A stretch of 64,000 bases of DNA from the NCBI GenBank assembly GCA_000002435.2, contig CM018792.1; one strand, written 5' to 3'. Origin of the DNA: Giardia intestinalis (taxonomy: Eukaryota). Shown one piece after another: positions 1 to 64,000 of the stretch. How positions within the stretch are numbered: position 1 is the first letter of the stretch; each line of letters starts with the position of its first letter. A model generated the notes under the pieces. It did no database searches. It was not told where the DNA came from and saw nothing but the letters and a program-made list of their open reading frames with translations. Made by a program: the position numbers and the translations under genes.

Positions 1-3000
1 CTCTGCTAGCTCTGTTCCTGTCTCCGTTTCTGTCTTTGCTCCTACCTCAGTACCTGTTGTCGCCAGAGCCGCACCTTTGCCATCAGAGAAAGACTCGGCT
101 GCGCCACGGAACCCATGCATTGACCTTGCCATCCCCGATCAAGCTCTTCCTGGCTCGCTTGCCGACTTCACAAGCCTACAGATAGGAGTGCTACTGAAGA
201 ATGAGAAAATAGTGAAGGCAAATCTTTTTCTTTCAGGAAAGCAGACAGCCGCTGGAATGTCTGCACTAATGTTGGCAGCAATCTATAACCAGGCGGAGAT
301 GGTCCATCTTCTGCGGCCTGCTGAAACTGGCCTAGTATGTAAAAACTCACACACTGCTTACTACTACTCTCTTGCTGCTGGAAACTTAGCAATAGCGGAT
401 TCCTTGTATGGCGATGAGTACCAGGTGGAATGCGCAGCAAATCCAGCGGCCTTTCCCTCTCATCCTGGACTTACAGTGATAGAAAGGATGCAGCATGCTG
501 TGCAAGCGCAGAACCTTGTAGATGTGCACTACCTTACCATGACGGAAGTCACAGCAACGAAGCATCACATTCCTCTCATGCACCAAGCAGTTGAGCTAAA
601 TAATTGGCAGCTTGTGCTCATTCTTTCTCGGTTTGAGGCACAGAAGCGCGACAGCGTCGGAGAGACCTGCCTGCACAAGGCTGCTCGCTTAGGGTATGCT
701 AAGATTGTAGAGATCCTTGCCCCTTACGAAGCAAACATAGCCTGCAGGGATTCGACTATTTCTGGCAGACTTCTCTTTGCAGTTGATTTGGCAATAGCAA
801 ACGGTCATACTATCTGCTTCGACATTCTTAAGTTTTATGAGCATAAGGAAGAGTATGCAAAGAAGGGGCTGTTCCTCAAGGACACCAAGAAGACCACTCC
901 ACTTATTGCCGCCGTCTTATCTAAGGATATCAATATCATTCGTCTAAGATGTCAAGAGAATCAACTAAGCTATGACGCTGATGGCTATACTGCTCTTATG
1001 CACGCAGTTTTGACCAATCAACTATCTGCTGTAATATTGCTCAGAAAGGGATCTATGCAGATCTGTCGAAGTCAGCAGCACGAAGGGCTTACCTCTCTCT
1101 GGCTGGCCTACCTCCAGGGCAACAGTGCTATAGTTAGACTTCTTGCGCCGTACGAAGGAACACACCCTAATCCATATCAGGTCAAGCCCTTCGTCGCTGC
1201 TTTGACAGATGGAAGACTGCTGATGGTTGTTGGACTGGAGGATCATTCTGAATACGTTGCCCCTACAAGGGAGATTCTTGAGCAAAAGGCTTCGGAGCTA
1301 TTTGGTCAAGGGCTGATAGACTTATCTCTAGAAACGTGTAGTACATGCTCCCCCGAGACTATGTTGTGCATGGTCCTTAAAGACAAGAAGCTATCGACTA
1401 GATCTCACGACTCTGTTGCGAGCATCTCTGACACATCTGTAACAACTCGATCATTTTCCTGCTCAAGCACACGCAGCACCAGCGCAAACGGCTCTGCACC
1501 AAATCTTCCTCTGAAGAGCATGCACTATCAAATCACTAGTAAGTCGCGCCAAGTGTTGCTTCCCAAGTACACCTTTTCTAGAACATCTGTTTCTGCTGAT
1601 TACCCTGACAACTCTCACGCAGCTCGAAGCCAATCCACGTCCTCCACCAGGGTTGTAAGAGCAACAATGGATAACATACGCCATCTAAGTTTCGCAAACG
1701 AAGGAATGAGCCACGATTGTAGGCATGAAATCAAGTGCATGCAGGTGATTTATAATATGCCTTCATACGGTTCATCAATCCCGGTAGCAGCATTAAATAA
1801 TAAGCCTGCTCGACCTGCAGCACTTGGCAAGCCTAGCAATCGGCAGCTGGCACACTGGTTCGAGCAGCAGCTGCTTTTCTCCGACACTAGTAGCAATGAA
1901 GACTGCTATTGGCCACTGGAGACAGGGGGGTCTAGCCCGATGTCACGGTCGCCGTCCAATTTAATTCTTTCGCCCCTGACTGGGCACACTCTACAGCTCA
2001 CTCAGATTGACCCAAAGATTACTAATCTTATGCTAGCGGTCCTGGCCAATGACCCTCCGGCTGTCCTGTACTATCGGGATGAGCTTTGTCTGCAATCTTC
2101 CAACGGAACTACTGCACTAATGCTTGCGGTGGCCATGAATAGCCTTACATTAGTTCGACTGCTTGTAGGGGAGAAGGGAATTCGCAGACACGATGGCCTC
2201 TGTGCCAGCAACTTTATACGGAAAGATGCGATAGAGATACGAGCTATTCTTGCAGGCGAACATAAGTGCTTTCGGGACCAGAATGGCCGTACAGGCCTGA
2301 TGCAGAACATCATACAGAGCATCTCATACCCGCGCGCGATTCTCACATCTATTCTACGAACACAGGATGATTCTGTTGTTTGTGCGTCTAGAGAGTCGAT
2401 GGGGCCGGTGACGGCTCTAGGATTCGCAGCCTACCGGGGTGCTACACGCATTGTCCAGAGTCTTTTGGGGATCAATGACTTCTACTCCATTTCTCGCAAC
2501 CACAGGACTCCCCTTATGCTTGCCGCTATAACAGGGCATCTAGCCACTATCAAGCTTCTGCTCCCTAACTTCGTTGGTTTTAGAGATCAGGATGGATACA
2601 CAGCGCTCGCTATAGCCACTTACCACGGTCACTCAGATGTTGTCGAGTTCCTTTTCCCTTATGAGGCCCACATCTGCACAAAGACTGGCCTCAATGCTAC
2701 GATGATTGCGGCGAAAAAGAACCGCGTTAAGTGCTTGGAAATCATGCATAGAATATGTTCTCACAGTAGCTCACAGCGGCAGTACGAGTATATGTTCAAC
2801 GCACGCGATAATGCAGGGATTCCTGCTATTGTTCATGCGGCTGCCAACGAGAGCCTTGAAGCGTTCACATGGTTAGTAGACAACACTGAAGAGGCTAACG
2901 CCCAATTAGCCCAAGGGACCACTCTCCTTATGTATTGTTGCAAGAGGAATCTCCATAGCTTTGTGGACGTCTTAGTTCGTCGAAAGAAGGGCCTTGGGCT

Positions 3001-3370
3001 TCAAGATCACTGCGGCAGGACCGCACTGATGATAGCCGCTGCTTGTAATCACACTGCCTGTGTCCAGATGCTTTCTCCATTTGAAATAAAGATTAGAGGA
3101 GCATATCGCACAACAGCTTTGATTTCAGCCACTAAGAGCGGTGCATACGAAGCTGCTGAGTTACTATTGGATGAGGCGGGACTGCAAGAAGACGGTGACT
3201 ATACAGCGCTGTACTATGCTGTAGGCGAATGCCACAATGATAGATTGATTGAGCTGCTTCTTCCCTACGAAGCAAGTATATGTCCGGAGCTACTGGAAGC
3301 AGCCGCTGATCAGTTTTGCCCGAGCAGCTTCGAGGAAATTTATGCTAAGCTTCAGGCACACGGGGGCTAA
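1..3370 (+). CDS. Ankyrin-repeat protein (Giardia 'Protein 21.1'-like), 5'-partial. The frame is open from nt 2 to the window edge. The ORF-track start at 77 is a TTG, not ATG.
   Basis: More than 20 tandem ~33-aa ankyrin repeats (TALMxAA..GH..vV.lLl motifs) across the 1097-aa ORF. The same frame translates without a stop from position 2 (SASSVPVSVSVFAPTSVPVV...). Confidence 0.8.
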   Translation, partial: SASSVPVSVSVFAPTSVPVVARAAPLPSEKDSAAPRNPCIDLAIPDQALPGSLADFTSLQIGVLLKNEKIVKANLFLSGKQTAAGMSALMLAAIYNQAEMVHLLRPAETGLVCKNSHTAYYYSLAAGNLAIADSLYGDEYQVECAANPAAFPSHPGLTVIERMQHAVQAQNLVDVHYLTMTEVTATKHHIPLMHQAVELNNWQLVLILSRFEAQKRDSVGETCLHKAARLGYAKIVEILAPYEANIACRDSTISGRLLFAVDLAIANGHTICFDILKFYEHKEEYAKKGLFLKDTKKTTPLIAAVLSKDINIIRLRCQENQLSYDADGYTALMHAVLTNQLSAVILLRKGSMQICRSQQHEGLTSLWLAYLQGNSAIVRLLAPYEGTHPNPYQVKPFVAALTDGRLLMVVGLEDHSEYVAPTREILEQKASELFGQGLIDLSLETCSTCSPETMLCMVLKDKKLSTRSHDSVASISDTSVTTRSFSCSSTRSTSANGSAPNLPLKSMHYQITSKSRQVLLPKYTFSRTSVSADYPDNSHAARSQSTSSTRVVRATMDNIRHLSFANEGMSHDCRHEIKCMQVIYNMPSYGSSIPVAALNNKPARPAALGKPSNRQLAHWFEQQLLFSDTSSNEDCYWPLETGGSSPMSRSPSNLILSPLTGHTLQLTQIDPKITNLMLAVLANDPPAVLYYRDELCLQSSNGTTALMLAVAMNSLTLVRLLVGEKGIRRHDGLCASNFIRKDAIEIRAILAGEHKCFRDQNGRTGLMQNIIQSISYPRAILTSILRTQDDSVVCASRESMGPVTALGFAAYRGATRIVQSLLGINDFYSISRNHRTPLMLAAITGHLATIKLLLPNFVGFRDQDGYTALAIATYHGHSDVVEFLFPYEAHICTKTGLNATMIAAKKNRVKCLEIMHRICSHSSSQRQYEYMFNARDNAGIPAIVHAAANESLEAFTWLVDNTEEANAQLAQGTTLLMYCCKRNLHSFVDVLVRRKKGLGLQDHCGRTALMIAAACNHTACVQMLSPFEIKIRGAYRTTALISATKSGAYEAAELLLDEAGLQEDGDYTALYYAVGECHNDRLIELLLPYEASICPELLEAAADQFCPSSFEEIYAKLQAHGG

Positions 3371-3396
3371 TGTTGCTAGGTCACAGCTTCTACGTG

Positions 3397-3870
3397 TTAC
3401 CCCTGGGTTAGAATTCGAGACCTAATACTTACAATGCCGTCATTGGTTGCTATGTTAACCGCGTTTTTGGTCAAAGATATAGAGTCTACAATGGAGGTAG
3501 CATCGTGTCCCAATCGAAGATAGCATGAGCTTTTGGTCGTAGGCAATATCAGCTTGTCTCGGTTAGCCGGCTTACGCCCACGGTTTCCTGGGGTGCTGTG
3601 CTGGACATTGGCTTGTATAGACGTGGGCAGCATGTCTTTCAGGTTCGTCATCCGCTCGAGAATATAATCAAAACTAGGACCATACTGTGCTCGAAGCCTT
3701 TTTGCTGCTGCCAGATCATTGAGATATTCCCCGTAGTTATCTCTTGCATAGCAGAACGCCTTTAATAATTGGCTCTCCTGTGTTTGTGGCAGGCTCTTTG
3801 GCCGCGGATGCGAAGGTGCTCGGGGCTGCGGGTACTCACCTGCAGCCTTACGAGGCTTCGGGGGATGCAT
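3397..3870 (-). CDS. Small hypothetical protein. The likely start is the internal Met (MHPPKPRK...) at 3870. The ORF-track version extends to 3996.
   Basis: AT-rich initiator 'ttaattttaataaggactgcATG' immediately upstream of the 3870 ATG on the minus strand. The N-terminal 42 aa of the longer ORF are W/C/G/R-rich and look non-coding. No recognisable domain. Confidence 0.35.
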   Translation of the reverse strand: MHPPKPRKAAGEYPQPRAPSHPRPKSLPQTQESQLLKAFCYARDNYGEYLNDLAAAKRLRAQYGPSFDYILERMTNLKDMLPTSIQANVQHSTPGNRGRKPANRDKLILPTTKSSCYLRLGHDATSIVDSISLTKNAVNIATNDGIVSIRSRILTQG

Positions 3871-4123
3871 GCAGTCCTTATTAAAATTAATTGGGTCCGG
3901 CGTTACCCGTATGCTTGGCATCCTTCGTCCTCGCCTAACGGCTAAGCCTCCACAGCCCCAGCAGATACGGAGTATCCAGTCTGTGGACCCGTGCAAGCCC
4001 GCGTCACTAGGCCTCCATCAGCCCCCTGCCAGCCTGAGCGTCACATACAAACCGGTCCCGCCCCCGGACACAGACTACGGGCTGGAGAAGCTGCTCCGGC
4101 GCAAGTAAACAAGCACCGGCTAT

Positions 4124-4930
4124 TTACTCATAAGAGGCCCCGCCGCCGCGCTTGGCGATCGATCTGAGGCGCAGCTCGCGGTTCTTGATGATGTCGGGGC
4201 GGATACCCTTCGTCGTCGGAATGGCCACGGCGGGCGAGTCATTGCCAATGACGAAGACATTGCAGAGGCGAGTAAGGAACTCGGTACCTTCGGTGTCCTT
4301 CATGCGGATCATAGTGTAGGAGCCCATGTGCTTGTCGATAGCCTGGATTGTTCCGATGCGTCCACAGTTGCGCCCTCCAGTGACCATCACAATCTTGCCG
4401 ATGTCAAACTTGTACCACTCGTCGATCTTCCCCGTCTTCAGATTGATCTTGATGGTGTCGTTCGTCTTGATGTCAGGGTGTGGGAAGCGGATTGTACGTG
4501 CATCGTGTGTAGAAAGATAGGGCATACCCTTGTCTCCGAGGAAGATCTTCTGGACTCGGCAGAGCTTGAATCCGGCCTCGTTGCTCTGGATGGGAACAAG
4601 GGTGAAGCGGCCCTTGACGTCGTAGAGGACGCGGAAGGTCTTATGCACCTTCGGGATCTCAAAGACGTCCATGAAGCCGACAGGGAAGGTGGGGTCTGTG
4701 CGCGGCTTGCCGTCGATCAAGACATTCTTGTCCTGGAGGATCATGCTGGTTTCAGCGTAGGTGTTAGCATAGTGGAGGCGGTTACGCAGGATGAGGATGA
4801 GTGGGATGCACTCGCGGAGGCCATGGGGGCCGTTTGTAGGTCTGGGGGCCCAGATGCCTCCCATCTTGTCTAGAAGCCAGTGCTTCGGTGCGTTGAGGCG
4901 CTTAAGGTGCTTGCGGACTCCACGGGCCAT
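4124..4930 (-). CDS. RPS4: 40S ribosomal protein S4 (eS4)
   Basis: 268-aa protein MARGVRKHLKRLNAPKHWLLDKMGGIWAPRP...KFDIGKIVMVTGGRNCGRIGTI is a canonical eS4 sequence. True ATG (cat at 4928-4930). AT-rich promoter block follows at 4931-5045. Confidence 0.95.
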   Translation of the reverse strand: MARGVRKHLKRLNAPKHWLLDKMGGIWAPRPTNGPHGLRECIPLILILRNRLHYANTYAETSMILQDKNVLIDGKPRTDPTFPVGFMDVFEIPKVHKTFRVLYDVKGRFTLVPIQSNEAGFKLCRVQKIFLGDKGMPYLSTHDARTIRFPHPDIKTNDTIKINLKTGKIDEWYKFDIGKIVMVTGGRNCGRIGTIQAIDKHMGSYTMIRMKDTEGTEFLTRLCNVFVIGNDSPAVAIPTTKGIRPDIIKNRELRLRSIAKRGGGASYE

Positions 4931-5045
4931 TCGCTGCTAAACCAGAATACCATCCTAATTTGGATTTAAAATACATTCGTGAGATATTTTAAATATAAAT
5001 TGGACATTTTACTTAAAATTGCAATCCAGACTGGAGACGCAGTTG
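4931..5045. promoter_or_regulatory. AT-rich bidirectional promoter / initiator region between divergent RPS4 (-) and the coiled-coil gene (+)
   Basis: About 115 bp of strongly AT-rich sequence (tttaaaatacattcgtgagatattttaaatataaattggacattttacttaaaattgc) flanked on both sides by start codons. Short AT-rich initiators are the known promoter type in Giardia. Confidence 0.6.
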
Positions 5046-8000
5046 ATGACCCAGGATGGCCCGGGCAGCTCGCCTGTTTCACTTCATAATGGTTCTGTAG
5101 GTGATTACATTCGTCGACTGGAGATGCAAAACGCTTGTTTTCAGGAGGCGCTCTTCCACGCATCACGCTATACATCTGCAGTGCAAGGAAAGCTTTCCTT
5201 GGATCCCTGCGAAAGTCAAGAGCTGGAGGACCTATATATCTCTTGGTCTACGGCGTTGCAGCGGTGCCAGTTGCAAAGCCAGGATCGTCTATCACAACAT
5301 GATCAACTCCCAGAAAGGACGGCGCCATCTATCTTAGCTTCTGACAGGGTGGACGGCTCTGGATCGTCTCCGATGCCAAGAATCTTGCGTGATTGCCTCA
5401 TAATACAGACTGATGGGGTCTCTGAGGCACTGGAAGGTCAGACCGTACACACCTACACCGCAGAACTCCGCCTTCTGAGGGAGAAAGTAGTTGTATTACA
5501 AGAAGAATTTAGTAAGGAGCACGATCTTCGCGTGGCCTCAGAGAAGCTTAACACCTGTCTTCAGAGCGAGATACGGTCGCAAGCCGAGTCTCTTAAGGAG
5601 TGTAATGACGAAAACACTGAGTTGCATAATAAGATCCGGGCCCTCAAGGCACAGATACATGAGATGGACACCTCTGCTGAGACAGCATATGACGACAACT
5701 TGAAGCTAGCTGAACGAGTTCGTCATCTCACAGGATCCATGAATGAAATTAGAGTACGAGTAAGCACGGTCCTCCGCCTATTTGGAAGAAAGCCAAGTTC
5801 TCACAGGTCTGCGCGTCCAGTGTCAGCCGCAGCTGCCACAGGAATGCGTCGTGCGATATCCTACGATATTAATTCTGAAGGGATACTCGAGGACTGCAAG
5901 CAGCTCCATCTACTTGTTGCACCACTCCTAGATGCCACCTCAACTCGTGACTCAGGTACCGCAGATTATTCCAGTGGCCTGCCTCTGAACTGTGATGAGC
6001 CAGCACCAACCGCTGAGCACTCGCCACTGACGCATAACTCTGTCATCCAGCAGCCCCTGACAACGACTGCCGGTGACTCATTATCTCCACCAAGCAAGGA
6101 CCTAACATCAGCAGAGAGTACACCTTTGCCAATGCAAGCTGTGGTGCAGCGCCTGCAGGAATTTGAAAAGGTCAAAGAACAACTAACTCTCCTTACAGTT
6201 GAAGCCCAGAGTGCTCAGACCCTGTTACAACATGCTGTCCACGATAAGGAGCTAGCTGAAAAGAAGTCTTCCGAGTATCAGGACCGGCTTTCACGTGCAG
6301 AAGCTGAGGTCAAGCGTATGAGCAAGACGCTGCACAACTTGATGGAGGCCATTATAAACTTCGATTCATGCTCGGACCCTCCCATCTTCGATACGGCTGC
6401 GATCGCTCAGGAGTCACTAGATTTGGTAGAGCCAGTAGCCAGGCCCATCATTGAATCCCTATCTATACACGATAAGAATTCTGTCACGATTGTTAAACTC
6501 TTGCAGCAACAGATTGATACCTTGAAGCTCGAAGCCGAAAAGTTGAGACTGTCCAATCTGATGCTGTTGAAGCGGGAGGCGTGCAACACTAGTGTCATTC
6601 GTAACATGGAGCAGCAACTTCGTCGTCTGTCCGACGAGAACTTTTTCCTTGCAGGAGAGAATTCTGTCCTTCTAGGAGCGAAGGGTGTGGTAAATCCTAA
6701 CGTCGGACTCACTACGTTAACTAATGATAACAAAGCTCTGAGAGAGCAACTTGTAAGCATCCAGCAGAAACATTCTCAGCTTAAGAATGAGCACGACAAG
6801 CTAGTATCTAGTTACAAGGCGCTTAAGATAGAGCTTGATGAGGAGCAGGGGCGACGCGCCAGAGCTGAGGATCGATGTACAATAATGCGGGACGAGATTC
6901 AGGAACTCAATGACTGTCGTCGATCGCGATCTGCATCTCGGGCTGGTAGTCGCAGGAGTAGTGTAAGTGGCCCGCCATCCGTCAACGGCTTTCGTGATGA
7001 TCCACAAGGAGCTAATGACATCATTCGCAGCCTCAAGCGGACAATTGCGACAGTTCGTCTGGAGAATGTTAGTCTATCAAGCCAGATAGAGACTCTCATC
7101 TTCAGCGAAGCTAGAACTAAGCAATGTGTCACTCAACTCATGCTAGAAAATCATAAGCTTGTTACTGAAGCAGTCTGCAGAGATGTTTTAGTGTCTGCCC
7201 TGCAGAACGAGGCACAGCGCCACCAACAGACTCTTCTTCGGATGTGCGTTCTCGCCCCCTCAGATAACGCTCACGAGAAGCTAAACGAACACATAGCCAA
7301 GTTAGAAGAGCAATTGTTGGCCAGAGACAAAGCTTTAGAAACACTACATGAGGAGCGTGTCAAGCTAGCGACGAAGGAAGCAGCTCTTTGCATGGATATA
7401 GACGGGCTGTCCACGGAGAATGTACGCCTTACCATAGAAAATGGCAATTTGATCAATCAATTAGAAGTCTTAAAACAGCCACAACGGCACTCTCCAGACG
7501 CTCAGACTGCGTCCTGTATTACGAATAGGACAGCCACAGAAACGGTAGATAAGATCTGTGTCAGCACCCCTAACTCCTGTGAAGGAGCATCCAATAGTAG
7601 GTTACTATTTACGTTGGCGAGGGCTGACATAGTTCTCAACCAGAAGCATCCTTCTAGCGACAGCTGCGTAGAGGCGGAGCTTTCAAGAGTTTCTGACTCC
7701 ATGGACAAATTAGCTCTGCAAAACAAACACCTTCAACATGAAAATATCCAAATAAAACATCGTCTCAAAGAAGTCGAGAGACAACACCTGGTACCGCATG
7801 ATTCCTTGCTCAGAATGGCACGATACTTGAATGAGAAAGAAGAGGAGCTTTTCATTATTGTAGAGATGGCTCAGACTCATAATTCCCAGTTAGTTGGGCT
7901 CCATAACTACGTCAACAGACTCATGAATGAGTGCCTTTCTCCAGTTGAAAATGACATGCGCCCCTCAATAGAAGCATCGGATGTCACATCTCTCCAGATC

Positions 8001-8126
8001 AAGCAGCTCCTTAGACAGCTTGTCAAGGAGGTGATCTCCTTGAAGCCCATGGCCATAAGCTCTAGAACAGCCAGTCTCCGTGTCTCTACCGCTTCTGAGC
8101 TTCTCCAACGATTCACTTCAGCATAA
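5046..8126 (+). CDS. Large coiled-coil protein (hypothetical). The ORF-track start at 5019 is TTG. The first ATG is 5046.
   Basis: 1026 aa with long heptad-like, E/K/L/Q-rich stretches (LKAQIHEMDTSAETAYDDNLKLAERVRHL..., QQLRRLSDENFFLAGEN...). No catalytic motifs. Confidence 0.65.
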   Translation: MTQDGPGSSPVSLHNGSVGDYIRRLEMQNACFQEALFHASRYTSAVQGKLSLDPCESQELEDLYISWSTALQRCQLQSQDRLSQHDQLPERTAPSILASDRVDGSGSSPMPRILRDCLIIQTDGVSEALEGQTVHTYTAELRLLREKVVVLQEEFSKEHDLRVASEKLNTCLQSEIRSQAESLKECNDENTELHNKIRALKAQIHEMDTSAETAYDDNLKLAERVRHLTGSMNEIRVRVSTVLRLFGRKPSSHRSARPVSAAAATGMRRAISYDINSEGILEDCKQLHLLVAPLLDATSTRDSGTADYSSGLPLNCDEPAPTAEHSPLTHNSVIQQPLTTTAGDSLSPPSKDLTSAESTPLPMQAVVQRLQEFEKVKEQLTLLTVEAQSAQTLLQHAVHDKELAEKKSSEYQDRLSRAEAEVKRMSKTLHNLMEAIINFDSCSDPPIFDTAAIAQESLDLVEPVARPIIESLSIHDKNSVTIVKLLQQQIDTLKLEAEKLRLSNLMLLKREACNTSVIRNMEQQLRRLSDENFFLAGENSVLLGAKGVVNPNVGLTTLTNDNKALREQLVSIQQKHSQLKNEHDKLVSSYKALKIELDEEQGRRARAEDRCTIMRDEIQELNDCRRSRSASRAGSRRSSVSGPPSVNGFRDDPQGANDIIRSLKRTIATVRLENVSLSSQIETLIFSEARTKQCVTQLMLENHKLVTEAVCRDVLVSALQNEAQRHQQTLLRMCVLAPSDNAHEKLNEHIAKLEEQLLARDKALETLHEERVKLATKEAALCMDIDGLSTENVRLTIENGNLINQLEVLKQPQRHSPDAQTASCITNRTATETVDKICVSTPNSCEGASNSRLLFTLARADIVLNQKHPSSDSCVEAELSRVSDSMDKLALQNKHLQHENIQIKHRLKEVERQHLVPHDSLLRMARYLNEKEEELFIIVEMAQTHNSQLVGLHNYVNRLMNECLSPVENDMRPSIEASDVTSLQIKQLLRQLVKEVISLKPMAISSRTASLRVSTASELLQRFTSA

Positions 8127-8133
8127 GCTGCAC

Positions 8134-9480
8134 TCACTCCTCTATACAACAAACGACGCTAACATGGGGAATTCCGTTGAACTCCGTTGCTGCTGCATAA
8201 GTATAGGCTCCAAATGCGTCTGTGATCACCCAGTCCCCGACGTCCAAGAGGGGGAGCTTGCGCTCCTTCAGAATGCAATCCAGAGAATCGCATGTTGGAC
8301 CAAAGATGCTAGACGTATTTAGGCTAGACCCTGCATGAGCCCCGGAGAGCTCCTTGCGATTGCCATGCTTATCTGTAAAACGCAGATGCGGGACAACATG
8401 GTCGAATAGAATGGCGTTGTAATATCCGTACACACCATCCCCGACATAGTACTTGACCTCATTAATGGACGCCTTACCTGATTCCATAATCTCCTTCTCA
8501 GTGAGGCAGCTGTTGTCTTCGATTTTGTCAAAGATGATGCGCCTGCCATATATTCGCGTTCCCAGGGTCATGATATCCCCTGCAAAGAATCTCCCCGGCT
8601 CCGCCATAATCTCTAGGTCCTCAGATTTGTTAGTAAAGTAAACCTTGATCCTGTTTATCTCCTCCCTGAGGGCAGAGGCTATCTCTTCGAAGCTAGGAGG
8701 AGTTATGTGTGCATGTCTGTTTGGCTCATCGTAATGACGCTCTGCGCCCTTGGACATGTACCCACCACCTATGTTCAAGACTGTGAGGGTGAAGCCCTGC
8801 TCCTTGGCAAACTTTGCTGCCTCTCCCATATATTGGACGGCTAAGCGGAAGGAGTCAACAGAGCCGCACCCTGAGCCAACGTGAAAGCTGAAACCAACTA
8901 AGTTTGCTCCCAGGTGCTTACAAAGCCTGATCAAGCGATAGCACTCACTGGGAGAAGCCCCAAATTTCACGCCAAAGCGACAAATGGAGGAGGACTCATC
9001 GGGAGGGAGAAGCCTGAGCACAAAGCGGCCTACCTTTCCAGGAGGGGTACTCTCAAGCATACTTAGCAGTTCATGTTCGGAATCGAACGTGAAGGTATTG
9101 CAATTAAGGCGAAACGCTTCTTCAATGGATCGCTTGGGTTTCTGCGGGTTTGCATATATTATCTTCGAGGGAGGGCAGCCGGCAGACAGAGCAGCGCGCA
9201 CCTCAGCGGGAGAGGCACAGTCAAACCCTGCTCCAAGAAGGTGCAGGGAGCGTAGGAGTAACGGGTGCATGTTGCACTTGACGGCATAACGGACCTGAAC
9301 CTCGGGAAGATGCGTTTTCCAGATGTTGTAGTGCCTCTCTATTTCGGAGACGTTGAGGACGCAGACGGCCTCCCTTCCGCTCTTTGCGTAAGCATCGACT
9401 ATCACCTTCGAAATATCCGCACCCTTTCCGATAGGGAGAAGGTTGTACTCGACAAGGGACGCTCTTGTCAGCACGGACAT
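8134..9480 (-). CDS. ODC: Ornithine decarboxylase (group IV PLP-dependent decarboxylase)
   Basis: FYAVKCN PLP-lysine motif (RYAVKCNMHP), glycine-rich loop LNIGGGYMSKG and the ODC signature GPTCDSLDC. 448 aa. True ATG at 9478-9480. Confidence 0.9.
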   Translation of the reverse strand: MSVLTRASLVEYNLLPIGKGADISKVIVDAYAKSGREAVCVLNVSEIERHYNIWKTHLPEVQVRYAVKCNMHPLLLRSLHLLGAGFDCASPAEVRAALSAGCPPSKIIYANPQKPKRSIEEAFRLNCNTFTFDSEHELLSMLESTPPGKVGRFVLRLLPPDESSSICRFGVKFGASPSECYRLIRLCKHLGANLVGFSFHVGSGCGSVDSFRLAVQYMGEAAKFAKEQGFTLTVLNIGGGYMSKGAERHYDEPNRHAHITPPSFEEIASALREEINRIKVYFTNKSEDLEIMAEPGRFFAGDIMTLGTRIYGRRIIFDKIEDNSCLTEKEIMESGKASINEVKYYVGDGVYGYYNAILFDHVVPHLRFTDKHGNRKELSGAHAGSSLNTSSIFGPTCDSLDCILKERKLPLLDVGDWVITDAFGAYTYAAATEFNGIPHVSVVCCIEE

Positions 9481-9570
9481 TTCAATTATTTATGACTCGA
9501 GAGTAGGGTTAACATGTGAAGCATGTGACCGGAAACATAATGAAAGGAATGTTCGTAGACTCAAATATAA

Positions 9571-10539
9571 ATGTTGCGTGGTAAGCAATCTAAAGGACAA
9601 ATTGCACTCCATTCCCTCATGGTCATAGTCTTTGTTGGAAGTATTGCTGCTCAAGTAGCGGGTACTCACAACGTCGCTTCCAACAGATATGATACCGCCA
9701 TCACACCGCCTAGTGCAGCGTTTCAAATTTGGACAATCATTTATCTACTCACGATTGCACTGATCATTTGGCAGTTCTTTGCCAATCTGTACGGATCCAG
9801 TAAGCTTGACTACGCGTTCAACGTCCTAATGATGTCCGCCTTTGTGCTGGGTGCAGTGTGGATGTACTTGTTTGGTTTAGATGACACAGGCCCACAATTC
9901 TTCCTCATACTTTTCTACTCGCTTCTTATCACAGCCGCCAGCTTGCTCGCGCGATACTGTCATGTCCATCCATTTGTGCGCATTGCAATCGACACTCATA
10001 CGTCATGGATTCTTTTCGCTACGACACTGTCTGGCTTCTGCTACGTCAAATACTCTTTCTGGATGTCCCCGGACTCTCCAGCCTCTTCTTCTCTTGTTGA
10101 CCTCCTCCACGAAGCCGATTACTCGCTAGTTCTTATGTTCGCTGTGTTGCTTCAAGGCTGTCTGAGTATCGTTTGTGCTAGCTTTGCATTTGGTTTGGTG
10201 TCTGTTTGGGCATGCAGTTGGATCACGGCCAGGCTTTTTGGAACCCAGTCATCGGCCGACATGCCGTCTCTAAGGTTTTCAGCTGGATCTGGAATTCTCA
10301 TCTCTATCGGGATGACAGTGCTGGGTGGATTTCTGTTCGACAATAATATTCATGAGCAGCGTGAGCAATCCATTAAGGCCAGATCCGCTGAGAATACTAC
10401 ATCGGAGAAGGAGACCAGCAAGACAAACAGTCCATCAACCTATAAGTTAATCTCAAAGGATATAGACCAGGCCAATCCAACCCCTGTCATCATCGAGACA
10501 CCAAGCATCCCCAACTCGGAGTTATCTGTTCTTGCATAG
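9571..10539 (+). CDS. Multi-pass membrane protein (hypothetical)
   Basis: 322 aa with about 7 hydrophobic helices. ATG at 9571 preceded by 'caaatataaATG' AT-rich initiator. Confidence 0.55.
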   Translation: MLRGKQSKGQIALHSLMVIVFVGSIAAQVAGTHNVASNRYDTAITPPSAAFQIWTIIYLLTIALIIWQFFANLYGSSKLDYAFNVLMMSAFVLGAVWMYLFGLDDTGPQFFLILFYSLLITAASLLARYCHVHPFVRIAIDTHTSWILFATTLSGFCYVKYSFWMSPDSPASSSLVDLLHEADYSLVLMFAVLLQGCLSIVCASFAFGLVSVWACSWITARLFGTQSSADMPSLRFSAGSGILISIGMTVLGGFLFDNNIHEQREQSIKARSAENTTSEKETSKTNSPSTYKLISKDIDQANPTPVIIETPSIPNSELSVLA

Positions 10540-10605
10540 ATGCCTCGCATCAATGAGCCGTGGCACTGGGCTGTATTTACTTACGAGTAGCTAAGCAATC
10601 CTGGG

Positions 10606-12366
10606 CTATAGTTTATCAAATGCGTCCTGTGCAGTCCACGCAAAGTCCTTGAAATTCTTATCCTCTTGCATCGTGACGCTATCGGTCTGTGTGGAAGGAG
10701 GCAGAATAGGAGACTCAGAGGTGAACTTAGCATCAAAGTTGACGACAAGCGCTTCCGGGGCTATGTAGCGATATATATTGTCTAGAGGATTCTTCAGTAG
10801 CTTCCCGTCCACCGCAAGGATACACGACTGCTCAAGTTTGGGCTTAAACGGAGGTTGGATCTCTTTCCTGTATAGCTTATCGAAATCAATCTTATTCTTT
10901 CGGAAGACCTCGTGCTTCTTGATTTCATCGAAGTTTGGCCTATCCTTGGGACGCCTGCTTAAGCATTTAGCTATAAAGCTCTTACACTCTGCACTGATGA
11001 AGACCGGGAACACGATGATATTCTTAAGGATGCGTCTATATAGTTCAGAGCGGGCGTTGCCTCCGTGGGTACTCGTCGAACTGGCGTAGGAGAACGGTGC
11101 AGACCCAACAAGCATCTCAAAGAGCAGGGCGCCCAAGGCCCAGATATCTACCATTTTGCCATGCGGTACGCCAGAGATAATCTCCCCAGAGAGGTAGTCA
11201 GGGGTGCCGCAGAAGCTTCCCGAGCAGACCCCTGCGCCCCCAGAATTGTCAGCTGAAATGCCAGTCTTGGAAAGACCGAAGTCAGTGAGCAAGATGTTCC
11301 CATGGTTATCTAAAAGGAGGTTCTCCGGCTTCATGTCCCTGAAGACGATATCGTGCTTGTGCAAGTACTCGATCACGAGAACTATCTGAGCCAGGTAGAA
11401 GACAGCAAGGGGTTCTGGAAATCTCCCTATTTTCTTCAGGTGATAGAAGAGCTCTCCACCAGTTGCAAACGTTGTCACGAGAAACAGGCGCGTTCGCGTT
11501 TGGAAGGAGTGATAGAGCTTGATCATGTTCGGGTGGTTGAAGCTCTGCAGAATGTTGTGCTCGGCCTTGAGGTGCTCGAGCTGTCGGCGATCCAGAACAT
11601 TGCGCTTCTTAAGCACCTTCATGGCGAAGAAGCGGTTGTCCTCAACGCGACGAACCAGAAAGACCTTACCGAACGAACCCTTGCCTACGACAGAGACAAG
11701 CTCAAAGTTCTGAGGCCTCATCACCTTGGCATGCGAGGGAGGAACCTGCGGAAAGATGGGGGGCCGCACGAATTTATAGGCGGCAACAGGGTTGCAGAAA
11801 GTTTCAAGGACTTCTGTCTCTGGAAGGGTTTCTATCTGGTGCGCCAGAACACGTGTGTCCTCAACGTACTCTATATTCTCGTCCAGGTCATCCTCCAGTA
11901 TCGTAGTGCGAGGTCTATCCTTCTGACCTGAAGAAGCAGGTGCATCTGCCGCCTGAGAAACAGCTCCAGTAGCCCCAATGTCTCCGTCTTCATCCGATGA
12001 GACATTAACATGACCCTTCTTGTAGCCCTTACCTTTGTCTGTTTGGAGGCCATAAGCACCGATCTTGTCATCAACAAAGACCTCGCCAAGATTTAGTCTT
12101 TGAAATGCAGAGACTATCGAGGAGACCTGGTCGGCAGACTCGACATCGAAGCGGTAGGTCTGCAAAAAGGAGATCACAAAGGCCTTCGGCTCCTTTGTTG
12201 AGCGGTGGATTCCATATATCTCCTGAACGGGTCTTTCCCACTGAATGGAGTTACCCATCACATTCTGCACGGACTTCGATGTCAACACCAGTGAGCGAGG
12301 TTGCTTTTTCCCGCGGCTAGATGTTTTGGTGACAGCATATTTGATACGCACGTCTGTGTCGCTCAT
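10606..12366 (-). CDS. AGC-family Ser/Thr protein kinase, PKB/Akt-like, with an N-terminal PH-like region
   Basis: GKGSFGKVFLV glycine loop, AMKVLKK, FRDMKPENLLLD catalytic loop, DFGLSK, TFCGTPDYLSGE activation segment, and a C-terminal AGC tail. The first ~100 aa resemble a PH domain. Minus-strand AGTAAAT poly(A) signal ~25 nt past the stop (plus coords 10575-10581). Confidence 0.85.
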   Translation of the reverse strand: MSDTDVRIKYAVTKTSSRGKKQPRSLVLTSKSVQNVMGNSIQWERPVQEIYGIHRSTKEPKAFVISFLQTYRFDVESADQVSSIVSAFQRLNLGEVFVDDKIGAYGLQTDKGKGYKKGHVNVSSDEDGDIGATGAVSQAADAPASSGQKDRPRTTILEDDLDENIEYVEDTRVLAHQIETLPETEVLETFCNPVAAYKFVRPPIFPQVPPSHAKVMRPQNFELVSVVGKGSFGKVFLVRRVEDNRFFAMKVLKKRNVLDRRQLEHLKAEHNILQSFNHPNMIKLYHSFQTRTRLFLVTTFATGGELFYHLKKIGRFPEPLAVFYLAQIVLVIEYLHKHDIVFRDMKPENLLLDNHGNILLTDFGLSKTGISADNSGGAGVCSGSFCGTPDYLSGEIISGVPHGKMVDIWALGALLFEMLVGSAPFSYASSTSTHGGNARSELYRRILKNIIVFPVFISAECKSFIAKCLSRRPKDRPNFDEIKKHEVFRKNKIDFDKLYRKEIQPPFKPKLEQSCILAVDGKLLKNPLDNIYRYIAPEALVVNFDAKFTSESPILPPSTQTDSVTMQEDKNFKDFAWTAQDAFDKL

Positions 12367-13193
12367 GTCCCTAGAATCTTCTATGTGATGATTAGAAATT
12401 TTTGGATTTCAGCCGAATTTTCATTATACATTCACCTTTGCTCCTTGCTATCAGCACTCTCTGATTAACGGGCATAAGACAGAGATCACTCTGGGGCGAG
12501 GCCAGGTGATGCAGATCTGACAATTTTTGCCTGAAATCCGTGGTCCTGCAAGTACAAAAGCCATTCTTAATCAAGCGGTGCACAACGCCGCGACCTATGC
12601 GAGGTTTACCTGCATTGAGTATTTGACAGTCTCCTCCAGCTATAAATGCCAGACTACAACTGGTCGCACAGTGCTTCAAGCGAAGACGTTACAGTCCATT
12701 GCTAAATCCGGCAAGAACGATGAATTGTCAGGCCCGTTATCGTCACCTTTTGCATGACAGCAAAGCACTATCCTAAAGGAACTCACACAGATACCTTCCA
12801 TGCTATTCTCCAAGAGCTCCCGTGGTCAGGCTGTGAGGCTTACTGGTGAGGAAACGAACCGAATTGTAGCTGTTAGCAGCATCATACATAAAGATTAGAG
12901 GGTTATCTCTGTACTACTGGAAGGCAGACTTAATTAGTAGGCCAAAGCCTGGAATGAGTCGGGGTCTTGCTAAGGCAGAAAGCTCTGCCCCTGAAAGTGG
13001 TTTGTTTGCTGAAGTTGGCTGCAAATGGCCTAGGACGGGTTGCAGAAGCATATACGTGTCTCCAGCCGCGAAGGGTTCACGCACCTGTTCGCTGACAGAG
13101 ACAAACGGTAAGCCTTACTACCTAGAAATTTACTATTTGTGAAAGAGACTAGAGAAGGACGAAGCGTGACGAACCAAACGTTGAGAGTATACC

Positions 13194-16100
13194 TTACAAC
13201 AGCGGGGCGCTCACGCTTTCATTGAGGTTGTCGTAGCTCAGCATCGAGTTGCTGTGTCTGCTACTTATACCAAGGTTGTGCTTGGGCTTCCTGCCCTTAA
13301 TAATTCCCTTTTTAAGAAAAACGACAATAATGACGATAACAGCAATGACTACAATGACCACGAAAACAGACACACCAACAGCGACCCCGCTAGTCTTGTT
13401 CGCGGGAGGTGCGTTGGGCTCACACGTGTTGCCACTGCTAAGAGTATACCCACTATCGCACATAGTGCATATACGCAACGTGACTAGGTCACAACGCAGA
13501 CAATTGCTAACGTTGCACACGGTCGAGACGCATATTCCATCTTCGTCTGGGATTGCGTTAGCTGCAGCGCACTCTGTGCATGTGTTCGGCCCAAAGCACT
13601 CTCTACACATGGAGTTGCACCGACTACAGCGAGATCCGCTCAGATAGTATCCCGTGTTGCACCTCCCACAGACTCCGGCGCTGATACAAGAGCGGCAGTT
13701 CTCCACATCGCATGCAGTGGTCGAGATGCACGTATTGACGCTGAGCTCGTAACCACTTTGACAAGATGTGCACTTGTCGGCACTGTTGACGCAGGTCTTG
13801 CAGGGTACATTGCACGGGGGGCACGCTCCTGCATTAAGGTAGTATCCATCGTTGCAGCTGAAGCAGAAGTTGTCGGATGAGCATTGACCACAGTTACTTA
13901 TGGAGCAGGAAACGCACTGCTCTCCAGGTGACAGAACATAACCACTCTTGCACGCAGTGCAGCGCTCAGCACTGACACATGCAGCACATCGTTCGGGGCA
14001 CGCAGCACAATTCGAACCATAGAAGCCATCCCTGCAAGAAGCGCAACTATTCACGTTTCCGGCAACGCAAGTCAGACAATTATCAACCCTGCACGAGCCT
14101 CTCAAGATACAGCTTCCATCCACTAGATCGTAGTCGCTGAGACATGTCCCGCACGCAGGCGGACTTGGACACAGAAGACATCCTGATATTTCTGCGCATT
14201 GCGGGGTACAGGTGCTTGTGGCATCGTCGCGGACCCATCCTTCACTGCAGGCTATGCAATCTCTCTCAGTGCCGCCTGTGCATGTCTGGCACGCCCTATT
14301 GCATTGCAAGCATTTCCTTTCCGAGGAATAGAAGCCGTCCTTGCAGACACACACGTTGTTCTCAGGATCAGGCTTGTAGTTGTCATCACCACACGTTGCA
14401 CACACTGTGGAGTCCGTGCACTGCTTGCACCCTTCGCTGCACCTTTCACATTGTCCAGTGCTTGCCTTGAATGCCCTTATACTGCAAGTTTCACACGTAG
14501 CGCCGTCATTACTGCATGTCTGACAATAACGGAAGTCGCACGAAGGAGCTATGCAGACGCCTGCTCCATTGCTCACCTGGCCATCCTCACAGATTTCGCA
14601 AAAGTCGGTGGAACGGCATGTCTGACAACCGGTCGAACACGCCAAGCACTCGCTTCCGCTAGGATAGTACTTCAGATTACACTGAGAACAGGTACAGTCG
14701 CTAGAGTACACCATGCAATTCTCTATATCTGCACAGCTGTTCTTATTATTATCGGTTGTCGGTCCAGATGAAGACAGGACCCAGAAGGAGGTGTAATCCC
14801 AGCAGTCCTGCGTGCACGTAGGGTAAATGTACTTGTCCTGGTCGTCGATGAGAACCTTGACCGGCAGACTGTTCAGAAAAGGAAACTCTCCGGGGGACTT
14901 GGTCCACTTGCTTTCGCTAATGCCAATACCAAATCCAGTATAGGTAGATAGCTTACGCAATTCTTCCGCCGTCTTCAAATTGGGGTCGGGATCAACAGCA
15001 ATGGAGGAAGGAGCGACTGGGGTGAGCAGATCCCCGTTTGCGAAGCATGTGAGACAGATAAGCTTGTCTTCTGGCTCTCCCTTCAGCCCAATGCCAGGAA
15101 TGTCTCCAGCGGTCACGTTAATGATGACGAACTCCGCAGATGTGGAGCTGTCACTTGTCTTAGCCCCATTGAAGAGGCCTATGTGATACAGGCTTGATGC
15201 CATAGAGGGAGGATTAGCTCCACGGCACGTGAGACTGCCATTGATCATCGCTAGGGATAGCGCCACTCCGTTATACATTTTCCCTGCAAACATCCCCACG
15301 CCGTTGGAAGGCGCCTTGCTGGTATCTTTCGGGACCACAAACGTGCACTCAACATTTGCATTGATCCACACGTTGGATATTGTCTTCGAGGTGACCGCCT
15401 TGGAAGAAGACTTCTTGCGGATTTGACCACCGAAAGCGCCAAAGTAGACAGAAACGGCGGTGGACATCGAAAGGTTGGCTATGTCACCGAAGCAGCGCTG
15501 TATCTCCATAGGCCCTGCGCTTACGTGGTCCACAAAGCCGGCAAAACCACCGAAAGTCCACTGCGAAGTACCAGACATCCCAGACACTGCCTCCAGAAGA
15601 GTGGCTCTGACAAACGAATCTCTTATTACGGAGTTCTCAACTCTTCCAACAAATCCGCCAACAGATGAGCCTGCAGGAGTATTACGAGACGAGAAGTTGC
15701 CGAGCTCTGCGTATGTATTGAGGATCTGTGAATTGGCAACCAGACCGCAGAACCCACCAACTATCCACTTCTTCTGGCCTTCAGCCGTGACAGAAGCGTT
15801 CGCCTTCACAAATGACCTTTCTATAACACTGTCATTAACATACTGTGCAAAGCCAGATACACCTTGGAGTCCGTCAATCTTCGTTACGATTGCACTACAA
15901 TCCCGCACAGTGGCGTGGATAAGATTGCCAGCAAAGCCGGCCATCTCTATGCCAGAGAGCTCATTGCTCGTTACAGTGCACCTCTCAATGACGGTTTTGG
16001 CTGCAGCTGTGCCACTCACCATGTAGAAAGCTCCCCCGGAATGCACGACTAGGGCAGGATTCAAGCTCCCCTGCTCCCTGGCGATGCATCCTGAAAACTG

Positions 16101-19100
16101 ACAATCGGAGGCAGAAGCACCCTCGCTAAGAACAGCCGCGATTCCTCCAGCAGATACTCTAGCAGATTGCACTGCGATATCAGCCGCTGGCACCAGTGAG
16201 ATCGTAGCCGCAGAAAGAATATTGGAGATAGGCGCGCGCACAACGTAAGCAAACCCTCCTGCAATGCAAACAGTCCCATCAGTTGCCTGACACCTCAGGG
16301 TTGCCGTTGAGGTACCACCGGTTAGGGGAGCAGAGACGGTGTGACAGTACCCGCCCATGGTGCAGTTTGCGCCACTGCAGGTCATCGCCACGCTATTTGA
16401 CACCGCAGTCGGAGCAGAGGGGCACGTGTGGAAGACACCGCCAACCTCGGCAGCGACGCTCGCCGGAACTTGCAGAGATAAACTACCCGAGATGGCCACA
16501 TTCTCCAAAACAGCTGACGCATCGGCCGAGATGGACAGCAAGCCAAACTTGCATACGCTGTCCTGCCCTATGGCGCTTGCATCCGGGGAGCTGGCGAAAA
16601 CTAGCCTTATGTTGCGCACTTGGCCAGTTAGATGCTTAAAGAAGGACGCACTGTACTCAGAGCCCAAGCTGGAGACCCGCAGGTTTATTCCACTAATTGC
16701 ATGATTATTTCCATCAAGGGTGCCAGAGAAGTCAACCCCTTCCCATTCGTAGCTACGGGCATCAATATCGCTTGTCAGCCTGAAGCCGTGACTCGGACAC
16801 GCTCTAATGGCCAAAAGGCTCCCGGGCGTGGCTAGTTCAATCAACGTTCCGTCTGGAGGGCATGTGTAAACGCTACAATATCCCGACGCTTCTATCTGGT
16901 CCTCTGTGGCAGGGCTGGACCAGCCATCCAAGCATTGGCAGACACCATTGACCACGTTTCCATTTTTGCAGAGGCCTTCCCTACACGTCCCTCGGAAGAG
17001 AACGGCTCCTTGACTGCAAACGCATTGTCCGCCCTCGCACGTGCCAAGACCGCCACACTTCCTATTGGAGTTGTCGTTTGCACAAGAATATGCTCCGCAG
17101 AGTACGCCGTTGTGAGATCCATATCCCGGTCTGCATTTGGCACGGTTCTGGCCAACACAGACACCTTCGGCCAGGCTTAGACAGCCCTCAACGCAAGCGT
17201 GCGATTTAAGGTTGTAGTACTGAGAGCTCAGAGGGCAGCGACAGACCTTGAGCTCGGAATCACACTCTGCCTGTGCACCACAACTTATGGTGTCACAGCT
17301 GTATTCGGTGCAAAGAAGGTCCCCGGCTGTAGCGCCTGCAACGGAAGTAACGTGCTCAATGCAAACCGCCTGCCCGCTTCCGGAACAGACCCCGTACTGG
17401 ACACCGCCCGAGCACCCCGACTTGCATCCCGGATTTGCTAGCGACGGGTCGTAATACTGCCGCTTGTCCTCGCAAACACAGAGCTTCGAGGTAAAGTCAC
17501 AGGTTGCAATGGAAGGGCCACCGCAGATGGTCGAGTCTCCCTCTGGTAGGGTTGAGCAATCGTACTTAGCACAAAGAGAGTTTCCATCTGCAACCCAACC
17601 AGGGTAACACGTGGCAGTATTCTGCCCAATGCAAATACCACCAACCAAGCCTGTGCAGCCATCCACGCACATCTTGTTAGTATGATCGTAGTACTTAGTG
17701 ACATCACTGCAAACACAGGTGTCAAACTCAACGTTGCAGGTAGCACCAGAAGACCCGTCACTGAGTCGGCACTCTTCGGTTGCAGTGACACAAGAATAAA
17801 GAGTGCAGTTCTTGGCATCATCGAGCTTGAAGCCCGGATCACATCTAGCCTCATCTGGTCCAATACACTGACCGTTGATGAGGTTTGGACACCCCACAAC
17901 GCACTGGCAGGAAAATAGATCTACATACTGAGTTCTGTCACAATGCAAATTTGCAGAATTGCAGGAGGACGGCGGGGTTGTTCGCTTCAGCCGCATGCCC
18001 TGGCCAATCTCCCACACGTCCACAGCCCATTTGCTCCGGTCGTCAAGGGTGTAGGCCCCATCCCGGTAGTGAGGAGTACGCTTCAGATGAGGATAATGCG
18101 AGCCGTCAATATTCCAAGTGCCCAGATCAATCCCGGGATATGACGCCGACTGCTTCATCGTACTATCGGTTAGGCCAATGTACTTATCTGCCACGGTCGC
18201 GACACAGGCCGCATTAGAGTTGAAGTAATTATGGCTTATGCCGGCGTCGCTCTTCTGGCTGCTGAATGCTTTGGTAATTTCCGCGCAAGTCACGTTTGCA
18301 ATGATGTATGATGACACCGCATTTGCGGCGGTATAGGTGTAGAAGAGGGCAACCTTGCTGGAACTGGATCCGAGAGTGCAGCTATCCAAGGATGCAAAGC
18401 AGTCTTGCATCTTCCCGCCCGTCGTGGTCACAAACCTACCGACAACTAGAGACACCAATCCTTTGAAATCAGTAAGTACGAGAGCACCAAGACGAGACTC
18501 CACCTCTAAGATGCTGATTCCTTTAGCCTGGACGTTAACAACATTAGCAATAGGGGCGAAGGACGACTTGCTTGTACCCCCGGACAGTCCGACAGTTTGA
18601 GCCTTGAGATGGCAATTTTCTAGAGTGAGGCCTGTGTTTGTGTTTGCAGTCCCCACAGATAGAGTTGCATTGATTTGAGAAGATCCTGACATGGCGAACT
18701 TGGTAAGGTTGACGTAGCTTGACCTAACTGTGACCTTTCCGCTGGCAGAGTACCCCAGAAGCCCTGCAGACGTCGAAAAGCTGCCTGTCGCAGTGAGCGT
18801 TTGAGTGCCTCCATTCACATACGAATCGCTGATAGTCACTGTGTCCTTAGAAGTTGCCGACGAAAAGCTTCCAATGAGACCGCCCAAATAGGCCACAGAG
18901 CTGGATGTCAGAGAGAGACTAGTGAACTCTGCATAGCATTCGCAGAGGGTAAAGTCAGCAGCGGTTATATTTCCAACAAGTGCGCCAAGAGCAGATGCCT
19001 GGCTGGTGGAAACAGAGGTAGCAGACAGAGAGCCTTTGTACATGGCAGAGTTTGTCAGAGAAACGCCCCCGGCAGTCCCAAACACACCGCCGATGACAGA

Positions 19101-19703
19101 TGCCTCGGCAGCCGTGGCTGAAATGCTTCCTCCGAAGAAGCACTTTGCGCAGCCAACAGAGGAGGTGCCAACAACCCCACCAATTGAATGAGACCCTCCA
19201 GTACACGCGATCGAGACCGTTGAGGTGATGTTGCGTAGAGTAGTGGTCTCGGTAGCAGACCCTATCACGCCCCCAACGGTAATAGTTGCATCTCCCGTAC
19301 CGCTCAGGGTCATCGTTCCCTCGACAAAGACGGATTCGACTGTAGCGGACCCAGTAGTGACACCAATCAGTGCACCAACCGGATTCGTCAGAGGGCTGGA
19401 CATAGTGGCGGCGTAGTTCAGCCTCAAGTTGCGCACAGATCCAGAGAACTGGTCTCCGAAGACGCCAGATGATCCAGTTTGCCCACTAATAGTGAGCTTA
19501 TAGTTGGCACCATCCAAGGTTCCGGTGAAACCAGAGATAGGCTCATAGGATGGATCCAGGGTGATGTCCGCGCCAAGTATGTAACTGCCAGCAAGATTGT
19601 CACGTATGGCGCTGAACTCCGCCGCCGTTGTGATAGTGGACGCTGCTGAAGCGCGCAGCTCCAAGCTAGCGAGGGCAAGGGACAAAACAAGCCCCGTCAG
19701 CAT
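13194..19703 (-). CDS. High-cysteine membrane protein (HCMP), 2169 aa: signal peptide, G/S/T-rich beta-helix-like N-terminal two-thirds, CxxC / EGF-furin-like cysteine-rich C-terminal third, single TM, short cytoplasmic tail
   Basis: N-terminal signal peptide MLTGLVLSLALASLELRASA. Dozens of CxxC and C-x-C motifs between residues ~1300 and 2100. TM VAVGVSVFVVIVVIAVIVIIVVFL followed by KKGIIKGRKPKHN... The tail is not CRGKA, so this is an HCMP and not a VSP. Confidence 0.85.
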   Translation of the reverse strand: MLTGLVLSLALASLELRASAASTITTAAEFSAIRDNLAGSYILGADITLDPSYEPISGFTGTLDGANYKLTISGQTGSSGVFGDQFSGSVRNLRLNYAATMSSPLTNPVGALIGVTTGSATVESVFVEGTMTLSGTGDATITVGGVIGSATETTTLRNITSTVSIACTGGSHSIGGVVGTSSVGCAKCFFGGSISATAAEASVIGGVFGTAGGVSLTNSAMYKGSLSATSVSTSQASALGALVGNITAADFTLCECYAEFTSLSLTSSSVAYLGGLIGSFSSATSKDTVTISDSYVNGGTQTLTATGSFSTSAGLLGYSASGKVTVRSSYVNLTKFAMSGSSQINATLSVGTANTNTGLTLENCHLKAQTVGLSGGTSKSSFAPIANVVNVQAKGISILEVESRLGALVLTDFKGLVSLVVGRFVTTTGGKMQDCFASLDSCTLGSSSSKVALFYTYTAANAVSSYIIANVTCAEITKAFSSQKSDAGISHNYFNSNAACVATVADKYIGLTDSTMKQSASYPGIDLGTWNIDGSHYPHLKRTPHYRDGAYTLDDRSKWAVDVWEIGQGMRLKRTTPPSSCNSANLHCDRTQYVDLFSCQCVVGCPNLINGQCIGPDEARCDPGFKLDDAKNCTLYSCVTATEECRLSDGSSGATCNVEFDTCVCSDVTKYYDHTNKMCVDGCTGLVGGICIGQNTATCYPGWVADGNSLCAKYDCSTLPEGDSTICGGPSIATCDFTSKLCVCEDKRQYYDPSLANPGCKSGCSGGVQYGVCSGSGQAVCIEHVTSVAGATAGDLLCTEYSCDTISCGAQAECDSELKVCRCPLSSQYYNLKSHACVEGCLSLAEGVCVGQNRAKCRPGYGSHNGVLCGAYSCANDNSNRKCGGLGTCEGGQCVCSQGAVLFRGTCREGLCKNGNVVNGVCQCLDGWSSPATEDQIEASGYCSVYTCPPDGTLIELATPGSLLAIRACPSHGFRLTSDIDARSYEWEGVDFSGTLDGNNHAISGINLRVSSLGSEYSASFFKHLTGQVRNIRLVFASSPDASAIGQDSVCKFGLLSISADASAVLENVAISGSLSLQVPASVAAEVGGVFHTCPSAPTAVSNSVAMTCSGANCTMGGYCHTVSAPLTGGTSTATLRCQATDGTVCIAGGFAYVVRAPISNILSAATISLVPAADIAVQSARVSAGGIAAVLSEGASASDCQFSGCIAREQGSLNPALVVHSGGAFYMVSGTAAAKTVIERCTVTSNELSGIEMAGFAGNLIHATVRDCSAIVTKIDGLQGVSGFAQYVNDSVIERSFVKANASVTAEGQKKWIVGGFCGLVANSQILNTYAELGNFSSRNTPAGSSVGGFVGRVENSVIRDSFVRATLLEAVSGMSGTSQWTFGGFAGFVDHVSAGPMEIQRCFGDIANLSMSTAVSVYFGAFGGQIRKKSSSKAVTSKTISNVWINANVECTFVVPKDTSKAPSNGVGMFAGKMYNGVALSLAMINGSLTCRGANPPSMASSLYHIGLFNGAKTSDSSTSAEFVIINVTAGDIPGIGLKGEPEDKLICLTCFANGDLLTPVAPSSIAVDPDPNLKTAEELRKLSTYTGFGIGISESKWTKSPGEFPFLNSLPVKVLIDDQDKYIYPTCTQDCWDYTSFWVLSSSGPTTDNNKNSCADIENCMVYSSDCTCSQCNLKYYPSGSECLACSTGCQTCRSTDFCEICEDGQVSNGAGVCIAPSCDFRYCQTCSNDGATCETCSIRAFKASTGQCERCSEGCKQCTDSTVCATCGDDNYKPDPENNVCVCKDGFYSSERKCLQCNRACQTCTGGTERDCIACSEGWVRDDATSTCTPQCAEISGCLLCPSPPACGTCLSDYDLVDGSCILRGSCRVDNCLTCVAGNVNSCASCRDGFYGSNCAACPERCAACVSAERCTACKSGYVLSPGEQCVSCSISNCGQCSSDNFCFSCNDGYYLNAGACPPCNVPCKTCVNSADKCTSCQSGYELSVNTCISTTACDVENCRSCISAGVCGRCNTGYYLSGSRCSRCNSMCRECFGPNTCTECAAANAIPDEDGICVSTVCNVSNCLRCDLVTLRICTMCDSGYTLSSGNTCEPNAPPANKTSGVAVGVSVFVVIVVIAVIVIIVVFLKKGIIKGRKPKHNLGISSRHSNSMLSYDNLNESVSAPLL

Positions 19704-20120
19704 TTTATTTTAACGAGAATCACACTCTAATTCCAAACATTTTTAAGTCAAAGGTTACGGAGTAAATGAATCTATCTATCCCTGCCTGGGTCATAAGTCA
19801 GACTCCCACATAAGCGGGAATTATAGCTTTTATCTTGTAGCTAGTTCCCCTAACCCAGAATTGCAATATACGACATCCTACTATCAGAGCAGAAGCATGC
19901 CGCCATTGGTAGATTTTGCAGGTCCAAAGTGAGGTGTTGTCTTGAAACAGGTGGACCCGCCCAGAGACTATCTTCCTAGTGCCAAAAAGCACTACCTAGA
20001 CCCCCGTACCTGGAAGGACCGTTCTCGCCACTGTTGCTCTTTCCGCACTTACTCACGTCTGCATTTAATTGGAGAGGCAAAATCAAATTCTTTTTTGCTA
20101 CATGTTACAGCCTTTTTTTA

Positions 20121-23100
20121 ATGACCCAGCTGCCGGGAAATGTCTGCCTGGGGCCGATAGATTTGGACCGCGAGTCGATCCTGAATGTTGCGGAGTTCGT
20201 CCGCATGCTCTCGTCTGTGGGAACAGGCGAAGAGCTCTCCATGCTTCTTGACGTTTTCGGCTCGCTGGTGATGATGCAAACCACGTTCACAGTGGCAGAG
20301 CGTGCCACCATGGTATCTCTCTTCGTCGATCTTCTTTCCAGCGGGATCGGGGTCTACCCAGTCTCCCTGGTTGTAGAGCTTCTAAAGGCCATTTCAACGC
20401 TGTGCTCAGCAGAGCCTCCCCTTCCGATCTCCGTTCCATGGAGGGTCACCTTTGATTGCGTGGACACCTACGCTTTTTCTACGCGTGCGGTTGGCGACAT
20501 CGGGAGCCTTTCCAAGGAGTTTTTCAACAATGCTGCACAAGATCTTATGTGCATAGGCGCCTACTACGACCCAGAAGACTATGAGCAGATATATGCACTT
20601 GTGCATGGGTATCTAAAAGACACCTCCACACCCACCAACTTGTTCAAGTACCTCGCCCTGACCAGATGCTGGCTGCCTGTTCTTCCATCTGCTCACCTTC
20701 GTGCTAAGTATGTGAAGGCACACTGCCAGCAGAAATCAGAGACGGATTTTCGTTCTAGTATTGTGGAGAAGGCTCAGTTTCTGCTGCCAGGGACATTTGT
20801 AGACTCATCGGTAGCTGATTTACTCTCTGTAGATCTCTCCTTCCATAGATCTACAGAGCAGCTTCACACCAGCTGTCTCCGGGACCTTGAGGACCTCCTC
20901 CACTTGTCACTGGGCAAGGAAGTTGGCTACTCCATACTTTACTCAATATACCGCTTGCTCGTGGACTGTCCCTATCTGGACATCAGTGAAAGTTCATCCT
21001 CCATTCTACTCAGCTTCCAGACCACCCCAGTCGAGACCTCCTCACAGTTCAGTAAGTCGTGCTCTTACTTCACATCTGAAGGAAGGAAGGGCGTTCTGTC
21101 CTCTCTCTCCTTACCAGACTGGTTTGAGTTCTGGCCAGCAGGTATGAGCGAGGCTGTTCTTACTATCAGCCAGGCATCCGTCTGGCGCCCGTCCCTTCTG
21201 TGGTGTCTGGTTCAGGCAGGGGCGTGCCGTAGTCGTTATCTTTATCTCCAGGGCATGCTGCCAAATACCACCCCCTCACCACCCAACGAACTCACAAAAG
21301 AGTATGTGGACCTTTCCCCGGCAATCTCTATGCTCCGCTACATCGTAAATGCGTGCTTTGTTGGTGACTTGCCTAAATGCTCTGTCATCAAGGACGTCAG
21401 TATGCTCCTCACCGACCTTTCCTCCGCGCGGGTTCTTCCAGATGAAAAGCATCAGCAGGACCTCCAGGCTCGCATCGTACACTTTGTTAAGGGGCCCCTT
21501 GCGCACGTACTCTATCTCCCCGTTACTTCTGCAAGTCTGAAGGCCATTACACCCCTGGGATCCTCGTTGGCCAAGACCCTGCTCCTGCAGCTCTACATTG
21601 ACGGTGCTTCCCCGGATACTGTGGATCTATTTCAAGACGCACTTATCAAAGCAGTTAACCTCTTTTCTGCTGACACTTGGCCCATGATTACGCAAATGGC
21701 TTATGAACTGGCACACATCGACGCGACGAAGAAGCACCATAAGTATGGACTATCATCCCTATTATTTATTGTTTCAGATCAGCTTCTGGATCGTTGGTTT
21801 ATCTCCTCTGATACGACAGGCCTTACACTTCCAGAAGCCTTAGCTATGTGTCTGCCTTATTTGACCCTTCAGCACGTCGTGCAGTCGAAGGCCTGTTTGC
21901 TCTTCTTGGAATCTGTTTCCCTCAGCTTACCGGTTCTTACTGCAAAGGACCTATGTCAGAAAGTAGGTTGCTACACCAGCTCCAAGTACGACACACTAAA
22001 GGATCTTCTGTTCGCAGTCCTGGACTCTTTATTGGCCTTTCTTTTAGATGCTTCCGTAGAAACCCTTGCAAGCTGCGATGCAGATCCTCTGTCGGCTGTT
22101 CGCTCTCCACAAACGGAGAGAGTCAAATCGCCCACTAACCATGGTGAGTATGGCGTAGCTTTTTCCTCTAAAAACACCACGCGCATTTTCTCTCCTTCCT
22201 TCGGGACAGTGACCGGGACAAATAAGTTTGCGCCCCACCTTGCTACGGCGGAGAAGGTTATCGTCAGTATACTTGCCGCTTTAGATACTAGCACGACTTG
22301 TGAGATCTTTAGCAAGCAACTGCTTCCATTTTTGTTTGACAAGGTCATTCCAAGACGCGTAGCTTCTTTCCGCTCCTTTTTATCTGCGTGCATAGCAGGC
22401 CTGGAGAGTAGATGTAATCACTCTGCAGATGAAGCGAAAATGGTGCACCTTGTCTTGGATACGCTATACGATGGCTTGGATGAACACATCCGTGCTTGGC
22501 TAGAGAAATCTGATACCACCAAGTCGCCCACTGTCGCTTTGATATGCTTGCAAGCAGTCATTTCAGTAGATCACTTGTTGCTTTCTCCAGCTGGTGAGAC
22601 TCGTCTGAATACGCTTGGATCACGCATACTTGAATACTTCTGTGCAGAAGAGTACCGGAGCTATTGTGAGGCCAGCGAGAAGATTGCTTTATTGCAGAAG
22701 AACAAGACGGCAGATCCATTTCCATCGTGTCCAGACCAGGACGATGAGTTGGAACCAGCTAAAAAGAAGTTCACATACATTGTCTGCTTGGCCCATGCGC
22801 TCTCCACCCCATGCGTGACTGCATTCCCTTCTTCGTGGACCCCCTGCCTCGACGGTGATATTCGCGAGGTCGCATGGAGCGTTCCCACAGATGCTTCCAT
22901 AGAACTTTATCAAAGTATTATCAGCGTCGTTTCTGAAGCACTCAGTATTTGCACCAATATCACAACTAGTACAGATATCTCTTACGCGCTACTCTCGCTC
23001 CTGACTCCTCACGTACAAGGTAACAGAATATCTGCCCCAGCCAATGTACCGATAGACTCGTATAAGTTCCAAACACTTTTGGATTGCCTGGATATTAGAC

Positions 23101-26100
23101 AAACGATGATCTCTCCATCTACCAGGACACTTATCCCTCCTGCCGAGAAGTTGGTAACTATCGACTTCACAGACGAAACCCCAGGTACTCTTTTATCAGA
23201 TGAGCCTAGATTCCCACTCTTCTATACCTTTTCTGGTTGCGGAGGTGGAATGATGCAAGAGAGCATGCGTCTCCTTTCAGAGCCATCTTGCAAACCGGGG
23301 GCTGTTCGAGCTCTTTTCGCCCCGTCGCCTCAACTGGCCAACAAGCGCCGACCAATTCCCGTTACATCCCATAAGATTCAGGTTGACTCAGAACTAGTTT
23401 TTACAACACTGCGTAAGATTGCCAATCATTTGCTAAAGGAGGGCCTTTTTGTTGGCAAAGAGGCCCAGGACTTTTTAGCGGTATTGGCGTCTGCTGGCAT
23501 TGAGACAAAGACTACCGCCTTTGGCAAGTTCTTCACATCCTTATTCTCTGCTATCCCGCCCAAAAGGCCTCGATCTAAGACTCAGCGCACGCAACTAGAG
23601 CTCAACATAGTAGCGCAGATGATCTACTACTATCGGCTACTATTTAAGTCTACCACCGTGCAGCAGACTACACAGCCGTCTGCGCTCCAGTTCATCCCTT
23701 TAGTTTTGGATACGTATATCTTTGGCTCCACCGAGACACGGGTCAATTGCCTCTCCATCATGACCAGCCTGGCGTCGGTTGCTCCGGCCCATTATGGAGC
23801 CGTTCACACGCTTATTTGCGACGTTTTTGCAGGTCTTCTTCGGAAACCTCTTGGAGGAGAGGCTGTGTTGGAGACACTTGCTAAGTACTTTACAGATACT
23901 TTCGGAAGCGAATGTGCCGATGGAGCTGCCGCTATCCTTAGACGCGAGGCGCTTGCCTTCAATCCTATCGCCGCGAGGAAGTTTATCGAGCAGTTGAGCG
24001 CGTATTTCGACAAGGAGCTCCCAGTGCAGCTCATAGCTCTTAATATAGTGGGAGGTATTTCAACAGAGATACTCTTTGAAAAGTACTTGACCATATATGT
24101 GCTTCTTGGGGACCACGACCACGAAGGCATGGACAAATTCTTTTCATTTGTTAACGCATACAACAATTCACTCATGACTGTCTCGGCCACATCGTTTGCT
24201 GAGGCTGTGCGTGCGTCTGTCCTGCAGGAGAAAGGGACCAAGAAAGACTCAGACTTCCGGCGGGTCATCCCCATCGACGGTCCTGTGTGCTTGGATGTAC
24301 AGAGATGGATGCCAGTGTGTGTGTCAGGCTCTGAATTCTCGGTGGAAGGTGCTTACAATAATATCACAGCAATGGCCGCGACTGTCCACAAAACCATTGA
24401 CACCATTTGTAAAAGCAGCGACTCTGTCAACTGGCACTCTCTCTGCTTCATACTCGTGTACTATATTAAGCGCTTTGCGATGCTCCCAATTCTTGTTGGA
24501 GTCCTTCGACAGCTGTGTTCTGCCCTAACCGAGAATCATTTAGTTTTTGTAGACATTTATCTAATATTTTACACATCAGTCTTGTTGGCATACTCGTATA
24601 AGGAGCACGGGACCATGCAGCATCCACTGACTTCGCGCGCCATGCCTGTGACTGCTTATTCGGACGCGTCCTTGCCTTTAGTTGAGCGCATTTCACCGAT
24701 TAGCGAGCTGAAAGCGTTCCTGAATGAACAGGAGATAATTCCCTATCTACAAGAGCTTATCAGGTCCACGCTTCTTGTCTGTCATGAATGGTGTGAGCAG
24801 AATGACGCTGCGTCCAAGTGTGCGATTGGGCAGCAGGAGAACACCATCATGTGGAGACAAATGTTTATAATCGGCGGGCTTGGCGTCGTCAAGACCACCT
24901 TGGCATTGCTAATAGAGATGGTTGCGAGGGACTCTGCCGGTTCGTCGTCTGCTCAGCTCAAGGTATACGAACATCAAATGTTGTGCAACATAGTCTGGCG
25001 TGTCTTCGAGTCACTTCCCTATATACGCTCATTATCGCCGAGCATTTACACAATCAAAATACACCAAGTTATGCGAAGATTAATTGATCTTGTAGTGTCA
25101 GTCCAAGAACGATCCAGTTTTTCAGACATAAAGATGTATTGGCGTGGATTACTGACCAGGACAATGAGTAACGGAAATACCGAAGAGGCGCGTGTTTTCA
25201 TAGAGGAAGAGCTGAAGTGGTTTGTGAAGTATATTTCTGATCACACGTATAGAGGGAGTGGCAAAGCAGCCTCACGATTAGTGGTGCTTGAGGGCCTGAT
25301 CAATGGCATATTTATCTATGATGCTCCGATGGCGGAGGATGTCTCGTTAAGAGTGCTTGGAGCATTAGACAAGACCTCGCCCCAAGCGCTAAGTTTTTCT
25401 AGATTAGTGGTGCCACATATAGCCAAGATACTTGCTTTCTGCGTAGTAGCCGTACACAGAGACCTGCTGGCTTTATCTAAGACTAGTGCAAGCTTCTGCG
25501 GACTACTTAGGGGTTCGAACGAAGGCCACGCCTGTAGTTCTTCCGAGGAAAAAGGTCTCAGGTGTGTGGAAAGTCTATTCTCACGTCTCAAGGCTGCCAT
25601 AGCTAAATGGATTGATACGGACCCCAATTCCAGGTCTGAACAGACGCTAGATGACATCGAGTGCTACCACGAGGCAGCGCTGCTTGTGACCATTGTCCAC
25701 AGTGTCTCTTCCTTGCGGGGTCCTACGTCTATCATCGACAAATACGAACTTCTGGAGACTATTATCCACCTGAAGGGGATCGACGTGTGTTCTAATGAAC
25801 TCGGAGACCAGCTAAACGCTATAGTTAAAACGTATGTCGACACTTTGATAAACCCGTCATCGCAGACCTGCGAAACTTTCATTAGGATTCTCAGTACAGG
25901 GACTTTAGGTCCGCGGGAGTACGCATTCTGCCTTGGAAACTTCTCGCGTCTGGTTACTAAGTATCTACTGACGAGCGATCACTTAGTTTCTCACACAACC
26001 GTGAGATCTGAGCTCATTGAAAAATACTTCCGCATACCCTTTTTCACGGCGATGGGCAAGCACAATGTCATCAAAGAGCAGGGTCTCTCCGCCTTTATTA

Positions 26101-26450
26101 ACATAGCCAGCGCAATGAGCAGGGATGTACTCAGGGAGACGTACGACATCCTTCTCCAGCTATTCAAGCAGAAGGACTCGAGGCAGTGCAACGGGGTGCT
26201 CTCTATTATGATCCTGTTTGCTAAGATTTTGCTGCTCGATATGAGCTCTGAGTTGCCGAGACACTTGCTGAATTTGAAACGCCTAACCACATCCAAGCAG
26301 CCTGTAGTGCGACAAAACGCTACTCAGTTCTATGAAGCATTTTGGCGGAAGTATACTTATTATGAAAGCGTTATAGAGCTAGTATTTCCAGAGGAAGGCG
26401 ACTTTGAAGCGCTAAAGGAGACCAAGAAGGCCGTTAGTTATGTAAACTAG
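20121..26450 (+). CDS. Very large hypothetical protein (~2109 aa). The ORF-track start at 20034 is TTG. The first ATG is 20121, preceded by ttttttta.
   Basis: Continuous 6.3-kb ORF with moderate GC and protein-like composition. Possibly alpha-helical repeats. No recognisable catalytic motif. Confidence 0.6.
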   Translation: MTQLPGNVCLGPIDLDRESILNVAEFVRMLSSVGTGEELSMLLDVFGSLVMMQTTFTVAERATMVSLFVDLLSSGIGVYPVSLVVELLKAISTLCSAEPPLPISVPWRVTFDCVDTYAFSTRAVGDIGSLSKEFFNNAAQDLMCIGAYYDPEDYEQIYALVHGYLKDTSTPTNLFKYLALTRCWLPVLPSAHLRAKYVKAHCQQKSETDFRSSIVEKAQFLLPGTFVDSSVADLLSVDLSFHRSTEQLHTSCLRDLEDLLHLSLGKEVGYSILYSIYRLLVDCPYLDISESSSSILLSFQTTPVETSSQFSKSCSYFTSEGRKGVLSSLSLPDWFEFWPAGMSEAVLTISQASVWRPSLLWCLVQAGACRSRYLYLQGMLPNTTPSPPNELTKEYVDLSPAISMLRYIVNACFVGDLPKCSVIKDVSMLLTDLSSARVLPDEKHQQDLQARIVHFVKGPLAHVLYLPVTSASLKAITPLGSSLAKTLLLQLYIDGASPDTVDLFQDALIKAVNLFSADTWPMITQMAYELAHIDATKKHHKYGLSSLLFIVSDQLLDRWFISSDTTGLTLPEALAMCLPYLTLQHVVQSKACLLFLESVSLSLPVLTAKDLCQKVGCYTSSKYDTLKDLLFAVLDSLLAFLLDASVETLASCDADPLSAVRSPQTERVKSPTNHGEYGVAFSSKNTTRIFSPSFGTVTGTNKFAPHLATAEKVIVSILAALDTSTTCEIFSKQLLPFLFDKVIPRRVASFRSFLSACIAGLESRCNHSADEAKMVHLVLDTLYDGLDEHIRAWLEKSDTTKSPTVALICLQAVISVDHLLLSPAGETRLNTLGSRILEYFCAEEYRSYCEASEKIALLQKNKTADPFPSCPDQDDELEPAKKKFTYIVCLAHALSTPCVTAFPSSWTPCLDGDIREVAWSVPTDASIELYQSIISVVSEALSICTNITTSTDISYALLSLLTPHVQGNRISAPANVPIDSYKFQTLLDCLDIRQTMISPSTRTLIPPAEKLVTIDFTDETPGTLLSDEPRFPLFYTFSGCGGGMMQESMRLLSEPSCKPGAVRALFAPSPQLANKRRPIPVTSHKIQVDSELVFTTLRKIANHLLKEGLFVGKEAQDFLAVLASAGIETKTTAFGKFFTSLFSAIPPKRPRSKTQRTQLELNIVAQMIYYYRLLFKSTTVQQTTQPSALQFIPLVLDTYIFGSTETRVNCLSIMTSLASVAPAHYGAVHTLICDVFAGLLRKPLGGEAVLETLAKYFTDTFGSECADGAAAILRREALAFNPIAARKFIEQLSAYFDKELPVQLIALNIVGGISTEILFEKYLTIYVLLGDHDHEGMDKFFSFVNAYNNSLMTVSATSFAEAVRASVLQEKGTKKDSDFRRVIPIDGPVCLDVQRWMPVCVSGSEFSVEGAYNNITAMAATVHKTIDTICKSSDSVNWHSLCFILVYYIKRFAMLPILVGVLRQLCSALTENHLVFVDIYLIFYTSVLLAYSYKEHGTMQHPLTSRAMPVTAYSDASLPLVERISPISELKAFLNEQEIIPYLQELIRSTLLVCHEWCEQNDAASKCAIGQQENTIMWRQMFIIGGLGVVKTTLALLIEMVARDSAGSSSAQLKVYEHQMLCNIVWRVFESLPYIRSLSPSIYTIKIHQVMRRLIDLVVSVQERSSFSDIKMYWRGLLTRTMSNGNTEEARVFIEEELKWFVKYISDHTYRGSGKAASRLVVLEGLINGIFIYDAPMAEDVSLRVLGALDKTSPQALSFSRLVVPHIAKILAFCVVAVHRDLLALSKTSASFCGLLRGSNEGHACSSSEEKGLRCVESLFSRLKAAIAKWIDTDPNSRSEQTLDDIECYHEAALLVTIVHSVSSLRGPTSIIDKYELLETIIHLKGIDVCSNELGDQLNAIVKTYVDTLINPSSQTCETFIRILSTGTLGPREYAFCLGNFSRLVTKYLLTSDHLVSHTTVRSELIEKYFRIPFFTAMGKHNVIKEQGLSAFINIASAMSRDVLRETYDILLQLFKQKDSRQCNGVLSIMILFAKILLLDMSSELPRHLLNLKRLTTSKQPVVRQNATQFYEAFWRKYTYYESVIELVFPEEGDFEALKETKKAVSYVN

Positions 26451-27090
26451 GAATTAGTTCATCTTGGTCTCTGTGGACACCGCGGGCATAGATGGACATA
26501 AGGGAGCGATAAATGCCGTCAGCGTCGTCAGGGCCAATGAGATCAGCACGCAGCCCCTGTTCTGTAGCTCCATAGATATCGACCAATAGATCCATCACGT
26601 TTCTATATTGTTGCAAGCAGACCCGAATTGATACAAAATACATGCCACTGAAGCCGCCGTCCGTGGGGAAACACCAGAGCTTTTCAAAGGTATCTTTGTT
26701 CATGCGTTCCACCGTGGAATAGCACTCCTCTGGAGTCTGCTCGTCAGCATCTGGTGTGGATACTTCGTCCTGCACACCCACAAGGCCTTTGAGGTGCTCA
26801 GGGGGGAAGGAAAGAAAGTCATATTGCGTCGGATATGCCTGCTGAAGGACAGCCATGCAGCGCTTCCTGTGCTCCGAAAGCGACAGTCCGGATTCAAGCA
26901 CCTCTTTCAGTCGCTCATGAGATGCATACTCTTGGAGGTTCAGCTCAAAGAGGCCTGCTAGACTCCCCAGCTCTGGGTTTGTTTGTATGGGTTCGTTAGC
27001 TAAAAAAGATACTAGCGTGTCGACAGTACCTCCCCATTCGACGACCTTCTCATAAAGAGCAGCAATCACAAAAAAGTCCCATTCTCGCAT
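26434..27090 (-). CDS. Hypothetical protein (218 aa)
   Basis: True ATG (cat 27088-27090). Convergent 17-bp 3' overlap with the preceding gene. No domain recognised. Confidence 0.45.
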   Translation of the reverse strand: MREWDFFVIAALYEKVVEWGGTVDTLVSFLANEPIQTNPELGSLAGLFELNLQEYASHERLKEVLESGLSLSEHRKRCMAVLQQAYPTQYDFLSFPPEHLKGLVGVQDEVSTPDADEQTPEECYSTVERMNKDTFEKLWCFPTDGGFSGMYFVSIRVCLQQYRNVMDLLVDIYGATEQGLRADLIGPDDADGIYRSLMSIYARGVHRDQDELIPSLHN

Positions 27091-27103
27091 TTATATTTAC
27101 TGC

Positions 27104-28921
27104 TTACTCCACATATTGCTCTCTAAAGGCTGGCTCACCCAGTAAGATGCTATTTATTACCCCCTGGCGCTTCATCTGGATAAATTTAAGCCCGGTGTCG
27201 GCATAGACGCCCCTGAACTTTCGATACTTTTCGTAATGAGGGCTATCTGGTGGGGGGACGACCAGGATGACGACACCATCGGTTTCTTTGGCCAGCATTG
27301 CTGCATCAAGTATGCGATCGTCAAGAGTGTCTAGATGTAAGTTAGGGTTTAAGGCGCGGCAGGAGGTTTTATGGAGCTCTGGGAGGTCCTCCTCGATCTC
27401 TCTTTTGTGGAGACATCGGTCGAATTCGCTTTCGAAAACAATCTTCACGGTCTTGACACCCATGCCCGCGACAACGAGACCAAAGCTGTACAGGGCAATA
27501 AAATCCTTTGCGGACGTCTGCTTTGTCATTGGTACGTTCAGAATGGCCTCTGGAACGATTACTATGTGATAGCTGTCAACAAACACAACAGGGTATTTGA
27601 AAGATTTGGCCATTACACGTGCAAGAGACCAATCCTCTGGCATCCGGCTGAGGAGCGACTGGTCACCAGCAGCTGCTTCTTCCCGAGAAACGCTTATCAA
27701 GTACTTTCGAGCCCGAGGAAAGTCCACACTTGGGTCTCTGAGCACAGTTTTCCTGCATCTCTGAAGGTACGTCTCTGTGAGAATGGGGATGCCCCTGTGG
27801 ATCGCCATCAGATAGCGTGCCGTCCTCCGAAACTTGTTCGTAAAGAATACATTGACCTTATCGGCAGCATATCCAAGATCTTGGCGGATGTTCAGCTCCT
27901 CAACAATGGATTTCATCTCTTCGTTAAGATAATTGCACCAGCAGACCTTCACATCCTGCCCAAGACCATCTAGGATGTCTGTGAAACTGTACTCGTCACA
28001 ATGAATAGTGTGCATGAGTGCTCGCCGTGCTGTGTAGTCATCGATGTTATAAGCTAATGGAGGCGCATCGTCCAAGTTCTCAAAGCACGCGTCTATTTGA
28101 AGTTTTTCATTAGGATCAGACTCTTCCGGGTTCTCTGCCACCCCGTCGCTTTCAGACTCTTCGTCAGTACTTTGCAAGTCTAGTCCTTCATCGCTAGTGT
28201 CGCTGTCATCCCCAGTGAACTCCTGAAACGACTCGTTAGTGCTTGGGCGGATAGATTCGTGTTCCTCACCGTCAATATCTAGTCCATCTGCTTTCTTGGC
28301 TTTTTTCTTAGTCGTCTTTTTTACCGTTGGCTTAGAGATCTCACTGGCCGCAGCAGGCGTCTTCTTAGTAGTTTTCTTTACCCCTGCGTCTTCCTTGCTA
28401 GCGGGGCCTAAGGTCTTTGCAGACTCTGTACGTGGCTTTTTCGTGGTTGGAGTTGTTTTCTTTTTCGGTGGTTCCTGCTTTGCTACAGAGGCAGAGTCTT
28501 GTTCTGCTTCTTGTTGATCGAGACCTGCCAGAACTGCTCCTGTCTCATGCTCTTCAGCAGCTTCATTCACAGTCACAACGATCTTAAACACAACGGCTTT
28601 CGACTCGCACACAACGTGGAACCGATTGACACTACTGGGATCAAGCTCGTAAGTGTCTTTCATGAGTGTCTTCGAAATTCCACCGTGTTTGATAGTTGTT
28701 CCTGCACGTGAAGTATCAGATATGATAATCTTTTCTGCGCTGAACACCATTTCGAGGTGCTGAGACGAGATAGCAGGCCCGGGGAGTGGAATGAAGAAGG
28801 ACCCTGGCTCAGCAGAGCGCTGGGCGCCGTCTTTGGCAGCTCGCCCCACTAGTATGCGTGTCTCTGCGATCTCATACGCATGGAGAAAGCTCTCGTCTTG
28901 ATAGACCATGCATTTGACCAT
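27104..28921 (-). CDS. FHA-domain protein with K/E-rich low-complexity middle and a C-terminal region with BRCT-like features
   Basis: N-terminus LVGRAAKD...FFIPLPGPAISSQHLEMVF...IIISDTSRAGTTIKHGG matches the FHA GR...SxxH...(N)GT pattern. The C-terminal ~300 aa contain ...ARYLMAIHRGIPILTETYLQRC, which resembles the BRCT helix-3 motif. Confidence 0.55.
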   Translation of the reverse strand: MVKCMVYQDESFLHAYEIAETRILVGRAAKDGAQRSAEPGSFFIPLPGPAISSQHLEMVFSAEKIIISDTSRAGTTIKHGGISKTLMKDTYELDPSSVNRFHVVCESKAVVFKIVVTVNEAAEEHETGAVLAGLDQQEAEQDSASVAKQEPPKKKTTPTTKKPRTESAKTLGPASKEDAGVKKTTKKTPAAASEISKPTVKKTTKKKAKKADGLDIDGEEHESIRPSTNESFQEFTGDDSDTSDEGLDLQSTDEESESDGVAENPEESDPNEKLQIDACFENLDDAPPLAYNIDDYTARRALMHTIHCDEYSFTDILDGLGQDVKVCWCNYLNEEMKSIVEELNIRQDLGYAADKVNVFFTNKFRRTARYLMAIHRGIPILTETYLQRCRKTVLRDPSVDFPRARKYLISVSREEAAAGDQSLLSRMPEDWSLARVMAKSFKYPVVFVDSYHIVIVPEAILNVPMTKQTSAKDFIALYSFGLVVAGMGVKTVKIVFESEFDRCLHKREIEEDLPELHKTSCRALNPNLHLDTLDDRILDAAMLAKETDGVVILVVPPPDSPHYEKYRKFRGVYADTGLKFIQMKRQGVINSILLGEPAFREQYVE

Positions 28922-29064
28922 TTTTATCTTAGTTTGTACTAGCCCTTCGTTGGTAGTGCAGCCCTGTTCAGGGACAAAACGTGGTAGACACCTCTTAGGT
29001 AACTACTTCGTTGTATTGACACTTTCGACGTATAGCAACTTATCACAGGGCGAAGTTAACTTAA

Positions 29065-29081
29065 GAGGGCGCAGATTTGGG
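29065..29081 (+). promoter_or_regulatory. Histone promoter 'him'-like motif (GAGGGCGCAGATTTGGG) about 40 bp upstream of the histone H3 ATG
   Basis: GGGCGCAGATTTGG closely matches the conserved Giardia core-histone upstream element (GRGCGCAGATT.GG) as I recall it. Located at -52 to -36 relative to the ATG at 29117. Confidence 0.5.
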
Positions 29082-29116
29082 ATCAATCTTTTTGGCCAAA
29101 AAGGGCGGGGAACAAA

Positions 29117-29557
29117 ATGGCACGCACCAAGCACACGGCACGCAAGACGACCAGCGCGACGAAGGCGCCGCGCAAGACGATCGCGCGCAAGGCCGCACGC
29201 AAGACGGCGTCCTCGACGAGCGGGATCAAGAAGACCGGCCGCAAGAAGCAGGGCATGGTCGCGGTCAAGGAGATCAAGAAGTACCAGAAGTCCACAGACC
29301 TGCTCATCCGGAAGCTGCCCTTCTCGAAGCTCGTCCGTGACATCGTCACCTCCGGGCTCTCCAAGTCCGACATCCGCTTCCAGGGCGCGGCGGTGGAGGC
29401 CCTCCAGGAGTCTGCGGAGAACTACATCATCTCGCTCTTCGTCGACACGCAGCTCTGCGCCGAGCACGCCAAGCGCGTCACGATCATGAAGCCCGACATG
29501 GAGCTTGCGACCCGGATCGGCAAGCGGATCGAGCCCGAGTACAGGAAGGGCAAGTAA
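29117..29557 (+). CDS. H3: Histone H3
   Basis: [20 protein letters not shown]...[10 protein letters not shown]...[20 protein letters not shown] is unmistakably H3. AGTAAAC poly(A) signal overlaps the TAA stop. Confidence 0.95.
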
Positions 29558-29566
29558 ACGTTTACT
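29553..29566. terminator. 14-bp palindrome AGTAAACGTTTACT providing overlapping Giardia-type poly(A) signals (AGTAAAC) for convergent H3 (+) and CPSF30 (-). Each overlaps its own stop codon.
   Basis: The H3 stop TAA is at 29555-29557, inside AGTAAAC. The CPSF30 stop is TAG, the reverse complement of 29565-29567, and is followed on the minus strand by AGTAAAC, the reverse complement of 29560-29566. The sequence is its own reverse complement. Confidence 0.7.
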
Positions 29567-30359
29567 AGGCGTCTTCGTCTTCGATTTCCTTGTTTGCCCG
29601 CGCACGGGCCCGATCGGCGCGTTCGCTGGCTTCGATTTCGCGCAAAATGTCATAGAGGCGGCGGAAGTTTTCGGGCGTGTGCTCAAAGACTTTGTTGATC
29701 ATAGCGTGGTCACGGACGAGCCGGGACCCGTCTTTGGCAGCAGGACATTGTAGCAACATCCCAGTGAAGTCTGTGTTATCCTCTATTGAGGTCTGTCCGT
29801 GATGAGCGTTGTAGCGATCTTTCTTGTCGTTGTCGGTGAGCTCATGAGCATCGCCGTGATACTTGCAGCAGTGGCTGCAGTGGCCAATATAGCCCGGCTT
29901 CTTCATGACCTGGCGCGTGTATATGGTAATGGGACCAGACAGCTGGGGGTGCTGCATTGTACAATTGGGGCCTTCGGGACAGAAGCCTGCGAGGTACCGA
30001 GGGCAGAGCGTGTACACTATGTGCCTGGAATCGCATGTTTTATTGAGGCAGACACCGCGTGCGAATGAATAGCAGACATCGGCACGCTTAGAGCTCTTGT
30101 GGTTGTAAATGCAGTAGTGGTTGGTGCAATTATCTCCAAACTTGCACAGATCGAGCTTGTCAATAGCGTACTCATGGATAAACTCGCAGTCATCTCCTTT
30201 CTTACACTGGTCTCGGATGTAGTGCTTACAGACGGTCTTATTAGTCTTCCTACTACTATCTGTCTCCATGTGTGCATATATCCCTATCTTATCGCGAATG
30301 AACGTGTTGAGCTGCTCAGAGTTCTGCGTTCGGAAGCAGGACTCCAAGGCATAGTTCAT
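29565..30359 (-). CDS. CPSF4: CCCH zinc-finger protein, CPSF 30-kDa subunit / YTH1 homolog (mRNA 3'-end processing)
   Basis: Five tandem CCCH fingers: CKHYIRDQCKKGDDCEFIHEY, CKFGDNCTNHYCIYNH, CYSFARGVCLNKTCDSRH, CPRYLAGFCPEGPNCTMQHP. These parallel YTH1/CPSF30 ([21 protein letters not shown]...CVNYLVGFCPEGPSCKFMHP). A CxxCxxxH knuckle follows. Confidence 0.85.
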   Translation of the reverse strand: MNYALESCFRTQNSEQLNTFIRDKIGIYAHMETDSSRKTNKTVCKHYIRDQCKKGDDCEFIHEYAIDKLDLCKFGDNCTNHYCIYNHKSSKRADVCYSFARGVCLNKTCDSRHIVYTLCPRYLAGFCPEGPNCTMQHPQLSGPITIYTRQVMKKPGYIGHCSHCCKYHGDAHELTDNDKKDRYNAHHGQTSIEDNTDFTGMLLQCPAAKDGSRLVRDHAMINKVFEHTPENFRRLYDILREIEASERADRARARANKEIEDEDA

Positions 30360-30385
30360 AGTAGATCTTCCAAAAAATTCTCTCT

Positions 30386-31309
30386 ATGGAGAGCATAAAC
30401 GACGTGATCATGCGGCACACGCCCCTTGTATCTGCTACAAAGCATCAGGCCACTCAGTTCCTTATAAGGAGGGCTGGCCTGGCCGGTTCATGTAACGCCA
30501 AGGAGGAGTGCTTCGAACTAACAACGGAGAAAGACTGCTTTCGTTCGGACACGTTCATGGTTACTTGTCCCGTTTTTCTTGCATGCTACCAGTCCTATTA
30601 TTCTCAGGAGGAGTTTGATAAATTGAGGTTCTGGACTCCTGGAATTGCATTTACTGAAACCAACGATCCAGCGCCGGTAACGGACTGTGTTGATGAGTCT
30701 GCCTTTGACGAGGACGGCCCGAGCGTTATGGCGCTTCATGATGATGAGTCTCCACACGTCAGTCTCGTCTCGGGACTTCACTTCTTTGTTACCAAGCCTA
30801 GCCCGAAGCTAGTAACGGCCCGCGTGAACACTTCAATCGTTGCCATGTGTCGTAGCAATCCGTATCCGGTTAACGCGATTCCTATAGTCCGAAACAACTG
30901 GATCTATAAGCAGAATGTCATCCTCTTATGCGCTCAGAATCTATCCTACACCAGCTTTGCAGCATCCTCGGTAGACCAGCTTCTTACCAATTTGGCCGAG
31001 AAGTCTGGAAACGCTAACTTGAAACGTTGTATAGAAGAGGAACTTCAGTCAGAGCTGCCGTGTCCAGGAAAGATAGGTAGGGGCGTCTCCAGACTGCCAG
31101 AGTCTCTAGTTACAACTGGTAGCGAAGGCCCACTAGTTTTCAGCGTAGCCTGCGATACAGGTCAGACTGACGATCAGCGAAGCTACATCGATCTGCAGCC
31201 TGTACAGGTCTTCCACGTCGAGCAGCCCAAGAGTGGGCAGGAGAAGGTAATTCCATTTACACCCTTTACTGCACGTGACAATGTGGTCAGTTTCCTAGAC
31301 GTCCTCTAG
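30386..31309 (+). CDS. Hypothetical protein (307 aa)
   Basis: ATG at 30386 preceded by caaaaaattctctct initiator, only 26 bp from the divergent CPSF30 start. No domain recognised. Confidence 0.45.
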   Translation: MESINDVIMRHTPLVSATKHQATQFLIRRAGLAGSCNAKEECFELTTEKDCFRSDTFMVTCPVFLACYQSYYSQEEFDKLRFWTPGIAFTETNDPAPVTDCVDESAFDEDGPSVMALHDDESPHVSLVSGLHFFVTKPSPKLVTARVNTSIVAMCRSNPYPVNAIPIVRNNWIYKQNVILLCAQNLSYTSFAASSVDQLLTNLAEKSGNANLKRCIEEELQSELPCPGKIGRGVSRLPESLVTTGSEGPLVFSVACDTGQTDDQRSYIDLQPVQVFHVEQPKSGQEKVIPFTPFTARDNVVSFLDVL

Positions 31310-34300
31310 GAAGGTACGTGATTGCTGTTGGACGAAGTGTGGCTTAGCAAGCAAGAGTAAGTATAACCACATCTATTGCCAAATGTTAAAGAAATCACGG
31401 GCCAGAAGAAAGGGTCAGTACTGTAATGCAAGAGCACGCTACTGTTCACCTCAGCTAAGCATGGGGCAATAATCTTCTACCTATGGACACACTTTCATAT
31501 CTCACAGAAAGTGCACAAGTAGGCAGATTGGGAGAGGCAGCGTGTAAATGTATCATGTTTCACCAGTACCCATTCGTCACACAAGACAGTAAACTGCCAA
31601 TCAACAGCAAGACAGCGAGACCCCACAGCATCTCTCCAACCAACAATAAGAGTGGCCAGCGCTAGCCGCGGGGGCGTCCGAACGAGCTCAGCCCTCGTAC
31701 CAGTTCCTCCCGGTCGCTTCATTCACGGCGCCACCAAGAAGACGCGTGCCCTGACTCGCGAACCAAGGCGCTGACCATGGAGCAGCGACATGCGGTAAGT
31801 AGAGTACAAAAAATCCACAACACCGGCAAGCGATGCACTCGGGCAAAGGTGCCCCCTGCCTCGGGAGATCATGCATCTAGACACCGATGCTGCTCTTTCG
31901 TTGCTGCGGCTCCAGGCTTCCAGATAGTCCGGCCCTTTCCAGTATCACACATCCTCTTCTATCTGACATGAAACCGGGGCTACGGTGCTCTGAGCTCTGA
32001 ACGTCGCCCTATGGGTGTGGCGGAATTTTACAGCCCTCACTGTCGAGCGGCCTTACCCATAGGCATCCCCACAGCTCAGGGCCAGCAGGCGTAGGTGGCG
32101 CCCTTGCAGTGAGCCCCAGAGAACAGCCAGCGCGGAGTTTGATACGATCCTTATCATACCTCGCCAGACCTGGTCGAGAGCGCCCCCATTTTCCATAGAA
32201 TGGCCCCCAACACAGTCCCAAGGCTGGGCGTAATGGGCAGCCTTTGGATTGCAGGGCGACACAGTGGATACTAGTGCACCCCGGCGAGACCTTGTGACCT
32301 GCTTCAGAGGTTGCAAGAAATGCCCGTCTCTGGCCTACGTTTGTGCTAACGCTACGGTCTCAGAACGAAGCGAGGGAAGAACGCCTTGCCAGGCCCCGTG
32401 GTAGCCCGTCTGTTTGGGAGACTGCAGATTACTGACTTGTGCGAGGCAACCGGAGGAGCCTGCTGGGCCAGACTACGAGGACTATGAGAGCCGCGGACAT
32501 AACAGCCACACGGCCCCTACCTTCTTTCGGCTTCTCGGATTCCAGTTGACGCATCTGGCTGTGCACGACTCTATTTCCCTTTGTCAGGTGCATGGCGCGA
32601 AGGTAGAGCAGCCCAGTCACAGCGTTCAACGCGTCTACTGCTGGATGGGCCCGAATAGTAGAAGAATGCCCATGGGTGTAATGACAGCGGCGATTCACGG
32701 GTAGTCCACGATTGTACGTTCCACAGCCACCGACCGGAGTAGCCTTCGACTGGGCGTGTCTATACTAAGCCGTGGGCTGCTCTTCGAGGCTCTAGATGCG
32801 TTTGATCCCTGCTCATGCATCCTGGCCTTATGCCTGCGGGTCTTTGGCTCGCAGCTATCTGGGCTTCATTTATCATGGACCGTTCGCTATGTATCCTTGT
32901 TCCTGGAAAGCCCTCTAATGGCTGACAGAACAGGACCACAGGCTCCTGTGTCGCCGCAGTACGTGTCCGTTTCCTTCACCAGGTGATCGTACTCTCGCAA
33001 ATGACTCTGCCACCGGCTCTGTCGTCTTGGAAGAGTCTATACTGCAGGACTTCCCGTGAACTGTTTCTATGCAGATTAGAAATCTTACGTGCTTACCAAC
33101 GTAGGGATCCAATAACATGGCGCCATGCTCACAGTCCCAGGGTCACCAGACAATGGAGCACGGGGCTGAGAAACTCAGATTGCAGCAGTCCAGCTCTTGA
33201 GAATCCCTGCATATATTAGGACAGAGTGACTGGGCTAGCACACAGTGACATATTGAACCAGCCAGAGAGGCAAACAATCTCCTCTCATGTAAGACCCCTG
33301 TATATCTAGGGCGCCCAGACCATCTGAACTCGTAGGCATGCATCCAGTTCAATATCGGTAATCTAAGCACTGATAGACCGGTTGTGAGGCAGAGCCAGTG
33401 CCGACCCCAAGAGCTCAACTGCTCTGAGGCAGCACATTGTAGGCTATAACATTCTACACACTTCTGCTGATCGACCTCGCGCTCCAGCTGGCGGCAGAGG
33501 AGTGCACAGAAGTAGCTGATGGCCGCCACAGCCACTGCACGGGCCTCCAGGGCAGGGGGTCTCTCTGCCACTGCAATCTGCAGCAGCGTGGGGGCCGCCC
33601 CGTGTGCTGCCCCCTCTGCCGTAGCGGGGCTTCAGGCATGCCATCGGGACTGTCCGACGGTCGCCGGTTGAGCCCTGTGTGCACGGCAGGATGAGAAGAC
33701 TGCCCCACAACGACATGCCCTCGCTGGAGGACACCTGCAGGGCAGGGGAAGCTGTGGCCCACTGGGGGAGTGAACGATCTCAGTGGATCCAGGCGCACTG
33801 CACTGCGGGCCCGTCGGGCCGGTCTCTGACGGGCGCCGCGATCACTCTGCTCGGTCTGGCAGATCACGAGGGGTCTGAGGCCGGTCTGTTGGGAGGAGGA
33901 CCGGGACCCTCGCTGATGGTCGAGCAGAGTCACCACAGGGGGGCACGAGCTCGAGTGAATGAGGGCCCTCTTAGCAGCGCGCATGTCAACCGAGCGAGGA
34001 GAACGACATGGCAGACACCAAAGGAGCCATGACCTCCTGAGCCCTCTGAGGTTTGTACTAGGCTCGCTGGGCTTATCAATCTCAGGCTCTGGTTCGCTCG
34101 AGTGAGCACTGCAAGGGTGGGAAGGGAACCTAAATGGAGATAAGCCTCCACAAGTGGCGGACAGAGTATCTGTGATCGACACTTGCCACTGATGCTGTCT
34201 GGCAACTTAGCTTTGCAGAGGCCCATTGAGTAAGCACTCCAGGCAGTAATAACGCAATCAGCTAGCCATAGCTCTAGACTGCTCCTGAAGACCTGCAGCA

Positions 34301-35049
34301 AGGAAAGGCGAAGTCCCCAGAGCTTACCGATGCAGTGCCAGAGCTTATGCTCTTCTTCGATGATCTGCTGAGGCTATCTCAAAGGCTCCAAGACTATGGA
34401 GAGGGAAGCTTGATGGTAGGAATTCATAATCAGTGCTGCTCAGGACCCAGTAAGCCCTCCTCTCCAGTCATGGCGAGCTGCCGGGCCCTGGGAACGTCAG
34501 ATGGCCTTGCCGATGTGCATGGACAGTGGGTAAGAGGATCCCCAACGTCTACAGTTCACAGGAGCTGTTTTACTACAGGCTGTCAGGCTTCTTCCATGAC
34601 ATCACAGGGTTTCTGAAGCAGAGGCCCGGCAGAAAGAAGGTGGTGATAAGATAGCTAGGTCTCCAGCAGTGCAACAGAGAAGACCCTTGCTCTATCAGCG
34701 ATGACTCGCTTCCGTTTCCTGACACAATCGAGCATTGACTGAAGTTACTCACGGGATCCTTGGGGTGTGCTCGTAGGCAGAGGTCCTAGCAGCACAACGC
34801 TGAAGGTGACTGGTAGGTGGAATGAAGAAGTCCGAAGCTCTAGTGCCCACCCTGCACTGGTGCCCAGCCGGCTACAACCCCACAATTGAAGTCATCTCTC
34901 ATTGGGCACTTACCACACAAGGCAAGAAGGGCAGAGGGAATCCAGGGTGTACAATCTGTGTTTGGTGCGCTATCTGGATGATCTGTAAACAATACCGTGA
35001 ATCGCAAGCTTACCAGTACACGCGTTTCCTTTGTGATTATGAAATAAAA

Positions 35050-35787
35050 ATGTCGTCTGCAGATGATTCGGATCACTGCTCTCAGGAGCACGACTGCGCC
35101 CCGCCCCTCATGCCCGAGAAGGACACGAGCGAAGAGGGCGCAGGCAAGAGCAGCCCCGCCGAGTCTCCACAAACAGATGATGAAGGCAGTGTGGACGAGG
35201 ACGGCGTCACCACGCTTATGAAGGCAGCCAGCAGAAACGACGTGAAAGCGGTGAAGCGCTACATCCCTTATCAGGCAAGGATGGTGGCGAAGCTTGTCAA
35301 GGCGGGGACAATAGAGATACGCGAAGGGACGGCCCTGATGGTCGCCGCAGTGCTTGGACACGTCGAGACAGTGAAGCTGCTGATGAGGCACGAGCGTTGC
35401 ATGAGGGATAGTAATGAATGGACGGCCCTCATGTGGGCGGCGGGCAACGGTTGTACCGAGGTCGTGAAACTACTCCTGGATGTTGAGGGAGGCATGGAGA
35501 AGGACAGGGGCCTTACTGCCCTCGTGTTTGCAGCAAATTTTGGTCACCTGGAGTGTGTCAAGTTACTGCTGGAGAAGGAGAAGGACATAAGCGGCAGATC
35601 TGCCATTCGTATGGCTGGTATGCACGGCTGTTCCAAGGTGGTATCTTTTCTTGAGAGTGAGGGTATTATGGATCCCTATCTGCAGATGCCGCCCAAGAAA
35701 TTCGTGAGTGAACCTGCCTACTTGTTGATTGCATTCGATAATGTACTAGGGCCTCTCCAGCTGTGCAGGGGGACGGCCAGCCAATAG
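35050..35787 (+). CDS. Small ankyrin-repeat protein. The likely start is the internal ATG at 35050. The ORF-track start at 34822 adds 76 non-protein-like residues.
   Basis: ttatgaaataaaaATG initiator at 35050. Five or six ankyrin repeats (TALMVAAVLGHVETVKLLM, TALMWAAGNGCTEVVKLLL, TALVFAANFGHLECVKLLL). Confidence 0.65.
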   Translation: MSSADDSDHCSQEHDCAPPLMPEKDTSEEGAGKSSPAESPQTDDEGSVDEDGVTTLMKAASRNDVKAVKRYIPYQARMVAKLVKAGTIEIREGTALMVAAVLGHVETVKLLMRHERCMRDSNEWTALMWAAGNGCTEVVKLLLDVEGGMEKDRGLTALVFAANFGHLECVKLLLEKEKDISGRSAIRMAGMHGCSKVVSFLESEGIMDPYLQMPPKKFVSEPAYLLIAFDNVLGPLQLCRGTASQ

Positions 35788-36028
35788 GGCGAAGTGCTGG
35801 CCGTCAGTGGGTCACACAGCTGCCCGTTTCCGCAGAGGTCAAGGGGAACAGGCCTTCTCACCCCCGGCCGGCACTGGAACGCCGGTGGGTGAAACGGTCG
35901 CGCAGGTGGCCTTCTTGCCCCTGATGCAGTAGCCCTCCGCAAGCATTGGACCACTACAGATCTGTAGACACAAACCCCTGTGGAAACGGATCGTTTCCAA
36001 AACTGTAGATTACCAAAATAAAACCAGG

Positions 36029-38044
36029 ATGGACACTGCCTCGTCTGAGCCTGCAACAGTGGCCTCTAGTGTCCCGCAGTTTACCCTCAATGACCTCTAT
36101 GAACGGTTAGGTGATATACTAAGCAAAGATATCACGGGTATAGTCTACTCTCTCAAGGACTATCCGAGTCTCGTTGTAAAGGTCGCCCCACTAGGTTGCC
36201 TGGAAAAGGATAACACAGACGCTGTCCGACTCGAGCTGGCTGCCCTCCCCGAGCTCTCCCACCCAGGGGTTCTCAGGTATCATCAAGTGATCGAGCACAT
36301 GAATTTCGTCTACTTTATCACAGACCGTTACAACAAGACTCTCGGACGTCTTCTCATTGAGCATATGCAAATGAAGAGTCCTGTGCCCACCAGAGTGATC
36401 CTCTCAGCTATAAGACAGATCGCTACCGCCCTTGCCTACCTTCACAGTGTCAAAAGGGCAGATGCTGAGGGGCTTGTTCACCGCGATCTTAGGTCTACCA
36501 ATATCTCCATCAGTGCAGACGGTGAGCACTTCATCATCGCCGGCCTCGAACTCTGCAGGAACATCTTGTGGAGTGGAAGCACTCTTATAGGAATAGGGGC
36601 ACACACGGCCCCCGAGGTGCTCCTCCACAACGAGCCCAGCCCCGCCTCCGACGTGTGGAGCCTCGGGGTCATCATTTATGAACTAGTAACTCTAAGGATG
36701 CTGGACTTCCTGGAGGACAGGGAGCCAGAGGATGTCTTCGTTGATGGGTGGAGGCCAGACCTGAGCGGTGTCACTGATGGCTTCATGCAGAATGTTCTGG
36801 AGAGGATATTCGTGCTGGATCCTGGGAGGAGGCCGACGGCCAGGGAGCTGCATGAGATGCTCGACACAGCAGATATTTCGGATAACGAGCCGGAACCTTG
36901 GCAAGTGGCGCTGGAAAGTAAGCATGGTTCCTCGAAGATCACTGCGAGTAATACTCATGCCAAGATCGCGCTTTTGGAGGAGGAGGTCAAAACTAAGTTG
37001 AACGAGATTGCTACTCTTAAGGCAACCCTTGAGAACAGGCCAAGTGAAGTCGACGCCCTGGGACAGGAGCCCAGAATTAAGTTAACTAGGATCGACATGC
37101 TTGAAGATCAATGTAGAGAGTACCTAGCCATGATAAAAGTACTAGACAGTAGAATTACACAGATTAGCATTGCGCTAGGTCTATCCAATTCTCAATTCAG
37201 CCTCTTCTTGCTACCCAGATTTATACGCGCCGCACGCACGAATGAAACAGAGACCGTCCGAATGCTGGTCAATGAGGGAGTCTACATCGGTCAGCGTGAC
37301 GAGAAAAAGATGACGGCTCTTATGCATGCGGCCCAGCAGGGGCACACTGGTCCCATTGAATTGCTTGTTAAAGAAGAGAGGGGCCTCCAGGACAAGAACG
37401 GCTGGACTGCGCTCATGCACGCCGCACACTGCAACCACCCTGAAGCAGTCGAGATTCTCGCCCCTTACGAACGTGGGAGAAGAAACAAGAACAGTCGAAC
37501 TGCTCTAATGGTCGCTGCAGAGAATGGCAGTGCAGAAGCTGCTTCCATTTTGGGCCCGTACGAGGATAACCTAATCGACAGTGAAGGCAACACGGCTCTG
37601 ATGATTGCTGAGAAAGCAGGACACAAACTTGTTGCAGAGATTCTCAGTCCGGATGAAGTGGATGGGTGTACAGCGCTTATGCAAGCAGCGAAATGTGGTC
37701 GCATAGATGCGGTAAAACTCCTAATAAAAAACAAAAGCCGTGCACAAAACATACTTGGAACAACTGCTCTCATGGAAGCAGCGTCCTGGGGCCATTCAGA
37801 AATTGTGAAACTGCTAATTGATCATGAAGGAGGCATGCAGGACATCTTTGGAGCGACTGCTCTCATAACTGCAATACGTAATAATCAACTGGAATGTGCT
37901 AAACTTTTAGTAGAGAGGGAAAGGGATATAAAAGATAAGTATGATAAGACTGCCCTTGATATAGCTAAGGCTATGGTCTATCCTGAGATGGTGTCTCTCC
38001 TTAGCAGTAGTGTATCTAGCACCGGCGGCCACAATGACTCTTAG
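36029..38044 (+). CDS. NEK-family kinase-like protein with coiled coil and C-terminal ankyrin repeats, predicted catalytically inactive (pseudokinase)
   Basis: Kinase-like fold with HRDLRSTNI, APE (GAHTAPEV) and DVWSLGVIIYEL. No GxGxxG loop. DFG is replaced by AGL (IIAGLELC). A coiled coil at ~300-380 is followed by about 8 ankyrin repeats (TALMHAAQQGH..., TALMHAAHCNH..., TALMVAAENGS...). AGTAAAC signal at 38062-38068, 18 nt past the TAG. Confidence 0.8.
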   Translation: MDTASSEPATVASSVPQFTLNDLYERLGDILSKDITGIVYSLKDYPSLVVKVAPLGCLEKDNTDAVRLELAALPELSHPGVLRYHQVIEHMNFVYFITDRYNKTLGRLLIEHMQMKSPVPTRVILSAIRQIATALAYLHSVKRADAEGLVHRDLRSTNISISADGEHFIIAGLELCRNILWSGSTLIGIGAHTAPEVLLHNEPSPASDVWSLGVIIYELVTLRMLDFLEDREPEDVFVDGWRPDLSGVTDGFMQNVLERIFVLDPGRRPTARELHEMLDTADISDNEPEPWQVALESKHGSSKITASNTHAKIALLEEEVKTKLNEIATLKATLENRPSEVDALGQEPRIKLTRIDMLEDQCREYLAMIKVLDSRITQISIALGLSNSQFSLFLLPRFIRAARTNETETVRMLVNEGVYIGQRDEKKMTALMHAAQQGHTGPIELLVKEERGLQDKNGWTALMHAAHCNHPEAVEILAPYERGRRNKNSRTALMVAAENGSAEAASILGPYEDNLIDSEGNTALMIAEKAGHKLVAEILSPDEVDGCTALMQAAKCGRIDAVKLLIKNKSRAQNILGTTALMEAASWGHSEIVKLLIDHEGGMQDIFGATALITAIRNNQLECAKLLVERERDIKDKYDKTALDIAKAMVYPEMVSLLSSSVSSTGGHNDS

Positions 38045-38221
38045 GCTCTCTGCGACCCACAAGTAAACTGCCGCTCTCTTAGAGGGGCAAGGCCTGGAGG
38101 AGCAGCGTTGCAGGCTGGTGCCTCGGGTTTCTAGCCTGCGCCCGGCACCATAGAGCAGGTGCTCCGAGCTGCCCGCCCACGGTATTTCTGAGGAGCCGCG
38201 ATCGCAATTGGGAGGCAAAGA

Positions 38222-38974
38222 ATGGCATTTATTGAGGCGGCCAAGGAGAACAGGCTGGACTACGTCAGGGCCCACAAGGCCGCGGACGCAGGCCAGAGGG
38301 ACGCAGACGGGAAGACGGCGCTCATGTGGGCCGCCGAGGCCGGGCACACCGCCGTCGCCCTGGAGCTGGTCGACGCAGAGGCGGGCCTGGTCTCGAACGA
38401 CGGGTCCTTTGCGCTGATTGCGGCGGCAAAGAGGGGGAACCTCGAGCTGATCCAGGCCCTTTTCGAGAAGGAGGGGAGGCTGCGGGACGCCGGCAAGCTC
38501 TCCGCCCTCAACCACGCCTCCAGGGCGAAGCAGTTCGAGGCGGCCAAGGTCCTCCGGCTGAAGACCATCGAGACGATGGACGCGGCGATGCTGGAGCAGC
38601 TCCGGCAGAGGGTCGCGGCCACCTACACCGAGATGGCCAAGAAGTCGCAGCAGGCCGAGGTCAAGAGCCACAACATGGCCATCTTCCGCTCGTTCTTCGA
38701 GGCGTTCTACTCCCTCTCCTGCTCGGGGATCGACCAGGGGGCGGAGATCTCGGAGGAGCAGCTGAACAAGTCCCTCGAGAAGTGCCTGGGCGAGATCCGC
38801 AAGCTCCTCAACTCGAAGAAGTACACGAAGTGCGTGAAGTGCCGCGCCAACGCCCCCAACCTGGTCTGCATGCCGTGCAAGCACTACGTCCTCTGCAAGG
38901 ACTGCGGGAAGGACGTGGCCAGCGAGGTCTGTCCTGGTCTGCGAGAACCCCCTTGGCACACTAGTAGGCACTGA
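38222..38974 (+). CDS. Ankyrin-repeat protein with C-terminal C3HC4 RING-type finger. In the sequence as given, the finger lacks its final Cys pair.
   Basis: N-terminal ankyrin repeats ([37 protein letters not shown]). The C-terminus [47 protein letters not shown] supplies C1-C7 of a zf-C3HC4_3 pattern but not C8. Very GC-rich codon usage. Confidence 0.7.
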
Positions 38975-39050
38975 TAGTACCGCTAAGGCATATGTAGGAG
39001 TATATGGCTGCTCCCGGTGTACAGCACCAACAGCTCTAACAACAGCTGGC

Positions 39051-39341
39051 ATGACTGCTGCTGTGTGTACCTCCTGTGACAGTGGTAAGAAGCCCAACAA
39101 GGATGGCAGTGGGTGTGTAGTATGCTCTGACACCAACTGCAAGAGCTGTGTGGTGGACGGTGTGTGTGGGGAGTGCAACAGTGGCTTCAGTCTAGACAAT
39201 GGCAAGTGTGTGTCTATGAGCACGAACAAGAGCGGGCTCTCCACGGGGGCCATCGCTGGCATCTCCGTCGCGGCGGTTGTCGTCGTGGGGGGCCTCGTGG
39301 GCTTCCTCTGCTGGTGGTTCGTGTGTAGAGGGAAGGCGTAG
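39051..39341 (+). pseudogene. Orphan 3' fragment of a variant-specific surface protein (VSP) gene: CxxC-rich stub, conserved membrane-proximal segment, TM and invariant CRGKA cytoplasmic tail. No signal peptide or N-terminal region.
   Basis: ...[91 protein letters not shown]. Only 96 codons from the ATG, whereas VSPs are typically several hundred aa. Confidence 0.75.
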
Positions 39342-39561
39342 GTACTTAGGTAGCAAACGCTGTGAGTGGTGTAGGGACTTCATAGGGTGCTGGCAGTGGG
39401 ATGCGCACTAGAGTTGAGGGTGGAATCGTGCGAACCAGCTATTTAATCTAGCATCGTTATCACCATTGTTAGAAAACAGGGCACTCGGTGCTATCTTAGA
39501 TAAAAGCCAGACATAGGCAGTTCTAGGGGCGATCGAAGTAGTGAGAGCTTTAAAATTTAAA

Positions 39562-39855
39562 ATGACGAGACCAACTCTGGAATTGCACATTAAGCTCGGT
39601 ATGACCATCTTTGACACCACGTTCAACAGATGTAAAGTGGCCCATGCAAAGGACGTCATAGTGCAAGCCCATTTAGACGATAAAATTAAGACTCTCCGAG
39701 AGCGCGCGCTTTCTAGTCTGTCTGTCTCCGTCACTCACGGTGATCTTCATTTTCAAGGATGTCCCCTTGATCCTCAGCAAACTGTAGCAGAGGCAAGATT
39801 GTCTAACGGGGATAGGCTCTACCTTTTTTACTCGGTTCCACGAGGATTGGAATGA
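39562..39855 (+). CDS. Small ubiquitin-fold (beta-grasp) protein, 97 aa. The C-terminus ...SVPRG-LE is reminiscent of Ufm1 (...RDRVG-SC).
   Basis: ATG at 39562 preceded by taaaatttaaaATG. The ORF-track start at 39541 is GTG. MTRPTLELHIKLGMTIF...LSVSVTHGDLHFQGCPLDPQQTVAEARLSNGDRLYLFYSVPRGLE parallels the Ufm1 C-terminal half [32 protein letters not shown] and ubiquitin ([20 protein letters not shown]). Confidence 0.4.
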   Translation: MTRPTLELHIKLGMTIFDTTFNRCKVAHAKDVIVQAHLDDKIKTLRERALSSLSVSVTHGDLHFQGCPLDPQQTVAEARLSNGDRLYLFYSVPRGLE

Positions 39856-39878
39856 AGTTAATTCTTTGCCACATCTTT

Positions 39879-40361
39879 TCAACGTTGTAGATAGGTTCTC
39901 ATTAGCACAAGGAAGTCATTATTGGTTGATTCCCTTACTAGCCATCTAGTGTTAAATTCAGCAGCAAGAGCGGTCTCCTCCTCGGCCTTCAGGCCCAGGC
40001 GCGCGGCGGCCCGGTTGGCGAAGTAGACGGCGCGCTGGTCTGGGGGCTCGTTGTTCGCGGCCGAGACCTCGATCGCCTGGGTGAAGAGCCGGATCGCCTC
40101 CTGGAAGTCCTCCGCCTTGAAGGCGGCGTTGCCCTGCGCCTTGAGCTCGCTGGAGCTTGTGCTGGAGACCGCCGGCGCCTTCGCCCCGCTCAGGATCTGC
40201 TCCAGGTCGCCGTTGCCGTGCCTGACGTCCTTGAGTCCGAAGCAGTCCCGGAGGCAATCGATGGCGACGTCCAGGTTGTCGGTGTCCTCAACGGCTTGCG
40301 CAGCCCTGAGGTAGAGGAGGTACTCGACGACGAGCCTCTTGGCGGCCAGCCTTGTCGTCAT
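39879..40361 (-). pseudogene. Truncated duplicate of the SGT (small glutamine-rich TPR protein) gene: the first 137 codons are identical to the intact copy at 53757, then 23 unrelated codons and a stop at the repeat boundary
   Basis: MTTRLAAKRLVVEYLLYLRAAQAVEDTDNLDVAIDCLRDCFGL...EETALAA is identical to the right-arm gene. It diverges exactly at the inverted-repeat edge (39961) into EFNTRWLVRESTNNDFLVLMRTYLQR*. Confidence 0.65.
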
Positions 40362-43300
40362 CTATTTTTAAGCAGTCGTTCACTCCCTCTCAAAGTACTC
40401 TCGCTGGTCCATGATCACAGAAACCACCGCGTTCATGTCGCGCCCGAGCCTGACATATGCCTCCCTCACCCGGTTGTAGTTCAGGTCGCCACCACAGATC
40501 CCGATGATCGTGGCGATGTTGTCCTCGTCGTCCGCGGTCAGCGGAGGGGGCTGCTCTGCAGGCTGCGGCGGCGCCCTTTCCCTTGGAATAAGGATCCCTC
40601 TCCCGGCCATCCCTGCCTCGATCATGTTCAGGTAGAGGTGGAGCACCTCAAGGAGCAAGTCGCGATCCTCGTTGAATCTCAGCACCAGATTGGGGCTCCA
40701 GTCGGATATCTGGGTTGTAAACATCTCCAAGAAGTTCGGTGTCTGGAGTATCTGCTCTAGCTCCTCGGTGCTGTACATGTGTGGTCTGTGGCTGTGTCTG
40801 GCCGCGCCCATGTGCCGGAGGGTGTCCTCGAGATCCTCTTCTGTCGGATCTTCGGCGATGATGGCAGCTGCCAGATCCATGTTGTTATTAGCCAGCTCGA
40901 GCGATATCTGCGCCAGCCGTGGCCTACAGGAAAAGGTCTCTACTAGCTGTGCGACGAGGTCCGAGTTGTTGCTAACTGGGTCTAGTTCTAAGGCATCTGA
41001 ATTGGATCCGGACGAGGAGTCTTGCACCTCAGCATGAGGATCTCGCGAAGCAGCCGATTCAATTTGCCGGGCCTGCGCGACCCCTGCGGCAGAACTGCTG
41101 GGAGGCGCTTCAAGGATCCTTCCGCGAGGTTTAGCCTGAGTGAATACTACGGTATCCTGAGTGATATTTGGAACCTTCGACAGTAGAATACCGTCATCAT
41201 TCAAGATAGATGCGTTGAGAATGAGACGGATGGTGGGCGCCTCTGCGGAGATGGCCTCAGCAACCTTCTTCCGCAGATCGCCGACGGTGCTATCTGGAAA
41301 AAACTCGAATGTCCTTGGCTCGAATTCCTTCACTGTGGACCTAACCGCGATCCTGATGCAATCAGACATTTTTTGTTTGCATAGACTAATAATTCACTTT
41401 ATCTCAGAGGGTGCGGTCACGGTTATCTCACCGGAGTAACAATCCGTTGTGCTCTGTGAGTGCCGATTGCTCTGCGGAACCATTTCCAGCGCCCTGACAA
41501 ATGAACGGTTAGAGCGTAGGGCCTTGTTAGCATACTGTGTATCCTCGCCTGCCACAAACTCTAACCCTAAGAAGTCGGCCATTTCGACATTGTTTGCTGA
41601 TGTTTCATGCCTAGACGCGAGGTGCGGCGCCTTCGACTGCGCTCGGCTCTTAGGCTTGAAAGCATTTGCTGCATGTAAATCCCCAAGCTGCCTTTCCTCT
41701 CTTCCGCAGGCGGCAGTGTTTTTCCGAGCAGGTAAAGAAACATCGCCAACTGATTGATGCCTTGCTGACAACTCAAGTTTGTTCTGAGACATATTGCCTT
41801 GAAGCTTACTCCCGTTATTAGGTAGGATGTTTCCCCCTTGAGACCTATTAGAAGTTAGTGAATTCTTGACTGTCGGGACGATTTCTTCTTGAGTTGAGCA
41901 GGAAACTACATCCCTCGCCGAAGCAGAAAGGTGACCTTGCTTGAGTGAGGCACCAAGCTCGCCTGCAATAGAGCTGCCACTCAGACGTGTACACGCAAGA
42001 TTAGCTGAGCTATCGTTTTGACAGATGATGATAGAATGGCTCTCCCCTTCTGTGTGAGGAAACTCAACAATGGTGTCCCGGCCGGAAAAGGAAACCCGGT
42101 CCTTTGTGGAAGTCGCTGGTTGCCCTTTAGCTCGTTTCTCGACCGCTTCAACACCTGCACTGGCCATGTTCTGCTTGCTAGTGTACCTGCTCTCCGAAAA
42201 TAACTCACCAGAGGTAACATTAGCATCATCCTCACTCATCGATGAAGTGGAATGCTGAGTCTCGACCTGCGATAGCCTGACATGTCGGCTTTCAAGGCAG
42301 TCAGCCGTAACAACTGTGTGGCCAAGCTTACTCAGGTGCTTCCCGTCGAAGTCGACGCTTTTGTTTTGCCGTAAGATGGACTGAAAGTTGGAATTGCGTA
42401 GTATGGAAGAGTTAGACAGCGCATGTCGCACACTCTGCTGAGATGAAGGATTGTCCGCGTCACATGTCCTTGGCGTCTTTGCACTAACTCTGAATTCATT
42501 GGTAGTCGTGGCACTATTTTGTGATAGAGATGTTCTGCTCAGCGAGTAGGGATCTTTGCTTTCCTGCCCCAGCGGAAGCGTGACCAGGCTTATGTTGCTA
42601 TCGCTGGAGGGTGTCTGTGGGAGGAGAGGGGCCGGACGCAGACGCTGAAAATCTGTTGAATGAGGTGCTCTGTCGCTATAGACTGGTGGTGAAGCTACTG
42701 AATCCCCTGTCAGAGGGAGAGTTGGCGGTATATAAATGGGGGTTATAGAAGTGTTTTGCCTGTCGTTCCTCATGTTGCTAAGCGGAACGTGCTTCGGTAT
42801 CTGAGTATCCTTGTAAATCGTAGAATCTTCTGTCAGGTGGCTTTCATTCTTTACATCCAAGTCAATCACTGTGGTCGAGGAAGCATGCGCCGAATGGACA
42901 TCGCCGGGGTCTTCCGACGAGGAATCCGAATAGTAATAGTAAGACTCTTCGTCGCTCTCCATTGAGTTGTAGTCCAGTTGACTGTGGTCACTGTCCTTCT
43001 TCTTGCTAACTGGTTCCTGTTTTTGCGCAGCAGGAAGTGTTGCCCTGGACTGAGTAGACGACGTAGTAATGGGCATTATGTCGGGCATTTTTCCGGTGAT
43101 GATAGGGAAAACCCGGGTAGCTTTTGGCCGAGTAGACTCTGACTTGGCAGAGTTTGTTACAGGGAAGGGCAAGCTTGCTATCTGCGTGATTAGGGGGAGC
43201 TGAGTATATGGCACCTTTTTCAACGGCAATGACACTGATGTTGCATTTTGCAGGGTCGTCAGTCGGTTTGGAGACACAATGACGGGCGCGGGCTGTACAT

Positions 43301-44089
43301 CTGGGCATAACGGAATTGATCGTTTTGTCGAGATCGACTCTGATGTATTTAGTGGAAACTTTACAGACTGTTCCTGCAAACAAGAAGGGTCTTGAGCATT
43401 AGTTGTTCGACGCGCAGAGCTCACGTGCATCCTATACCGACGATCCTTACTTGATGTAATTCGGGGCGCCCCCTGTAATTGGTACGGAGGAACAAGTTTT
43501 GGTACGGAAGTTCGGAACGGGATAGCCGAGCTTATCTCACTAGCTTCGTCTTGCTTAGTTCGTCCAAGAGTGAAGCAAATATTCCCAAAGTTTTCCGGAA
43601 ATTTCGTTGAAGGAATGACAATAGAGAGTGGAGGCGGGCGGAAGCTGGAAGAGTCACTAACAGTGCAATCGCTAGTAACCCTACTAAGAGAGAAGTTTGC
43701 TGGGCGAGCCGGCTCATTCGGCATGTGGAGGGATATACTTGAGCCCATAGAGACGCCAGCGGCTTCAGGAATGGGCAAGCCACCAAGCTGATTCTGAGAA
43801 GCACCGAGCCCCACCTCCCTCTCGGATCCGTTAGACTTAGACTGTCTTTCTATTTCCCGAGAAGACTTCTCGTTACACACAGCACTACAGGAGGCTACTT
43901 TTACCTCTGCAAGGTCTGGCCTAAACGAGTCGGCACTTTTCACCTCTTCCACGTTGTTTAGGGCTGTTGCGTGACCTGCGCATGTCTCTTGGCGGCCTTC
44001 AAAGGACGACGTTTTGCTAGTCACCTCCTTACACTCTTCAAGAGACGGCGGCGCGTCCGAGTCCAGCGCGGAAATCTGTCCGCTGCGCC
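39961..44089. repeat. Left arm of a 4129-bp inverted duplication, the reverse complement of 50029-54157. Apparently 100% identical.
   Basis: Every ORF translation in this span, on either strand, recurs identically in mirrored order in the right arm. Direct reverse-complement comparison at both ends and at 41361-41440 versus 52681-52760 shows identity. The boundaries were located by the first mismatches. Confidence 0.9.
40380..41369 (-). CDS. RAD23-like protein (N-terminal ubiquitin-like domain, internal and C-terminal UBA-like domains), copy A
   Basis: The Ubl fold at residues 1-80 is IRIAVRSTVKEFEPRTFEFFPDSTVGDLRKKVAEAI...TVVFTQAKP. The UBA-like segments are RLAQISLELANNNMDLAAAIIAED and NIATIIGICGGDLNYNRVREAYVRLGRDMNAVVSVIMD. 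329 aa. AT-rich initiator. Identical to the copy at 52749. Confidence 0.55.
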   Translation of the reverse strand: MSDCIRIAVRSTVKEFEPRTFEFFPDSTVGDLRKKVAEAISAEAPTIRLILNASILNDDGILLSKVPNITQDTVVFTQAKPRGRILEAPPSSSAAGVAQARQIESAASRDPHAEVQDSSSGSNSDALELDPVSNNSDLVAQLVETFSCRPRLAQISLELANNNMDLAAAIIAEDPTEEDLEDTLRHMGAARHSHRPHMYSTEELEQILQTPNFLEMFTTQISDWSPNLVLRFNEDRDLLLEVLHLYLNMIEAGMAGRGILIPRERAPPQPAEQPPPLTADDEDNIATIIGICGGDLNYNRVREAYVRLGRDMNAVVSVIMDQREYFERE

Positions 44090-47000
44090 TTTCAAATGAG
44101 CTTGTAATCGTCTTCTGCCCCAAAATCCCTATACTCTCTGGGGTTCCTTCTGTTCGAACTTCGGTGTCTATGAAAGCTTGAAGTTCATTGGGAGAACTTG
44201 TTTGCGAGAGAGCATACCCCAGCCCCTTGACAGAGTGATTCTGGTCTTTGGGAAGGTTCTTAACTAGCGTGTCTATACGCAGTTCGATTAGAGAGCCTGT
44301 GTTTTCCCTATAGAACGAGCCCTTTAGGGGCGTGGGAAGTAAAAACGAGGATTCAATAGCAGCTTCATAGAGAGACTTGAGTGATGAGGTGGAGCGTTGG
44401 CTGAGTTCGTTGCAGGTTATATTAGCTCGTTGTTGGCATGCATCGACTGGGGCGCGTGTGCAGTCCACCATCGAGGATTCAGGTACATCATCCAGACCAG
44501 GGATTTCGCAAAGCTGTGACGTGGAGGAAGAAACGGACTCAATCCGCAAAACAAGGGAGGTTAGCGATGGACACGATGAAGCATCACTCAACGCTACCGC
44601 ACCCAGCTCATCGTCATCGTATTGTGGTGAGCAGCTTGGCATCGGAGAAGATAAGATACTTATGGAGGCAGTGCTTATATTCTGGGAGGAGGTGAACACA
44701 GAGTCGCGATCCTTCAAGACTTTCGGACCAAGCTGAGAAAGATGAATGGCCAGAGACGCAGCCGCCCCCAGTGCATAGCCTACTTGCGCCTCTAGTGATA
44801 TGTAGGGGGCATTTGGAATGCAGGTAACGAAGCCTGTGTAATGTCTCCAATCGAAAACTGCGCCAGATCTAGTATTTGTTGCACAAGTACACTTATTGTA
44901 GGGAGTGCACGACGTAGAAGAGACACCGTCTTTGCTGATGGGAGATGCAACCTTCTGGGATTCTAGTGAGGAGGCAAACAAGTTGGGTAAGTACTTGTTA
45001 GAAAGGGTCAGCATCTTTTCCCGAATATGAATAAGCTTAATATCAACACTACGACTCATCACAGAAAGGGGCACGGAGCGGAAACTTTGAACATCAAAAG
45101 AGTCAGAGCAAACCCCCGAAGTTTGCCCCATTGCCTGCGTGCATGGATCGGGCAAAGTAACTGCAGAAGATAGAGGCATATCTGCGGAATTCTGCGGTGC
45201 ATCACCTTCGTTAAAAATATGTCCGGATATGGTCCTAATAGGAGGTTTAGAATCGTAACTAAACACGGAGCCACTGAGGCGGGAAGTTGAATAGATCTGT
45301 CCATGTTTTAAGAGCGAGCTATCCTTGCTCGTAGGAACCCCTGTGACGCCTCTGCCATCTTTCAGACAGGAGGTGGTCTGGAGAGATTGAACTACGGTGT
45401 TAAAAGTACAAGGTGGGATATTATAATGTGCATCTTTAACAATAGTTAAAAGGGCAAACGACTTCAAACCTACCATAGCCTCTTCTGCGGAGCTTTCCAT
45501 GTCTTCAGTATCCAAATCTAGGCCTAATTGCAAAATGATCTCTACAAGAGAGGCAAAAAGGTGCTCGTCATCTGACGCTGGGAGCAAGGTCGTGATGCTA
45601 CTCTTTGACGAAACCCGAGATATGGTTTTGAGGTGGTCCTCCTCGTCTGTTGTAAATGTCCTGTTTTGATCCGAATCGTCCGTTACAATCATGTGTGGCG
45701 CAGCTACGGATCGATTGTATGCCATTTTTACTTTGGAAAGGCTTGATGTTGCTGTCTCCAAAGAATCCAGCCCAATCAACTCAGTCTTGCTGGAGAGGGA
45801 GTAAAGGTCTGTAACGTTTTGACTACGAACCCCCTCGTCTTCTATCAAGCTCTGATTGTCTGAGTCTTCAGAGTTGTATCGAATGTGGTTAGGAAAGTCG
45901 CAAGTCTGGTTAGCCAAAGGGCTGTTAGAAATGTTACAGACCATGTTGTTTAACGATGACCCGACAGTTCTGGTCTTAGTATCGTCTAAGCGACCTGTCC
46001 TTGAAGTAGACGAGAAGGTGTCACGAGAAAGGTCTTTTGTGACGCTAGCCGCGTCGGCTAAATAATCTATAGAAAAGGAAGACACGTTTGAAGGAGCAAG
46101 ACTCTCGTCCAGCCCGCCACCAGCAGTATGACGGTATACAGACGAGTAGGCGCCAGAATCTTCTGCTCGAACGCGGGCCTTCTTATAGGTCTCAACTGGA
46201 ACATGGCGAAGTATTTCACGTAGTTTTTTAGTAGCGTGGACGGATCTGCGTACACTCATACGACTGGAGAGGTTTCCATCACGACTGCGAGGAACCAGCA
46301 GCACCGGGTCAGAAGAGGTTGAGTCGTTTTCTGTGTCTGGCTCGGAAAGTGATTCAGCCTGATACCGACCATTGTTACTGGCAACAATCCCACAAATTTT
46401 TAGTTCGCGCTCATTGAAAAGCTTCAGATCGGCGTCGTTGTTTATGCGAGGTCTCCAGTGGGTGGGAAGCGTATATAGAAACTCTTCGTCGGGATAGACT
46501 GGAAGGCGATCGAGAAGGTCCTCATCGAACTGGAAGGGCTCATTAGTGTGCTCAACTGCTTCTGTTTCTTCGTAACTCTTGTATGCATAAATGAGTTCTT
46601 GGAGCTCGGGCGTTTGATAGTTGAGAATCTGATTTCGCGAGTATCCACGAGTGAAAAAGGGATGATCCATAAGCGAGTGCAAGTGTTCCGAGCATCCGTA
46701 TCGCTTGGTAGGGTGGGCCATGAGGCCGTGGATCAGATCCCAAGCTTCGTCGCTGATGAAGTCAGGCCGAGACACACACTTATCATAGTCCTCTTCTGTC
46801 TTTATAGCAGCCAATCGCTGCACTAGCTCGTCAGGAGTCGATGCAACAAAAGCAACTTCGCCGGTCAGCAGCTCATATAATATGAGCCCGAGGGCCCAGT
46901 AGTCCACCGACCGCCCATAGGCCGGTGCATTGAAGATTTCTGGAGCCATATATTCAACGGTGCCAACTATCTCACGTTCTCCAACCAGTAGGGAGCTTGT

Positions 47001-49406
47001 TTCTCTTGTTGAAGAAATCTTCGTGGTGCTGGTCTGCTTTTCGGATACCTTGACAGCCTCGATAAGAGGAGAAGCACCCTCGTCAACGGATGGAAGCTGC
47101 TCTGCAAGCCCAAAGTCCGCTAAGAGAATATGACCATCATCACGGAAGAGGAAATTAAGCGGCTTGAGATCTCTATGCACAAAGATATCGATGAGTTGCT
47201 TAGACTCGTCACAGGGAAGATTTTGCGGAGGTGCAGGAGGTTTTGGTGGTAAAGCTTGCGAGAGATGAGGATCCACTCTCAGCTGTGACTGCTTAGGAGC
47301 CGCCGACTTGGCTGCAGGTTGCTGGTTCCTGAGAACATTTGTCGTGGAAAGAGACGCGGTATGTCCTGACGATTGCGTACGGGACAGATTCTGCGCAGTA
47401 GTGCCGGACAGGTTGAAACGCTCAGGAGGAAGAGGATGTAACGGAATTCGAGATCCATTTATTACTGGATTAGGCAGATGCTGCATGGTTGTACTATCTA
47501 AAGAAGCAGCCCCAGATTGTTCTGGAGGCAGCGCACTGATCATCATCGGCCGACTAAGAGCAGGGGAGGAAAGCCCGGGGACTAGCAGATTTCTTTGTGA
47601 ACTATTCTCAACGCGAGTCCTAGATGCTAATATGAAGGAGGAGTCGGCATCGCGTCCATCTAAGAAGCTTGCCTCCGTTATCTCTACATTTTCAGCCGGG
47701 GTTGCGACCTCTATACAGTCCTCGGATTCGGGCTGCCAGAAGGAGGCCTGAGTGAGTCCAGACAACGGTCCGCTCAGAGTAGATGTAGCATTTTCTGAAA
47801 TGCTAGCAGAGCCTCGTTGTATAGAACTAGAGGGCGTTTCCGAAGAGGTATGCAAGGGACAACGCTTACTTGACAAAAGATGGCTAGAGTTCTGATTTTG
47901 TTTCGATGAGGAGCTGGAGTCGTCGGGATCGGTGGTGGGAGCAGTTTCCATGCGACTCAGTAACGATCTCTGGACGACAGGCTTTGGACCCTGTTTGGAC
48001 TGTTTGCTGGAAAAGATAAGAGGAACAGGGGGGATGAGATTCGAAATGTCGCTTTTTTCCACAAGGTTCATGGGCGTGACATCGACCACCGGAGGAGGAA
48101 TTGGAGGTATTGCAAATCTGAGAAGCATCTTGTCAAATGATACTTGGTGGAGTGAAGCATTCGGTAGCGGAGCTGATTTGCTTGTGGAAAAGGCTGGGAT
48201 CTTATTTGTATTGGCCCTAGAATTCTTAAGGGCAAGTTTTGCTTTTTGTAGGCTACTTATTGCTGATCGCTGAGATTCTGAAAGAATGGGTGACGACCCC
48301 AAAGGCAAGGAAACCTTAGGTTGCGCACTCTCTGAGCGCACGGAGGCTTTGGCTTGAATCTCAAACAAGATGCTGTCGGTGAAGTGAGACGATACTTCGC
48401 TAGTCTTGGCAGAGGCTACCAAGTCATTGGATTCTGAAGAATTGGAGTCGGAGCTGCTGGAGGAATGGTAGTGACTATTTGCCTCACGCCTGGCCTCATC
48501 TGCCATGATTTCATTCACTACCTCTGCATTAGGCTGGTTCTGGTGCAGATCCAGATGCCTTTCCCCTCGATGTGCGATATGACCGTGTAAAGTTAAAACA
48601 GCGCAAACTATTTCTGCAAACCATCTCCTGGCCCAGCCTTCGCTGACACTCCCGACTATGTCCAGAAGAGATTTCATATCACCTCCAGCAGCATAGTCCA
48701 TAACAAAGTATATGTTTTCATCGTCGTAAAACGCATAGTGGAGGCCGACGATGAAAGACGAGCGAATGCGCATCATTATGCAGCGCTCTATGCGAAGACG
48801 TATTCTGTCTGAAAGATTTTTCATCTTGCTCTTGTTGATTTTCTTGAGGGCGAACAGCTGACCCGAAAACTTGTGCTTCACAAGGTGGACAGACGCATAA
48901 GCGCCAGAGCCAATGTCCTTTAAAAGGTAGAAGTAGTCCATTGAAATACCAGACCGCCGAGAACGCAAAAGAAACGATTCACGTATGTAAATCGTGTTCA
49001 TGAAGTCAGTCAGTGAAATCTGCTGAGTGTCCGACAGTGCCAGAGAATTCATGATAGTTAGATAGCGCTCCTTGTGTACCTGTTCACTATCATCATTTAG
49101 TCTGGGTAGTGCCTCGCCATTTTGAATGGCGTCATTTAGAGATTTAGAAGTATAGGGGTTCAATTCTGAAGAGAGATCATTGAGAAGGGGGCGTTGGCTG
49201 GAGTACTGCTTGCAGCGCTCTGGGCTAAGCAGTTGCTGCGACGCCTCTTCAATGAGATGCTCAAACATTCCTATCTGCGCTTCCTTGAGCCGGTGCTCCC
49301 GGCTCAGCAGATATGCAAACATCTCTTGAATGGAATCCTCCACAAACTTACTGAACATCGATATCCGCCCCTCGGTATCTTTATCCAACTCAAGATCTGA
49401 AGTCAT
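41394..49406 (-). CDS. Giant AGC-family Ser/Thr kinase of MAST/Greatwall (MASTL)-like type (2670 aa). The kinase domain is split by large inserts and is followed by a ~1750-aa S/T/P-rich low-complexity tail.
   Basis: IGSGAYASVHLVKHKFSGQLFALKKINKSKM is the MAST-type SxGAYG loop. YFVMDYAAGGDMKSLLDIVG matches the Greatwall segment [20 protein letters not shown]. A ~450-aa insert precedes FVHRDLKPLNFLF. LADFGLAEQ is followed by a ~45-aa activation-loop insert before GTVEYMAPE. DYWALGLILYELLTG. AGC tail HPFFTRGY. True ATG at 49404-49406. Confidence 0.8.
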   Translation of the reverse strand: MTSDLELDKDTEGRISMFSKFVEDSIQEMFAYLLSREHRLKEAQIGMFEHLIEEASQQLLSPERCKQYSSQRPLLNDLSSELNPYTSKSLNDAIQNGEALPRLNDDSEQVHKERYLTIMNSLALSDTQQISLTDFMNTIYIRESFLLRSRRSGISMDYFYLLKDIGSGAYASVHLVKHKFSGQLFALKKINKSKMKNLSDRIRLRIERCIMMRIRSSFIVGLHYAFYDDENIYFVMDYAAGGDMKSLLDIVGSVSEGWARRWFAEIVCAVLTLHGHIAHRGERHLDLHQNQPNAEVVNEIMADEARREANSHYHSSSSSDSNSSESNDLVASAKTSEVSSHFTDSILFEIQAKASVRSESAQPKVSLPLGSSPILSESQRSAISSLQKAKLALKNSRANTNKIPAFSTSKSAPLPNASLHQVSFDKMLLRFAIPPIPPPVVDVTPMNLVEKSDISNLIPPVPLIFSSKQSKQGPKPVVQRSLLSRMETAPTTDPDDSSSSSKQNQNSSHLLSSKRCPLHTSSETPSSSIQRGSASISENATSTLSGPLSGLTQASFWQPESEDCIEVATPAENVEITEASFLDGRDADSSFILASRTRVENSSQRNLLVPGLSSPALSRPMMISALPPEQSGAASLDSTTMQHLPNPVINGSRIPLHPLPPERFNLSGTTAQNLSRTQSSGHTASLSTTNVLRNQQPAAKSAAPKQSQLRVDPHLSQALPPKPPAPPQNLPCDESKQLIDIFVHRDLKPLNFLFRDDGHILLADFGLAEQLPSVDEGASPLIEAVKVSEKQTSTTKISSTRETSSLLVGEREIVGTVEYMAPEIFNAPAYGRSVDYWALGLILYELLTGEVAFVASTPDELVQRLAAIKTEEDYDKCVSRPDFISDEAWDLIHGLMAHPTKRYGCSEHLHSLMDHPFFTRGYSRNQILNYQTPELQELIYAYKSYEETEAVEHTNEPFQFDEDLLDRLPVYPDEEFLYTLPTHWRPRINNDADLKLFNERELKICGIVASNNGRYQAESLSEPDTENDSTSSDPVLLVPRSRDGNLSSRMSVRRSVHATKKLREILRHVPVETYKKARVRAEDSGAYSSVYRHTAGGGLDESLAPSNVSSFSIDYLADAASVTKDLSRDTFSSTSRTGRLDDTKTRTVGSSLNNMVCNISNSPLANQTCDFPNHIRYNSEDSDNQSLIEDEGVRSQNVTDLYSLSSKTELIGLDSLETATSSLSKVKMAYNRSVAAPHMIVTDDSDQNRTFTTDEEDHLKTISRVSSKSSITTLLPASDDEHLFASLVEIILQLGLDLDTEDMESSAEEAMVGLKSFALLTIVKDAHYNIPPCTFNTVVQSLQTTSCLKDGRGVTGVPTSKDSSLLKHGQIYSTSRLSGSVFSYDSKPPIRTISGHIFNEGDAPQNSADMPLSSAVTLPDPCTQAMGQTSGVCSDSFDVQSFRSVPLSVMSRSVDIKLIHIREKMLTLSNKYLPNLFASSLESQKVASPISKDGVSSTSCTPYNKCTCATNTRSGAVFDWRHYTGFVTCIPNAPYISLEAQVGYALGAAASLAIHLSQLGPKVLKDRDSVFTSSQNISTASISILSSPMPSCSPQYDDDELGAVALSDASSCPSLTSLVLRIESVSSSTSQLCEIPGLDDVPESSMVDCTRAPVDACQQRANITCNELSQRSTSSLKSLYEAAIESSFLLPTPLKGSFYRENTGSLIELRIDTLVKNLPKDQNHSVKGLGYALSQTSSPNELQAFIDTEVRTEGTPESIGILGQKTITSSFERRSGQISALDSDAPPSLEECKEVTSKTSSFEGRQETCAGHATALNNVEEVKSADSFRPDLAEVKVASCSAVCNEKSSREIERQSKSNGSEREVGLGASQNQLGGLPIPEAAGVSMGSSISLHMPNEPARPANFSLSRVTSDCTVSDSSSFRPPPLSIVIPSTKFPENFGNICFTLGRTKQDEASEISSAIPFRTSVPKLVPPYQLQGAPRITSSKDRRYRMHVSSARRTTNAQDPSCLQEQSVKFPLNTSESISTKRSIPLCPDVQPAPVIVSPNRLTTLQNATSVSLPLKKVPYTQLPLITQIASLPFPVTNSAKSESTRPKATRVFPIITGKMPDIMPITTSSTQSRATLPAAQKQEPVSKKKDSDHSQLDYNSMESDEESYYYYSDSSSEDPGDVHSAHASSTTVIDLDVKNESHLTEDSTIYKDTQIPKHVPLSNMRNDRQNTSITPIYIPPTLPLTGDSVASPPVYSDRAPHSTDFQRLRPAPLLPQTPSSDSNISLVTLPLGQESKDPYSLSRTSLSQNSATTTNEFRVSAKTPRTCDADNPSSQQSVRHALSNSSILRNSNFQSILRQNKSVDFDGKHLSKLGHTVVTADCLESRHVRLSQVETQHSTSSMSEDDANVTSGELFSESRYTSKQNMASAGVEAVEKRAKGQPATSTKDRVSFSGRDTIVEFPHTEGESHSIIICQNDSSANLACTRLSGSSIAGELGASLKQGHLSASARDVVSCSTQEEIVPTVKNSLTSNRSQGGNILPNNGSKLQGNMSQNKLELSARHQSVGDVSLPARKNTAACGREERQLGDLHAANAFKPKSRAQSKAPHLASRHETSANNVEMADFLGLEFVAGEDTQYANKALRSNRSFVRALEMVPQSNRHSQSTTDCYSGEITVTAPSEIK

Positions 49407-49436
49407 TAGGGTAACTTTTTTGGTTCAAAACTAAAT

Positions 49437-49994
49437 ATGACTCAGCGCCTCGGAATCGTTGACTTTTCCAATATAGACGTCAAGTCTCCTCAGGAGCTTG
49501 TGGAGGAAGAGTCCAATTGCAAGACTCGCAAGCCGGTTAAGGTCCAGGACGCTAAGAAACCGCGACCTGGGGACCAGGGACTCCGCATTGCAAATTGCGA
49601 GCTCAACACGCTATCTGGGATCACTACCCTTGTCGACGCTGCAATATGGTATCCGGAGCGGCTGTGCATGATGGATCTATCCTGCAATAAAATCACCACC
49701 GTTACTGAATTGGCGAATTTCCCAAACTTACGCATTTTATATCTACAGGGGAATCGTATCCAGGACGTCAGGGATCTAGCTCCCCTGTCGTCACTTTCTC
49801 TCTTAACATCCTTGACAATTCACGGAAATCCACTAGTTGCACAGAAGAACTTTCGACCATGGATCGTCCACAATCTCCCTCAGATCACCAAGCTGGATAA
49901 CATCCCTGTAACTGCTCGTGAGCGGAGAGACGCCGAGCAGCTTGTAAAGCTGGGGGCTGTTAGTTTAGTGCGAGATAACAATCTCAATGTCTAG
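49437..49994 (+). CDS. Small leucine-rich-repeat protein (SDS22 / dynein-LC1-like LRR class)
   Basis: LxxLxLxxNxI repeats: LSGITTLVDAAIWYPERLCMMDLSCNKITTVTELANFPNLRILYLQGNRIQDVRDLAPLSSLSLLTSLTIHGNPL. ATG at 49437, 30 bp from the divergent kinase start. Confidence 0.6.
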   Translation: MTQRLGIVDFSNIDVKSPQELVEEESNCKTRKPVKVQDAKKPRPGDQGLRIANCELNTLSGITTLVDAAIWYPERLCMMDLSCNKITTVTELANFPNLRILYLQGNRIQDVRDLAPLSSLSLLTSLTIHGNPLVAQKNFRPWIVHNLPQITKLDNIPVTARERRDAEQLVKLGAVSLVRDNNLNV

Positions 49995-50028
49995 CTTTGT
50001 AAATACCTTCGAAGTGTCGTTCAGCTGG

Positions 50029-52724
50029 GGCGCAGCGGACAGATTTCCGCGCTGGACTCGGACGCGCCGCCGTCTCTTGAAGAGTGTAAGGAGGTGACTA
50101 GCAAAACGTCGTCCTTTGAAGGCCGCCAAGAGACATGCGCAGGTCACGCAACAGCCCTAAACAACGTGGAAGAGGTGAAAAGTGCCGACTCGTTTAGGCC
50201 AGACCTTGCAGAGGTAAAAGTAGCCTCCTGTAGTGCTGTGTGTAACGAGAAGTCTTCTCGGGAAATAGAAAGACAGTCTAAGTCTAACGGATCCGAGAGG
50301 GAGGTGGGGCTCGGTGCTTCTCAGAATCAGCTTGGTGGCTTGCCCATTCCTGAAGCCGCTGGCGTCTCTATGGGCTCAAGTATATCCCTCCACATGCCGA
50401 ATGAGCCGGCTCGCCCAGCAAACTTCTCTCTTAGTAGGGTTACTAGCGATTGCACTGTTAGTGACTCTTCCAGCTTCCGCCCGCCTCCACTCTCTATTGT
50501 CATTCCTTCAACGAAATTTCCGGAAAACTTTGGGAATATTTGCTTCACTCTTGGACGAACTAAGCAAGACGAAGCTAGTGAGATAAGCTCGGCTATCCCG
50601 TTCCGAACTTCCGTACCAAAACTTGTTCCTCCGTACCAATTACAGGGGGCGCCCCGAATTACATCAAGTAAGGATCGTCGGTATAGGATGCACGTGAGCT
50701 CTGCGCGTCGAACAACTAATGCTCAAGACCCTTCTTGTTTGCAGGAACAGTCTGTAAAGTTTCCACTAAATACATCAGAGTCGATCTCGACAAAACGATC
50801 AATTCCGTTATGCCCAGATGTACAGCCCGCGCCCGTCATTGTGTCTCCAAACCGACTGACGACCCTGCAAAATGCAACATCAGTGTCATTGCCGTTGAAA
50901 AAGGTGCCATATACTCAGCTCCCCCTAATCACGCAGATAGCAAGCTTGCCCTTCCCTGTAACAAACTCTGCCAAGTCAGAGTCTACTCGGCCAAAAGCTA
51001 CCCGGGTTTTCCCTATCATCACCGGAAAAATGCCCGACATAATGCCCATTACTACGTCGTCTACTCAGTCCAGGGCAACACTTCCTGCTGCGCAAAAACA
51101 GGAACCAGTTAGCAAGAAGAAGGACAGTGACCACAGTCAACTGGACTACAACTCAATGGAGAGCGACGAAGAGTCTTACTATTACTATTCGGATTCCTCG
51201 TCGGAAGACCCCGGCGATGTCCATTCGGCGCATGCTTCCTCGACCACAGTGATTGACTTGGATGTAAAGAATGAAAGCCACCTGACAGAAGATTCTACGA
51301 TTTACAAGGATACTCAGATACCGAAGCACGTTCCGCTTAGCAACATGAGGAACGACAGGCAAAACACTTCTATAACCCCCATTTATATACCGCCAACTCT
51401 CCCTCTGACAGGGGATTCAGTAGCTTCACCACCAGTCTATAGCGACAGAGCACCTCATTCAACAGATTTTCAGCGTCTGCGTCCGGCCCCTCTCCTCCCA
51501 CAGACACCCTCCAGCGATAGCAACATAAGCCTGGTCACGCTTCCGCTGGGGCAGGAAAGCAAAGATCCCTACTCGCTGAGCAGAACATCTCTATCACAAA
51601 ATAGTGCCACGACTACCAATGAATTCAGAGTTAGTGCAAAGACGCCAAGGACATGTGACGCGGACAATCCTTCATCTCAGCAGAGTGTGCGACATGCGCT
51701 GTCTAACTCTTCCATACTACGCAATTCCAACTTTCAGTCCATCTTACGGCAAAACAAAAGCGTCGACTTCGACGGGAAGCACCTGAGTAAGCTTGGCCAC
51801 ACAGTTGTTACGGCTGACTGCCTTGAAAGCCGACATGTCAGGCTATCGCAGGTCGAGACTCAGCATTCCACTTCATCGATGAGTGAGGATGATGCTAATG
51901 TTACCTCTGGTGAGTTATTTTCGGAGAGCAGGTACACTAGCAAGCAGAACATGGCCAGTGCAGGTGTTGAAGCGGTCGAGAAACGAGCTAAAGGGCAACC
52001 AGCGACTTCCACAAAGGACCGGGTTTCCTTTTCCGGCCGGGACACCATTGTTGAGTTTCCTCACACAGAAGGGGAGAGCCATTCTATCATCATCTGTCAA
52101 AACGATAGCTCAGCTAATCTTGCGTGTACACGTCTGAGTGGCAGCTCTATTGCAGGCGAGCTTGGTGCCTCACTCAAGCAAGGTCACCTTTCTGCTTCGG
52201 CGAGGGATGTAGTTTCCTGCTCAACTCAAGAAGAAATCGTCCCGACAGTCAAGAATTCACTAACTTCTAATAGGTCTCAAGGGGGAAACATCCTACCTAA
52301 TAACGGGAGTAAGCTTCAAGGCAATATGTCTCAGAACAAACTTGAGTTGTCAGCAAGGCATCAATCAGTTGGCGATGTTTCTTTACCTGCTCGGAAAAAC
52401 ACTGCCGCCTGCGGAAGAGAGGAAAGGCAGCTTGGGGATTTACATGCAGCAAATGCTTTCAAGCCTAAGAGCCGAGCGCAGTCGAAGGCGCCGCACCTCG
52501 CGTCTAGGCATGAAACATCAGCAAACAATGTCGAAATGGCCGACTTCTTAGGGTTAGAGTTTGTGGCAGGCGAGGATACACAGTATGCTAACAAGGCCCT
52601 ACGCTCTAACCGTTCATTTGTCAGGGCGCTGGAAATGGTTCCGCAGAGCAATCGGCACTCACAGAGCACAACGGATTGTTACTCCGGTGAGATAACCGTG
52701 ACCGCACCCTCTGAGATAAAGTGA
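50029..52724 (+). pseudogene. Duplicated 3' fragment (last ~887 codons) of the MAST/Greatwall-like kinase gene without its own ATG. The ORF-track start at 50094 is GTG. It lies in frame with, and 11 codons downstream of, the LRR gene's TAG.
   Basis: The translation is identical to the C-terminal 876 aa of the 2670-aa protein. The upstream in-frame sequence diverges at 50029. The first in-frame ATG is ~95 codons in. No AT-rich initiator. Confidence 0.6.
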
Positions 52725-52748
52725 ATTATTAGTCTATGCAAACAAAAA

Positions 52749-53738
52749 ATGTCTGATTGCATCAGGATCGCGGTTAGGTCCACAGTGAAGGAATTCGAGC
52801 CAAGGACATTCGAGTTTTTTCCAGATAGCACCGTCGGCGATCTGCGGAAGAAGGTTGCTGAGGCCATCTCCGCAGAGGCGCCCACCATCCGTCTCATTCT
52901 CAACGCATCTATCTTGAATGATGACGGTATTCTACTGTCGAAGGTTCCAAATATCACTCAGGATACCGTAGTATTCACTCAGGCTAAACCTCGCGGAAGG
53001 ATCCTTGAAGCGCCTCCCAGCAGTTCTGCCGCAGGGGTCGCGCAGGCCCGGCAAATTGAATCGGCTGCTTCGCGAGATCCTCATGCTGAGGTGCAAGACT
53101 CCTCGTCCGGATCCAATTCAGATGCCTTAGAACTAGACCCAGTTAGCAACAACTCGGACCTCGTCGCACAGCTAGTAGAGACCTTTTCCTGTAGGCCACG
53201 GCTGGCGCAGATATCGCTCGAGCTGGCTAATAACAACATGGATCTGGCAGCTGCCATCATCGCCGAAGATCCGACAGAAGAGGATCTCGAGGACACCCTC
53301 CGGCACATGGGCGCGGCCAGACACAGCCACAGACCACACATGTACAGCACCGAGGAGCTAGAGCAGATACTCCAGACACCGAACTTCTTGGAGATGTTTA
53401 CAACCCAGATATCCGACTGGAGCCCCAATCTGGTGCTGAGATTCAACGAGGATCGCGACTTGCTCCTTGAGGTGCTCCACCTCTACCTGAACATGATCGA
53501 GGCAGGGATGGCCGGGAGAGGGATCCTTATTCCAAGGGAAAGGGCGCCGCCGCAGCCTGCAGAGCAGCCCCCTCCGCTGACCGCGGACGACGAGGACAAC
53601 ATCGCCACGATCATCGGGATCTGTGGTGGCGACCTGAACTACAACCGGGTGAGGGAGGCATATGTCAGGCTCGGGCGCGACATGAACGCGGTGGTTTCTG
53701 TGATCATGGACCAGCGAGAGTACTTTGAGAGGGAGTGA
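52749..53738 (+). CDS. RAD23-like Ubl/UBA protein, copy B (identical to 40380-41369)
   Basis: 329-aa translation identical to copy A. ATG at 52749 preceded by aacaaaaaATG. Confidence 0.55.
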   Translation: MSDCIRIAVRSTVKEFEPRTFEFFPDSTVGDLRKKVAEAISAEAPTIRLILNASILNDDGILLSKVPNITQDTVVFTQAKPRGRILEAPPSSSAAGVAQARQIESAASRDPHAEVQDSSSGSNSDALELDPVSNNSDLVAQLVETFSCRPRLAQISLELANNNMDLAAAIIAEDPTEEDLEDTLRHMGAARHSHRPHMYSTEELEQILQTPNFLEMFTTQISDWSPNLVLRFNEDRDLLLEVLHLYLNMIEAGMAGRGILIPRERAPPQPAEQPPPLTADDEDNIATIIGICGGDLNYNRVREAYVRLGRDMNAVVSVIMDQREYFERE

Positions 53739-53756
53739 ACGACTGCTTAAAAATAG

Positions 53757-54638
53757 ATGACGACAAGGCTGGCCGCCAAGAGGCTCGTCGTCGAGTACCT
53801 CCTCTACCTCAGGGCTGCGCAAGCCGTTGAGGACACCGACAACCTGGACGTCGCCATCGATTGCCTCCGGGACTGCTTCGGACTCAAGGACGTCAGGCAC
53901 GGCAACGGCGACCTGGAGCAGATCCTGAGCGGGGCGAAGGCGCCGGCGGTCTCCAGCACAAGCTCCAGCGAGCTCAAGGCGCAGGGCAACGCCGCCTTCA
54001 AGGCGGAGGACTTCCAGGAGGCGATCCGGCTCTTCACCCAGGCGATCGAGGTCTCGGCCGCGAACAACGAGCCCCCAGACCAGCGCGCCGTCTACTTCGC
54101 CAACCGGGCCGCCGCGCGCCTGGGCCTGAAGGCCGAGGAGGAGACCGCTCTTGCTGCCAAGGACTGCGAGGAGAGTGTGCGCCTTTGTCCAAGCTACCAC
54201 AAGGCGTGGTTCCGCCTCGGGAATATCCGTGAGAGTGCTGGTAATAAGCCTGAGGCGTACAGGGCGTACAGCCAGGCCCTGACGGCAGACCCTAGCAATC
54301 CGAAGTATCGCGAAGCCCGTGATCGTGTCAGCGAGGGCCGTCCTGAACAAGCCACCCCTGACCTCTCAGCACTTGCCAATAACCCTCTCTTTTCGCAGCT
54401 TCGGGATGATCCTGAAATTATCGCCTTGATGCAAAACCCCAAGGTGGCTGACCTTTTATCTAAAGTTAACTCGAATCCAATGGCCATTATGGGCGCCATG
54501 TCAGACCCGGAACTAGCCCCTATTTTCCAGCGCCTCGTCCAAAAGCTTGGGCCACAGCTTTCTAGCATGCTCGGTGGACTTGGTGGACTTTTCGGAGGAG
54601 GCGGAGCGAACTCTCCACCCTCGGGTATGTACTCGTGA
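53757..54638 (+). CDS. SGT: SGT homolog (small glutamine-rich TPR-containing protein; Sgt2/SGTA-like co-chaperone). This is the intact copy.
   Basis: The N-terminal dimerisation motif LDVAIDCLRDCFGL corresponds to SGTA LEVAIQCLETAFGV. Three TPRs follow (AEDFQEAIRLFTQAIE..., AVYFANRAAARLGL..., KAWFRLGNIRESAG...). The C-terminus has Met/Gln-rich STI1-like segments (MQNPKVADLLSKVNSNPMAIMGAMSDPELAPIFQ). aaaaatagATG initiator. Confidence 0.8.
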   Translation: MTTRLAAKRLVVEYLLYLRAAQAVEDTDNLDVAIDCLRDCFGLKDVRHGNGDLEQILSGAKAPAVSSTSSSELKAQGNAAFKAEDFQEAIRLFTQAIEVSAANNEPPDQRAVYFANRAAARLGLKAEEETALAAKDCEESVRLCPSYHKAWFRLGNIRESAGNKPEAYRAYSQALTADPSNPKYREARDRVSEGRPEQATPDLSALANNPLFSQLRDDPEIIALMQNPKVADLLSKVNSNPMAIMGAMSDPELAPIFQRLVQKLGPQLSSMLGGLGGLFGGGGANSPPSGMYS

Positions 54639-54725
54639 CAAGTGAATGTGGTTCACTCCTTGTTTTCTGCCTAAACAATTCGGTACGAGCTGCCTTCAAG
54701 CGGCCGTTTGAGCACATAAAATTGG

Positions 54726-55001
54726 CTATAAAGATTGGTACTCACTATCCTGCAGTAGATTATAAAGCTCTGGGATGCTGACATCCTTACAGCTACGAGA
54801 GGGGTAAACCGGAATTGCCCACGAGCGTGTCACCTCCTGATTTTCAACGGCGCAAGAGTAATCGCTCGGTTTTAGAAAGCGATACACCTGTCCGTTAATA
54901 ACGATGTCGTCATCCCTTGGTGTTCCCCGAATCTGTACCAACATGTCCGGCTTTGGGGCAGAAGCCTCCTTTTTGGTCTGCTGGATAATGAATGGCGGCA
55001 T
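54726..55001 (-). CDS. Small hypothetical protein (91 aa)
   Basis: True ATG with tataaaaacaaATG initiator on the minus strand. No domain recognised. Confidence 0.4.
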   Translation of the reverse strand: MPPFIIQQTKKEASAPKPDMLVQIRGTPRDDDIVINGQVYRFLKPSDYSCAVENQEVTRSWAIPVYPSRSCKDVSIPELYNLLQDSEYQSL

Positions 55002-55042
55002 TTGTTTTTATACATCTTCCATCTCTAATGAAACTCCGCAGT

Positions 55043-55297
55043 TTACTTCTGCTCCGCCGCACGGGCCTGTCTTGCCTTGGGGGTGTAGAGAAGAAGGTCA
55101 TCAATCAGGTCAACATGCGTGAGGAGCATACGCCGACAGCAATAGCGAGTAAGGCCGAGTTCATCCAGCGCCCGCTTAGCAGGAGTCTCTGAGCTTCCAC
55201 TTTCTTCTGCTCCGTATTCTCCTAAAAGCTTAAGGTATTTCTCGTATAGACTTCCAATGACCTTCCCGCAGGTGAAGCACCGAACAGGGATGATCAT
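55043..55297 (-). CDS. RPB10: DNA-directed RNA polymerases I/II/III subunit RPABC5 (RPB10). The start is the internal Met at 55297, not the ORF-track start at 55411.
   Basis: [25 protein letters not shown]...[20 protein letters not shown] matches RPB10 ([18 protein letters not shown]...[20 protein letters not shown]) including the CX2C...CC zinc motif. caccaaaaaataATG initiator. Confidence 0.85.
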
Positions 55298-55316
55298 TAT
55301 TTTTTGGTGCATAGGA

Positions 55317-58300
55317 ATGGCCCTCCCTGACACAGCTCCCTTGACTCTCTCTAGGCAGGTTGCCAGCCGCCTGAGCCATGTATACGGCGGGGATATCCGT
55401 GCTCGATGCATAGAGCATACCCTTCACCAGAACTGCATAAGGATCTGTGAAATGGCGCTCAATCTACGCAAGGACTTTCAACGAGAGCGACAATCGGACC
55501 CACCTCTGCCTGAATTCTACGCAGCTGCCATCAATAACATAGAGCCAATTGCTTATTACTATATGCTCCCTTGTAATATTTTACCGTGCCTCCCTGTTTC
55601 TAGCATTAAGAAGCGCTTTCTCTTCAGGACCCTTTTCGATATCCATCACTTTCCCGGACTCTATCATGTGACGGAGCTTCTTGAGACAGGCGTTTTTGAT
55701 GACTATTCAGAGGACGAGCACGATGAGCTGAACAAGAACTTCGGGCGGAGCATCCCAAATACTAATGGCCCTGCAATGCCACGTGCAAAGAAACGCTTGA
55801 GTACCCATGTCCTCCATGAAATCGCAGATATACGTTTGAAGGGCGTGGGAACTATGTCGGCCAACGGAGGACCCAAATGCACTGGCCAATTCGACAAGTT
55901 AGCTCAGGTACGAGCAAAAGATCATCTTATGAAGCAACTCAATACGATTGCTGTAACCACGGCGATGATTGAAGACGTTGACCGCACTGAGGGTTCTTCC
56001 GGCAACACTGCTTGTGATTCTAAAATACCAAGCACACTTAAGGACTCAGCCGAGGACACTCCCCTTCTCACAATAGACCATAAGCAGGAGTCAATTCGCC
56101 TCCTTGAGAACATGCTTCCATGCAGCGTGTTTGACTCTGTCGCTCAATTCATTCGAAGAAAGGATTTCACACCTCCCCTGACACGTGAAAAGTGGGTTGA
56201 TTATTCAACGAACTTCTTGAAAAAACGTTCGTGGGGAGAGATACGAACCATATCCTATGAGCAGGCCTTTTTGATATGCAACATTCTTGAGGTTGATGCG
56301 TCTCCAGACTTTCCCGATTTATCCATACTTACCAAACTGATCTGCGAAGAGCTAACGGAGAAAGGTATCGAAGTCATTCCCGAGTACGAACCGATTTTTC
56401 ATGAGATTGTCCGGGTAAAATTGCAGAATATCCTCCAAGATAATTCTGCACGCGTGATCACTGTTCTAGACACATTCACTCCTGATGATCTACAAAGCCT
56501 AATGATTGTGACCAAGGGGCACCGAAACATCACGGAGCAGCTTTCTACATCAGGAGCTAAGTTACTATTCTCCAGATGGCAAAGGCTTACAACAACCGAC
56601 TACATTATACGGTCTTCTGAGCCCACGCCTGAATCCATCCTTTATTCCCTCACAGAAACTAATTCTCTCGGAGTTTCTCGGAAAAGGGAAAAAGACGTCG
56701 CCGAAAACACTATGCTGGTAGCCATGCAACACTTTATTGAGGGTGTGTTACCTGATTGTCACCAGCTGATAAAAGACGCTATTTGTGACTTTTTGGATGC
56801 GAATACTACAAATAGCTGCTTTGTAGCCGATATCCTAGAGAATTTGACAAACAGGACTAAGGCCACAGAAAACCACAGCCAGATCACTCTTTCAGAATTG
56901 TCTCTTCCATCGTTAGACATCCTCGGCAAGGAGTATCACTTTAGCTCTAATGTTAGCGCTCAGCCAACTACTTGTCTTCTGGAAGAGAATAAGATAGCAA
57001 TTTCTGAAATGTTAACTATGCTTGGTAAGAAGGTCTGGATGCATAGAGTTTGCGATATGTATGCTCTCGTCACTAAGCTAGCTCCCTTCCTTCACCGCAC
57101 AGAAACGTCTGGAATCAGGGTAGTGCCACTTTCGTTGACATCTTATTTTGTCGATTATTTGAGTGCGCGTGCAAGCTACCTTGTATCCACAGAGGATGTT
57201 GTGAAGAAGGACCCTCTTTGTCGTTTCACAGACGGATGGACTAAATACGCACAACAGTCGTGCAATAACCTTTGGTATTGTCCGTTTCCCATTGATGATA
57301 GAATTGTTTCTCACTATACGCAACTCTTTCATACCATAATCGCATTTGCGATCACGCTTACTATCACTGAGCCACGAGTAGCTCCCAGAGAACTTGCTTA
57401 CGAACTTGGATATGTCGCCTTATTTGGCCTGGAACGATCTTCTGTGACTGCTCATGTTGTCACTGGCTGTAAGTATCTTTATGCTACAGCCGTCAACTGT
57501 TTGAACCACACCGCTGGAAACATCATATCAGACTACTTTCAACTGCCAAACATGACGTTTGTATCCGGATACTTAGCTAGAAGATGTTTATTATACATGC
57601 AATACTACTCAGCAGCAAAGAAGGACAAGATGTCCTCTAAGTCTGATAACCCTCTATCAGAGTCTAAATATGATGAGCATATAACTAAGTTTGGATCTCA
57701 ACTAGCACCCGACAGATCCCACTCGGTGCAAGAGCACTCTACGAGTCAAACGGAAACCAAGTGTCTAGTTTTTGCAAGAGGAAGGAAAGGTCCTTTGGGT
57801 GATCGTCTCTTTTCTGAGAGGAACATAATCCGTGATACTTCCACTCCAGGTAGAAGCTTTACGGTAAATGCCAGAGGATCTAAGTATGGATCCAAAACTC
57901 AACTGGCGCGACAGAAGATGTCGCTCCCTCCTAAGTCTTTGCGATGTGATTATTCAAATCGGTCTATATCTTCGCGGAAGAGTACTTGTCATTTCACACT
58001 AGCACCCAAGCAAGAATTAGATTCCGCGACTCCGTTTTCAACTACAATCAAGACACGACAGACTACTCAAGCAAATGAGAAGTCGTCATGTGATACTGGT
58101 GTGCACTCTTATGAGGATGAAGAGCACCTACTGATAGCGGGCTGTGTTCCAGATTTAGCGCTTTATAATGAGATTTACGAAGACTTTTCGCTGACAGACT
58201 TTCAGACGCGCAGTCTGTTTTCGTCCAAACCTGTCTCTGCTCGGCTCTGTCTCCAGATGCTTCTTATGTCTTCGTGCCTAAACGGCTCGCTCAATGTCGT

Positions 58301-61300
58301 CGATCTTCTAGCAGAGAGCACCATAAACCGGAGAATAGAAAACGAGATAAAGGCCTTACGTGTTTTGACAGGCGTTTGTATTTCTCAGTCCAGACTACTA
58401 TACGATAATATAACGTCATACGGGTTTCAATATATCTCTGATCTGGTAAAACCGCCGGGCACACGGATTTACCTACGGGAATGCAAGAGCGAAAACCACA
58501 TCATCGATGCAGAAATTCGGCTCATCAGATTGTTGATAGCGTGCAGGATCCCGTACGCATATTCTCCGTCGGTCGTTATGGCGGCTGGTCAGCTTGTGTT
58601 TATGGATATAAGTGGGACCCGCCTTTTGAACTCAATAGCGACGATGAACGAAAGAATAGTTGGTCTAAGTACTACAGAACGTTCTGTAGCGATGCAACCT
58701 CCTTGTTTCTTGCGGGGAGAGCTTCCTTACTCAACGTCTGGAGGTGGAATAATGGTAACTGCTGGCCTAGTTGAGAAGAAGAAAATCCTAGAAATGTGTG
58801 TAGAGGATGAGACCTTCTACATCAAGTCTCTCCTCATAAACAAAACCGACATGCCATCCCAGACCATTCCTCGAGCTCTCTTCCCAAGTTGGCCCACTAT
58901 GAACCTCTATCTTCCTTCCCATAATATTCCTTCAGCAAGTCTGGCCCACACTAAGATACAGGAGCAAATACTCAGGGACCGCCAATGCTATGGTTCTGAC
59001 TTAAGGGTGAATGAAGCAATGTTTTCGCTATTTACAGAGCCCATGTTTCTCAACAAGCACATAGACGCGGAAAATGCGGAGCTTTACTATCGTATTCGGA
59101 GGGTCCTTTCATCTGCCTGCAACATATGCGATGTCGTTTCCTTGGATTGGCGACTAACTTCTCTGTTGTACAGCCTTTCATTCTCTGGGGAAGAGTTTCT
59201 CAGCGGCCCCTCTCAGATCGCAGATCTTACGTTCAAACTCGATCCAGCGTCACAGCTAGTTACTCTGAGTATTCGCGTCGGTCTTTACATGCAGTTACAA
59301 GTAGAAACCGAGGCTATTTCTAATTGCATAACCATTGGAATGCTGATGGCGGTGTTGCAGAGCTCCCTTGAGAATACTGGCAGCTCCAAAGACATAACTA
59401 TTTACTTCACCCCTTTGCTAGTGGACTATATTTTAACTGCAATCATGTCCCAGCATTTTTCGGAAGATAAGAAGCTGACTCAGCGTGATGTCATCAACAT
59501 GATCGGTCTAACGGATCCCAACAATCTACAAGTGGCGTCCTTGTTGCCCTCACACGATAACAACTCGTATAGAACAAAGCTGTCAAGCAACATCGGGCAC
59601 AGAATCCTTACTCAGCAAGCAGAAGAAATAGCCGAGCTTTTCTTGTTCCAGTGTCCCGAGCATTACGGCCACCCGGGTGCCAACTGTGTCGCAGACTTTC
59701 TTAATTTGACAGCCCAAGCCCAGAGTGGAATAGCAGCAATACACGAGTCAGCGGCTCTGAGCAATTTGACAGAAACTCTCATGCCAACCCTTTTCTACAC
59801 GATGCTTTTCCCCGCTAGGCGATTCCTCCACAGCTATTTCGACAGCTGTGCCATGAACTACATGATGGCCGAGGAAAAGCTCGTCATTTTCGAGGATGGT
59901 TTTGTAGATGCTTTGCGCACAGGATACGTAACCGGCGTCAATCCCCACCGAAGTGGATCTGCTCTTCGCATTCATACAAATGTGGATGAGGACCACTTTC
60001 GGTGGCACAGCTCCCTCTTACACATCGGGCTTATTAGACTGAGAAAATACTTACTGGATCAGCTCTTTAGGAAAGAGTATCAGCTTAACTATGCAATGAC
60101 ACTTAAGTCTCACGCGATGATTGAACAAGCAAGCAGATACACATGCCTAATTATCAAGAACTCTATCACAGCTAGCTTTCTTCCAGAGCAGTTGAAGGAG
60201 TTTATACGGACCGTGATAAACGACATTTCCATCTACGGCAAGATCCTTTGTGAGCTGGCCAGCTTCAATCCACTGACGTCGAGCACTGTTATATCGCGCG
60301 CCTATGCAGAGTTTAACGGCATATACTATATGAGAGGGACCCATCTGGTGAACATCTTGGGGAAGATATTCTCATTATGCGATTGCACTCTAGAAAAGCC
60401 CAACCTCCGTGAGAAAATGCTTCATATCGTTCGAATAGGCTGTGAGAATAAGCACGAAAATGTGAACAAATATGAAGAAAACCCAAAGAGGACGGTCAGC
60501 CATATCACATCCACACCTCGGGGCCTAGTCCAGCTTCCTAAAGCTATCATACGGTACCTGTACAGATGTATGCAAAAGAGAGTCGAGCGCACGCTGTTTC
60601 CGCCTAAACACCCCATTAGAAACTATTTCGAACTAGGTCAGAAAACAGAGGCAACTCCTCTGATGCCCATAGTGTTGGGTGGCCTTCCACCATTTGAAGT
60701 TGTGGAACTGGCTGAGGGCTTAGTCTTTTCCAATGAGAGGTCACTCATGATCTCCAGCAACAAAATAATATTGGCCGACATCCTCAATAGGGCGATCATC
60801 CTTAGAACATCTATTGATGTTTTTGGTCAGTATAATGTAGGCACCATTTACCGTCGCTTCATTAAGCTCTATAGGCTCTGGAAACAATACGCAACATATC
60901 AGACTGTTGAGCTAGGGACTAGCGCGACTTCTAGCGGGATTCAAGAGCTAGGGTCGTCGCACACACTCATCAACGGTCTTATTCCCCTCGCTGAAGTACT
61001 CAAAGCATATGACACGGTAAACGATACTGCCCATCAGGAAAAATTTAAGTGCAATCTGGAGAACCTTCTTCAGGAGGCGGCAAGTACATCCGAGTCCGGG
61101 GTGCTTGTATCTCAAAGCCCTGAAGCAGCTATTTCAGATAACATTTTCGATAACGCATTTTTGGAATCCATAAAGGAACAGCTTAACAACTCGGTGGTGA
61201 CCAAGTTACATTCCTTAGTCATAACAGAAGACGATGGCAATTGCCAAAACAGAGCGCATCAACTAGAGATGCTGAGTCGCAGATATTGGATCCAGCAGAC

Positions 61301-61448
61301 AACTAATACGTCCGCCAATGTTCCCTTAGACACATTTCTTCACTTTGTAGCACGAAACTCCGCCTTGGCTCGCCATAACGGTAAGATTCTGGGGATGACA
61401 GGCCTAATATATAATGTCATCGAAGATGTTCTTGACTATGACGTCTAA
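55317..61448 (+). CDS. Very large hypothetical protein (~2043 aa). The start is placed at the first ATG downstream of the divergent RPB10 start. The ORF-track start at 55257 would overlap RPB10 antisense.
   Basis: Continuous 6.1-kb ORF with protein-like composition. No recognisable domain. Only 19 bp between its ATG (55317) and the RPB10 ATG (55297). Confidence 0.55.
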
Positions 61449-61831
61449 GAGGAGGCCGTATCCGCTACCATTCCCCCAACAAGCGGAAGCCCTTTGAGCA
61501 AAAATCCAAAGATGGCCATAAACGGCTTGAACAAAAGCAAAAAGCCCAACATCTGAACCACGCCGCCCACTACAACGTAGCGTGACAAAACAAGAATCAA
61601 CCCGAGCATATATAGTGACGTCGCGATCAAGGATGACCCGCGCAAGAAGAGCTTATAAAACCTGGAAGGACTCAAAAAGATTATGACGCCCGCTGTTGAT
61701 ACCAGGTTACCTAATGCAAGGAAGCCCCGGTCCAGCAGTAACACTAGGCCAAGAGCGCTGAACATAAGCCCGCACCCCAAGAGGACGAGCCCAACAGATC
61801 GGTCCTGGAAGTCCAGGATCCTGTTCAGCAT
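61445..61831 (-). CDS. GOT1: Vesicle transport protein GOT1 (Golgi transport 1) family, 4-TM
   Basis: LLDRGFLALGNLVSTAGVIIFLSPSRFYKLF parallels GOT1 [31 protein letters not shown]. 128 aa with four hydrophobic helices. True ATG. Confidence 0.75.
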   Translation of the reverse strand: MLNRILDFQDRSVGLVLLGCGLMFSALGLVLLLDRGFLALGNLVSTAGVIIFLSPSRFYKLFLRGSSLIATSLYMLGLILVLSRYVVVGGVVQMLGFLLLFKPFMAIFGFLLKGLPLVGGMVADTASS

Positions 61832-61917
61832 CTTCTAGTTTGGTCGCTGTGCAACGCAATTTAAAAACTGCAATTTATCACTCATTCGATTTATTGGCAG
61901 AGGCTCAAGGCCCGATA

Positions 61918-62436
61918 ATGGGGAAGGGTGGCAGACATCCAGCATACATCAGGGCCCACTCCAAACGCCAGGATGTCACCCGGGCCATGGAGAAGAATGC
62001 CCAAGCTCTCAAGGAGGGGGACATGAACTTTACGAAACAGCTGCTCGAGAACCACCGCATAAAGGAACAGATCCAAGTCCAAATGAAACTGAAGCGGGCG
62101 CAGGAGGCGCAGCAGATAACGCAAGAATCTTCGCAAACTGAGGTCTTGTCCGAGAAATCCAAGGAGGAGATGTACAAGACTAACCAAGAGCGACTTCGAG
62201 AGTTAGCAGAGATACAGCCGACATCATATGAACACGCCATCAAATTGTCTGAAGAGCGCCAGAGAAGGATTGCATTGGAAAAGGAACGCATCGCAGCAGA
62301 AAAGCAAATTATAAAGGAAAAGAGAGAGCTGCGGAATCGGGCCCGGAAGGCCAGATTTAAGTTCACAGCAAAGGGGCAGCCCGTGATGGAGGCGTATATT
62401 GCCAACCTTCTCAAGCAAATCGAGAAAGGCAAGTAG
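61918..62436 (+). CDS. Lys/Glu-rich coiled-coil protein (hypothetical, possibly nucle(ol)ar). The ORF-track start at 61840 is TTG. The first ATG is 61918.
   Basis: MGKGGRHPAYIRAHSKRQDV... is followed by a K/E/Q/R-rich helical segment. No catalytic motifs. Confidence 0.4.
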   Translation: MGKGGRHPAYIRAHSKRQDVTRAMEKNAQALKEGDMNFTKQLLENHRIKEQIQVQMKLKRAQEAQQITQESSQTEVLSEKSKEEMYKTNQERLRELAEIQPTSYEHAIKLSEERQRRIALEKERIAAEKQIIKEKRELRNRARKARFKFTAKGQPVMEAYIANLLKQIEKGK

Positions 62437-62568
62437 GAGCACAAGTAAATTTCTGCCCACGCTATTCTTTGGGACTTGGAAGATGCCCTGCGAGCTGGCT
62501 CGGGAAAAGGAATACAGAGTTAAAATGCTTATGTTATTGTGTGGACAAATTAAACGGAAAAAAGATAG

Positions 62569-64000
62569 ATGAGCGGTAGGGGCCTGGCTGACAAGGACGA
62601 GCAGCAGCACACTGCTAACTTCAAGAGCTTCCTTGACAGTGGGGACGGGCAGAAGCCAACGATCGCCAATATCCCCAAGAAGGTCTCGCTCTACTCCAGC
62701 CTGCCCAGCTTCAAGGACATTCAGGAAGACTCCAGACCCTTCCTCCTGATATGCAAACTTCGACAGTGCTCCAAGTTTGTTCGACAGGAGGATACAGAGC
62801 TGAGGAAGGTCAAGCACATGATCCTGTACCAGCTTTTGGATTACATTAACTCATCTAACAACATCTTTCCAGACATCGCCGTCCCAGACTTTTTTGCATG
62901 CGTTAGCGCAAACATCTTCCGTGCCACGGCGAAGCCTGCCTGTGACAATTATACCTGGGACAACGACGAGGACGAGCCAGCTATAGATAACAACTGGTAT
63001 CATCTGCAGTTTATCTACGAGCTACTCCTGCGATTCATCTTTGCAGCTAATCAGCATCCCCAGCACTCGGAGTATCACAAAAGTGTTAAGAAGTTCATCG
63101 ACACGGAGTTCATTCTGAAGCTTCTTCAACTTTTTAACACGTCCGATCCTCGGGAGCGTGACTACGTGAAGACAATCTTACACAGAATCTACGCTAATTT
63201 CATGATGATGCGCTCCTATATTCGGAGCATTATCAAGTCAGAGATCATGTGCTACATGAACTATTCTCAACGTCACAACGGTATTTGTGAAATCCTGGAG
63301 ATACTTGGATCTATTATCAACGGATTTGCCACTCCCCTCAAAGTGGAGCACATCTCTTTCATGGCGCAGGTCCTCCTTCCATTGCACCGTATTATGTATG
63401 TCAAGACAATACTGCCGCAGCTCAGCTACTGTGTATCTAAGTTTGTTGAGAAAGACCCCACGCTCTCTGCCGGCGTGGTCATGGGCGTTCTGAGCTATTG
63501 GCCGCGCCTCTCCAACCAGAAGGAGGTCAGCTTTTTGCAGGAGTTGGAGGAACTTCTGGAGGCCATACCCCCTGAACACTTGGTTACCACTGACACGTCA
63601 ACATATGTTCGGTTCAAGACAATTACTCAGAGCCAGAGCAGCACTGAGGAGCAGGCGACTATCACCAGTAGTGACCTCAAGAAGCCATCGTCTGCATTTA
63701 CGAAGAACTCCTGCCCCCATGACTTTGTGCCTAAGCTCCCAACCTTCCCTACGCCGAAGCTTGATCTGGCGATTTTCGACTTAAAGCCAGATTTCTTGCA
63801 GGATATCAAGAAATTCAACGTTTACAAGTCCATCTTCTATCACATTTCTCAGTGCATCTCCTCCTCTCATTTTCAGGTTGCCGAGCGGGCACTAAATATG
63901 CTTCTCAACACCAAGATTGCCAACCATCTCAAATTTGCAACGGCAAGCTATCAGAAGGTGGCCGATAGCTATGGGGTAGTTGTAACCAGCAAAAACTGTG
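62569..64000 (+). CDS. Protein phosphatase 2A regulatory subunit B56 (B', PR61), 3'-partial (runs off the window end). Not present in the supplied ORF track.
   Basis: Translated by hand from the ATG at 62569, preceded by taaacggaaaaaagatagATG. [12 protein letters not shown]...[11 protein letters not shown]...[30 protein letters not shown]...[33 protein letters not shown]...[21 protein letters not shown]...[17 protein letters not shown]...[15 protein letters not shown] matches B56 signature blocks ([52 protein letters not shown]). The frame stays open to nt 64000. Confidence 0.9.
   Translation, partial: [477 protein letters not shown]

Follow-up and report, generated by a model that had tools for sequence, protein, structure and literature searches.

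Does an interval of 3.7 kb without any annotated gene, located in a genome as compact as that of Giardia intestinalis, hide a gene, an RNA or a mobile element, or is it intergenic DNA? The window, i.e., the whole stretch of 64,000 nucleotides of contig CM018792.1 that was analyzed, originates from Giardia intestinalis WB C6. Within this window, the upstream neighbor GL50803_003021 (307 aa) ends at position 31309 and the downstream neighbor, the gene for "Ankyrin repeat protein 1" (245 aa), starts at position 35050. The two flanking genes and the NEK kinase gene carry the consecutive protein accessions KAE8303462, 63 and 64, showing that no protein-coding gene is annotated in between. The resulting gap, 31310-35049, comprises 3,740 bp compared to 904 bp for the second-largest gap and a median of about 100 bp in the window, so that the first-pass annotation was right in its flanks and in describing a gene-free stretch amid spacers of tens to a few hundred bp. 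The published mean intergenic distance in Giardia WB is 477 bp (PMC7000408).

The interval had also been called a GC-rich island. This holds for its overall GC content, which amounts to 0.555 compared to 0.505 in both the window and the left flank, a value equaled or exceeded by 32 of 603 equally sized windows. However, the enrichment is patchy (Table 1), with a 500-bp maximum of 0.67 at 33500-33999 in block B1, and the right flank has a GC content of 0.544. Moreover, the block at 38.2-39.0 kb is equally GC-rich yet strongly coding (35-38 bits), showing that a high GC content alone is no marker of non-coding DNA in this region.

Table 1. Features of the interval between GL50803_003021 and the gene for Ankyrin repeat protein 1 (positions in the window).
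Feature	Position	Strand	GC	Remarks
3' flank of GL50803_003021	31310..31565	+	0.44	AT-richer; final stretch shared with assemblage E (P15)
Block A1, unique non-coding, assemblage A only	31566..32924	.	0.57	
Repeat R, 502-bp dispersed repeat	32925..33426	+	0.52	second copy on the 4.02-Mb chromosome
Block B1, GC-rich non-coding core	33427..34200	.	0.63	fast divergence
Block B2, unique non-coding	34201..34700	.	0.53	strong AI versus AII divergence
Solo terminal repeat, decayed, left by a dead non-LTR retroelement (GilD-like)	34701..34826	-		probable strand, from collinearity with L023
Upstream region of the ankyrin gene, common to the paralogous ankyrin/NEK cassette	34925..35049	+		matches in L023

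A junction of synteny and rearrangement

The main point beyond the first-pass annotation is that the interval is a synteny and rearrangement junction, at which collinearity with assemblage E is lost, the contigs of assemblage B end and multi-copy genes lie on one side. In the assemblage E isolate P15, homology covers 31310..31565 (L015, 10925-11179; about 70% identity in blastn and nhmmer, E = 4e-24) and breaks at about 31560-31565. Beyond this break P15 carries a dead copy of a non-LTR element (L015, 13209-12221, E = 5e-39), followed by a VSP gene and a kinase gene. In three assemblage B assemblies (GS, GS_B and BAH15c1) the contigs all terminate 263-636 bp past the orthologue of GL50803_003021, and for DHA2 the collinearity with WB extends only to about 39.1-39.4 kb. 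On the downstream side, the ankyrin/NEK cassette has a paralogue of 80% identity (window 34970-36862, L023 5628-3734), with the similarity also found in the region upstream of the ankyrin gene (34925-35037, L023 5660-5560; nhmmer, E = 3e-11), and ankyrin repeat protein 2 is present in at least six copies in WB at >90% identity. It was shown that synteny breaks in Giardia fall at the NEK, ankyrin-repeat and cysteine-rich gene families and that the surroundings of VSP genes are gene-poor with a higher allelic variation (PMC7000408).

The blocks A1, B1 and B2, together about 3.1 kb of the interval, are orphan sequence. Comparing the interval by tblastx and blastn with the rest of the window, the P15 neighbors, the downstream region of DHA2 and the contig ends of assemblage B, only the 255-bp 3' flank was matched. 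Among the fetched loci, block A1 matches only the orthologous contigs of assemblage A, and block B2 shows no similarity elsewhere in nhmmer searches. At least 540 bp of block B1 are found in a third lineage at another location and in inverted orientation (L028 1-479 corresponds to window 34059-33518, about 90% identity), adjoining genes for a HAD hydrolase and an ankyrin protein, neither of which occurs in the window.

The divergence between WB and DHA2 (AI versus AII) increases stepwise along the interval. At the 4-fold sites of the left neighboring genes 9 of 699 sites differ (1.3%), compared to 48 of 1866 sites (2.6%) in 31561-33426 (odds ratio 2.0, p = 0.051) and 116 of 1554 sites in 33427-35049 (p = 6e-11 versus the 4-fold sites). 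The left half of the interval diverges at or above the synonymous rate and the right half at about six times that rate, in a neutrality test that compares the single genome pair WB and DHA2 and has low power for elements shorter than about 100 nt. Within the right half, block B1 shows a divergence of 5.8% plus 67 gap columns, and about 65 bp of this block are deleted in DHA2. The divergence of 34201-35049 amounts to 8.9%. Gene conversion from the L023 paralogue as the cause of the high AI-AII divergence at 34.9-36.9 kb is unsupported: among the sites variable between WB and DHA2, the paralogue agrees with WB in 84 cases and with DHA2 in 46.

In our preferred reading, the interval is likely a non-functional non-coding spacer, i.e., a composite scar at the border of a conserved core block and a variable multi-copy block. 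The conserved core block ends with GL50803_003021, and the variable block consists of the genes for ankyrin repeat protein 1, the NEK kinase and ankyrin repeat protein 2 together with a VSP remnant. Recurrent insertion, deletion and ectopic exchange probably assembled the interval: a GilD-like dead non-LTR retroelement would formerly have been present upstream of the ankyrin gene before deletion left only some 125 bp of its terminus, the 0.5-kb repeat R, which also occurs at another locus on the 4.02-Mb chromosome, would continue to exchange sequence with that copy, and A1, B1 and B2 would drift at or above the neutral rate. The lack of coding or RNA signals, the breaks in synteny, the two copies of R, the terminal-repeat remnant and the steps in divergence are observed; the absence of a function and the order of these events are what we infer. 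The interval looks like an ordinary gene-poor variable-region junction of an already described kind. The result is thus mostly negative, in that the largest gene-free gap of the window appears to hide no gene, no known RNA and no intact mobile element, and annotators can keep the interval as intergenic. It offers a base-level example of how the compact Giardia genome may tolerate "junk" along the edges of variable ankyrin/NEK/VSP blocks; in such places, dead retroelements would erode to stubs and short dispersed repeats would permit ectopic exchange.

RNA, retroelement and coding signals

Giardia produces sterile and antisense transcripts, and this is in line with the idea that the interval encodes one or several non-coding RNAs, long or small, that lie outside Rfam. 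A gene-free interval of 3.7 kb is moreover unusual in a genome of which 81% is coding (PMC7000408). However, the non-coding RNA genes that had been proposed as candidates found no support in the Rfam scan suggested along with them, which returned no match at E <= 1 in 30500-36000 and none at the gathering score in the whole window, and ARAGORN detected no tRNA or tmRNA. The RNA-fold z-scores of the interval are unremarkable (mean -0.05) and not more negative than in the coding control (minimum -2.55 versus -4.17), with values of z < -2 in 3% of its windows compared to 12% in the control. The sequence shows no constraint, its divergence equaling or exceeding that of synonymous sites, and furthermore assemblage E lacks the interval, and isolates differ in the arrangement of its blocks. 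An RNA gene in the interval is therefore improbable, and what the locus may still give rise to is an unstructured, fast-evolving long non-coding transcript.

A retroelement contributed to the interval on a small scale. An nhmmer profile of a unit of about 3.1 kb was built from four copies of a dead reverse transcriptase/endonuclease element. The stub at 34701-34826 matches this profile, over 34701-34825, at 3076-3200 on the plus strand (E = 3e-8) and also at 4-117 on the minus strand (E = 1.5e-7), with about 60% identity to the element ends and the terminal motif GGTGGAxTxAA in common. It terminates in ...GGTGGAATGAA, with roughly 225 bp left before the ankyrin ATG, and is retained in DHA2 (L011 14252-14375). 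At the equivalent position upstream of the ankyrin paralogue, L023 carries a full element, and the collinearity with this paralogous cassette suggests that the stub is placed on the minus strand. The stub is thus the decayed, solitary remainder of a terminal repeat from a dead non-LTR retroelement of a GilD-like family, the family name being taken from published descriptions. Copies of GilD are located in gene-poor regions beside VSP genes and are eroded through microhomology-mediated deletions (PMC2861651). The suggestion of a GilD-type remnant thus holds for about 125 bp of the interval and fails for the remainder, in which no match to the element body was obtained by six-frame Pfam, tblastx against the four copies or nhmmer. 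Scans for direct, inverted and tandem repeats across 30-37 kb gave only short matches at chance level.

Alternatively, the whole interval might represent one ancient, heavily decayed GilD-type element on the minus strand that has become unrecognizable except for its terminal repeat. The non-conserved part, 31566-34826, measures 3.26 kb and thereby comes close to the unit length of the element, the stub is positioned at its right edge, a P15 copy of the same family lies on the minus strand immediately right of the orthologue of GL50803_003021, and the GC content of the element (0.60) resembles that of A1 and B1. Against this, nhmmer --max, run with the same profile that detects the P15 copy (5e-39) and the stub (22 bits), yields no hit at E <= 10 across the remaining 3.1 kb, and a body preserved at the 60% identity of the stub would score far above the threshold. 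There is neither a reverse transcriptase or endonuclease remnant (Pfam, tblastx) nor a second terminal repeat near 31.6 kb, and R and B1 are found elsewhere without an attached element body, making an origin of the whole interval from a single element unlikely.

A recently inactivated protein-coding gene, i.e., a frameshifted pseudogene, or a gene with unrecognized introns was considered as well, since several ORFs of 100-250 aa are present and the 2020 annotation of the WB genome lists 306 pseudogenes (PMC7000408). The ORFs of the interval are, as had been noted before, short and overlapping on both strands, and a single ORF starting with ATG, at 33454-33984(-), reaches 150 aa or more. Codon bias and period-3 signals are absent in all frames: the best window of 100 codons in any frame reaches a coding score of 2.1 bits compared to a mean of 15.4 bits in true coding windows, and the period-3 power has a median of 0.6 and a maximum of 1.8 compared to a coding median of 4.4. 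A six-frame Pfam scan of the interval returned no match at E <= 1. For the longest stop-free stretch, an ORF of 242 aa at 33454-34182(-), no homologue was found among 5.8 billion proteins and a single match, to another junk ORF, among 1.84 billion representative proteins; furthermore, this ORF is disrupted in DHA2. The Giardia intron 3' motif occurs four times in the interval, with 4.1 occurrences expected by chance. A hidden or recently lost protein-coding gene is hence very unlikely. The earlier judgment that no credible ORF is present, and that the long ORFs arise as artefacts because GC-rich DNA is poor in stops, agrees with these data, as they lack a coding signal and homologues and are broken in DHA2.

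Repeat R and its second copy

The repeat R has a sharp right edge at 33426/33427 and a left edge at about 32925. Its copies in L019 (51-573) and L021 (9028-9549) are 96.8% and 94.5% identical to 32925-33426, respectively. The second copy is located about 450 bp upstream of an EamA transporter gene on the 4.02-Mb chromosome, 118 bp past the end of a dead retroelement copy. R as the 3' tail of this adjacent retroelement was ruled out, because the element consensus stops 118 bp before R and other copies of the element occur without R. The proposal of degraded duplicated sequence is thus borne out for R, a two-copy dispersed repeat of 502 bp, and not for the rest of the interval, which is single-copy in everything fetched. 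Short-read assemblies break or mis-join here because of R, and WB-like Logan contigs stop at 32953, in agreement with the branching of a k=31 graph where R begins. That the gap itself arose through misassembly of the WB reference at this two-copy repeat, in which several short-read contigs break or switch, is extremely unlikely, as the independently assembled DHA2 contig is collinear over the whole interval (window 29001-39115), L026 extends from R across Part B as far as the genes for ankyrin and NEK, and the WB reference, assembled from PacBio data, was validated by optical mapping (PMC7000408).

The two R copies of DHA2 have DHA2-specific variants in common, which indicates gene conversion. 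Moreover, the contigs of one metagenome-derived sample show both reciprocal joins at R, i.e., GL50803_003021-R-EamA and dead element-R-Part B-ankyrin-NEK, with the switch points lying within a 102-bp stretch that is identical between the parental R copies. Tentatively, the 2.76-Mb and the 4.02-Mb chromosomes might actively exchange sequence at R in assemblage A, and one isolate possibly carries both crossover products if WB and DHA2 are taken as references. Contigs L002-L004 were considered as a polymorphic translocation in WB-like isolates; this was downgraded, as the R copies of WB share an identical core of 268 bp and k=31 contigs can consequently be chimeric. If the exchange is real, it would constitute a polymorphic reciprocal translocation via a 0.5-kb repeat and a potential marker of recombination in a supposedly asexual parasite, and R would provide a convenient PCR marker of a two-chromosome structural polymorphism among assemblage A isolates.

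Comparison with known systems

The interval resembles the gene-poor regions described by Xu et al. (2020; PMC7000408). It is located at the edge of an ankyrin-NEK-ankyrin-VSP-remnant block, synteny with the assemblages E and B stops, the gene density is low and the divergence between isolates is raised. Unlike in these regions, no intact VSP gene adjoins the interval in WB, where only a VSP-like fragment of about 130 bp is found at 39.2-39.35 kb. The specific locus is described neither in PMC7000408 nor in PMC2861651.

The element family of the stub is similar to GilD in those features of the description by Arkhipova and Morrison (2001) that are relayed in PMC2861651: it encodes a reverse transcriptase and a C-terminal endonuclease-like region, it is known only as broken ORFs, and its copies are interstitial rather than telomeric and adjoin VSP genes in gene-poor DNA. 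Unlike a GilD element, the interval derives from this family only in about 125 bp (3%). The fetched element copies have terminal inverted repeats of about 200 bp, a feature that may lie outside the published description of GilD.

Finally, R can be compared to recombination-mediating low-copy repeats, i.e., segmental duplications that support non-allelic homologous recombination. R is short for such a repeat, and exchange is inferred from assemblies rather than from reads. Similar to these repeats, R, with its 0.5 kb, is present in two copies on two chromosomes, the copies carry signs of gene conversion and the contigs of one sample contain two reciprocal joins. A possible two-chromosome exchange inside R may be new.

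The gene-free gap and its coding potential

The interval between GL50803_003021 ("3021") and the Ankyrin repeat protein 1 gene of strain WB, clone C6 (sub-assemblage AI), lies on a chromosome of 2,761,001 bp, probably chromosome 4. The protein accessions of 3021, Ankyrin repeat protein 1 and the next NEK kinase run on as KAE8303462, 63 and 64, and therefore no annotated protein-coding gene is present inside the island. The gene-free gap described in the first-pass annotation was thus borne out: it spans 3,740 bp, compared to 904 bp for the runner-up gap in the window, a window median of ~100 bp and a published genome-wide mean of 477 bp (PMC7000408). Its designation as GC-rich holds in part. 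The GC content is 0.555 (whole window: 0.505), placing the island in the top 5%, i.e., 32 of 603 same-size windows are at least as GC-rich; however, GC is uneven by block (0.44 to 0.63; highest 500-bp value 0.67), and equally high values are reached by the right flank (0.544) and by part of the coding DNA.

The claim that the island contains no credible ORF was confirmed by codon usage, periodicity, Pfam and homologue searches, all of which lack a coding signal. A codon-usage log-odds model, trained on 21 window genes and scored per 100-codon window, gave a mean of 15.4 bits (5th percentile 1.5) for true coding windows and 2.1 for the top island window in six frames. The GC-rich gene at 38222-38974 scored 35-38 bits, showing that high GC does not mask the coding signal. 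Period-3 power in the island is at noise level (median 0.6, maximum 1.8; coding DNA median 4.4), and the six-frame island translations matched zero Pfam families at E <= 1. For the longest ORF (242 aa, 33454-34182, minus strand), a search of 5.8 billion proteins gave no homologue, and in DHA2 (sub-assemblage AII) this ORF is shorter and broken. When 1.84 billion representatives were scanned in full with HMMER, a single 35-residue match resulted, to another junk ORF on homologous DNA.

Non-coding RNA genes, proposed earlier as a candidate, found no support in the sequence-based searches. The suggested Rfam search gave no match at E <= 1 in the island and none at gathering score in the entire window, no tRNA genes were found in the island, and its 150-nt fold z-scores (average -0.05, minimum -2.55) are milder than the coding control. 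The Giardia intron 3' motif occurs in the island at chance frequency.

Coordinates of the island, its neighbours and related elements (window positions unless a fetched contig locus, L, is named)
Feature	Position	Size	Remark
GL50803_003021	30386-31309	307 aa	left neighbour of island
Block A1	31566-32924		
Dispersed repeat R	32925-33426	502 bp	
Block B1	33427-34200		
Block B2	34201-34700		
Element stub (profile match)	34701-34825		
Ankyrin repeat protein 1, GL50803_114440	from 35050	245 aa	right neighbour of island
Inverted duplication	39961-44089 / 50029-54157	4,129 bp	perfect (100%); arms 5,939 bp apart
Ubiquitin-like gene KAE8303468	40380-41369 (-)	329 aa	in inverted duplication
Ubiquitin-like gene KAE8303472	52749-53738 (+)	329 aa	in inverted duplication
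Dead RT/endonuclease element	L021 5784-8910	~3.1 kb	
Dead RT/endonuclease element	L023 6050-9160	~3.1 kb	
Dead RT/endonuclease element	L024 379-3519	~3.1 kb	

Synteny and divergence between assemblages

Orthologous loci were fetched via the flanking proteins. Collinearity of DHA2 with the window extends from 29001 to ~39115, and DHA2 shares the gene-free gap. In P15 (assemblage E) homology to the window ends at 31560-31565, followed further right by other genes (a zinc-finger ORF of 767 aa and genes for a VSP and a kinase), and in three of three assemblage B assemblies the contigs end 263-636 bp past the 3021 orthologue. This places the exact end of between-assemblage synteny at the island start. 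The 767-aa ORF (L015 13077-15380) has a weak C2H2 zinc-finger as its sole Pfam match on record and adjoins, on the identical strand, a reverse-transcriptase-homologous stretch of a dead element; it may not be a host gene but the N-terminal end of a longer retroelement ORF.

At least 540 bp of B1 occur in inverted orientation in a third lineage (L028), where they adjoin genes for an HAD hydrolase and for an ankyrin protein of 819 aa, and this displacement shows that the island blocks move independently. Apart from L028 and the orthologous assemblage A contigs, no fetched locus matches A1 or Part B (B1 and B2).

The identity between WB and DHA2 drops stepwise along the profile. At 4-fold sites of the left genes 9 of 699 positions differ (1.3%), at 31561-33426 48 of 1866 (2.6%; odds ratio 2.0, p = 0.051), at 33427-35049 116 of 1554 (7.5%; p = 6e-11) and at 4-fold sites of the ankyrin gene 15 of 102 (14.7%), with divergence back to ~2% within the NEK gene. 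Nowhere in the island does conservation between the two exceed that of synonymous sites. Window 33600-36030, which takes in the Ankyrin repeat protein 1 gene (codon positions 1+2: 6.9%), differs by 6-12%, the surrounding genome by ~1%; gene conversion from the only fetched paralogue does not explain this divergence.

The dead retroelement and repeat R

A remnant of GilD, the dead non-LTR retrotransposon family of Giardia, had been suggested as one candidate origin of the island. This applies to ~3% of the interval, the stub, while the rest has no element match, and the GilD name is given by description only. A profile of four element copies matches the window solely at the stub, to the element terminus (plus strand E = 3e-8, minus strand 1.5e-7). 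The stub shows ~60% identity to this terminus, ends in the common terminal motif and is also present in DHA2. The paralogous cassette L023, 80% identical to window 34970-36862, carries a full element at the equivalent place upstream of the ankyrin gene, beside VSP genes, and in P15 the "gap" right of the 3021 orthologue is a decayed copy of the same family (E = 5e-39). Relatives occur in Giardia genomes as dozens of short "reverse transcriptase/endonuclease, putative" fragments. The unit derived from the four copies (~3.1 kb, GC 0.60) is bounded by terminal inverted repeats of ~200 bp. Such repeats are unusual for a non-LTR element and may represent the target site, in duplicated or palindromic form, and not part of the element.

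A second copy of R lies ~450 bp upstream of an EamA transporter gene, which is absent from the window and whose WB copy (KAE8306014) is located on a 4,018,654-bp chromosome. This copy was seen in contigs with the WB-type and the DHA2-type transporter, and its identity to the window copy is 96.8% (WB-type contigs) and 94.5% (DHA2). In DHA2 it sits 118 bp past the end of a degenerate non-LTR element with an RVT_1 match and a C-terminal CCHC/endonuclease-like ORF, every frame being broken; R as part of the element was rejected, as all other element copies lack it. The right boundary of R is sharp (33426/33427). Several short-read contigs end at 32953, as expected for k=31 graph branching at its left edge, or switch at 33426 into the transporter gene. 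Variants specific for DHA2 and common to both of its R copies (TT at 33123-4; 33199-33216) indicate, from sequence comparison, gene conversion between chromosomes at R.

Furthermore, with WB and DHA2 as references, the metagenome ERZ27317378 (ENA) contains both reciprocal joins across R. One contig (L022) has the order 3021 side, R, EamA, switching between 33144 and 33199; the other (L026) has the element terminus plus 118 bp, R, Part B, ankyrin and NEK, switching between 33048 and 33159 within a 102-bp stretch identical in both DHA2 copies; over its first 400 nt, L026 matches the 4.02-Mb chromosome copy of DHA2 with 100% identity. The joins could be due to mixed strains or to carry-over from smaller k-mers. 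The two R versions in this metagenome never share identical runs of >52 bases, so that a k=141 assembly should not mix them up. The joins suggest a real reciprocal exchange inside R and could represent a translocation between the 2.76-Mb and the 4.02-Mb chromosomes.

The island as a junction to a variable region

Further right, a 451-aa ORF (37907-39262, minus strand) overlaps the real GC-rich gene Ankyrin repeat protein 2 (38222-38974) on the plus strand, the only strand with a coding signal there; its family comprises at least six WB copies >90% identical, over three chromosomes. Window 39219-39360 resembles both a VSP gene fragment and the DNA flanking the element in the L023 cassette (78-81% identity), and the equivalent place in DHA2 is taken by a VSP fragment of 158 aa; by this similarity, it is probably a VSP remnant at the end of a variable cassette. 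DHA2 synteny stops at ~39.1-39.4 kb, just left of the inverted duplication, which copies the ubiquitin-like gene and the C-terminal part of a 2670-aa ORF, the latter giving a 784-aa ORF at 50370-52724.

As a summary, the best-supported reading of the island is a composite junction, non-coding and free of constraint, where a conserved core meets a variable ankyrin/NEK/VSP block. It would combine a retroelement stub and a low-copy repeat with orphan sequence. The observation is real and its explanation is ordinary for variable regions of Giardia. Regions of this kind were described in general terms by Xu et al. (2020, PMC7000408), who place the breaks in synteny at NEK, ankyrin-repeat and cysteine-rich gene families and note that DNA around VSP genes has few genes and varies more; the island resembles these regions.

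Follow-up and report, generated by a model that had tools for sequence, protein, structure and literature searches.

The stretch of DNA that we analyzed (64,000 nt in full, hereafter the window) contains a short gene, GL50803_107659, whose features and neighbors are listed in Table 1. The reading frame opens at an ATG at position 39562, runs for 97 codons, and closes with a TGA at 39853–39855, and translation from this ATG reproduced exactly the 97-residue protein quoted in the original prediction. A mechanical ORF call begins farther upstream, at a GTG (39541), as that prediction had also noted, and gives a product of 104 residues; the annotation of strain DHA2 carries a 104-residue version of GL50803_107659. 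The gene had been described as looking unannotated. It is not, because exactly the same 97-residue protein is already deposited for Giardia intestinalis WB (XP_001707227.1, KAE8303466.1, and UniProt A8BF99), where GL50803_00107659 is annotated by both NCBI and UniProt as a "hypothetical protein". The identifier GL50803_107659 did not occur in the searchable literature, and no second copy or paralogue of the gene was found within the 64,000-nt window.

Table 1. Features of the GL50803_107659 locus and its surroundings (positions in the window)
Feature	Position	Strand	Basis or remarks
13-nt pure A/T stretch (tttaaaatttaaa) immediately 5′ of the ATG	39549..39561	+	Read from sequence
Complete CDS of GL50803_107659, assigned to the ubiquitin family	39562..39855	+	ORF, translation, exact database match, orthologues, dN/dS
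N-terminal extension, codons 1–13 (MTRPTLELHIKLG; M-T-R-P-T-L-E-L-H-I-K-L-G)	39562..39600	+	HMMER and hhalign registers
Ubiquitin-like core, codons 14–91	39601..39834	+	Pfam PF00240, residues 26–89; hhalign, residues 26–92 = Ub 7–73
C-terminal tail V-P-R-G-L-E, codons 92–97	39835..39852	+	Alignment register
160-aa ORF with SGTA-dimer-like N-terminus and one TPR	39879..40361	-	Pfam; truncated SGT copy downstream of GL50803_107659
Full SGT-type co-chaperone, 293 aa	53757..54638		SGTA_dimer, TPR, STI1 DP domain; best architecture match yeast Sgt2
Perfect inverted repeat, 4129 nt, 100%	39961–44089 and 50029–54157		5939-nt spacer

Directly before the ATG lies the A/T-rich leader that the original prediction had pointed out. 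Both the ATG and the leader were kept in all four orthologous loci that we compared (L001–L004), where a AAATTAAAA-type leader similarly precedes the start codon and the remaining upstream region is only 36–38% identical. As in other Giardia promoters, the A/T stretch is likely to be an AT-rich initiator and would imply a very short 5′ UTR.

Relatives of GL50803_107659 came only from Giardia-like assemblies. Three relatives, each 97 residues long (99, 81, and 79% identity), were recovered from 5.8 billion protein clusters in a word-indexed search, and a fourth full-length relative (P0007; 96 residues, 60% identity) came from 1.84 billion representatives that were searched exhaustively with an HMMER profile; all of the remote matches in the exhaustive search were proteins built of ubiquitin-like repeats. 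No further relatives emerged from a profile search of the 5.8-billion-cluster set or from JGI metagenome contigs, giving a total of only four orthologous clusters in these searched data. The family has so far been found only in Giardia-like organisms and is thus lineage-restricted. In the comparisons described below, the five orthologues are the WB protein and these four relatives, all 96–97 residues long, and the orthologous DNA was taken from the encoding contigs, with L001 being the most divergent locus.

GL50803_107659 is a real Giardia gene under purifying selection. First, pairwise dN/dS values among the G. intestinalis-like copies were 0.07–0.11 at dS values of 0.8–1.3. Second, nucleotide differences were in excess at third codon positions (e.g., 16/4/40 and 17/8/37 at positions 1/2/3). 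Third, the coding sequences were 79% identical, compared to 36–52% for the flanks (200 nt upstream and 105 nt downstream). Finally, start, stop, and length were conserved across orthologues down to 60% identity, and the antisense ORFs that overlap the gene in WB (39408..39734 and 39673..39882) were not kept open in the orthologues. Based upon these properties and the matches described next, the locus is a genuine small gene, probably transcribed independently, for a single-domain, highly divergent ubiquitin-family protein.

Profile searches consistently pointed to ubiquitin. With the WB protein alone, the best Pfam match was PF00240 (ubiquitin; E 5.5e-4, 20.1 bits, which is under the gathering score of 25.4), and the next matches were Rad60-SLD, DUF2604, and YukD, all beta-grasp. 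With the orthologue set, PF00240 matched five of five proteins (best E 7.7e-6), as did Rad60-SLD and DUF2604, and only beta-grasp families (Rad60-SLD, DUF2604, TUG-UBL1, YukD, and TmoB) followed PF00240; the Pfam models for Ufm1, Urm1, ThiS, Atg8, and Atg12 matched none of the five orthologues at E ≤ 10. When the family profile was run against PDB sequences, the top matches were only ubiquitin and polyubiquitin (E about 0.02–0.2 for mono-ubiquitin), with query residues 28–95 in register with ubiquitin residues 9–76. The family alignment was also compared by hhalign to a panel of single sequences and scored 79% with ubiquitin (E 1.6e-5, 67 columns, residues 26–92 aligned with ubiquitin 7–73), 52% with NEDD8, 41% with the Rad23 Ubl, 17% with the UBL4A Ubl, 2% with SUMO1, 1.5% with UBL5, 0.6% with GABARAP, 0.4% each with Ufm1, Atg12, and FUBI, 0.2% with Elongin B, and 0.1% each with Urm1 and Get5. 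HMMER bit scores were 14.6 for ubiquitin and –1.0 for Ufm1. Identity to ubiquitin is 16% (11 of 68 residues, ungapped).

By these profile criteria, GL50803_107659 belongs, as a very divergent protein, to the ubiquitin family proper (PF00240-type), with ubiquitin, NEDD8, and the Rad23 Ubl as its nearest matches. The ubiquitin (beta-grasp) fold called in the original prediction is supported at the sequence level by the PF00240 matches in all five orthologues, by the hhalign result for ubiquitin, and by remote HMMER matches that were confined to ubiquitin-repeat proteins; among the profiles that had been named for comparison (Ufm1, ubiquitin, and Urm1), a Ubl-superfamily match was obtained, with ubiquitin far ahead of the other two, and the evidence favors what had been offered as the fallback, a divergent Ubl-domain protein. 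AlphaFold2 models built from 4–5 sequences were poor, with pLDDT values of 56.2 and 60.6, and the second model had the beta-beta-alpha-beta-beta-(alpha)-beta order but was not compact.

Identities as Hub1/UBL5, Urm1, Atg12, Atg8, Elongin B, FUBI, or Get5 were considered and rejected, as each scored 1.5% or less in hhalign. Hub1/UBL5, which is reported to be missing from Giardia, is like GL50803_107659 a small stand-alone Ubl with a last strand that ends in aromatic residues (L-E-L-Y-Y, compared to L-Y-L-F-Y-S in GL50803_107659). However, the hhalign match to UBL5 covered 25 N-terminal columns only, GL50803_107659 is 24 residues longer, and its tail runs on to P-R-G-[LW]-E, so that its C-terminus (...FYSVPRGLE) differs from the Hub1/UBL5 hallmark of a C-terminal di-tyrosine without a Gly.

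The alignments with ubiquitin define which features GL50803_107659 shares with this protein and which it has replaced. The core begins with M14-T-I-F, which aligns with M1-Q-I-F of ubiquitin, but is preceded by the 13-residue N-terminal extension, placed with low confidence in a long first strand in an AlphaFold model, and is interrupted by a 6-residue insertion in the β1–β2 hairpin, seen as a gap in HMMER alignments; ubiquitin and NEDD8 have neither of these additions. The spacing from the last strand to the tail is the same as in ubiquitin and NEDD8, and Gly95 (39844–39846), which is invariant, falls in the column of ubiquitin Gly76 in phmmer, hmmsearch, and hhalign alignments, with a short extension after it like that in the precursors of these modifiers. 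Unlike in ubiquitin, the Gly75 column is occupied by Arg94 and the Arg74 column by Pro93, both of which are also invariant, and there is no di-glycine because Arg94 replaces Gly75. The columns of the ubiquitin L8/I44/H68/V70 patch contain A27, H63, Y87, and F89, respectively, all invariant in the five orthologues. No lysine is conserved in the K48 column (C, R, H, or N) or the K63 column (N), and four histidines (H9, H28, H59, and H63) are invariant.

Conservation is concentrated at the two ends of the protein. When the WB protein is compared with its 60%-identical orthologue, residues 1–14 are 79% identical (11/14), residues 15–59 are 42% identical, residues 60–79 are 60% identical, and residues 80–97 are 89% identical (16/18), and thus both ends are much better conserved than the middle. 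Across the orthologues, the tail follows the pattern S91-[VIL]-P93-R94-G95-[LW]-E97, and Pro93, Arg94, Gly95, and Glu97 are invariant through synonymous codon changes (CCA/CCG, CGA/CGC, GGA/GGC, and GAA/GAG, respectively). The glycine two residues before the end, to which the original prediction had drawn attention, is present as G95-L-E or G95-W-E in five of five orthologues. Mapped onto the ubiquitin fold, the constrained parts (both termini, strands three and four, and the tail) would share one face.

As a whole, these observations are best explained, with a probability of about 0.5, if GL50803_107659 is a divergent, non-Ufm1 member of the ubiquitin family that may serve as a non-covalent interaction module. 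The protein would act as a stand-alone ubiquitin-like module that uses its conserved sheet face and C-terminal tail to bind a dedicated partner non-covalently, rather than canonical ubiquitin receptors. This mode of action is favored by the lack of a di-glycine, the retention of Glu97 and of a hydrophobic side chain at position 96, and the replacement of the Ile44 patch. Because the di-glycine is absent, the residues after the Gly are conserved, and the E1 enzymes of Giardia are mostly assigned, canonical conjugation is disfavored and non-covalent action is favored. Among the Ubls of Rad23 and UBL4A/Get5, which are not conjugated and bind partners, those of Rad23 and UBL4A have detectable similarity to GL50803_107659 (hhalign 41% and 17%, respectively), and that of yeast Get5 has none (0.1%), but GL50803_107659 stands alone, without a UBA, TUGS, or dimerization domain, and it has a conserved Gly-containing tail. 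That tail is a counterpoint, as a Gly that occupies the Gly76 column, has only two residues after it, and is set in the best-conserved segment of the protein looks like part of a processed modifier and would not be expected for a purely non-covalent Ubl. Partner binding, a mode of action that we infer from these features, is in our estimate slightly less probable than an even chance, and binding to the SGT co-chaperone discussed below would account for only a small part of that estimate.

The same tail can be read in a different way, with GL50803_107659 as the precursor of a Giardia-specific conjugatable modifier. A protease would remove [LW]E, an E1-like enzyme would adenylate Gly95, and the modifier would then be transferred to targets. 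The exact placement of Gly95 in the Gly76 column at ubiquitin-like spacing from the last strand is consistent with this mechanism, as are the end of the protein two residues past the Gly, like Ufm1 (VG-SC) and other precursors, the superior conservation of the last strand and tail, and the retention of Pro93, Arg94, and Gly95 through synonymous changes. By contrast, the absence of a di-glycine, with Gly75 replaced by a bulky Arg and Arg74 by a Pro, argues against conjugation; to our knowledge, every PF00240-family modifier ends in Gly-Gly. The lack of a conserved lysine in the K48 and K63 columns also counts against conjugation, and so does the conservation of the residues after the Gly (Glu97 invariant, Leu or Trp at 96), although this last argument is weak, as it comes from five sequences only. 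An Arg-Gly C-terminus in place of Gly-Gly would call for a non-canonical E1, and one candidate is GL50803_11436, an orphan MoeB-like protein. A published inventory reports this MoeB-like E1 without an identified MoaD/ThiS partner, but it also assigns four of the five listed Giardia E1-type proteins to ubiquitin, SUMO, NEDD8, and URM1, leaving only the MoeB-like one (PMC7029713). We regard a precursor of this kind as almost as probable as partner binding, though less probable than not. That GL50803_107659 is a genuinely conjugated, Giardia-restricted modifier, with an Arg-Gly C-terminus that would be unprecedented in the ubiquitin family proper and with a non-canonical E1 such as GL50803_11436, seems somewhat unlikely.

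The surroundings of the gene bear on what a non-covalent partner might be. A truncated SGT copy, which keeps the N-terminal domain of the co-chaperone, lies at a distance of 105 nt from GL50803_107659, and the truncation coincides with the outer edge of the 4129-nt inverted repeat. This repeat also duplicates a 329-residue protein with a Rad23-like N-terminal Ubl, which is unrelated in sequence to GL50803_107659, and the 3′ end of a 2670-residue ORF. At the most divergent locus, L001, the gene runs toward the 3′ end of an intact SGT gene in convergent orientation, with 65 nt separating the two stop codons, and L002–L004 have the same junction with the interior of SGT as WB. The adjacency to SGT is therefore ancestral, and the truncated copy is older than the lineage split. 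No ubiquitin-pathway enzymes were found among the other ORFs scanned in the window. An ORF upstream of GL50803_107659 terminates with the VSP signature ...CRGKA (Pfam VSP, E 1.8e-22).

The N-terminal domains of SGTA and Sgt2 bind the Ubl domains of UBL4A and Get5. Because of this precedent and the conserved adjacency, the N-terminal domain of the SGT encoded next door is a concrete candidate for the partner of GL50803_107659. In its most specific form, the non-covalent model would make GL50803_107659 the functional counterpart of the Get5/UBL4A Ubl, which would bind the N-terminal dimerization domain of SGT and pass tail-anchored or hydrophobic clients on to the GET/TRC pathway or to quality control. 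The convergent SGT-like gene at L001, the SGTA-dimer-like N-terminus of the truncated copy, and the presence of a full SGT (SGTA_dimer, TPR, and STI1 DP) within the same window are all consistent with such a role, and a GET pathway has been reported for Giardia. Several observations make it improbable nevertheless. The hhalign scores for the UBL4A Ubl (17%) and especially the yeast Get5 Ubl (0.1%) are under that for ubiquitin; GL50803_107659 stops six residues past the last strand and has no extra C-terminal domain like those of Get5 and UBL4A; the residue in the Ile44 column is His rather than a hydrophobic side chain; and gene neighborhood is weak evidence, with little predictive value in eukaryotes.

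Far less probable is the identity that was originally proposed, a Giardia Ufm1 that would be processed after Gly95 and conjugated via Uba5, Ufc1, and Ufl1. Like Ufm1, GL50803_107659 is a small stand-alone protein, predicted to be a beta-grasp, whose putative conjugation site, two residues from the C-terminal end, has one Gly instead of Gly-Gly (VG-SC in human Ufm1). The claim that its C-terminal half aligns position for position with Ufm1 was borne out in that the last 28 residues do align without gaps (7/28 identities, BLOSUM62 score 17), but this match is not specific to Ufm1, as ubiquitin gives 5/27 identities and a BLOSUM62 score of 20. The full-length ungapped BLOSUM62 score is +35 in the ubiquitin register and –19 in the Ufm1 register, and the N-terminal half does not align with Ufm1. 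Because ubiquitin scores equally well at the C-terminus and far better over the whole domain, the C-terminal resemblance reflects a generic beta-grasp pattern rather than a Ufm1 signature. At the profile level there is no similarity to Ufm1: PF03671 had no match at E ≤ 10 in the five orthologues, hhalign aligned residues 64–88 with residues 52–76 of human Ufm1 at only 0.4% (E 0.16, 25 columns), and the HMMER score was –1.0 bit, compared to 14.6 for ubiquitin. Judged by these profile comparisons, GL50803_107659 is not a Ufm1 orthologue.

Published work on Giardia is consistent with this conclusion. An HMM-based inventory lists ubiquitin, Ub-L40, Ub-S27, SUMO, NEDD8/RUB1, URM1, and a Ufm1-domain protein, GL50803_104982, whose predicted structure is described as atypical; gene 107659 is absent from this inventory (PMC7029713). 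The same study queried profiles for Uba5, UFC1, the Ufm1 ligase, and peptidase C78 and found none of the enzymes of Ufm1 conjugation (UBA5, UFC1, and UFL1) in Giardia, and it assigned the Ufm1 domain to a gene other than GL50803_107659 (PMC7029713). A later entry of "UFM1 +" for Giardia in a review is based on that inventory (PMC7600729).

Least credible of all is that GL50803_107659 has no function and is either a reading frame that arose by chance or the decaying remnant of, for instance, a polyubiquitin repeat: although the gene adjoins a rearranged, duplicated region and HMMER did align its N-terminal L-H-I-K-L-G / M-T-I-F with the polyubiquitin junction L-R-L-R-G-G / M-Q-I-F, this resemblance amounts to only 1.8 bits, a score equaled by 45 of 1000 shuffled and 36 of 1000 random tails, and the low dN/dS values, the start, stop, and length maintained in five sequences, and the far more diverged flanks all argue for function.

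What is new here is the ubiquitin-family membership of a gene that was already annotated but is unlisted in the Giardia ubiquitin catalogue. The ubiquitin toolkit of this organism is reduced and has been catalogued as ubiquitin, SUMO, NEDD8, URM1, and a doubtful Ufm1-domain protein, with GL50803_107659 absent. With the Ufm1 lead corrected, no search for a Ufm1 pathway in Giardia should rest on GL50803_107659. If the protein is not conjugated, then it would join the other divergent Ubl adaptors, perhaps with a link to the SGT/GET chaperones, and would be only modestly interesting. If it is conjugated, then it would define a parasite-specific pathway and bring the protein-modification pathways of this minimal eukaryote to five, one of which the published inventory missed. 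As a conserved, lineage-restricted Ubl with a Gly where conjugation would occur, GL50803_107659 lends itself to inexpensive, well-defined experiments.

The small gene for the 97-aa divergent ubiquitin-family protein lies beside a large perfect inverted repeat, which begins 105 nt beyond its stop codon. Each outer or inner edge of the repeat cuts one gene short, and thus the gene for an SGT-type co-chaperone and a 2670-aa ORF each occur once in full and once truncated. The truncated SGT copy retains exactly the two domains listed in the table, after which its frame continues in the window into 25 unrelated codons. The corresponding frame in contig L002 ends earlier and with a different tail, and the tail is therefore not conserved. 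A 329-aa protein is whole in both arms; its N-terminal ubiquitin-like (Ubl) domain matches PF00240 weakly (E 0.0017) and the Rad23 Ubl in the PDB with E 0.0035, and helical segments judged by eye to be UBA-like are also present. Because its gene adjoins the SGT gene, 18 nt upstream, three ubiquitin-like or proteostasis genes are clustered here.

Features of the window and of the contigs carrying orthologues of the small gene
Feature	Coordinates	Strand	Description
Ribosomal protein S4e	4124..4930	-	housekeeping
Ornithine/arginine decarboxylase-type enzyme	8134..9480	-	housekeeping
Protein kinase	10606..12366	-	housekeeping
250-aa ORF	38222..38974	+	ankyrin and C3HC4 RING; in GC-rich block
96-aa ORF	39051..39341	+	VSP C-terminal end; Pfam VSP E 1.8e-22; other frame than 250-aa ORF
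Junction of small gene and SGT interior	window 39856-40015; L002 1088-1236; L003 911-1049; L004 893-1044		
Corresponding region, SGT 3' end intact	L001 652-944		
Truncated SGT copy, 160 aa	39879..40361	-	SGTA-dimer-like N-terminal domain and one TPR
Inverted repeat arms	39961-44089; 50029-54157		4129 nt each; perfect, 100% complementary; spacer 5939 nt
329-aa protein, two copies	40380..41369; 52749..53738	-; +	weak Rad23-like N-terminal Ubl
RNA polymerase subunit N (RPB10)	55043..55411	-	housekeeping

The junction, in which the small-gene stop is followed by ~105 nt and then by SGT interior sequence, is common to the WB strain and three other Giardia assemblies (L002-L004), whose contigs all stop just within the repeat. 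At the same position, the more divergent Giardia-like contig L001 has an intact SGT 3' end, and the rearrangement is therefore old. Because the WB repeat arms are nonetheless identical, gene conversion or an assembly artefact is suggested.

Just upstream of the small gene is a GC-rich block (60-70% GC). Of a variant-specific surface protein (VSP), the 96-aa ORF in this block encodes just the C-terminal end, with cysteine motifs, a transmembrane helix, and CRGKA; it resembles a mini-VSP or a fragment of a VSP gene. Elsewhere in the window, several ORFs of 200-600 aa gave no Pfam match.

Within the 97-aa protein (gene at 39562-39855), residues 8-17 (39583-39612; L-H-I-K-L-G / M-T-I-F) resemble the ubiquitin-repeat junction L-R-L-R-G-G / M-Q-I-F, and HMMER aligns them to polyubiquitin in repeat-junction register; this likeness is worth only 1.8 bits and was matched by 45 of 1000 shuffled tails. 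Of the five histidines, four (residues 9, 28, 59, and 63) are invariant across all orthologues and include an H-G-D-L-H motif, and His63 occupies the column of ubiquitin Ile44. These invariant histidines could form a pH-sensitive or metal-dependent surface.

Follow-up and report, generated by a model that had tools for sequence, protein, structure and literature searches.

A 4.1-kb palindrome of the Giardia duodenalis complex whose arms are probably kept identical by gene conversion

The 64-kb stretch of Giardia intestinalis WB that was analysed here (hereafter the window) contains a palindrome, made up of two inverted arms and the unique spacer that separates them (Table 1). Arm A is the exact reverse complement of arm B, with no mismatch over 4129 bp; identity breaks off sharply at all four arm ends, and the 60 bases past each end share no similarity. 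The palindrome is the sole direct or inverted repeat of at least 40 bp in the window, and a perfect match of 4.1 kb cannot be a product of chance. In the exactness of the duplication, as well as in the layout of the arms and the cut genes, our results agree with a first-pass annotation of the same DNA, which had described an exact inverted duplication with three by-products, namely a truncated SGT open reading frame (ORF), a kinase tail and a pair of identical 329-aa genes, all of which were confirmed.

Table 1. Features of the palindrome and its genes in WB (positions in the 64-kb window).
Feature	Position	Strand	Remarks
Arm A (4129 bp)	39961..44089		Kinase 3' 2.7 kb, Ub-like copy A and the cut-off SGT N-terminus; every gene on -
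Spacer (5939 bp)	44090..50028		Kinase 5' 5.3 kb (-), including both kinase-domain halves; LRR gene (+)
Arm B (4129 bp)	50029..54157		Kinase-tail copy, Ub-like copy B and SGT N-terminus, all +, continuing into the remaining SGT
AGC-type kinase (2670 aa)	41394..49406	-	Intact across arm A and spacer
Kinase-tail copy without 5' part	50029..52724	+	Annotated GL50803_00112962, 784 aa
Ub-like gene, copy A (329 aa)	40380..41369	-	KAE8303468
Ub-like gene, copy B (329 aa)	52749..53738	+	KAE8303472; identical to copy A
Full SGT gene (293 aa)	53757..54638	+	First 401 nt (133 codons + 2 nt) within arm B
Truncated SGT ORF (160 aa)	39879..40361	-	GL50803_104994; spans outer-left junction
LRR gene (185 aa)	49437..49994	+	In spacer; inner-right junction 35 bp past stop codon in WB
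GC3-rich zone of arm B	53241..54157	+	Ub-like 3' half and SGT N-terminus; mirror zone in arm A 39961-40877

Each arm carries the last 2.7 kb of the kinase gene (residues 1773–2670 in arm A), one complete Ub-like gene and the start of the SGT gene, as previously described, except that the SGT portion is 401 nt and not 411 nt. The kinase matches Pfam Pkinase in two stretches, such that its catalytic domain is split into an N-lobe (about aa 161–250) and a C-lobe (about aa 742–917) by an insert of about 490 aa, and among solved structures it matches Cbk1/NDR, PKA and Greatwall best, with similar scores. The former label "MAST/Greatwall-like" is therefore retained only in the sense of an AGC kinase with a split catalytic domain. 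The kinase tail is under coding constraint, third-position changes being about 2.5 times as frequent as those at first and second positions. In the SGT protein, TPR_1 and TPR_2 (E of 1e-13) and STI1-HOP_DP (E=1.4e-10) score above the Pfam cut-offs and SGTA_dimer below its own (E=2e-4), which together give the N-terminal dimerisation region, TPR repeats and C-terminal STI1/DP-type region characteristic of the SGT/SGTA family. Members of the RAD23 family combine an N-terminal UBL with two UBA domains and an XPC-binding domain. The 329-aa protein has a sub-threshold ubiquitin match in Pfam (E=0.0017, aa 20–75) and matches only the UBL domain of RAD23 in a PDB search (E=0.0035), and neither search returned a UBA or XPC-binding domain; we thus replace its earlier designation, "RAD23-like", by Ub-like.

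GL50803_104994 consists of 134 residues in common with SGT and 26 residues read from the left flank. It was already present in the 2007 annotation (XP_001707226) and is also found in DH (ESU36823), but since its assemblage B equivalent has just 59 aa, it is regarded as a by-product and not a conserved protein. A VSP remnant adjoins arm A. The inner-right junction lies at or very near the equivalent point past the LRR gene in DH, P15 and GS_B.

The junctions of the palindrome are present in at least eight independent assemblies or read sets. Both Ub-like copies, as well as the junction ORF, were already part of the 2007 annotation, and the distance from 104994 to 103365 is 14,884 and 14,886 bp in nanopore hybrid assemblies of WB and of the Beaver isolate, respectively (PMC7048089 supplements), and 14,895 bp here; the structural-variant table of the hybrid assemblies by Pollo et al. 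has no entry for the gene numbers of this locus. The junction of left flank and arm is reproduced in DH contig AHGT01000038, P15 contig ACVC01000124, metagenome scaffold ERZ28584860 and GS_B, and DH contig AHGT01000108 is colinear with window positions 43581–62724.

Comparison with other isolates revealed the same junctions in assemblages A2, E and B, as well as in at least one lineage besides these, so that the palindrome is common to Giardia lineages that stand as far apart as distinct species. The homologous palindrome was found in A1, A2, E, B and run SRR17450158, and probably in ERR3333378; the lineage beyond A, B and E is probably assemblage D, and a further one, probably C, shows an arm-length unitig only, which is a weaker sign. 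We infer the C and D labels of ERR3333378/9 and SRR17450158 from accession ranges and project dates alone. Short-read graphs of assemblage B contain a 3907-bp arm unitig (in at least 18 samples) and a 5996-bp spacer unitig with 30-bp terminal inverted repeats, the two sharing 30 bp at either end of the spacer. In SRR17450158 the same graph pattern recurs, the arm measuring 4143 bp and the spacer unitig 6032 bp. The spacer length is maintained (5939 bp in DH, 5950 in P15, 5936 in B and 5972 in SRR17450158). Across lineages the inner boundaries lie at +10, +11, +4, 0 and -8 bp, a spread of at most 19 bp, and the outer boundaries at 0, -2, -12 and -15 bp, with the exception of B at -226 bp; in A1, A2 and E the outer-left junction sequence is identical to the base. 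Arm identity between genomes is 86.8% for A–E, 72% for A–B and 70–72% for A against two further lineages. Relative to WB, the arms differ by 0.5–30% across A2, E, B and the further lineage, and the 13–30% divergence outside assemblage A excludes WB contamination as the source of the cross-assemblage contigs.

Assemblies differ in the orientation of the spacer, which runs one way in WB, DH and GS_B and the opposite way in P15, GS and BAH15c1. GS and GS_B represent the same isolate, but this disagreement proves nothing, since the order around an exact repeat of 4 kb should be irresolvable for assemblies that lack long reads. Flipping of the spacer is nevertheless plausible, as the crossover outcomes of recombination between the arms would invert it. 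Such an inversion would do no harm, since a single intact kinase and a single intact SGT remain whichever way the spacer lies; thus, the previous statement that the kinase is intact only on the left and SGT only on the right is true of the WB isomer but not of the locus.

Contigs that are anchored in a flank and run into the second, inverted arm copy allow the two arms to be read separately outside WB, over 509 bp in DH, 251 in P15, 438 in GS_B and 225 in GS. In these segments, substitutions relative to WB occur in both copies (70 in P15, 197 in GS_B and 3 in DH), and the copies differ at only two sites, both in P15, at distances of 3 and 19 bp from the outer edge. Outside WB, the direct reading of arm-to-arm identity covers these 225–509 bp per arm end; for B, E, C and D, identity over the full length is deduced from the collapse of the arms in 454 and short-read assemblies and from unbranched contigs. 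The zero divergence of WB may be slightly overstated owing to polishing with multi-mapped reads. Even so, arm-to-arm divergence (0/4129 in WB) is far below that between orthologous arms (70–87% identity). Purifying selection was rejected as the cause of arm identity, as synonymous sites, non-coding sites and non-functional fragments are identical as well. The best explanation, to which we assign a probability of about 0.85, is an old palindrome of the Giardia duodenalis complex whose arms are homogenised by arm-to-arm gene conversion. Recombinational repair with the other arm as template would either erase a change in one arm or copy it to the other, in the manner of non-allelic, intrachromosomal gene conversion, and this would proceed much faster than new mutations arrive; conversion outpacing mutation would therefore leave no differences over the 4129 bp of WB. 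The kinase-tail copy is a by-product held identical by this conversion.

The first-pass annotation had proposed three causes of the zero divergence, that is, a collapsed or chimeric assembly, a very recent event or ongoing gene conversion, and the substitutions shared by both arms, with two differences between copies, support the last. An assembly artefact, whether a single true arm duplicated or mis-joined by a long-read assembler or a heterozygous inversion without duplication, might be suspected from the perfect arm identity, the polyploid genome and the discordant spacer orientation in short-read assemblies of one isolate, but it is hardly credible when the left-flank junction recurs from the Sanger-era annotation to the metagenome scaffold and two independent nanopore hybrid assemblies share the same 14.9-kb spacing. 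Furthermore, at each of its ends the spacer continues for exactly k-1 = 30 bp into one and the same arm sequence, from which we reason, on the basis of the de Bruijn graph, that this is a true inverted repeat and not an inversion polymorphism with a single-copy arm. If the WB lineage had undergone a duplicative inversion very recently, its arms would be identical for want of time, which would account for the absence of differences in WB, and WB also has very low heterozygosity overall according to the literature. Identical inverted VSP pairs have been explained in this way (Adam 2010, PMC2996952). This reading is, however, practically untenable for a palindrome whose junctions are common to A2, E, B and at least one more lineage, with arms diverged between lineages and with both arms carrying the substitutions that set the lineages apart. 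Recurrent duplications that arose independently at a fragile site, each recent and one per lineage, would fit boundaries that are not base-identical, as well as the different outer boundary of assemblage B, where the left flank is unalignable: of the B left flank (L026 380–745) and the WB left flank (39342–39960), only a VSP tail could be aligned. Yet this VSP 3' end points at the arm in both A and B, and recurrence would require at least four events involving the same 4-kb segment, the same inverted orientation and the same insertion point about 35 bp past the LRR stop, each recent enough for no divergence, besides the base-identical outer-left junction of A1, A2 and E; we therefore consider it very improbable.

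The arms also bear a pattern in third-position G+C content (GC3). Within the GC3-rich zone of arm B, GC3 climbs from about 0.6 to 0.97 and stops at the arm boundary, and the SGT N-terminus has the top GC3 among the genes called in the window. SGT codons 1–57 have a GC3 of about 0.9 in A, E, B and ERR3333378, in all of which they lie in the arm, and codons 135–293, outside the arm in all four, of about 0.55. Codons 59–133 are inside the arm in A (0.93), E (0.87) and ERR3333378 (0.90), whereas in B they are outside and have a GC3 of only 0.49–0.55. In these codons, third positions with G/C in WB and A/T in GS outnumber the reverse by 30:1, compared with 40:39 in the remaining SGT (Fisher p=1.5e-6) and with 471:297 in the part of the kinase that is single-copy (p=1.2e-5), and the corresponding ratio for P15 against GS is 26:2. 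That GC3 of SGT tracks each lineage's own arm boundary suggests GC-biased conversion confined to the outer 1.2 kb. Such conversion would drive synonymous sites in the outer 1–1.2 kb to about 95% G/C. No enrichment is seen in the kinase tail, which makes up the inner 2.7 kb of each arm (0.50 against 0.48 in the single-copy kinase part), and uniform GC-biased conversion would not predict this.

Alternatively, the GC3 peak may reflect an older property of the Ub-like/SGT region itself, due to an allelic recombination hotspot or to codon selection at the SGT 5' end, of which B lost part for unrelated reasons. In G. muris, with no repeat at the locus, a weaker peak occurs at the same place (0.83/0.76), and therefore part of the peak predates the palindrome or is independent of it; the unenriched kinase tail inside the arm points the same way, as do the WB windows just past the boundary, where GC3 is still 0.76. 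In SRR17450158, GC3 of the SGT N-terminus is only 0.65, on a baseline of 0.33. Against an older feature as the whole explanation, GC3 in B falls from 0.97 to 0.52 between the 29-codon windows flanking codon 58, its own arm end, whereas in four other lineages GC3 remains high as far as the boundary of each, and the 30:1 bias is far from both local baselines. Codon selection, in turn, is not needed, because the functional SGT of B tolerates a GC3 of about 0.5 in these codons. On balance, we regard this alternative as unlikely, though deserving of real weight beside GC-biased conversion.

As to origin, an inverted copy of the kinase 3' end, the Ub-like gene and the first third of SGT would have been inserted 35 bp past the LRR gene, before the split of A, B, E and at least one more lineage (probably D). 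In G. muris the Ub-like and SGT genes are kept as a pair, with no repeat, in one 21-kb locus with different neighbours. The duplication thus possibly occurred after the split from G. muris, but its time is only loosely bounded, as the absence is drawn from this one locus. The proposed ancestral order kinase–RAD23–SGT fits the G. muris pair in its Ub-like and SGT part, while its "RAD23" label finds no support; the pre-duplication state was found in no lineage examined.

Comparable structures are known from several systems. The plastid inverted repeats IRa and IRb are copy-corrected to identity, both orientations of the single-copy region coexist, and their boundaries shift by small expansions and contractions that cut the genes at the edges. 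They belong to a many-copy organelle genome and have arms of 10–30 kb with rRNA genes, whereas the Giardia locus is nuclear. The palindromes of mammalian sex chromosomes (human Y P1–P8; X) likewise consist of inverted arms around a unique spacer. Their arms are kept more than 99.9% identical by intrachromosomal gene conversion, which is GC-biased, the spacer inverts occasionally, and orthologues with diverged arms are conserved across species (PMC3723533, PMC8327919, PMC8981503). In contrast to the 4-kb arms in Giardia, theirs measure tens of kb to Mb; they lie on a non-recombining sex chromosome rather than in a binucleate, tetraploid, putatively asexual protist, and carry amplified testis gene families instead of housekeeping genes and two gene fragments. 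Moreover, the GC bias in Giardia is limited to one arm end. Giardia itself contains identical inverted VSP pairs, head-to-head or tail-to-tail, with abrupt identity ends and spacers of 2.2–3.8 kb, at which contigs are known to end prematurely (Adam et al. 2010, PMC2996952; Xu et al. 2020, PMC7000408). These share the genome, the identical copies and a spacer of a few kb (5.9 kb here) with our locus, but they are surface-antigen genes interpreted as recent ("cryptic") duplications, unlike the present palindrome, which contains no VSP, cuts two housekeeping genes, and is homogenised and common to several assemblages. The duplication possibly originated by template switching or fold-back repair, as inverted duplications of that kind also leave an inverted nearby copy beyond a unique spacer (e.g., PMC10622511); they differ in that inspection of the four junctions in Giardia showed neither microhomology nor short inverted repeats.

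In the literature on Giardia inverted duplications, palindromes, concerted evolution and GC-biased conversion we found no description of this locus, and in that on 104994 and 112962 no relevant paper. Giardia is binucleate and tetraploid, and how its genome copies stay alike and whether recombination occurs are long-running questions; to our knowledge, no meiosis has been observed in this organism, long thought asexual. At the level of sequence, the locus provides evidence that recombinational copy-correction acts throughout the species complex, and its two arms, with a boundary that differs between lineages, make it a natural reporter of recombination. With regard to annotation, both Ub-like genes, GL50803_104994 and GL50803_00112962 are products of the palindrome, the latter two being by-products and not independent genes, and short-read assemblies will break or be mis-oriented at this locus. 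More generally, we propose tentatively, at somewhat short of even odds, that kilobase-scale inverted repeats persist in Giardia as long-lived palindromes, maintained by intrachromosomal conversion that is frequent and locally GC-biased. If so, this would be the first direct footprint known to us of GC-biased conversion in a diplomonad, and the polarity of the arms, with GC enrichment in the outer 1.2 kb and a peak at the Ub-like/SGT promoter, would mark a recombination-initiation hotspot. The 14–19 "cryptic" identical inverted VSP pairs would then be old and homogenised, not recent duplicates, and the deletion of direct repeats, together with the homogenisation and flipping of inverted ones, may explain why identical VSP genes are known only as inverted pairs.

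The two arms of the palindrome, which enclose a spacer of 5939 bp in WB, are identical over 4129 bp, as arm B reproduces arm A with 0 mismatches when it is reverse-complemented and compared directly. No residual similarity extends into the 60 bases flanking any of the four arm ends, and no other repeat reaching 40 bp occurs in the 64-kb window. The exact inverted duplication proposed in the first-pass annotation thus stands, together with its structural reading of the arms and of the genes cut at their edges; its description of the ORFs also agrees with the map, except that the share of SGT in the arm is 401 nt, not 411. The proteins were identified by exact-protein look-up, which assigns the window to a 2,761,001-bp chromosome in assembly GL2.0 of Giardia intestinalis WB C6. 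The kinase is of AGC type, with a catalytic domain split by ~490 residues (Pfam and PDB searches), and the whole of this split domain is encoded in the spacer. In the arm-borne kinase tail, Pfam and PDB searches found no recognised domain, and this tail has evolved under coding constraint.

Features in and around the palindrome, with their database identifiers (WB window coordinates unless another source is named)
Feature	Coordinates	Strand	Identifier or detail
Arm A	39961-44089		
Spacer	44090-50028		
Arm B	50029-54157		
Kinase			KAE8303469; 2670 aa
'Ubiquitin-like protein', two copies			KAE8303468 and KAE8303472
SGT			KAE8303473
LRR protein			KAE8303470
Junction ORF			GL50803_104994; 160 aa
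Kinase-tail ORF			GL50803_00112962
Ub-like gene and SGT pair	52749-54638		
Ub-like gene and SGT pair, G. muris	8135-10909 of L012		
SGT codons 1-57	53757-53927		
VSP C-terminal remnant	39003-39341	+	
Intact VSP, assemblage B	746-2011 of L026		
ORF between VSP remnant and arm A	39541-39855	+	104 aa
RPB10 (mechanical ORF)	55043-55411	-	122 aa
Gene 103365 (mechanical ORF)	55257-61448	+	2063 aa
Antisense ORF	53358-54350	-	330 aa
Antisense ORF	40218-40760	+	180 aa
Antisense ORF	37907-39262	-	451 aa

SGT shows the dimerisation, TPR and DP domains that its family should have (Pfam), and in other organisms SGT/Sgt2 interacts with Get5/UBL4A through the UBL domain of the latter. The 329-aa Ub-like protein had been labelled RAD23-like, a name left unsupported because the sole match in Pfam and PDB is a weak one to UBL; the protein could instead be an SGT partner of the Get5/UBL4A kind. 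The Ub-like gene is followed directly by SGT, a pairing kept in both G. intestinalis and G. muris. Beyond arm B, the mechanical ORFs of RPB10 and gene 103365 overlap by 155 bp, and the shorter starts of the current annotation (84 aa and 2043 aa, respectively) would abolish this overlap. The three long antisense ORFs, which lie over GC3-rich coding sequence, look like shadow ORFs of skewed codon composition and not like genes.

The absence of divergence between the arms had been ascribed to a very recent event, to ongoing gene conversion or to a collapsed or chimeric assembly. A false duplication in the assembly is excluded, since the junctions recur in independent nanopore hybrid assemblies, in contigs of other isolates and in 2007-era accessions, the latter attached to the junction ORF and to the two Ub-like copies. 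From the full 160-aa junction ORF to gene 103365, the distance is 14,895 bp in the window, and 14,884 bp (WB) and 14,886 bp (Beaver) in nanopore/Illumina annotations (PMC7048089), so that two more long-read assemblies hold two arms and a spacer. Contig 108 of DH (assemblage A2) is colinear with window positions 43581-62724, the outer-left junction in contig 38 of the same isolate falls on the very base seen in WB, and a metagenome scaffold consists of exactly one arm with 332 bp of left flank. A Logan contig of assemblage B (SRR3177952; L016, 9768 bp) runs unbroken from the spacer across the inner junction into the arm and ends short of the LRR 3' end; the branch for the other junction was probably lost through low coverage, and this single unbroken contig is no argument against the repeat.

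The same architecture is found far beyond WB. In P15 (assemblage E), contig 124 runs from 251 bp of an arm through a spacer of 5950 bp and a complete arm to the left flank; contig 732 takes in 478 bp of the arm before it enters the right flank. In assemblage B, the GS and GS_B contigs around a 5936-bp spacer extend into the second arm by 225 and 438 bp, respectively; the opposite arm end is found on GS_B contig 297, where it connects to VSP genes. Short-read graphs of many B isolates contain an arm unitig of 3907 bp and a spacer unitig of 5996 bp. The former overlaps each end of the latter by k-1 = 30 bases, and the terminal 30-mers of the spacer unitig are reverse complements of each other, the pattern by which an inverted repeat is recognised in such graphs. 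Run SRR17450158 has the same pattern (4143-bp arm and 6032-bp spacer unitigs), and run ERR3333378 yields only a 4152-bp arm-length unitig; these lineages, probably assemblages D and C, respectively, as judged by project dates and accession ranges, share 70-72% identity with WB and 80% with one another. The inner boundaries are spread over at most 19 bp across lineages: the inner-right junction of WB lies 35 bp past the LRR stop codon, and in DH, P15 and GS_B this junction falls at the corresponding point or very close to it. The outer boundaries vary by no more than 15 bp, apart from that of B, whose arm is 226 bp shorter, and the outer-left junction sequence is common to A1, A2 and E. At the one G. 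muris locus, where the Ub-like/SGT pair has different neighbours, no repeat was found over 21 kb. The duplication is therefore older than the diversification of the G. duodenalis assemblages sampled, and the shared junctions in A2, E and B isolates dispose of a very recent event.

Ongoing gene conversion is the only one of the three explanations to survive, as lineage-specific substitutions sit in both arms. Outside WB, the copies were compared at the arm ends only, using second-arm parts anchored by their own unique flank. At the inner end, the anchored bases are identical between arms in DH (509/509), P15 (251/251), GS_B (438/438) and GS (225/225); at the outer end, identity holds for 492/493 bases in DH (with one indel), 476/478 in P15 and 379/379 in GS_B. 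Within these ends, both copies share 3 (DH), 70 (P15) and 197 (GS_B) substitutions relative to WB, and they differ from each other at just two sites, both in P15 and both close to the outer edge (3 and 19 bp away), where the lowest conversion efficiency would be expected. Orthologous arms are 86.8% identical between A and E, 72% between A and B, and 70-72% between A and two further lineages, and arms diverging independently since before the A/B split are predicted to differ, as orthologues do, by at least 28%. Set against this expectation, the near-identity of the copies, seen outside WB at the arm ends, implies that homogenisation must be continuous and far outpace mutation.

A compositional footprint accompanies this process in SGT. 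The arm ends in SGT codon 58 in B and in codon 134 in the other lineages, so that codons 59-133 constitute a natural experiment: GC3 is 0.93, 0.87 and 0.90 in WB, P15 and ERR3333378, where these codons lie inside the arm, versus 0.49-0.55 in B, where they lie outside. Codons 1-57, inside the arm in all, have a GC3 of ~0.9 in A, E, B and ERR3333378, and codons 135-293, outside in all, of ~0.55; in two 29-codon windows either side of codon 58, GS falls from 0.97 to 0.52. Third positions with G/C in WB and A/T in GS outnumber the reverse by 30:1 in codons 59-133 (26:2 for P15 and GS), compared with 40:39 in the rest of SGT (Fisher p=1.5e-6) and 471:297 in the single-copy part of the kinase (p=1.2e-5). 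The arm-borne SGT start has the highest GC3 of the called genes in the window (mean 0.54, 95th percentile 0.71), and in SRR17450158 it reaches 0.65 over a baseline of 0.33. Between WB and GS, a change between the G/C and A/T classes affects only 8 of the 57 third positions in codons 1-57, compared with about half of those in the rest of SGT, and nucleotide identity between A and B is 89% there and ~72% over the arm; these codons look far more conserved than their neighbours because of parallel G/C fixation.

Codon selection fails to account for this pattern, since a functional SGT in B tolerates a GC3 of ~0.5 in codons 59-133, and from these comparisons GC-biased gene conversion between the arms appears to be the best available explanation. 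A simple form of GC-biased conversion is poorly matched by the inner 2.7 kb of the arm, which lacks any GC3 enrichment, and by G. muris, which, though it has no repeat, shows a weaker GC3 peak in the corresponding position. One possibility is that an initiation hotspot near the Ub-like/SGT promoter would generate a conversion gradient.

Relative to its flanks, the spacer lies one way in WB, DH and GS_B, and the opposite way in P15, GS and BAH15c1. GS and GS_B are two assemblies of one isolate, and their contigs 2231 and 16, respectively, are 100% identical over arm and spacer but opposite relative to the right flank; either one join is an arbitrary resolution of the repeat or both isomers are present in the culture. 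The order around an exact 4-kb repeat should be beyond the reach of assemblies that lack long reads, so the two orientations show only that either walk is compatible with the graph and do not imply that both isomers exist. Either isomer retains one complete kinase and one complete SGT, and a spacer flip would thus cost nothing.

On the outer side of arm A, a VSP C-terminal remnant with cysteine-rich CXXC motifs, a transmembrane stretch and a canonical tail (17 residues) lies 620 bp from the arm and points toward it. In assemblage B, an intact VSP takes up the corresponding position, 366 bp away from the arm, and the palindrome thus adjoins a VSP-associated synteny break. The 104-aa ORF between the remnant and arm A matches the ubiquitin fold weakly (Pfam: ubiquitin, E=6e-4; Rad60-SLD, E=4e-3). 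This ORF is an annotated gene in DH and is conserved in P15, and was not found beside the arm in assemblage B.

Giardia is known to contain 14-19 inverted pairs of identical VSP genes, separated by spacers of 2-4 kb (PMC2996952; PMC7000408), pairs that Adam et al. (2010) called 'cryptic' and ascribed to recent duplication (PMC2996952). In the literature, we found no description of this non-VSP palindrome or of its conservation across assemblages, and no report of GC-biased conversion in Giardia protein-coding genes. The palindrome resembles those of mammalian sex chromosomes in its identity by conversion and cross-species conservation, and may also share their GC bias and rare inversions, and its behaviour likewise matches that of plastid inverted repeats. 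A palindrome kept by conversion is thus of a kind already known, but it is unexpected in Giardia and well supported, and it offers a tractable handle for studying recombination in this organism.
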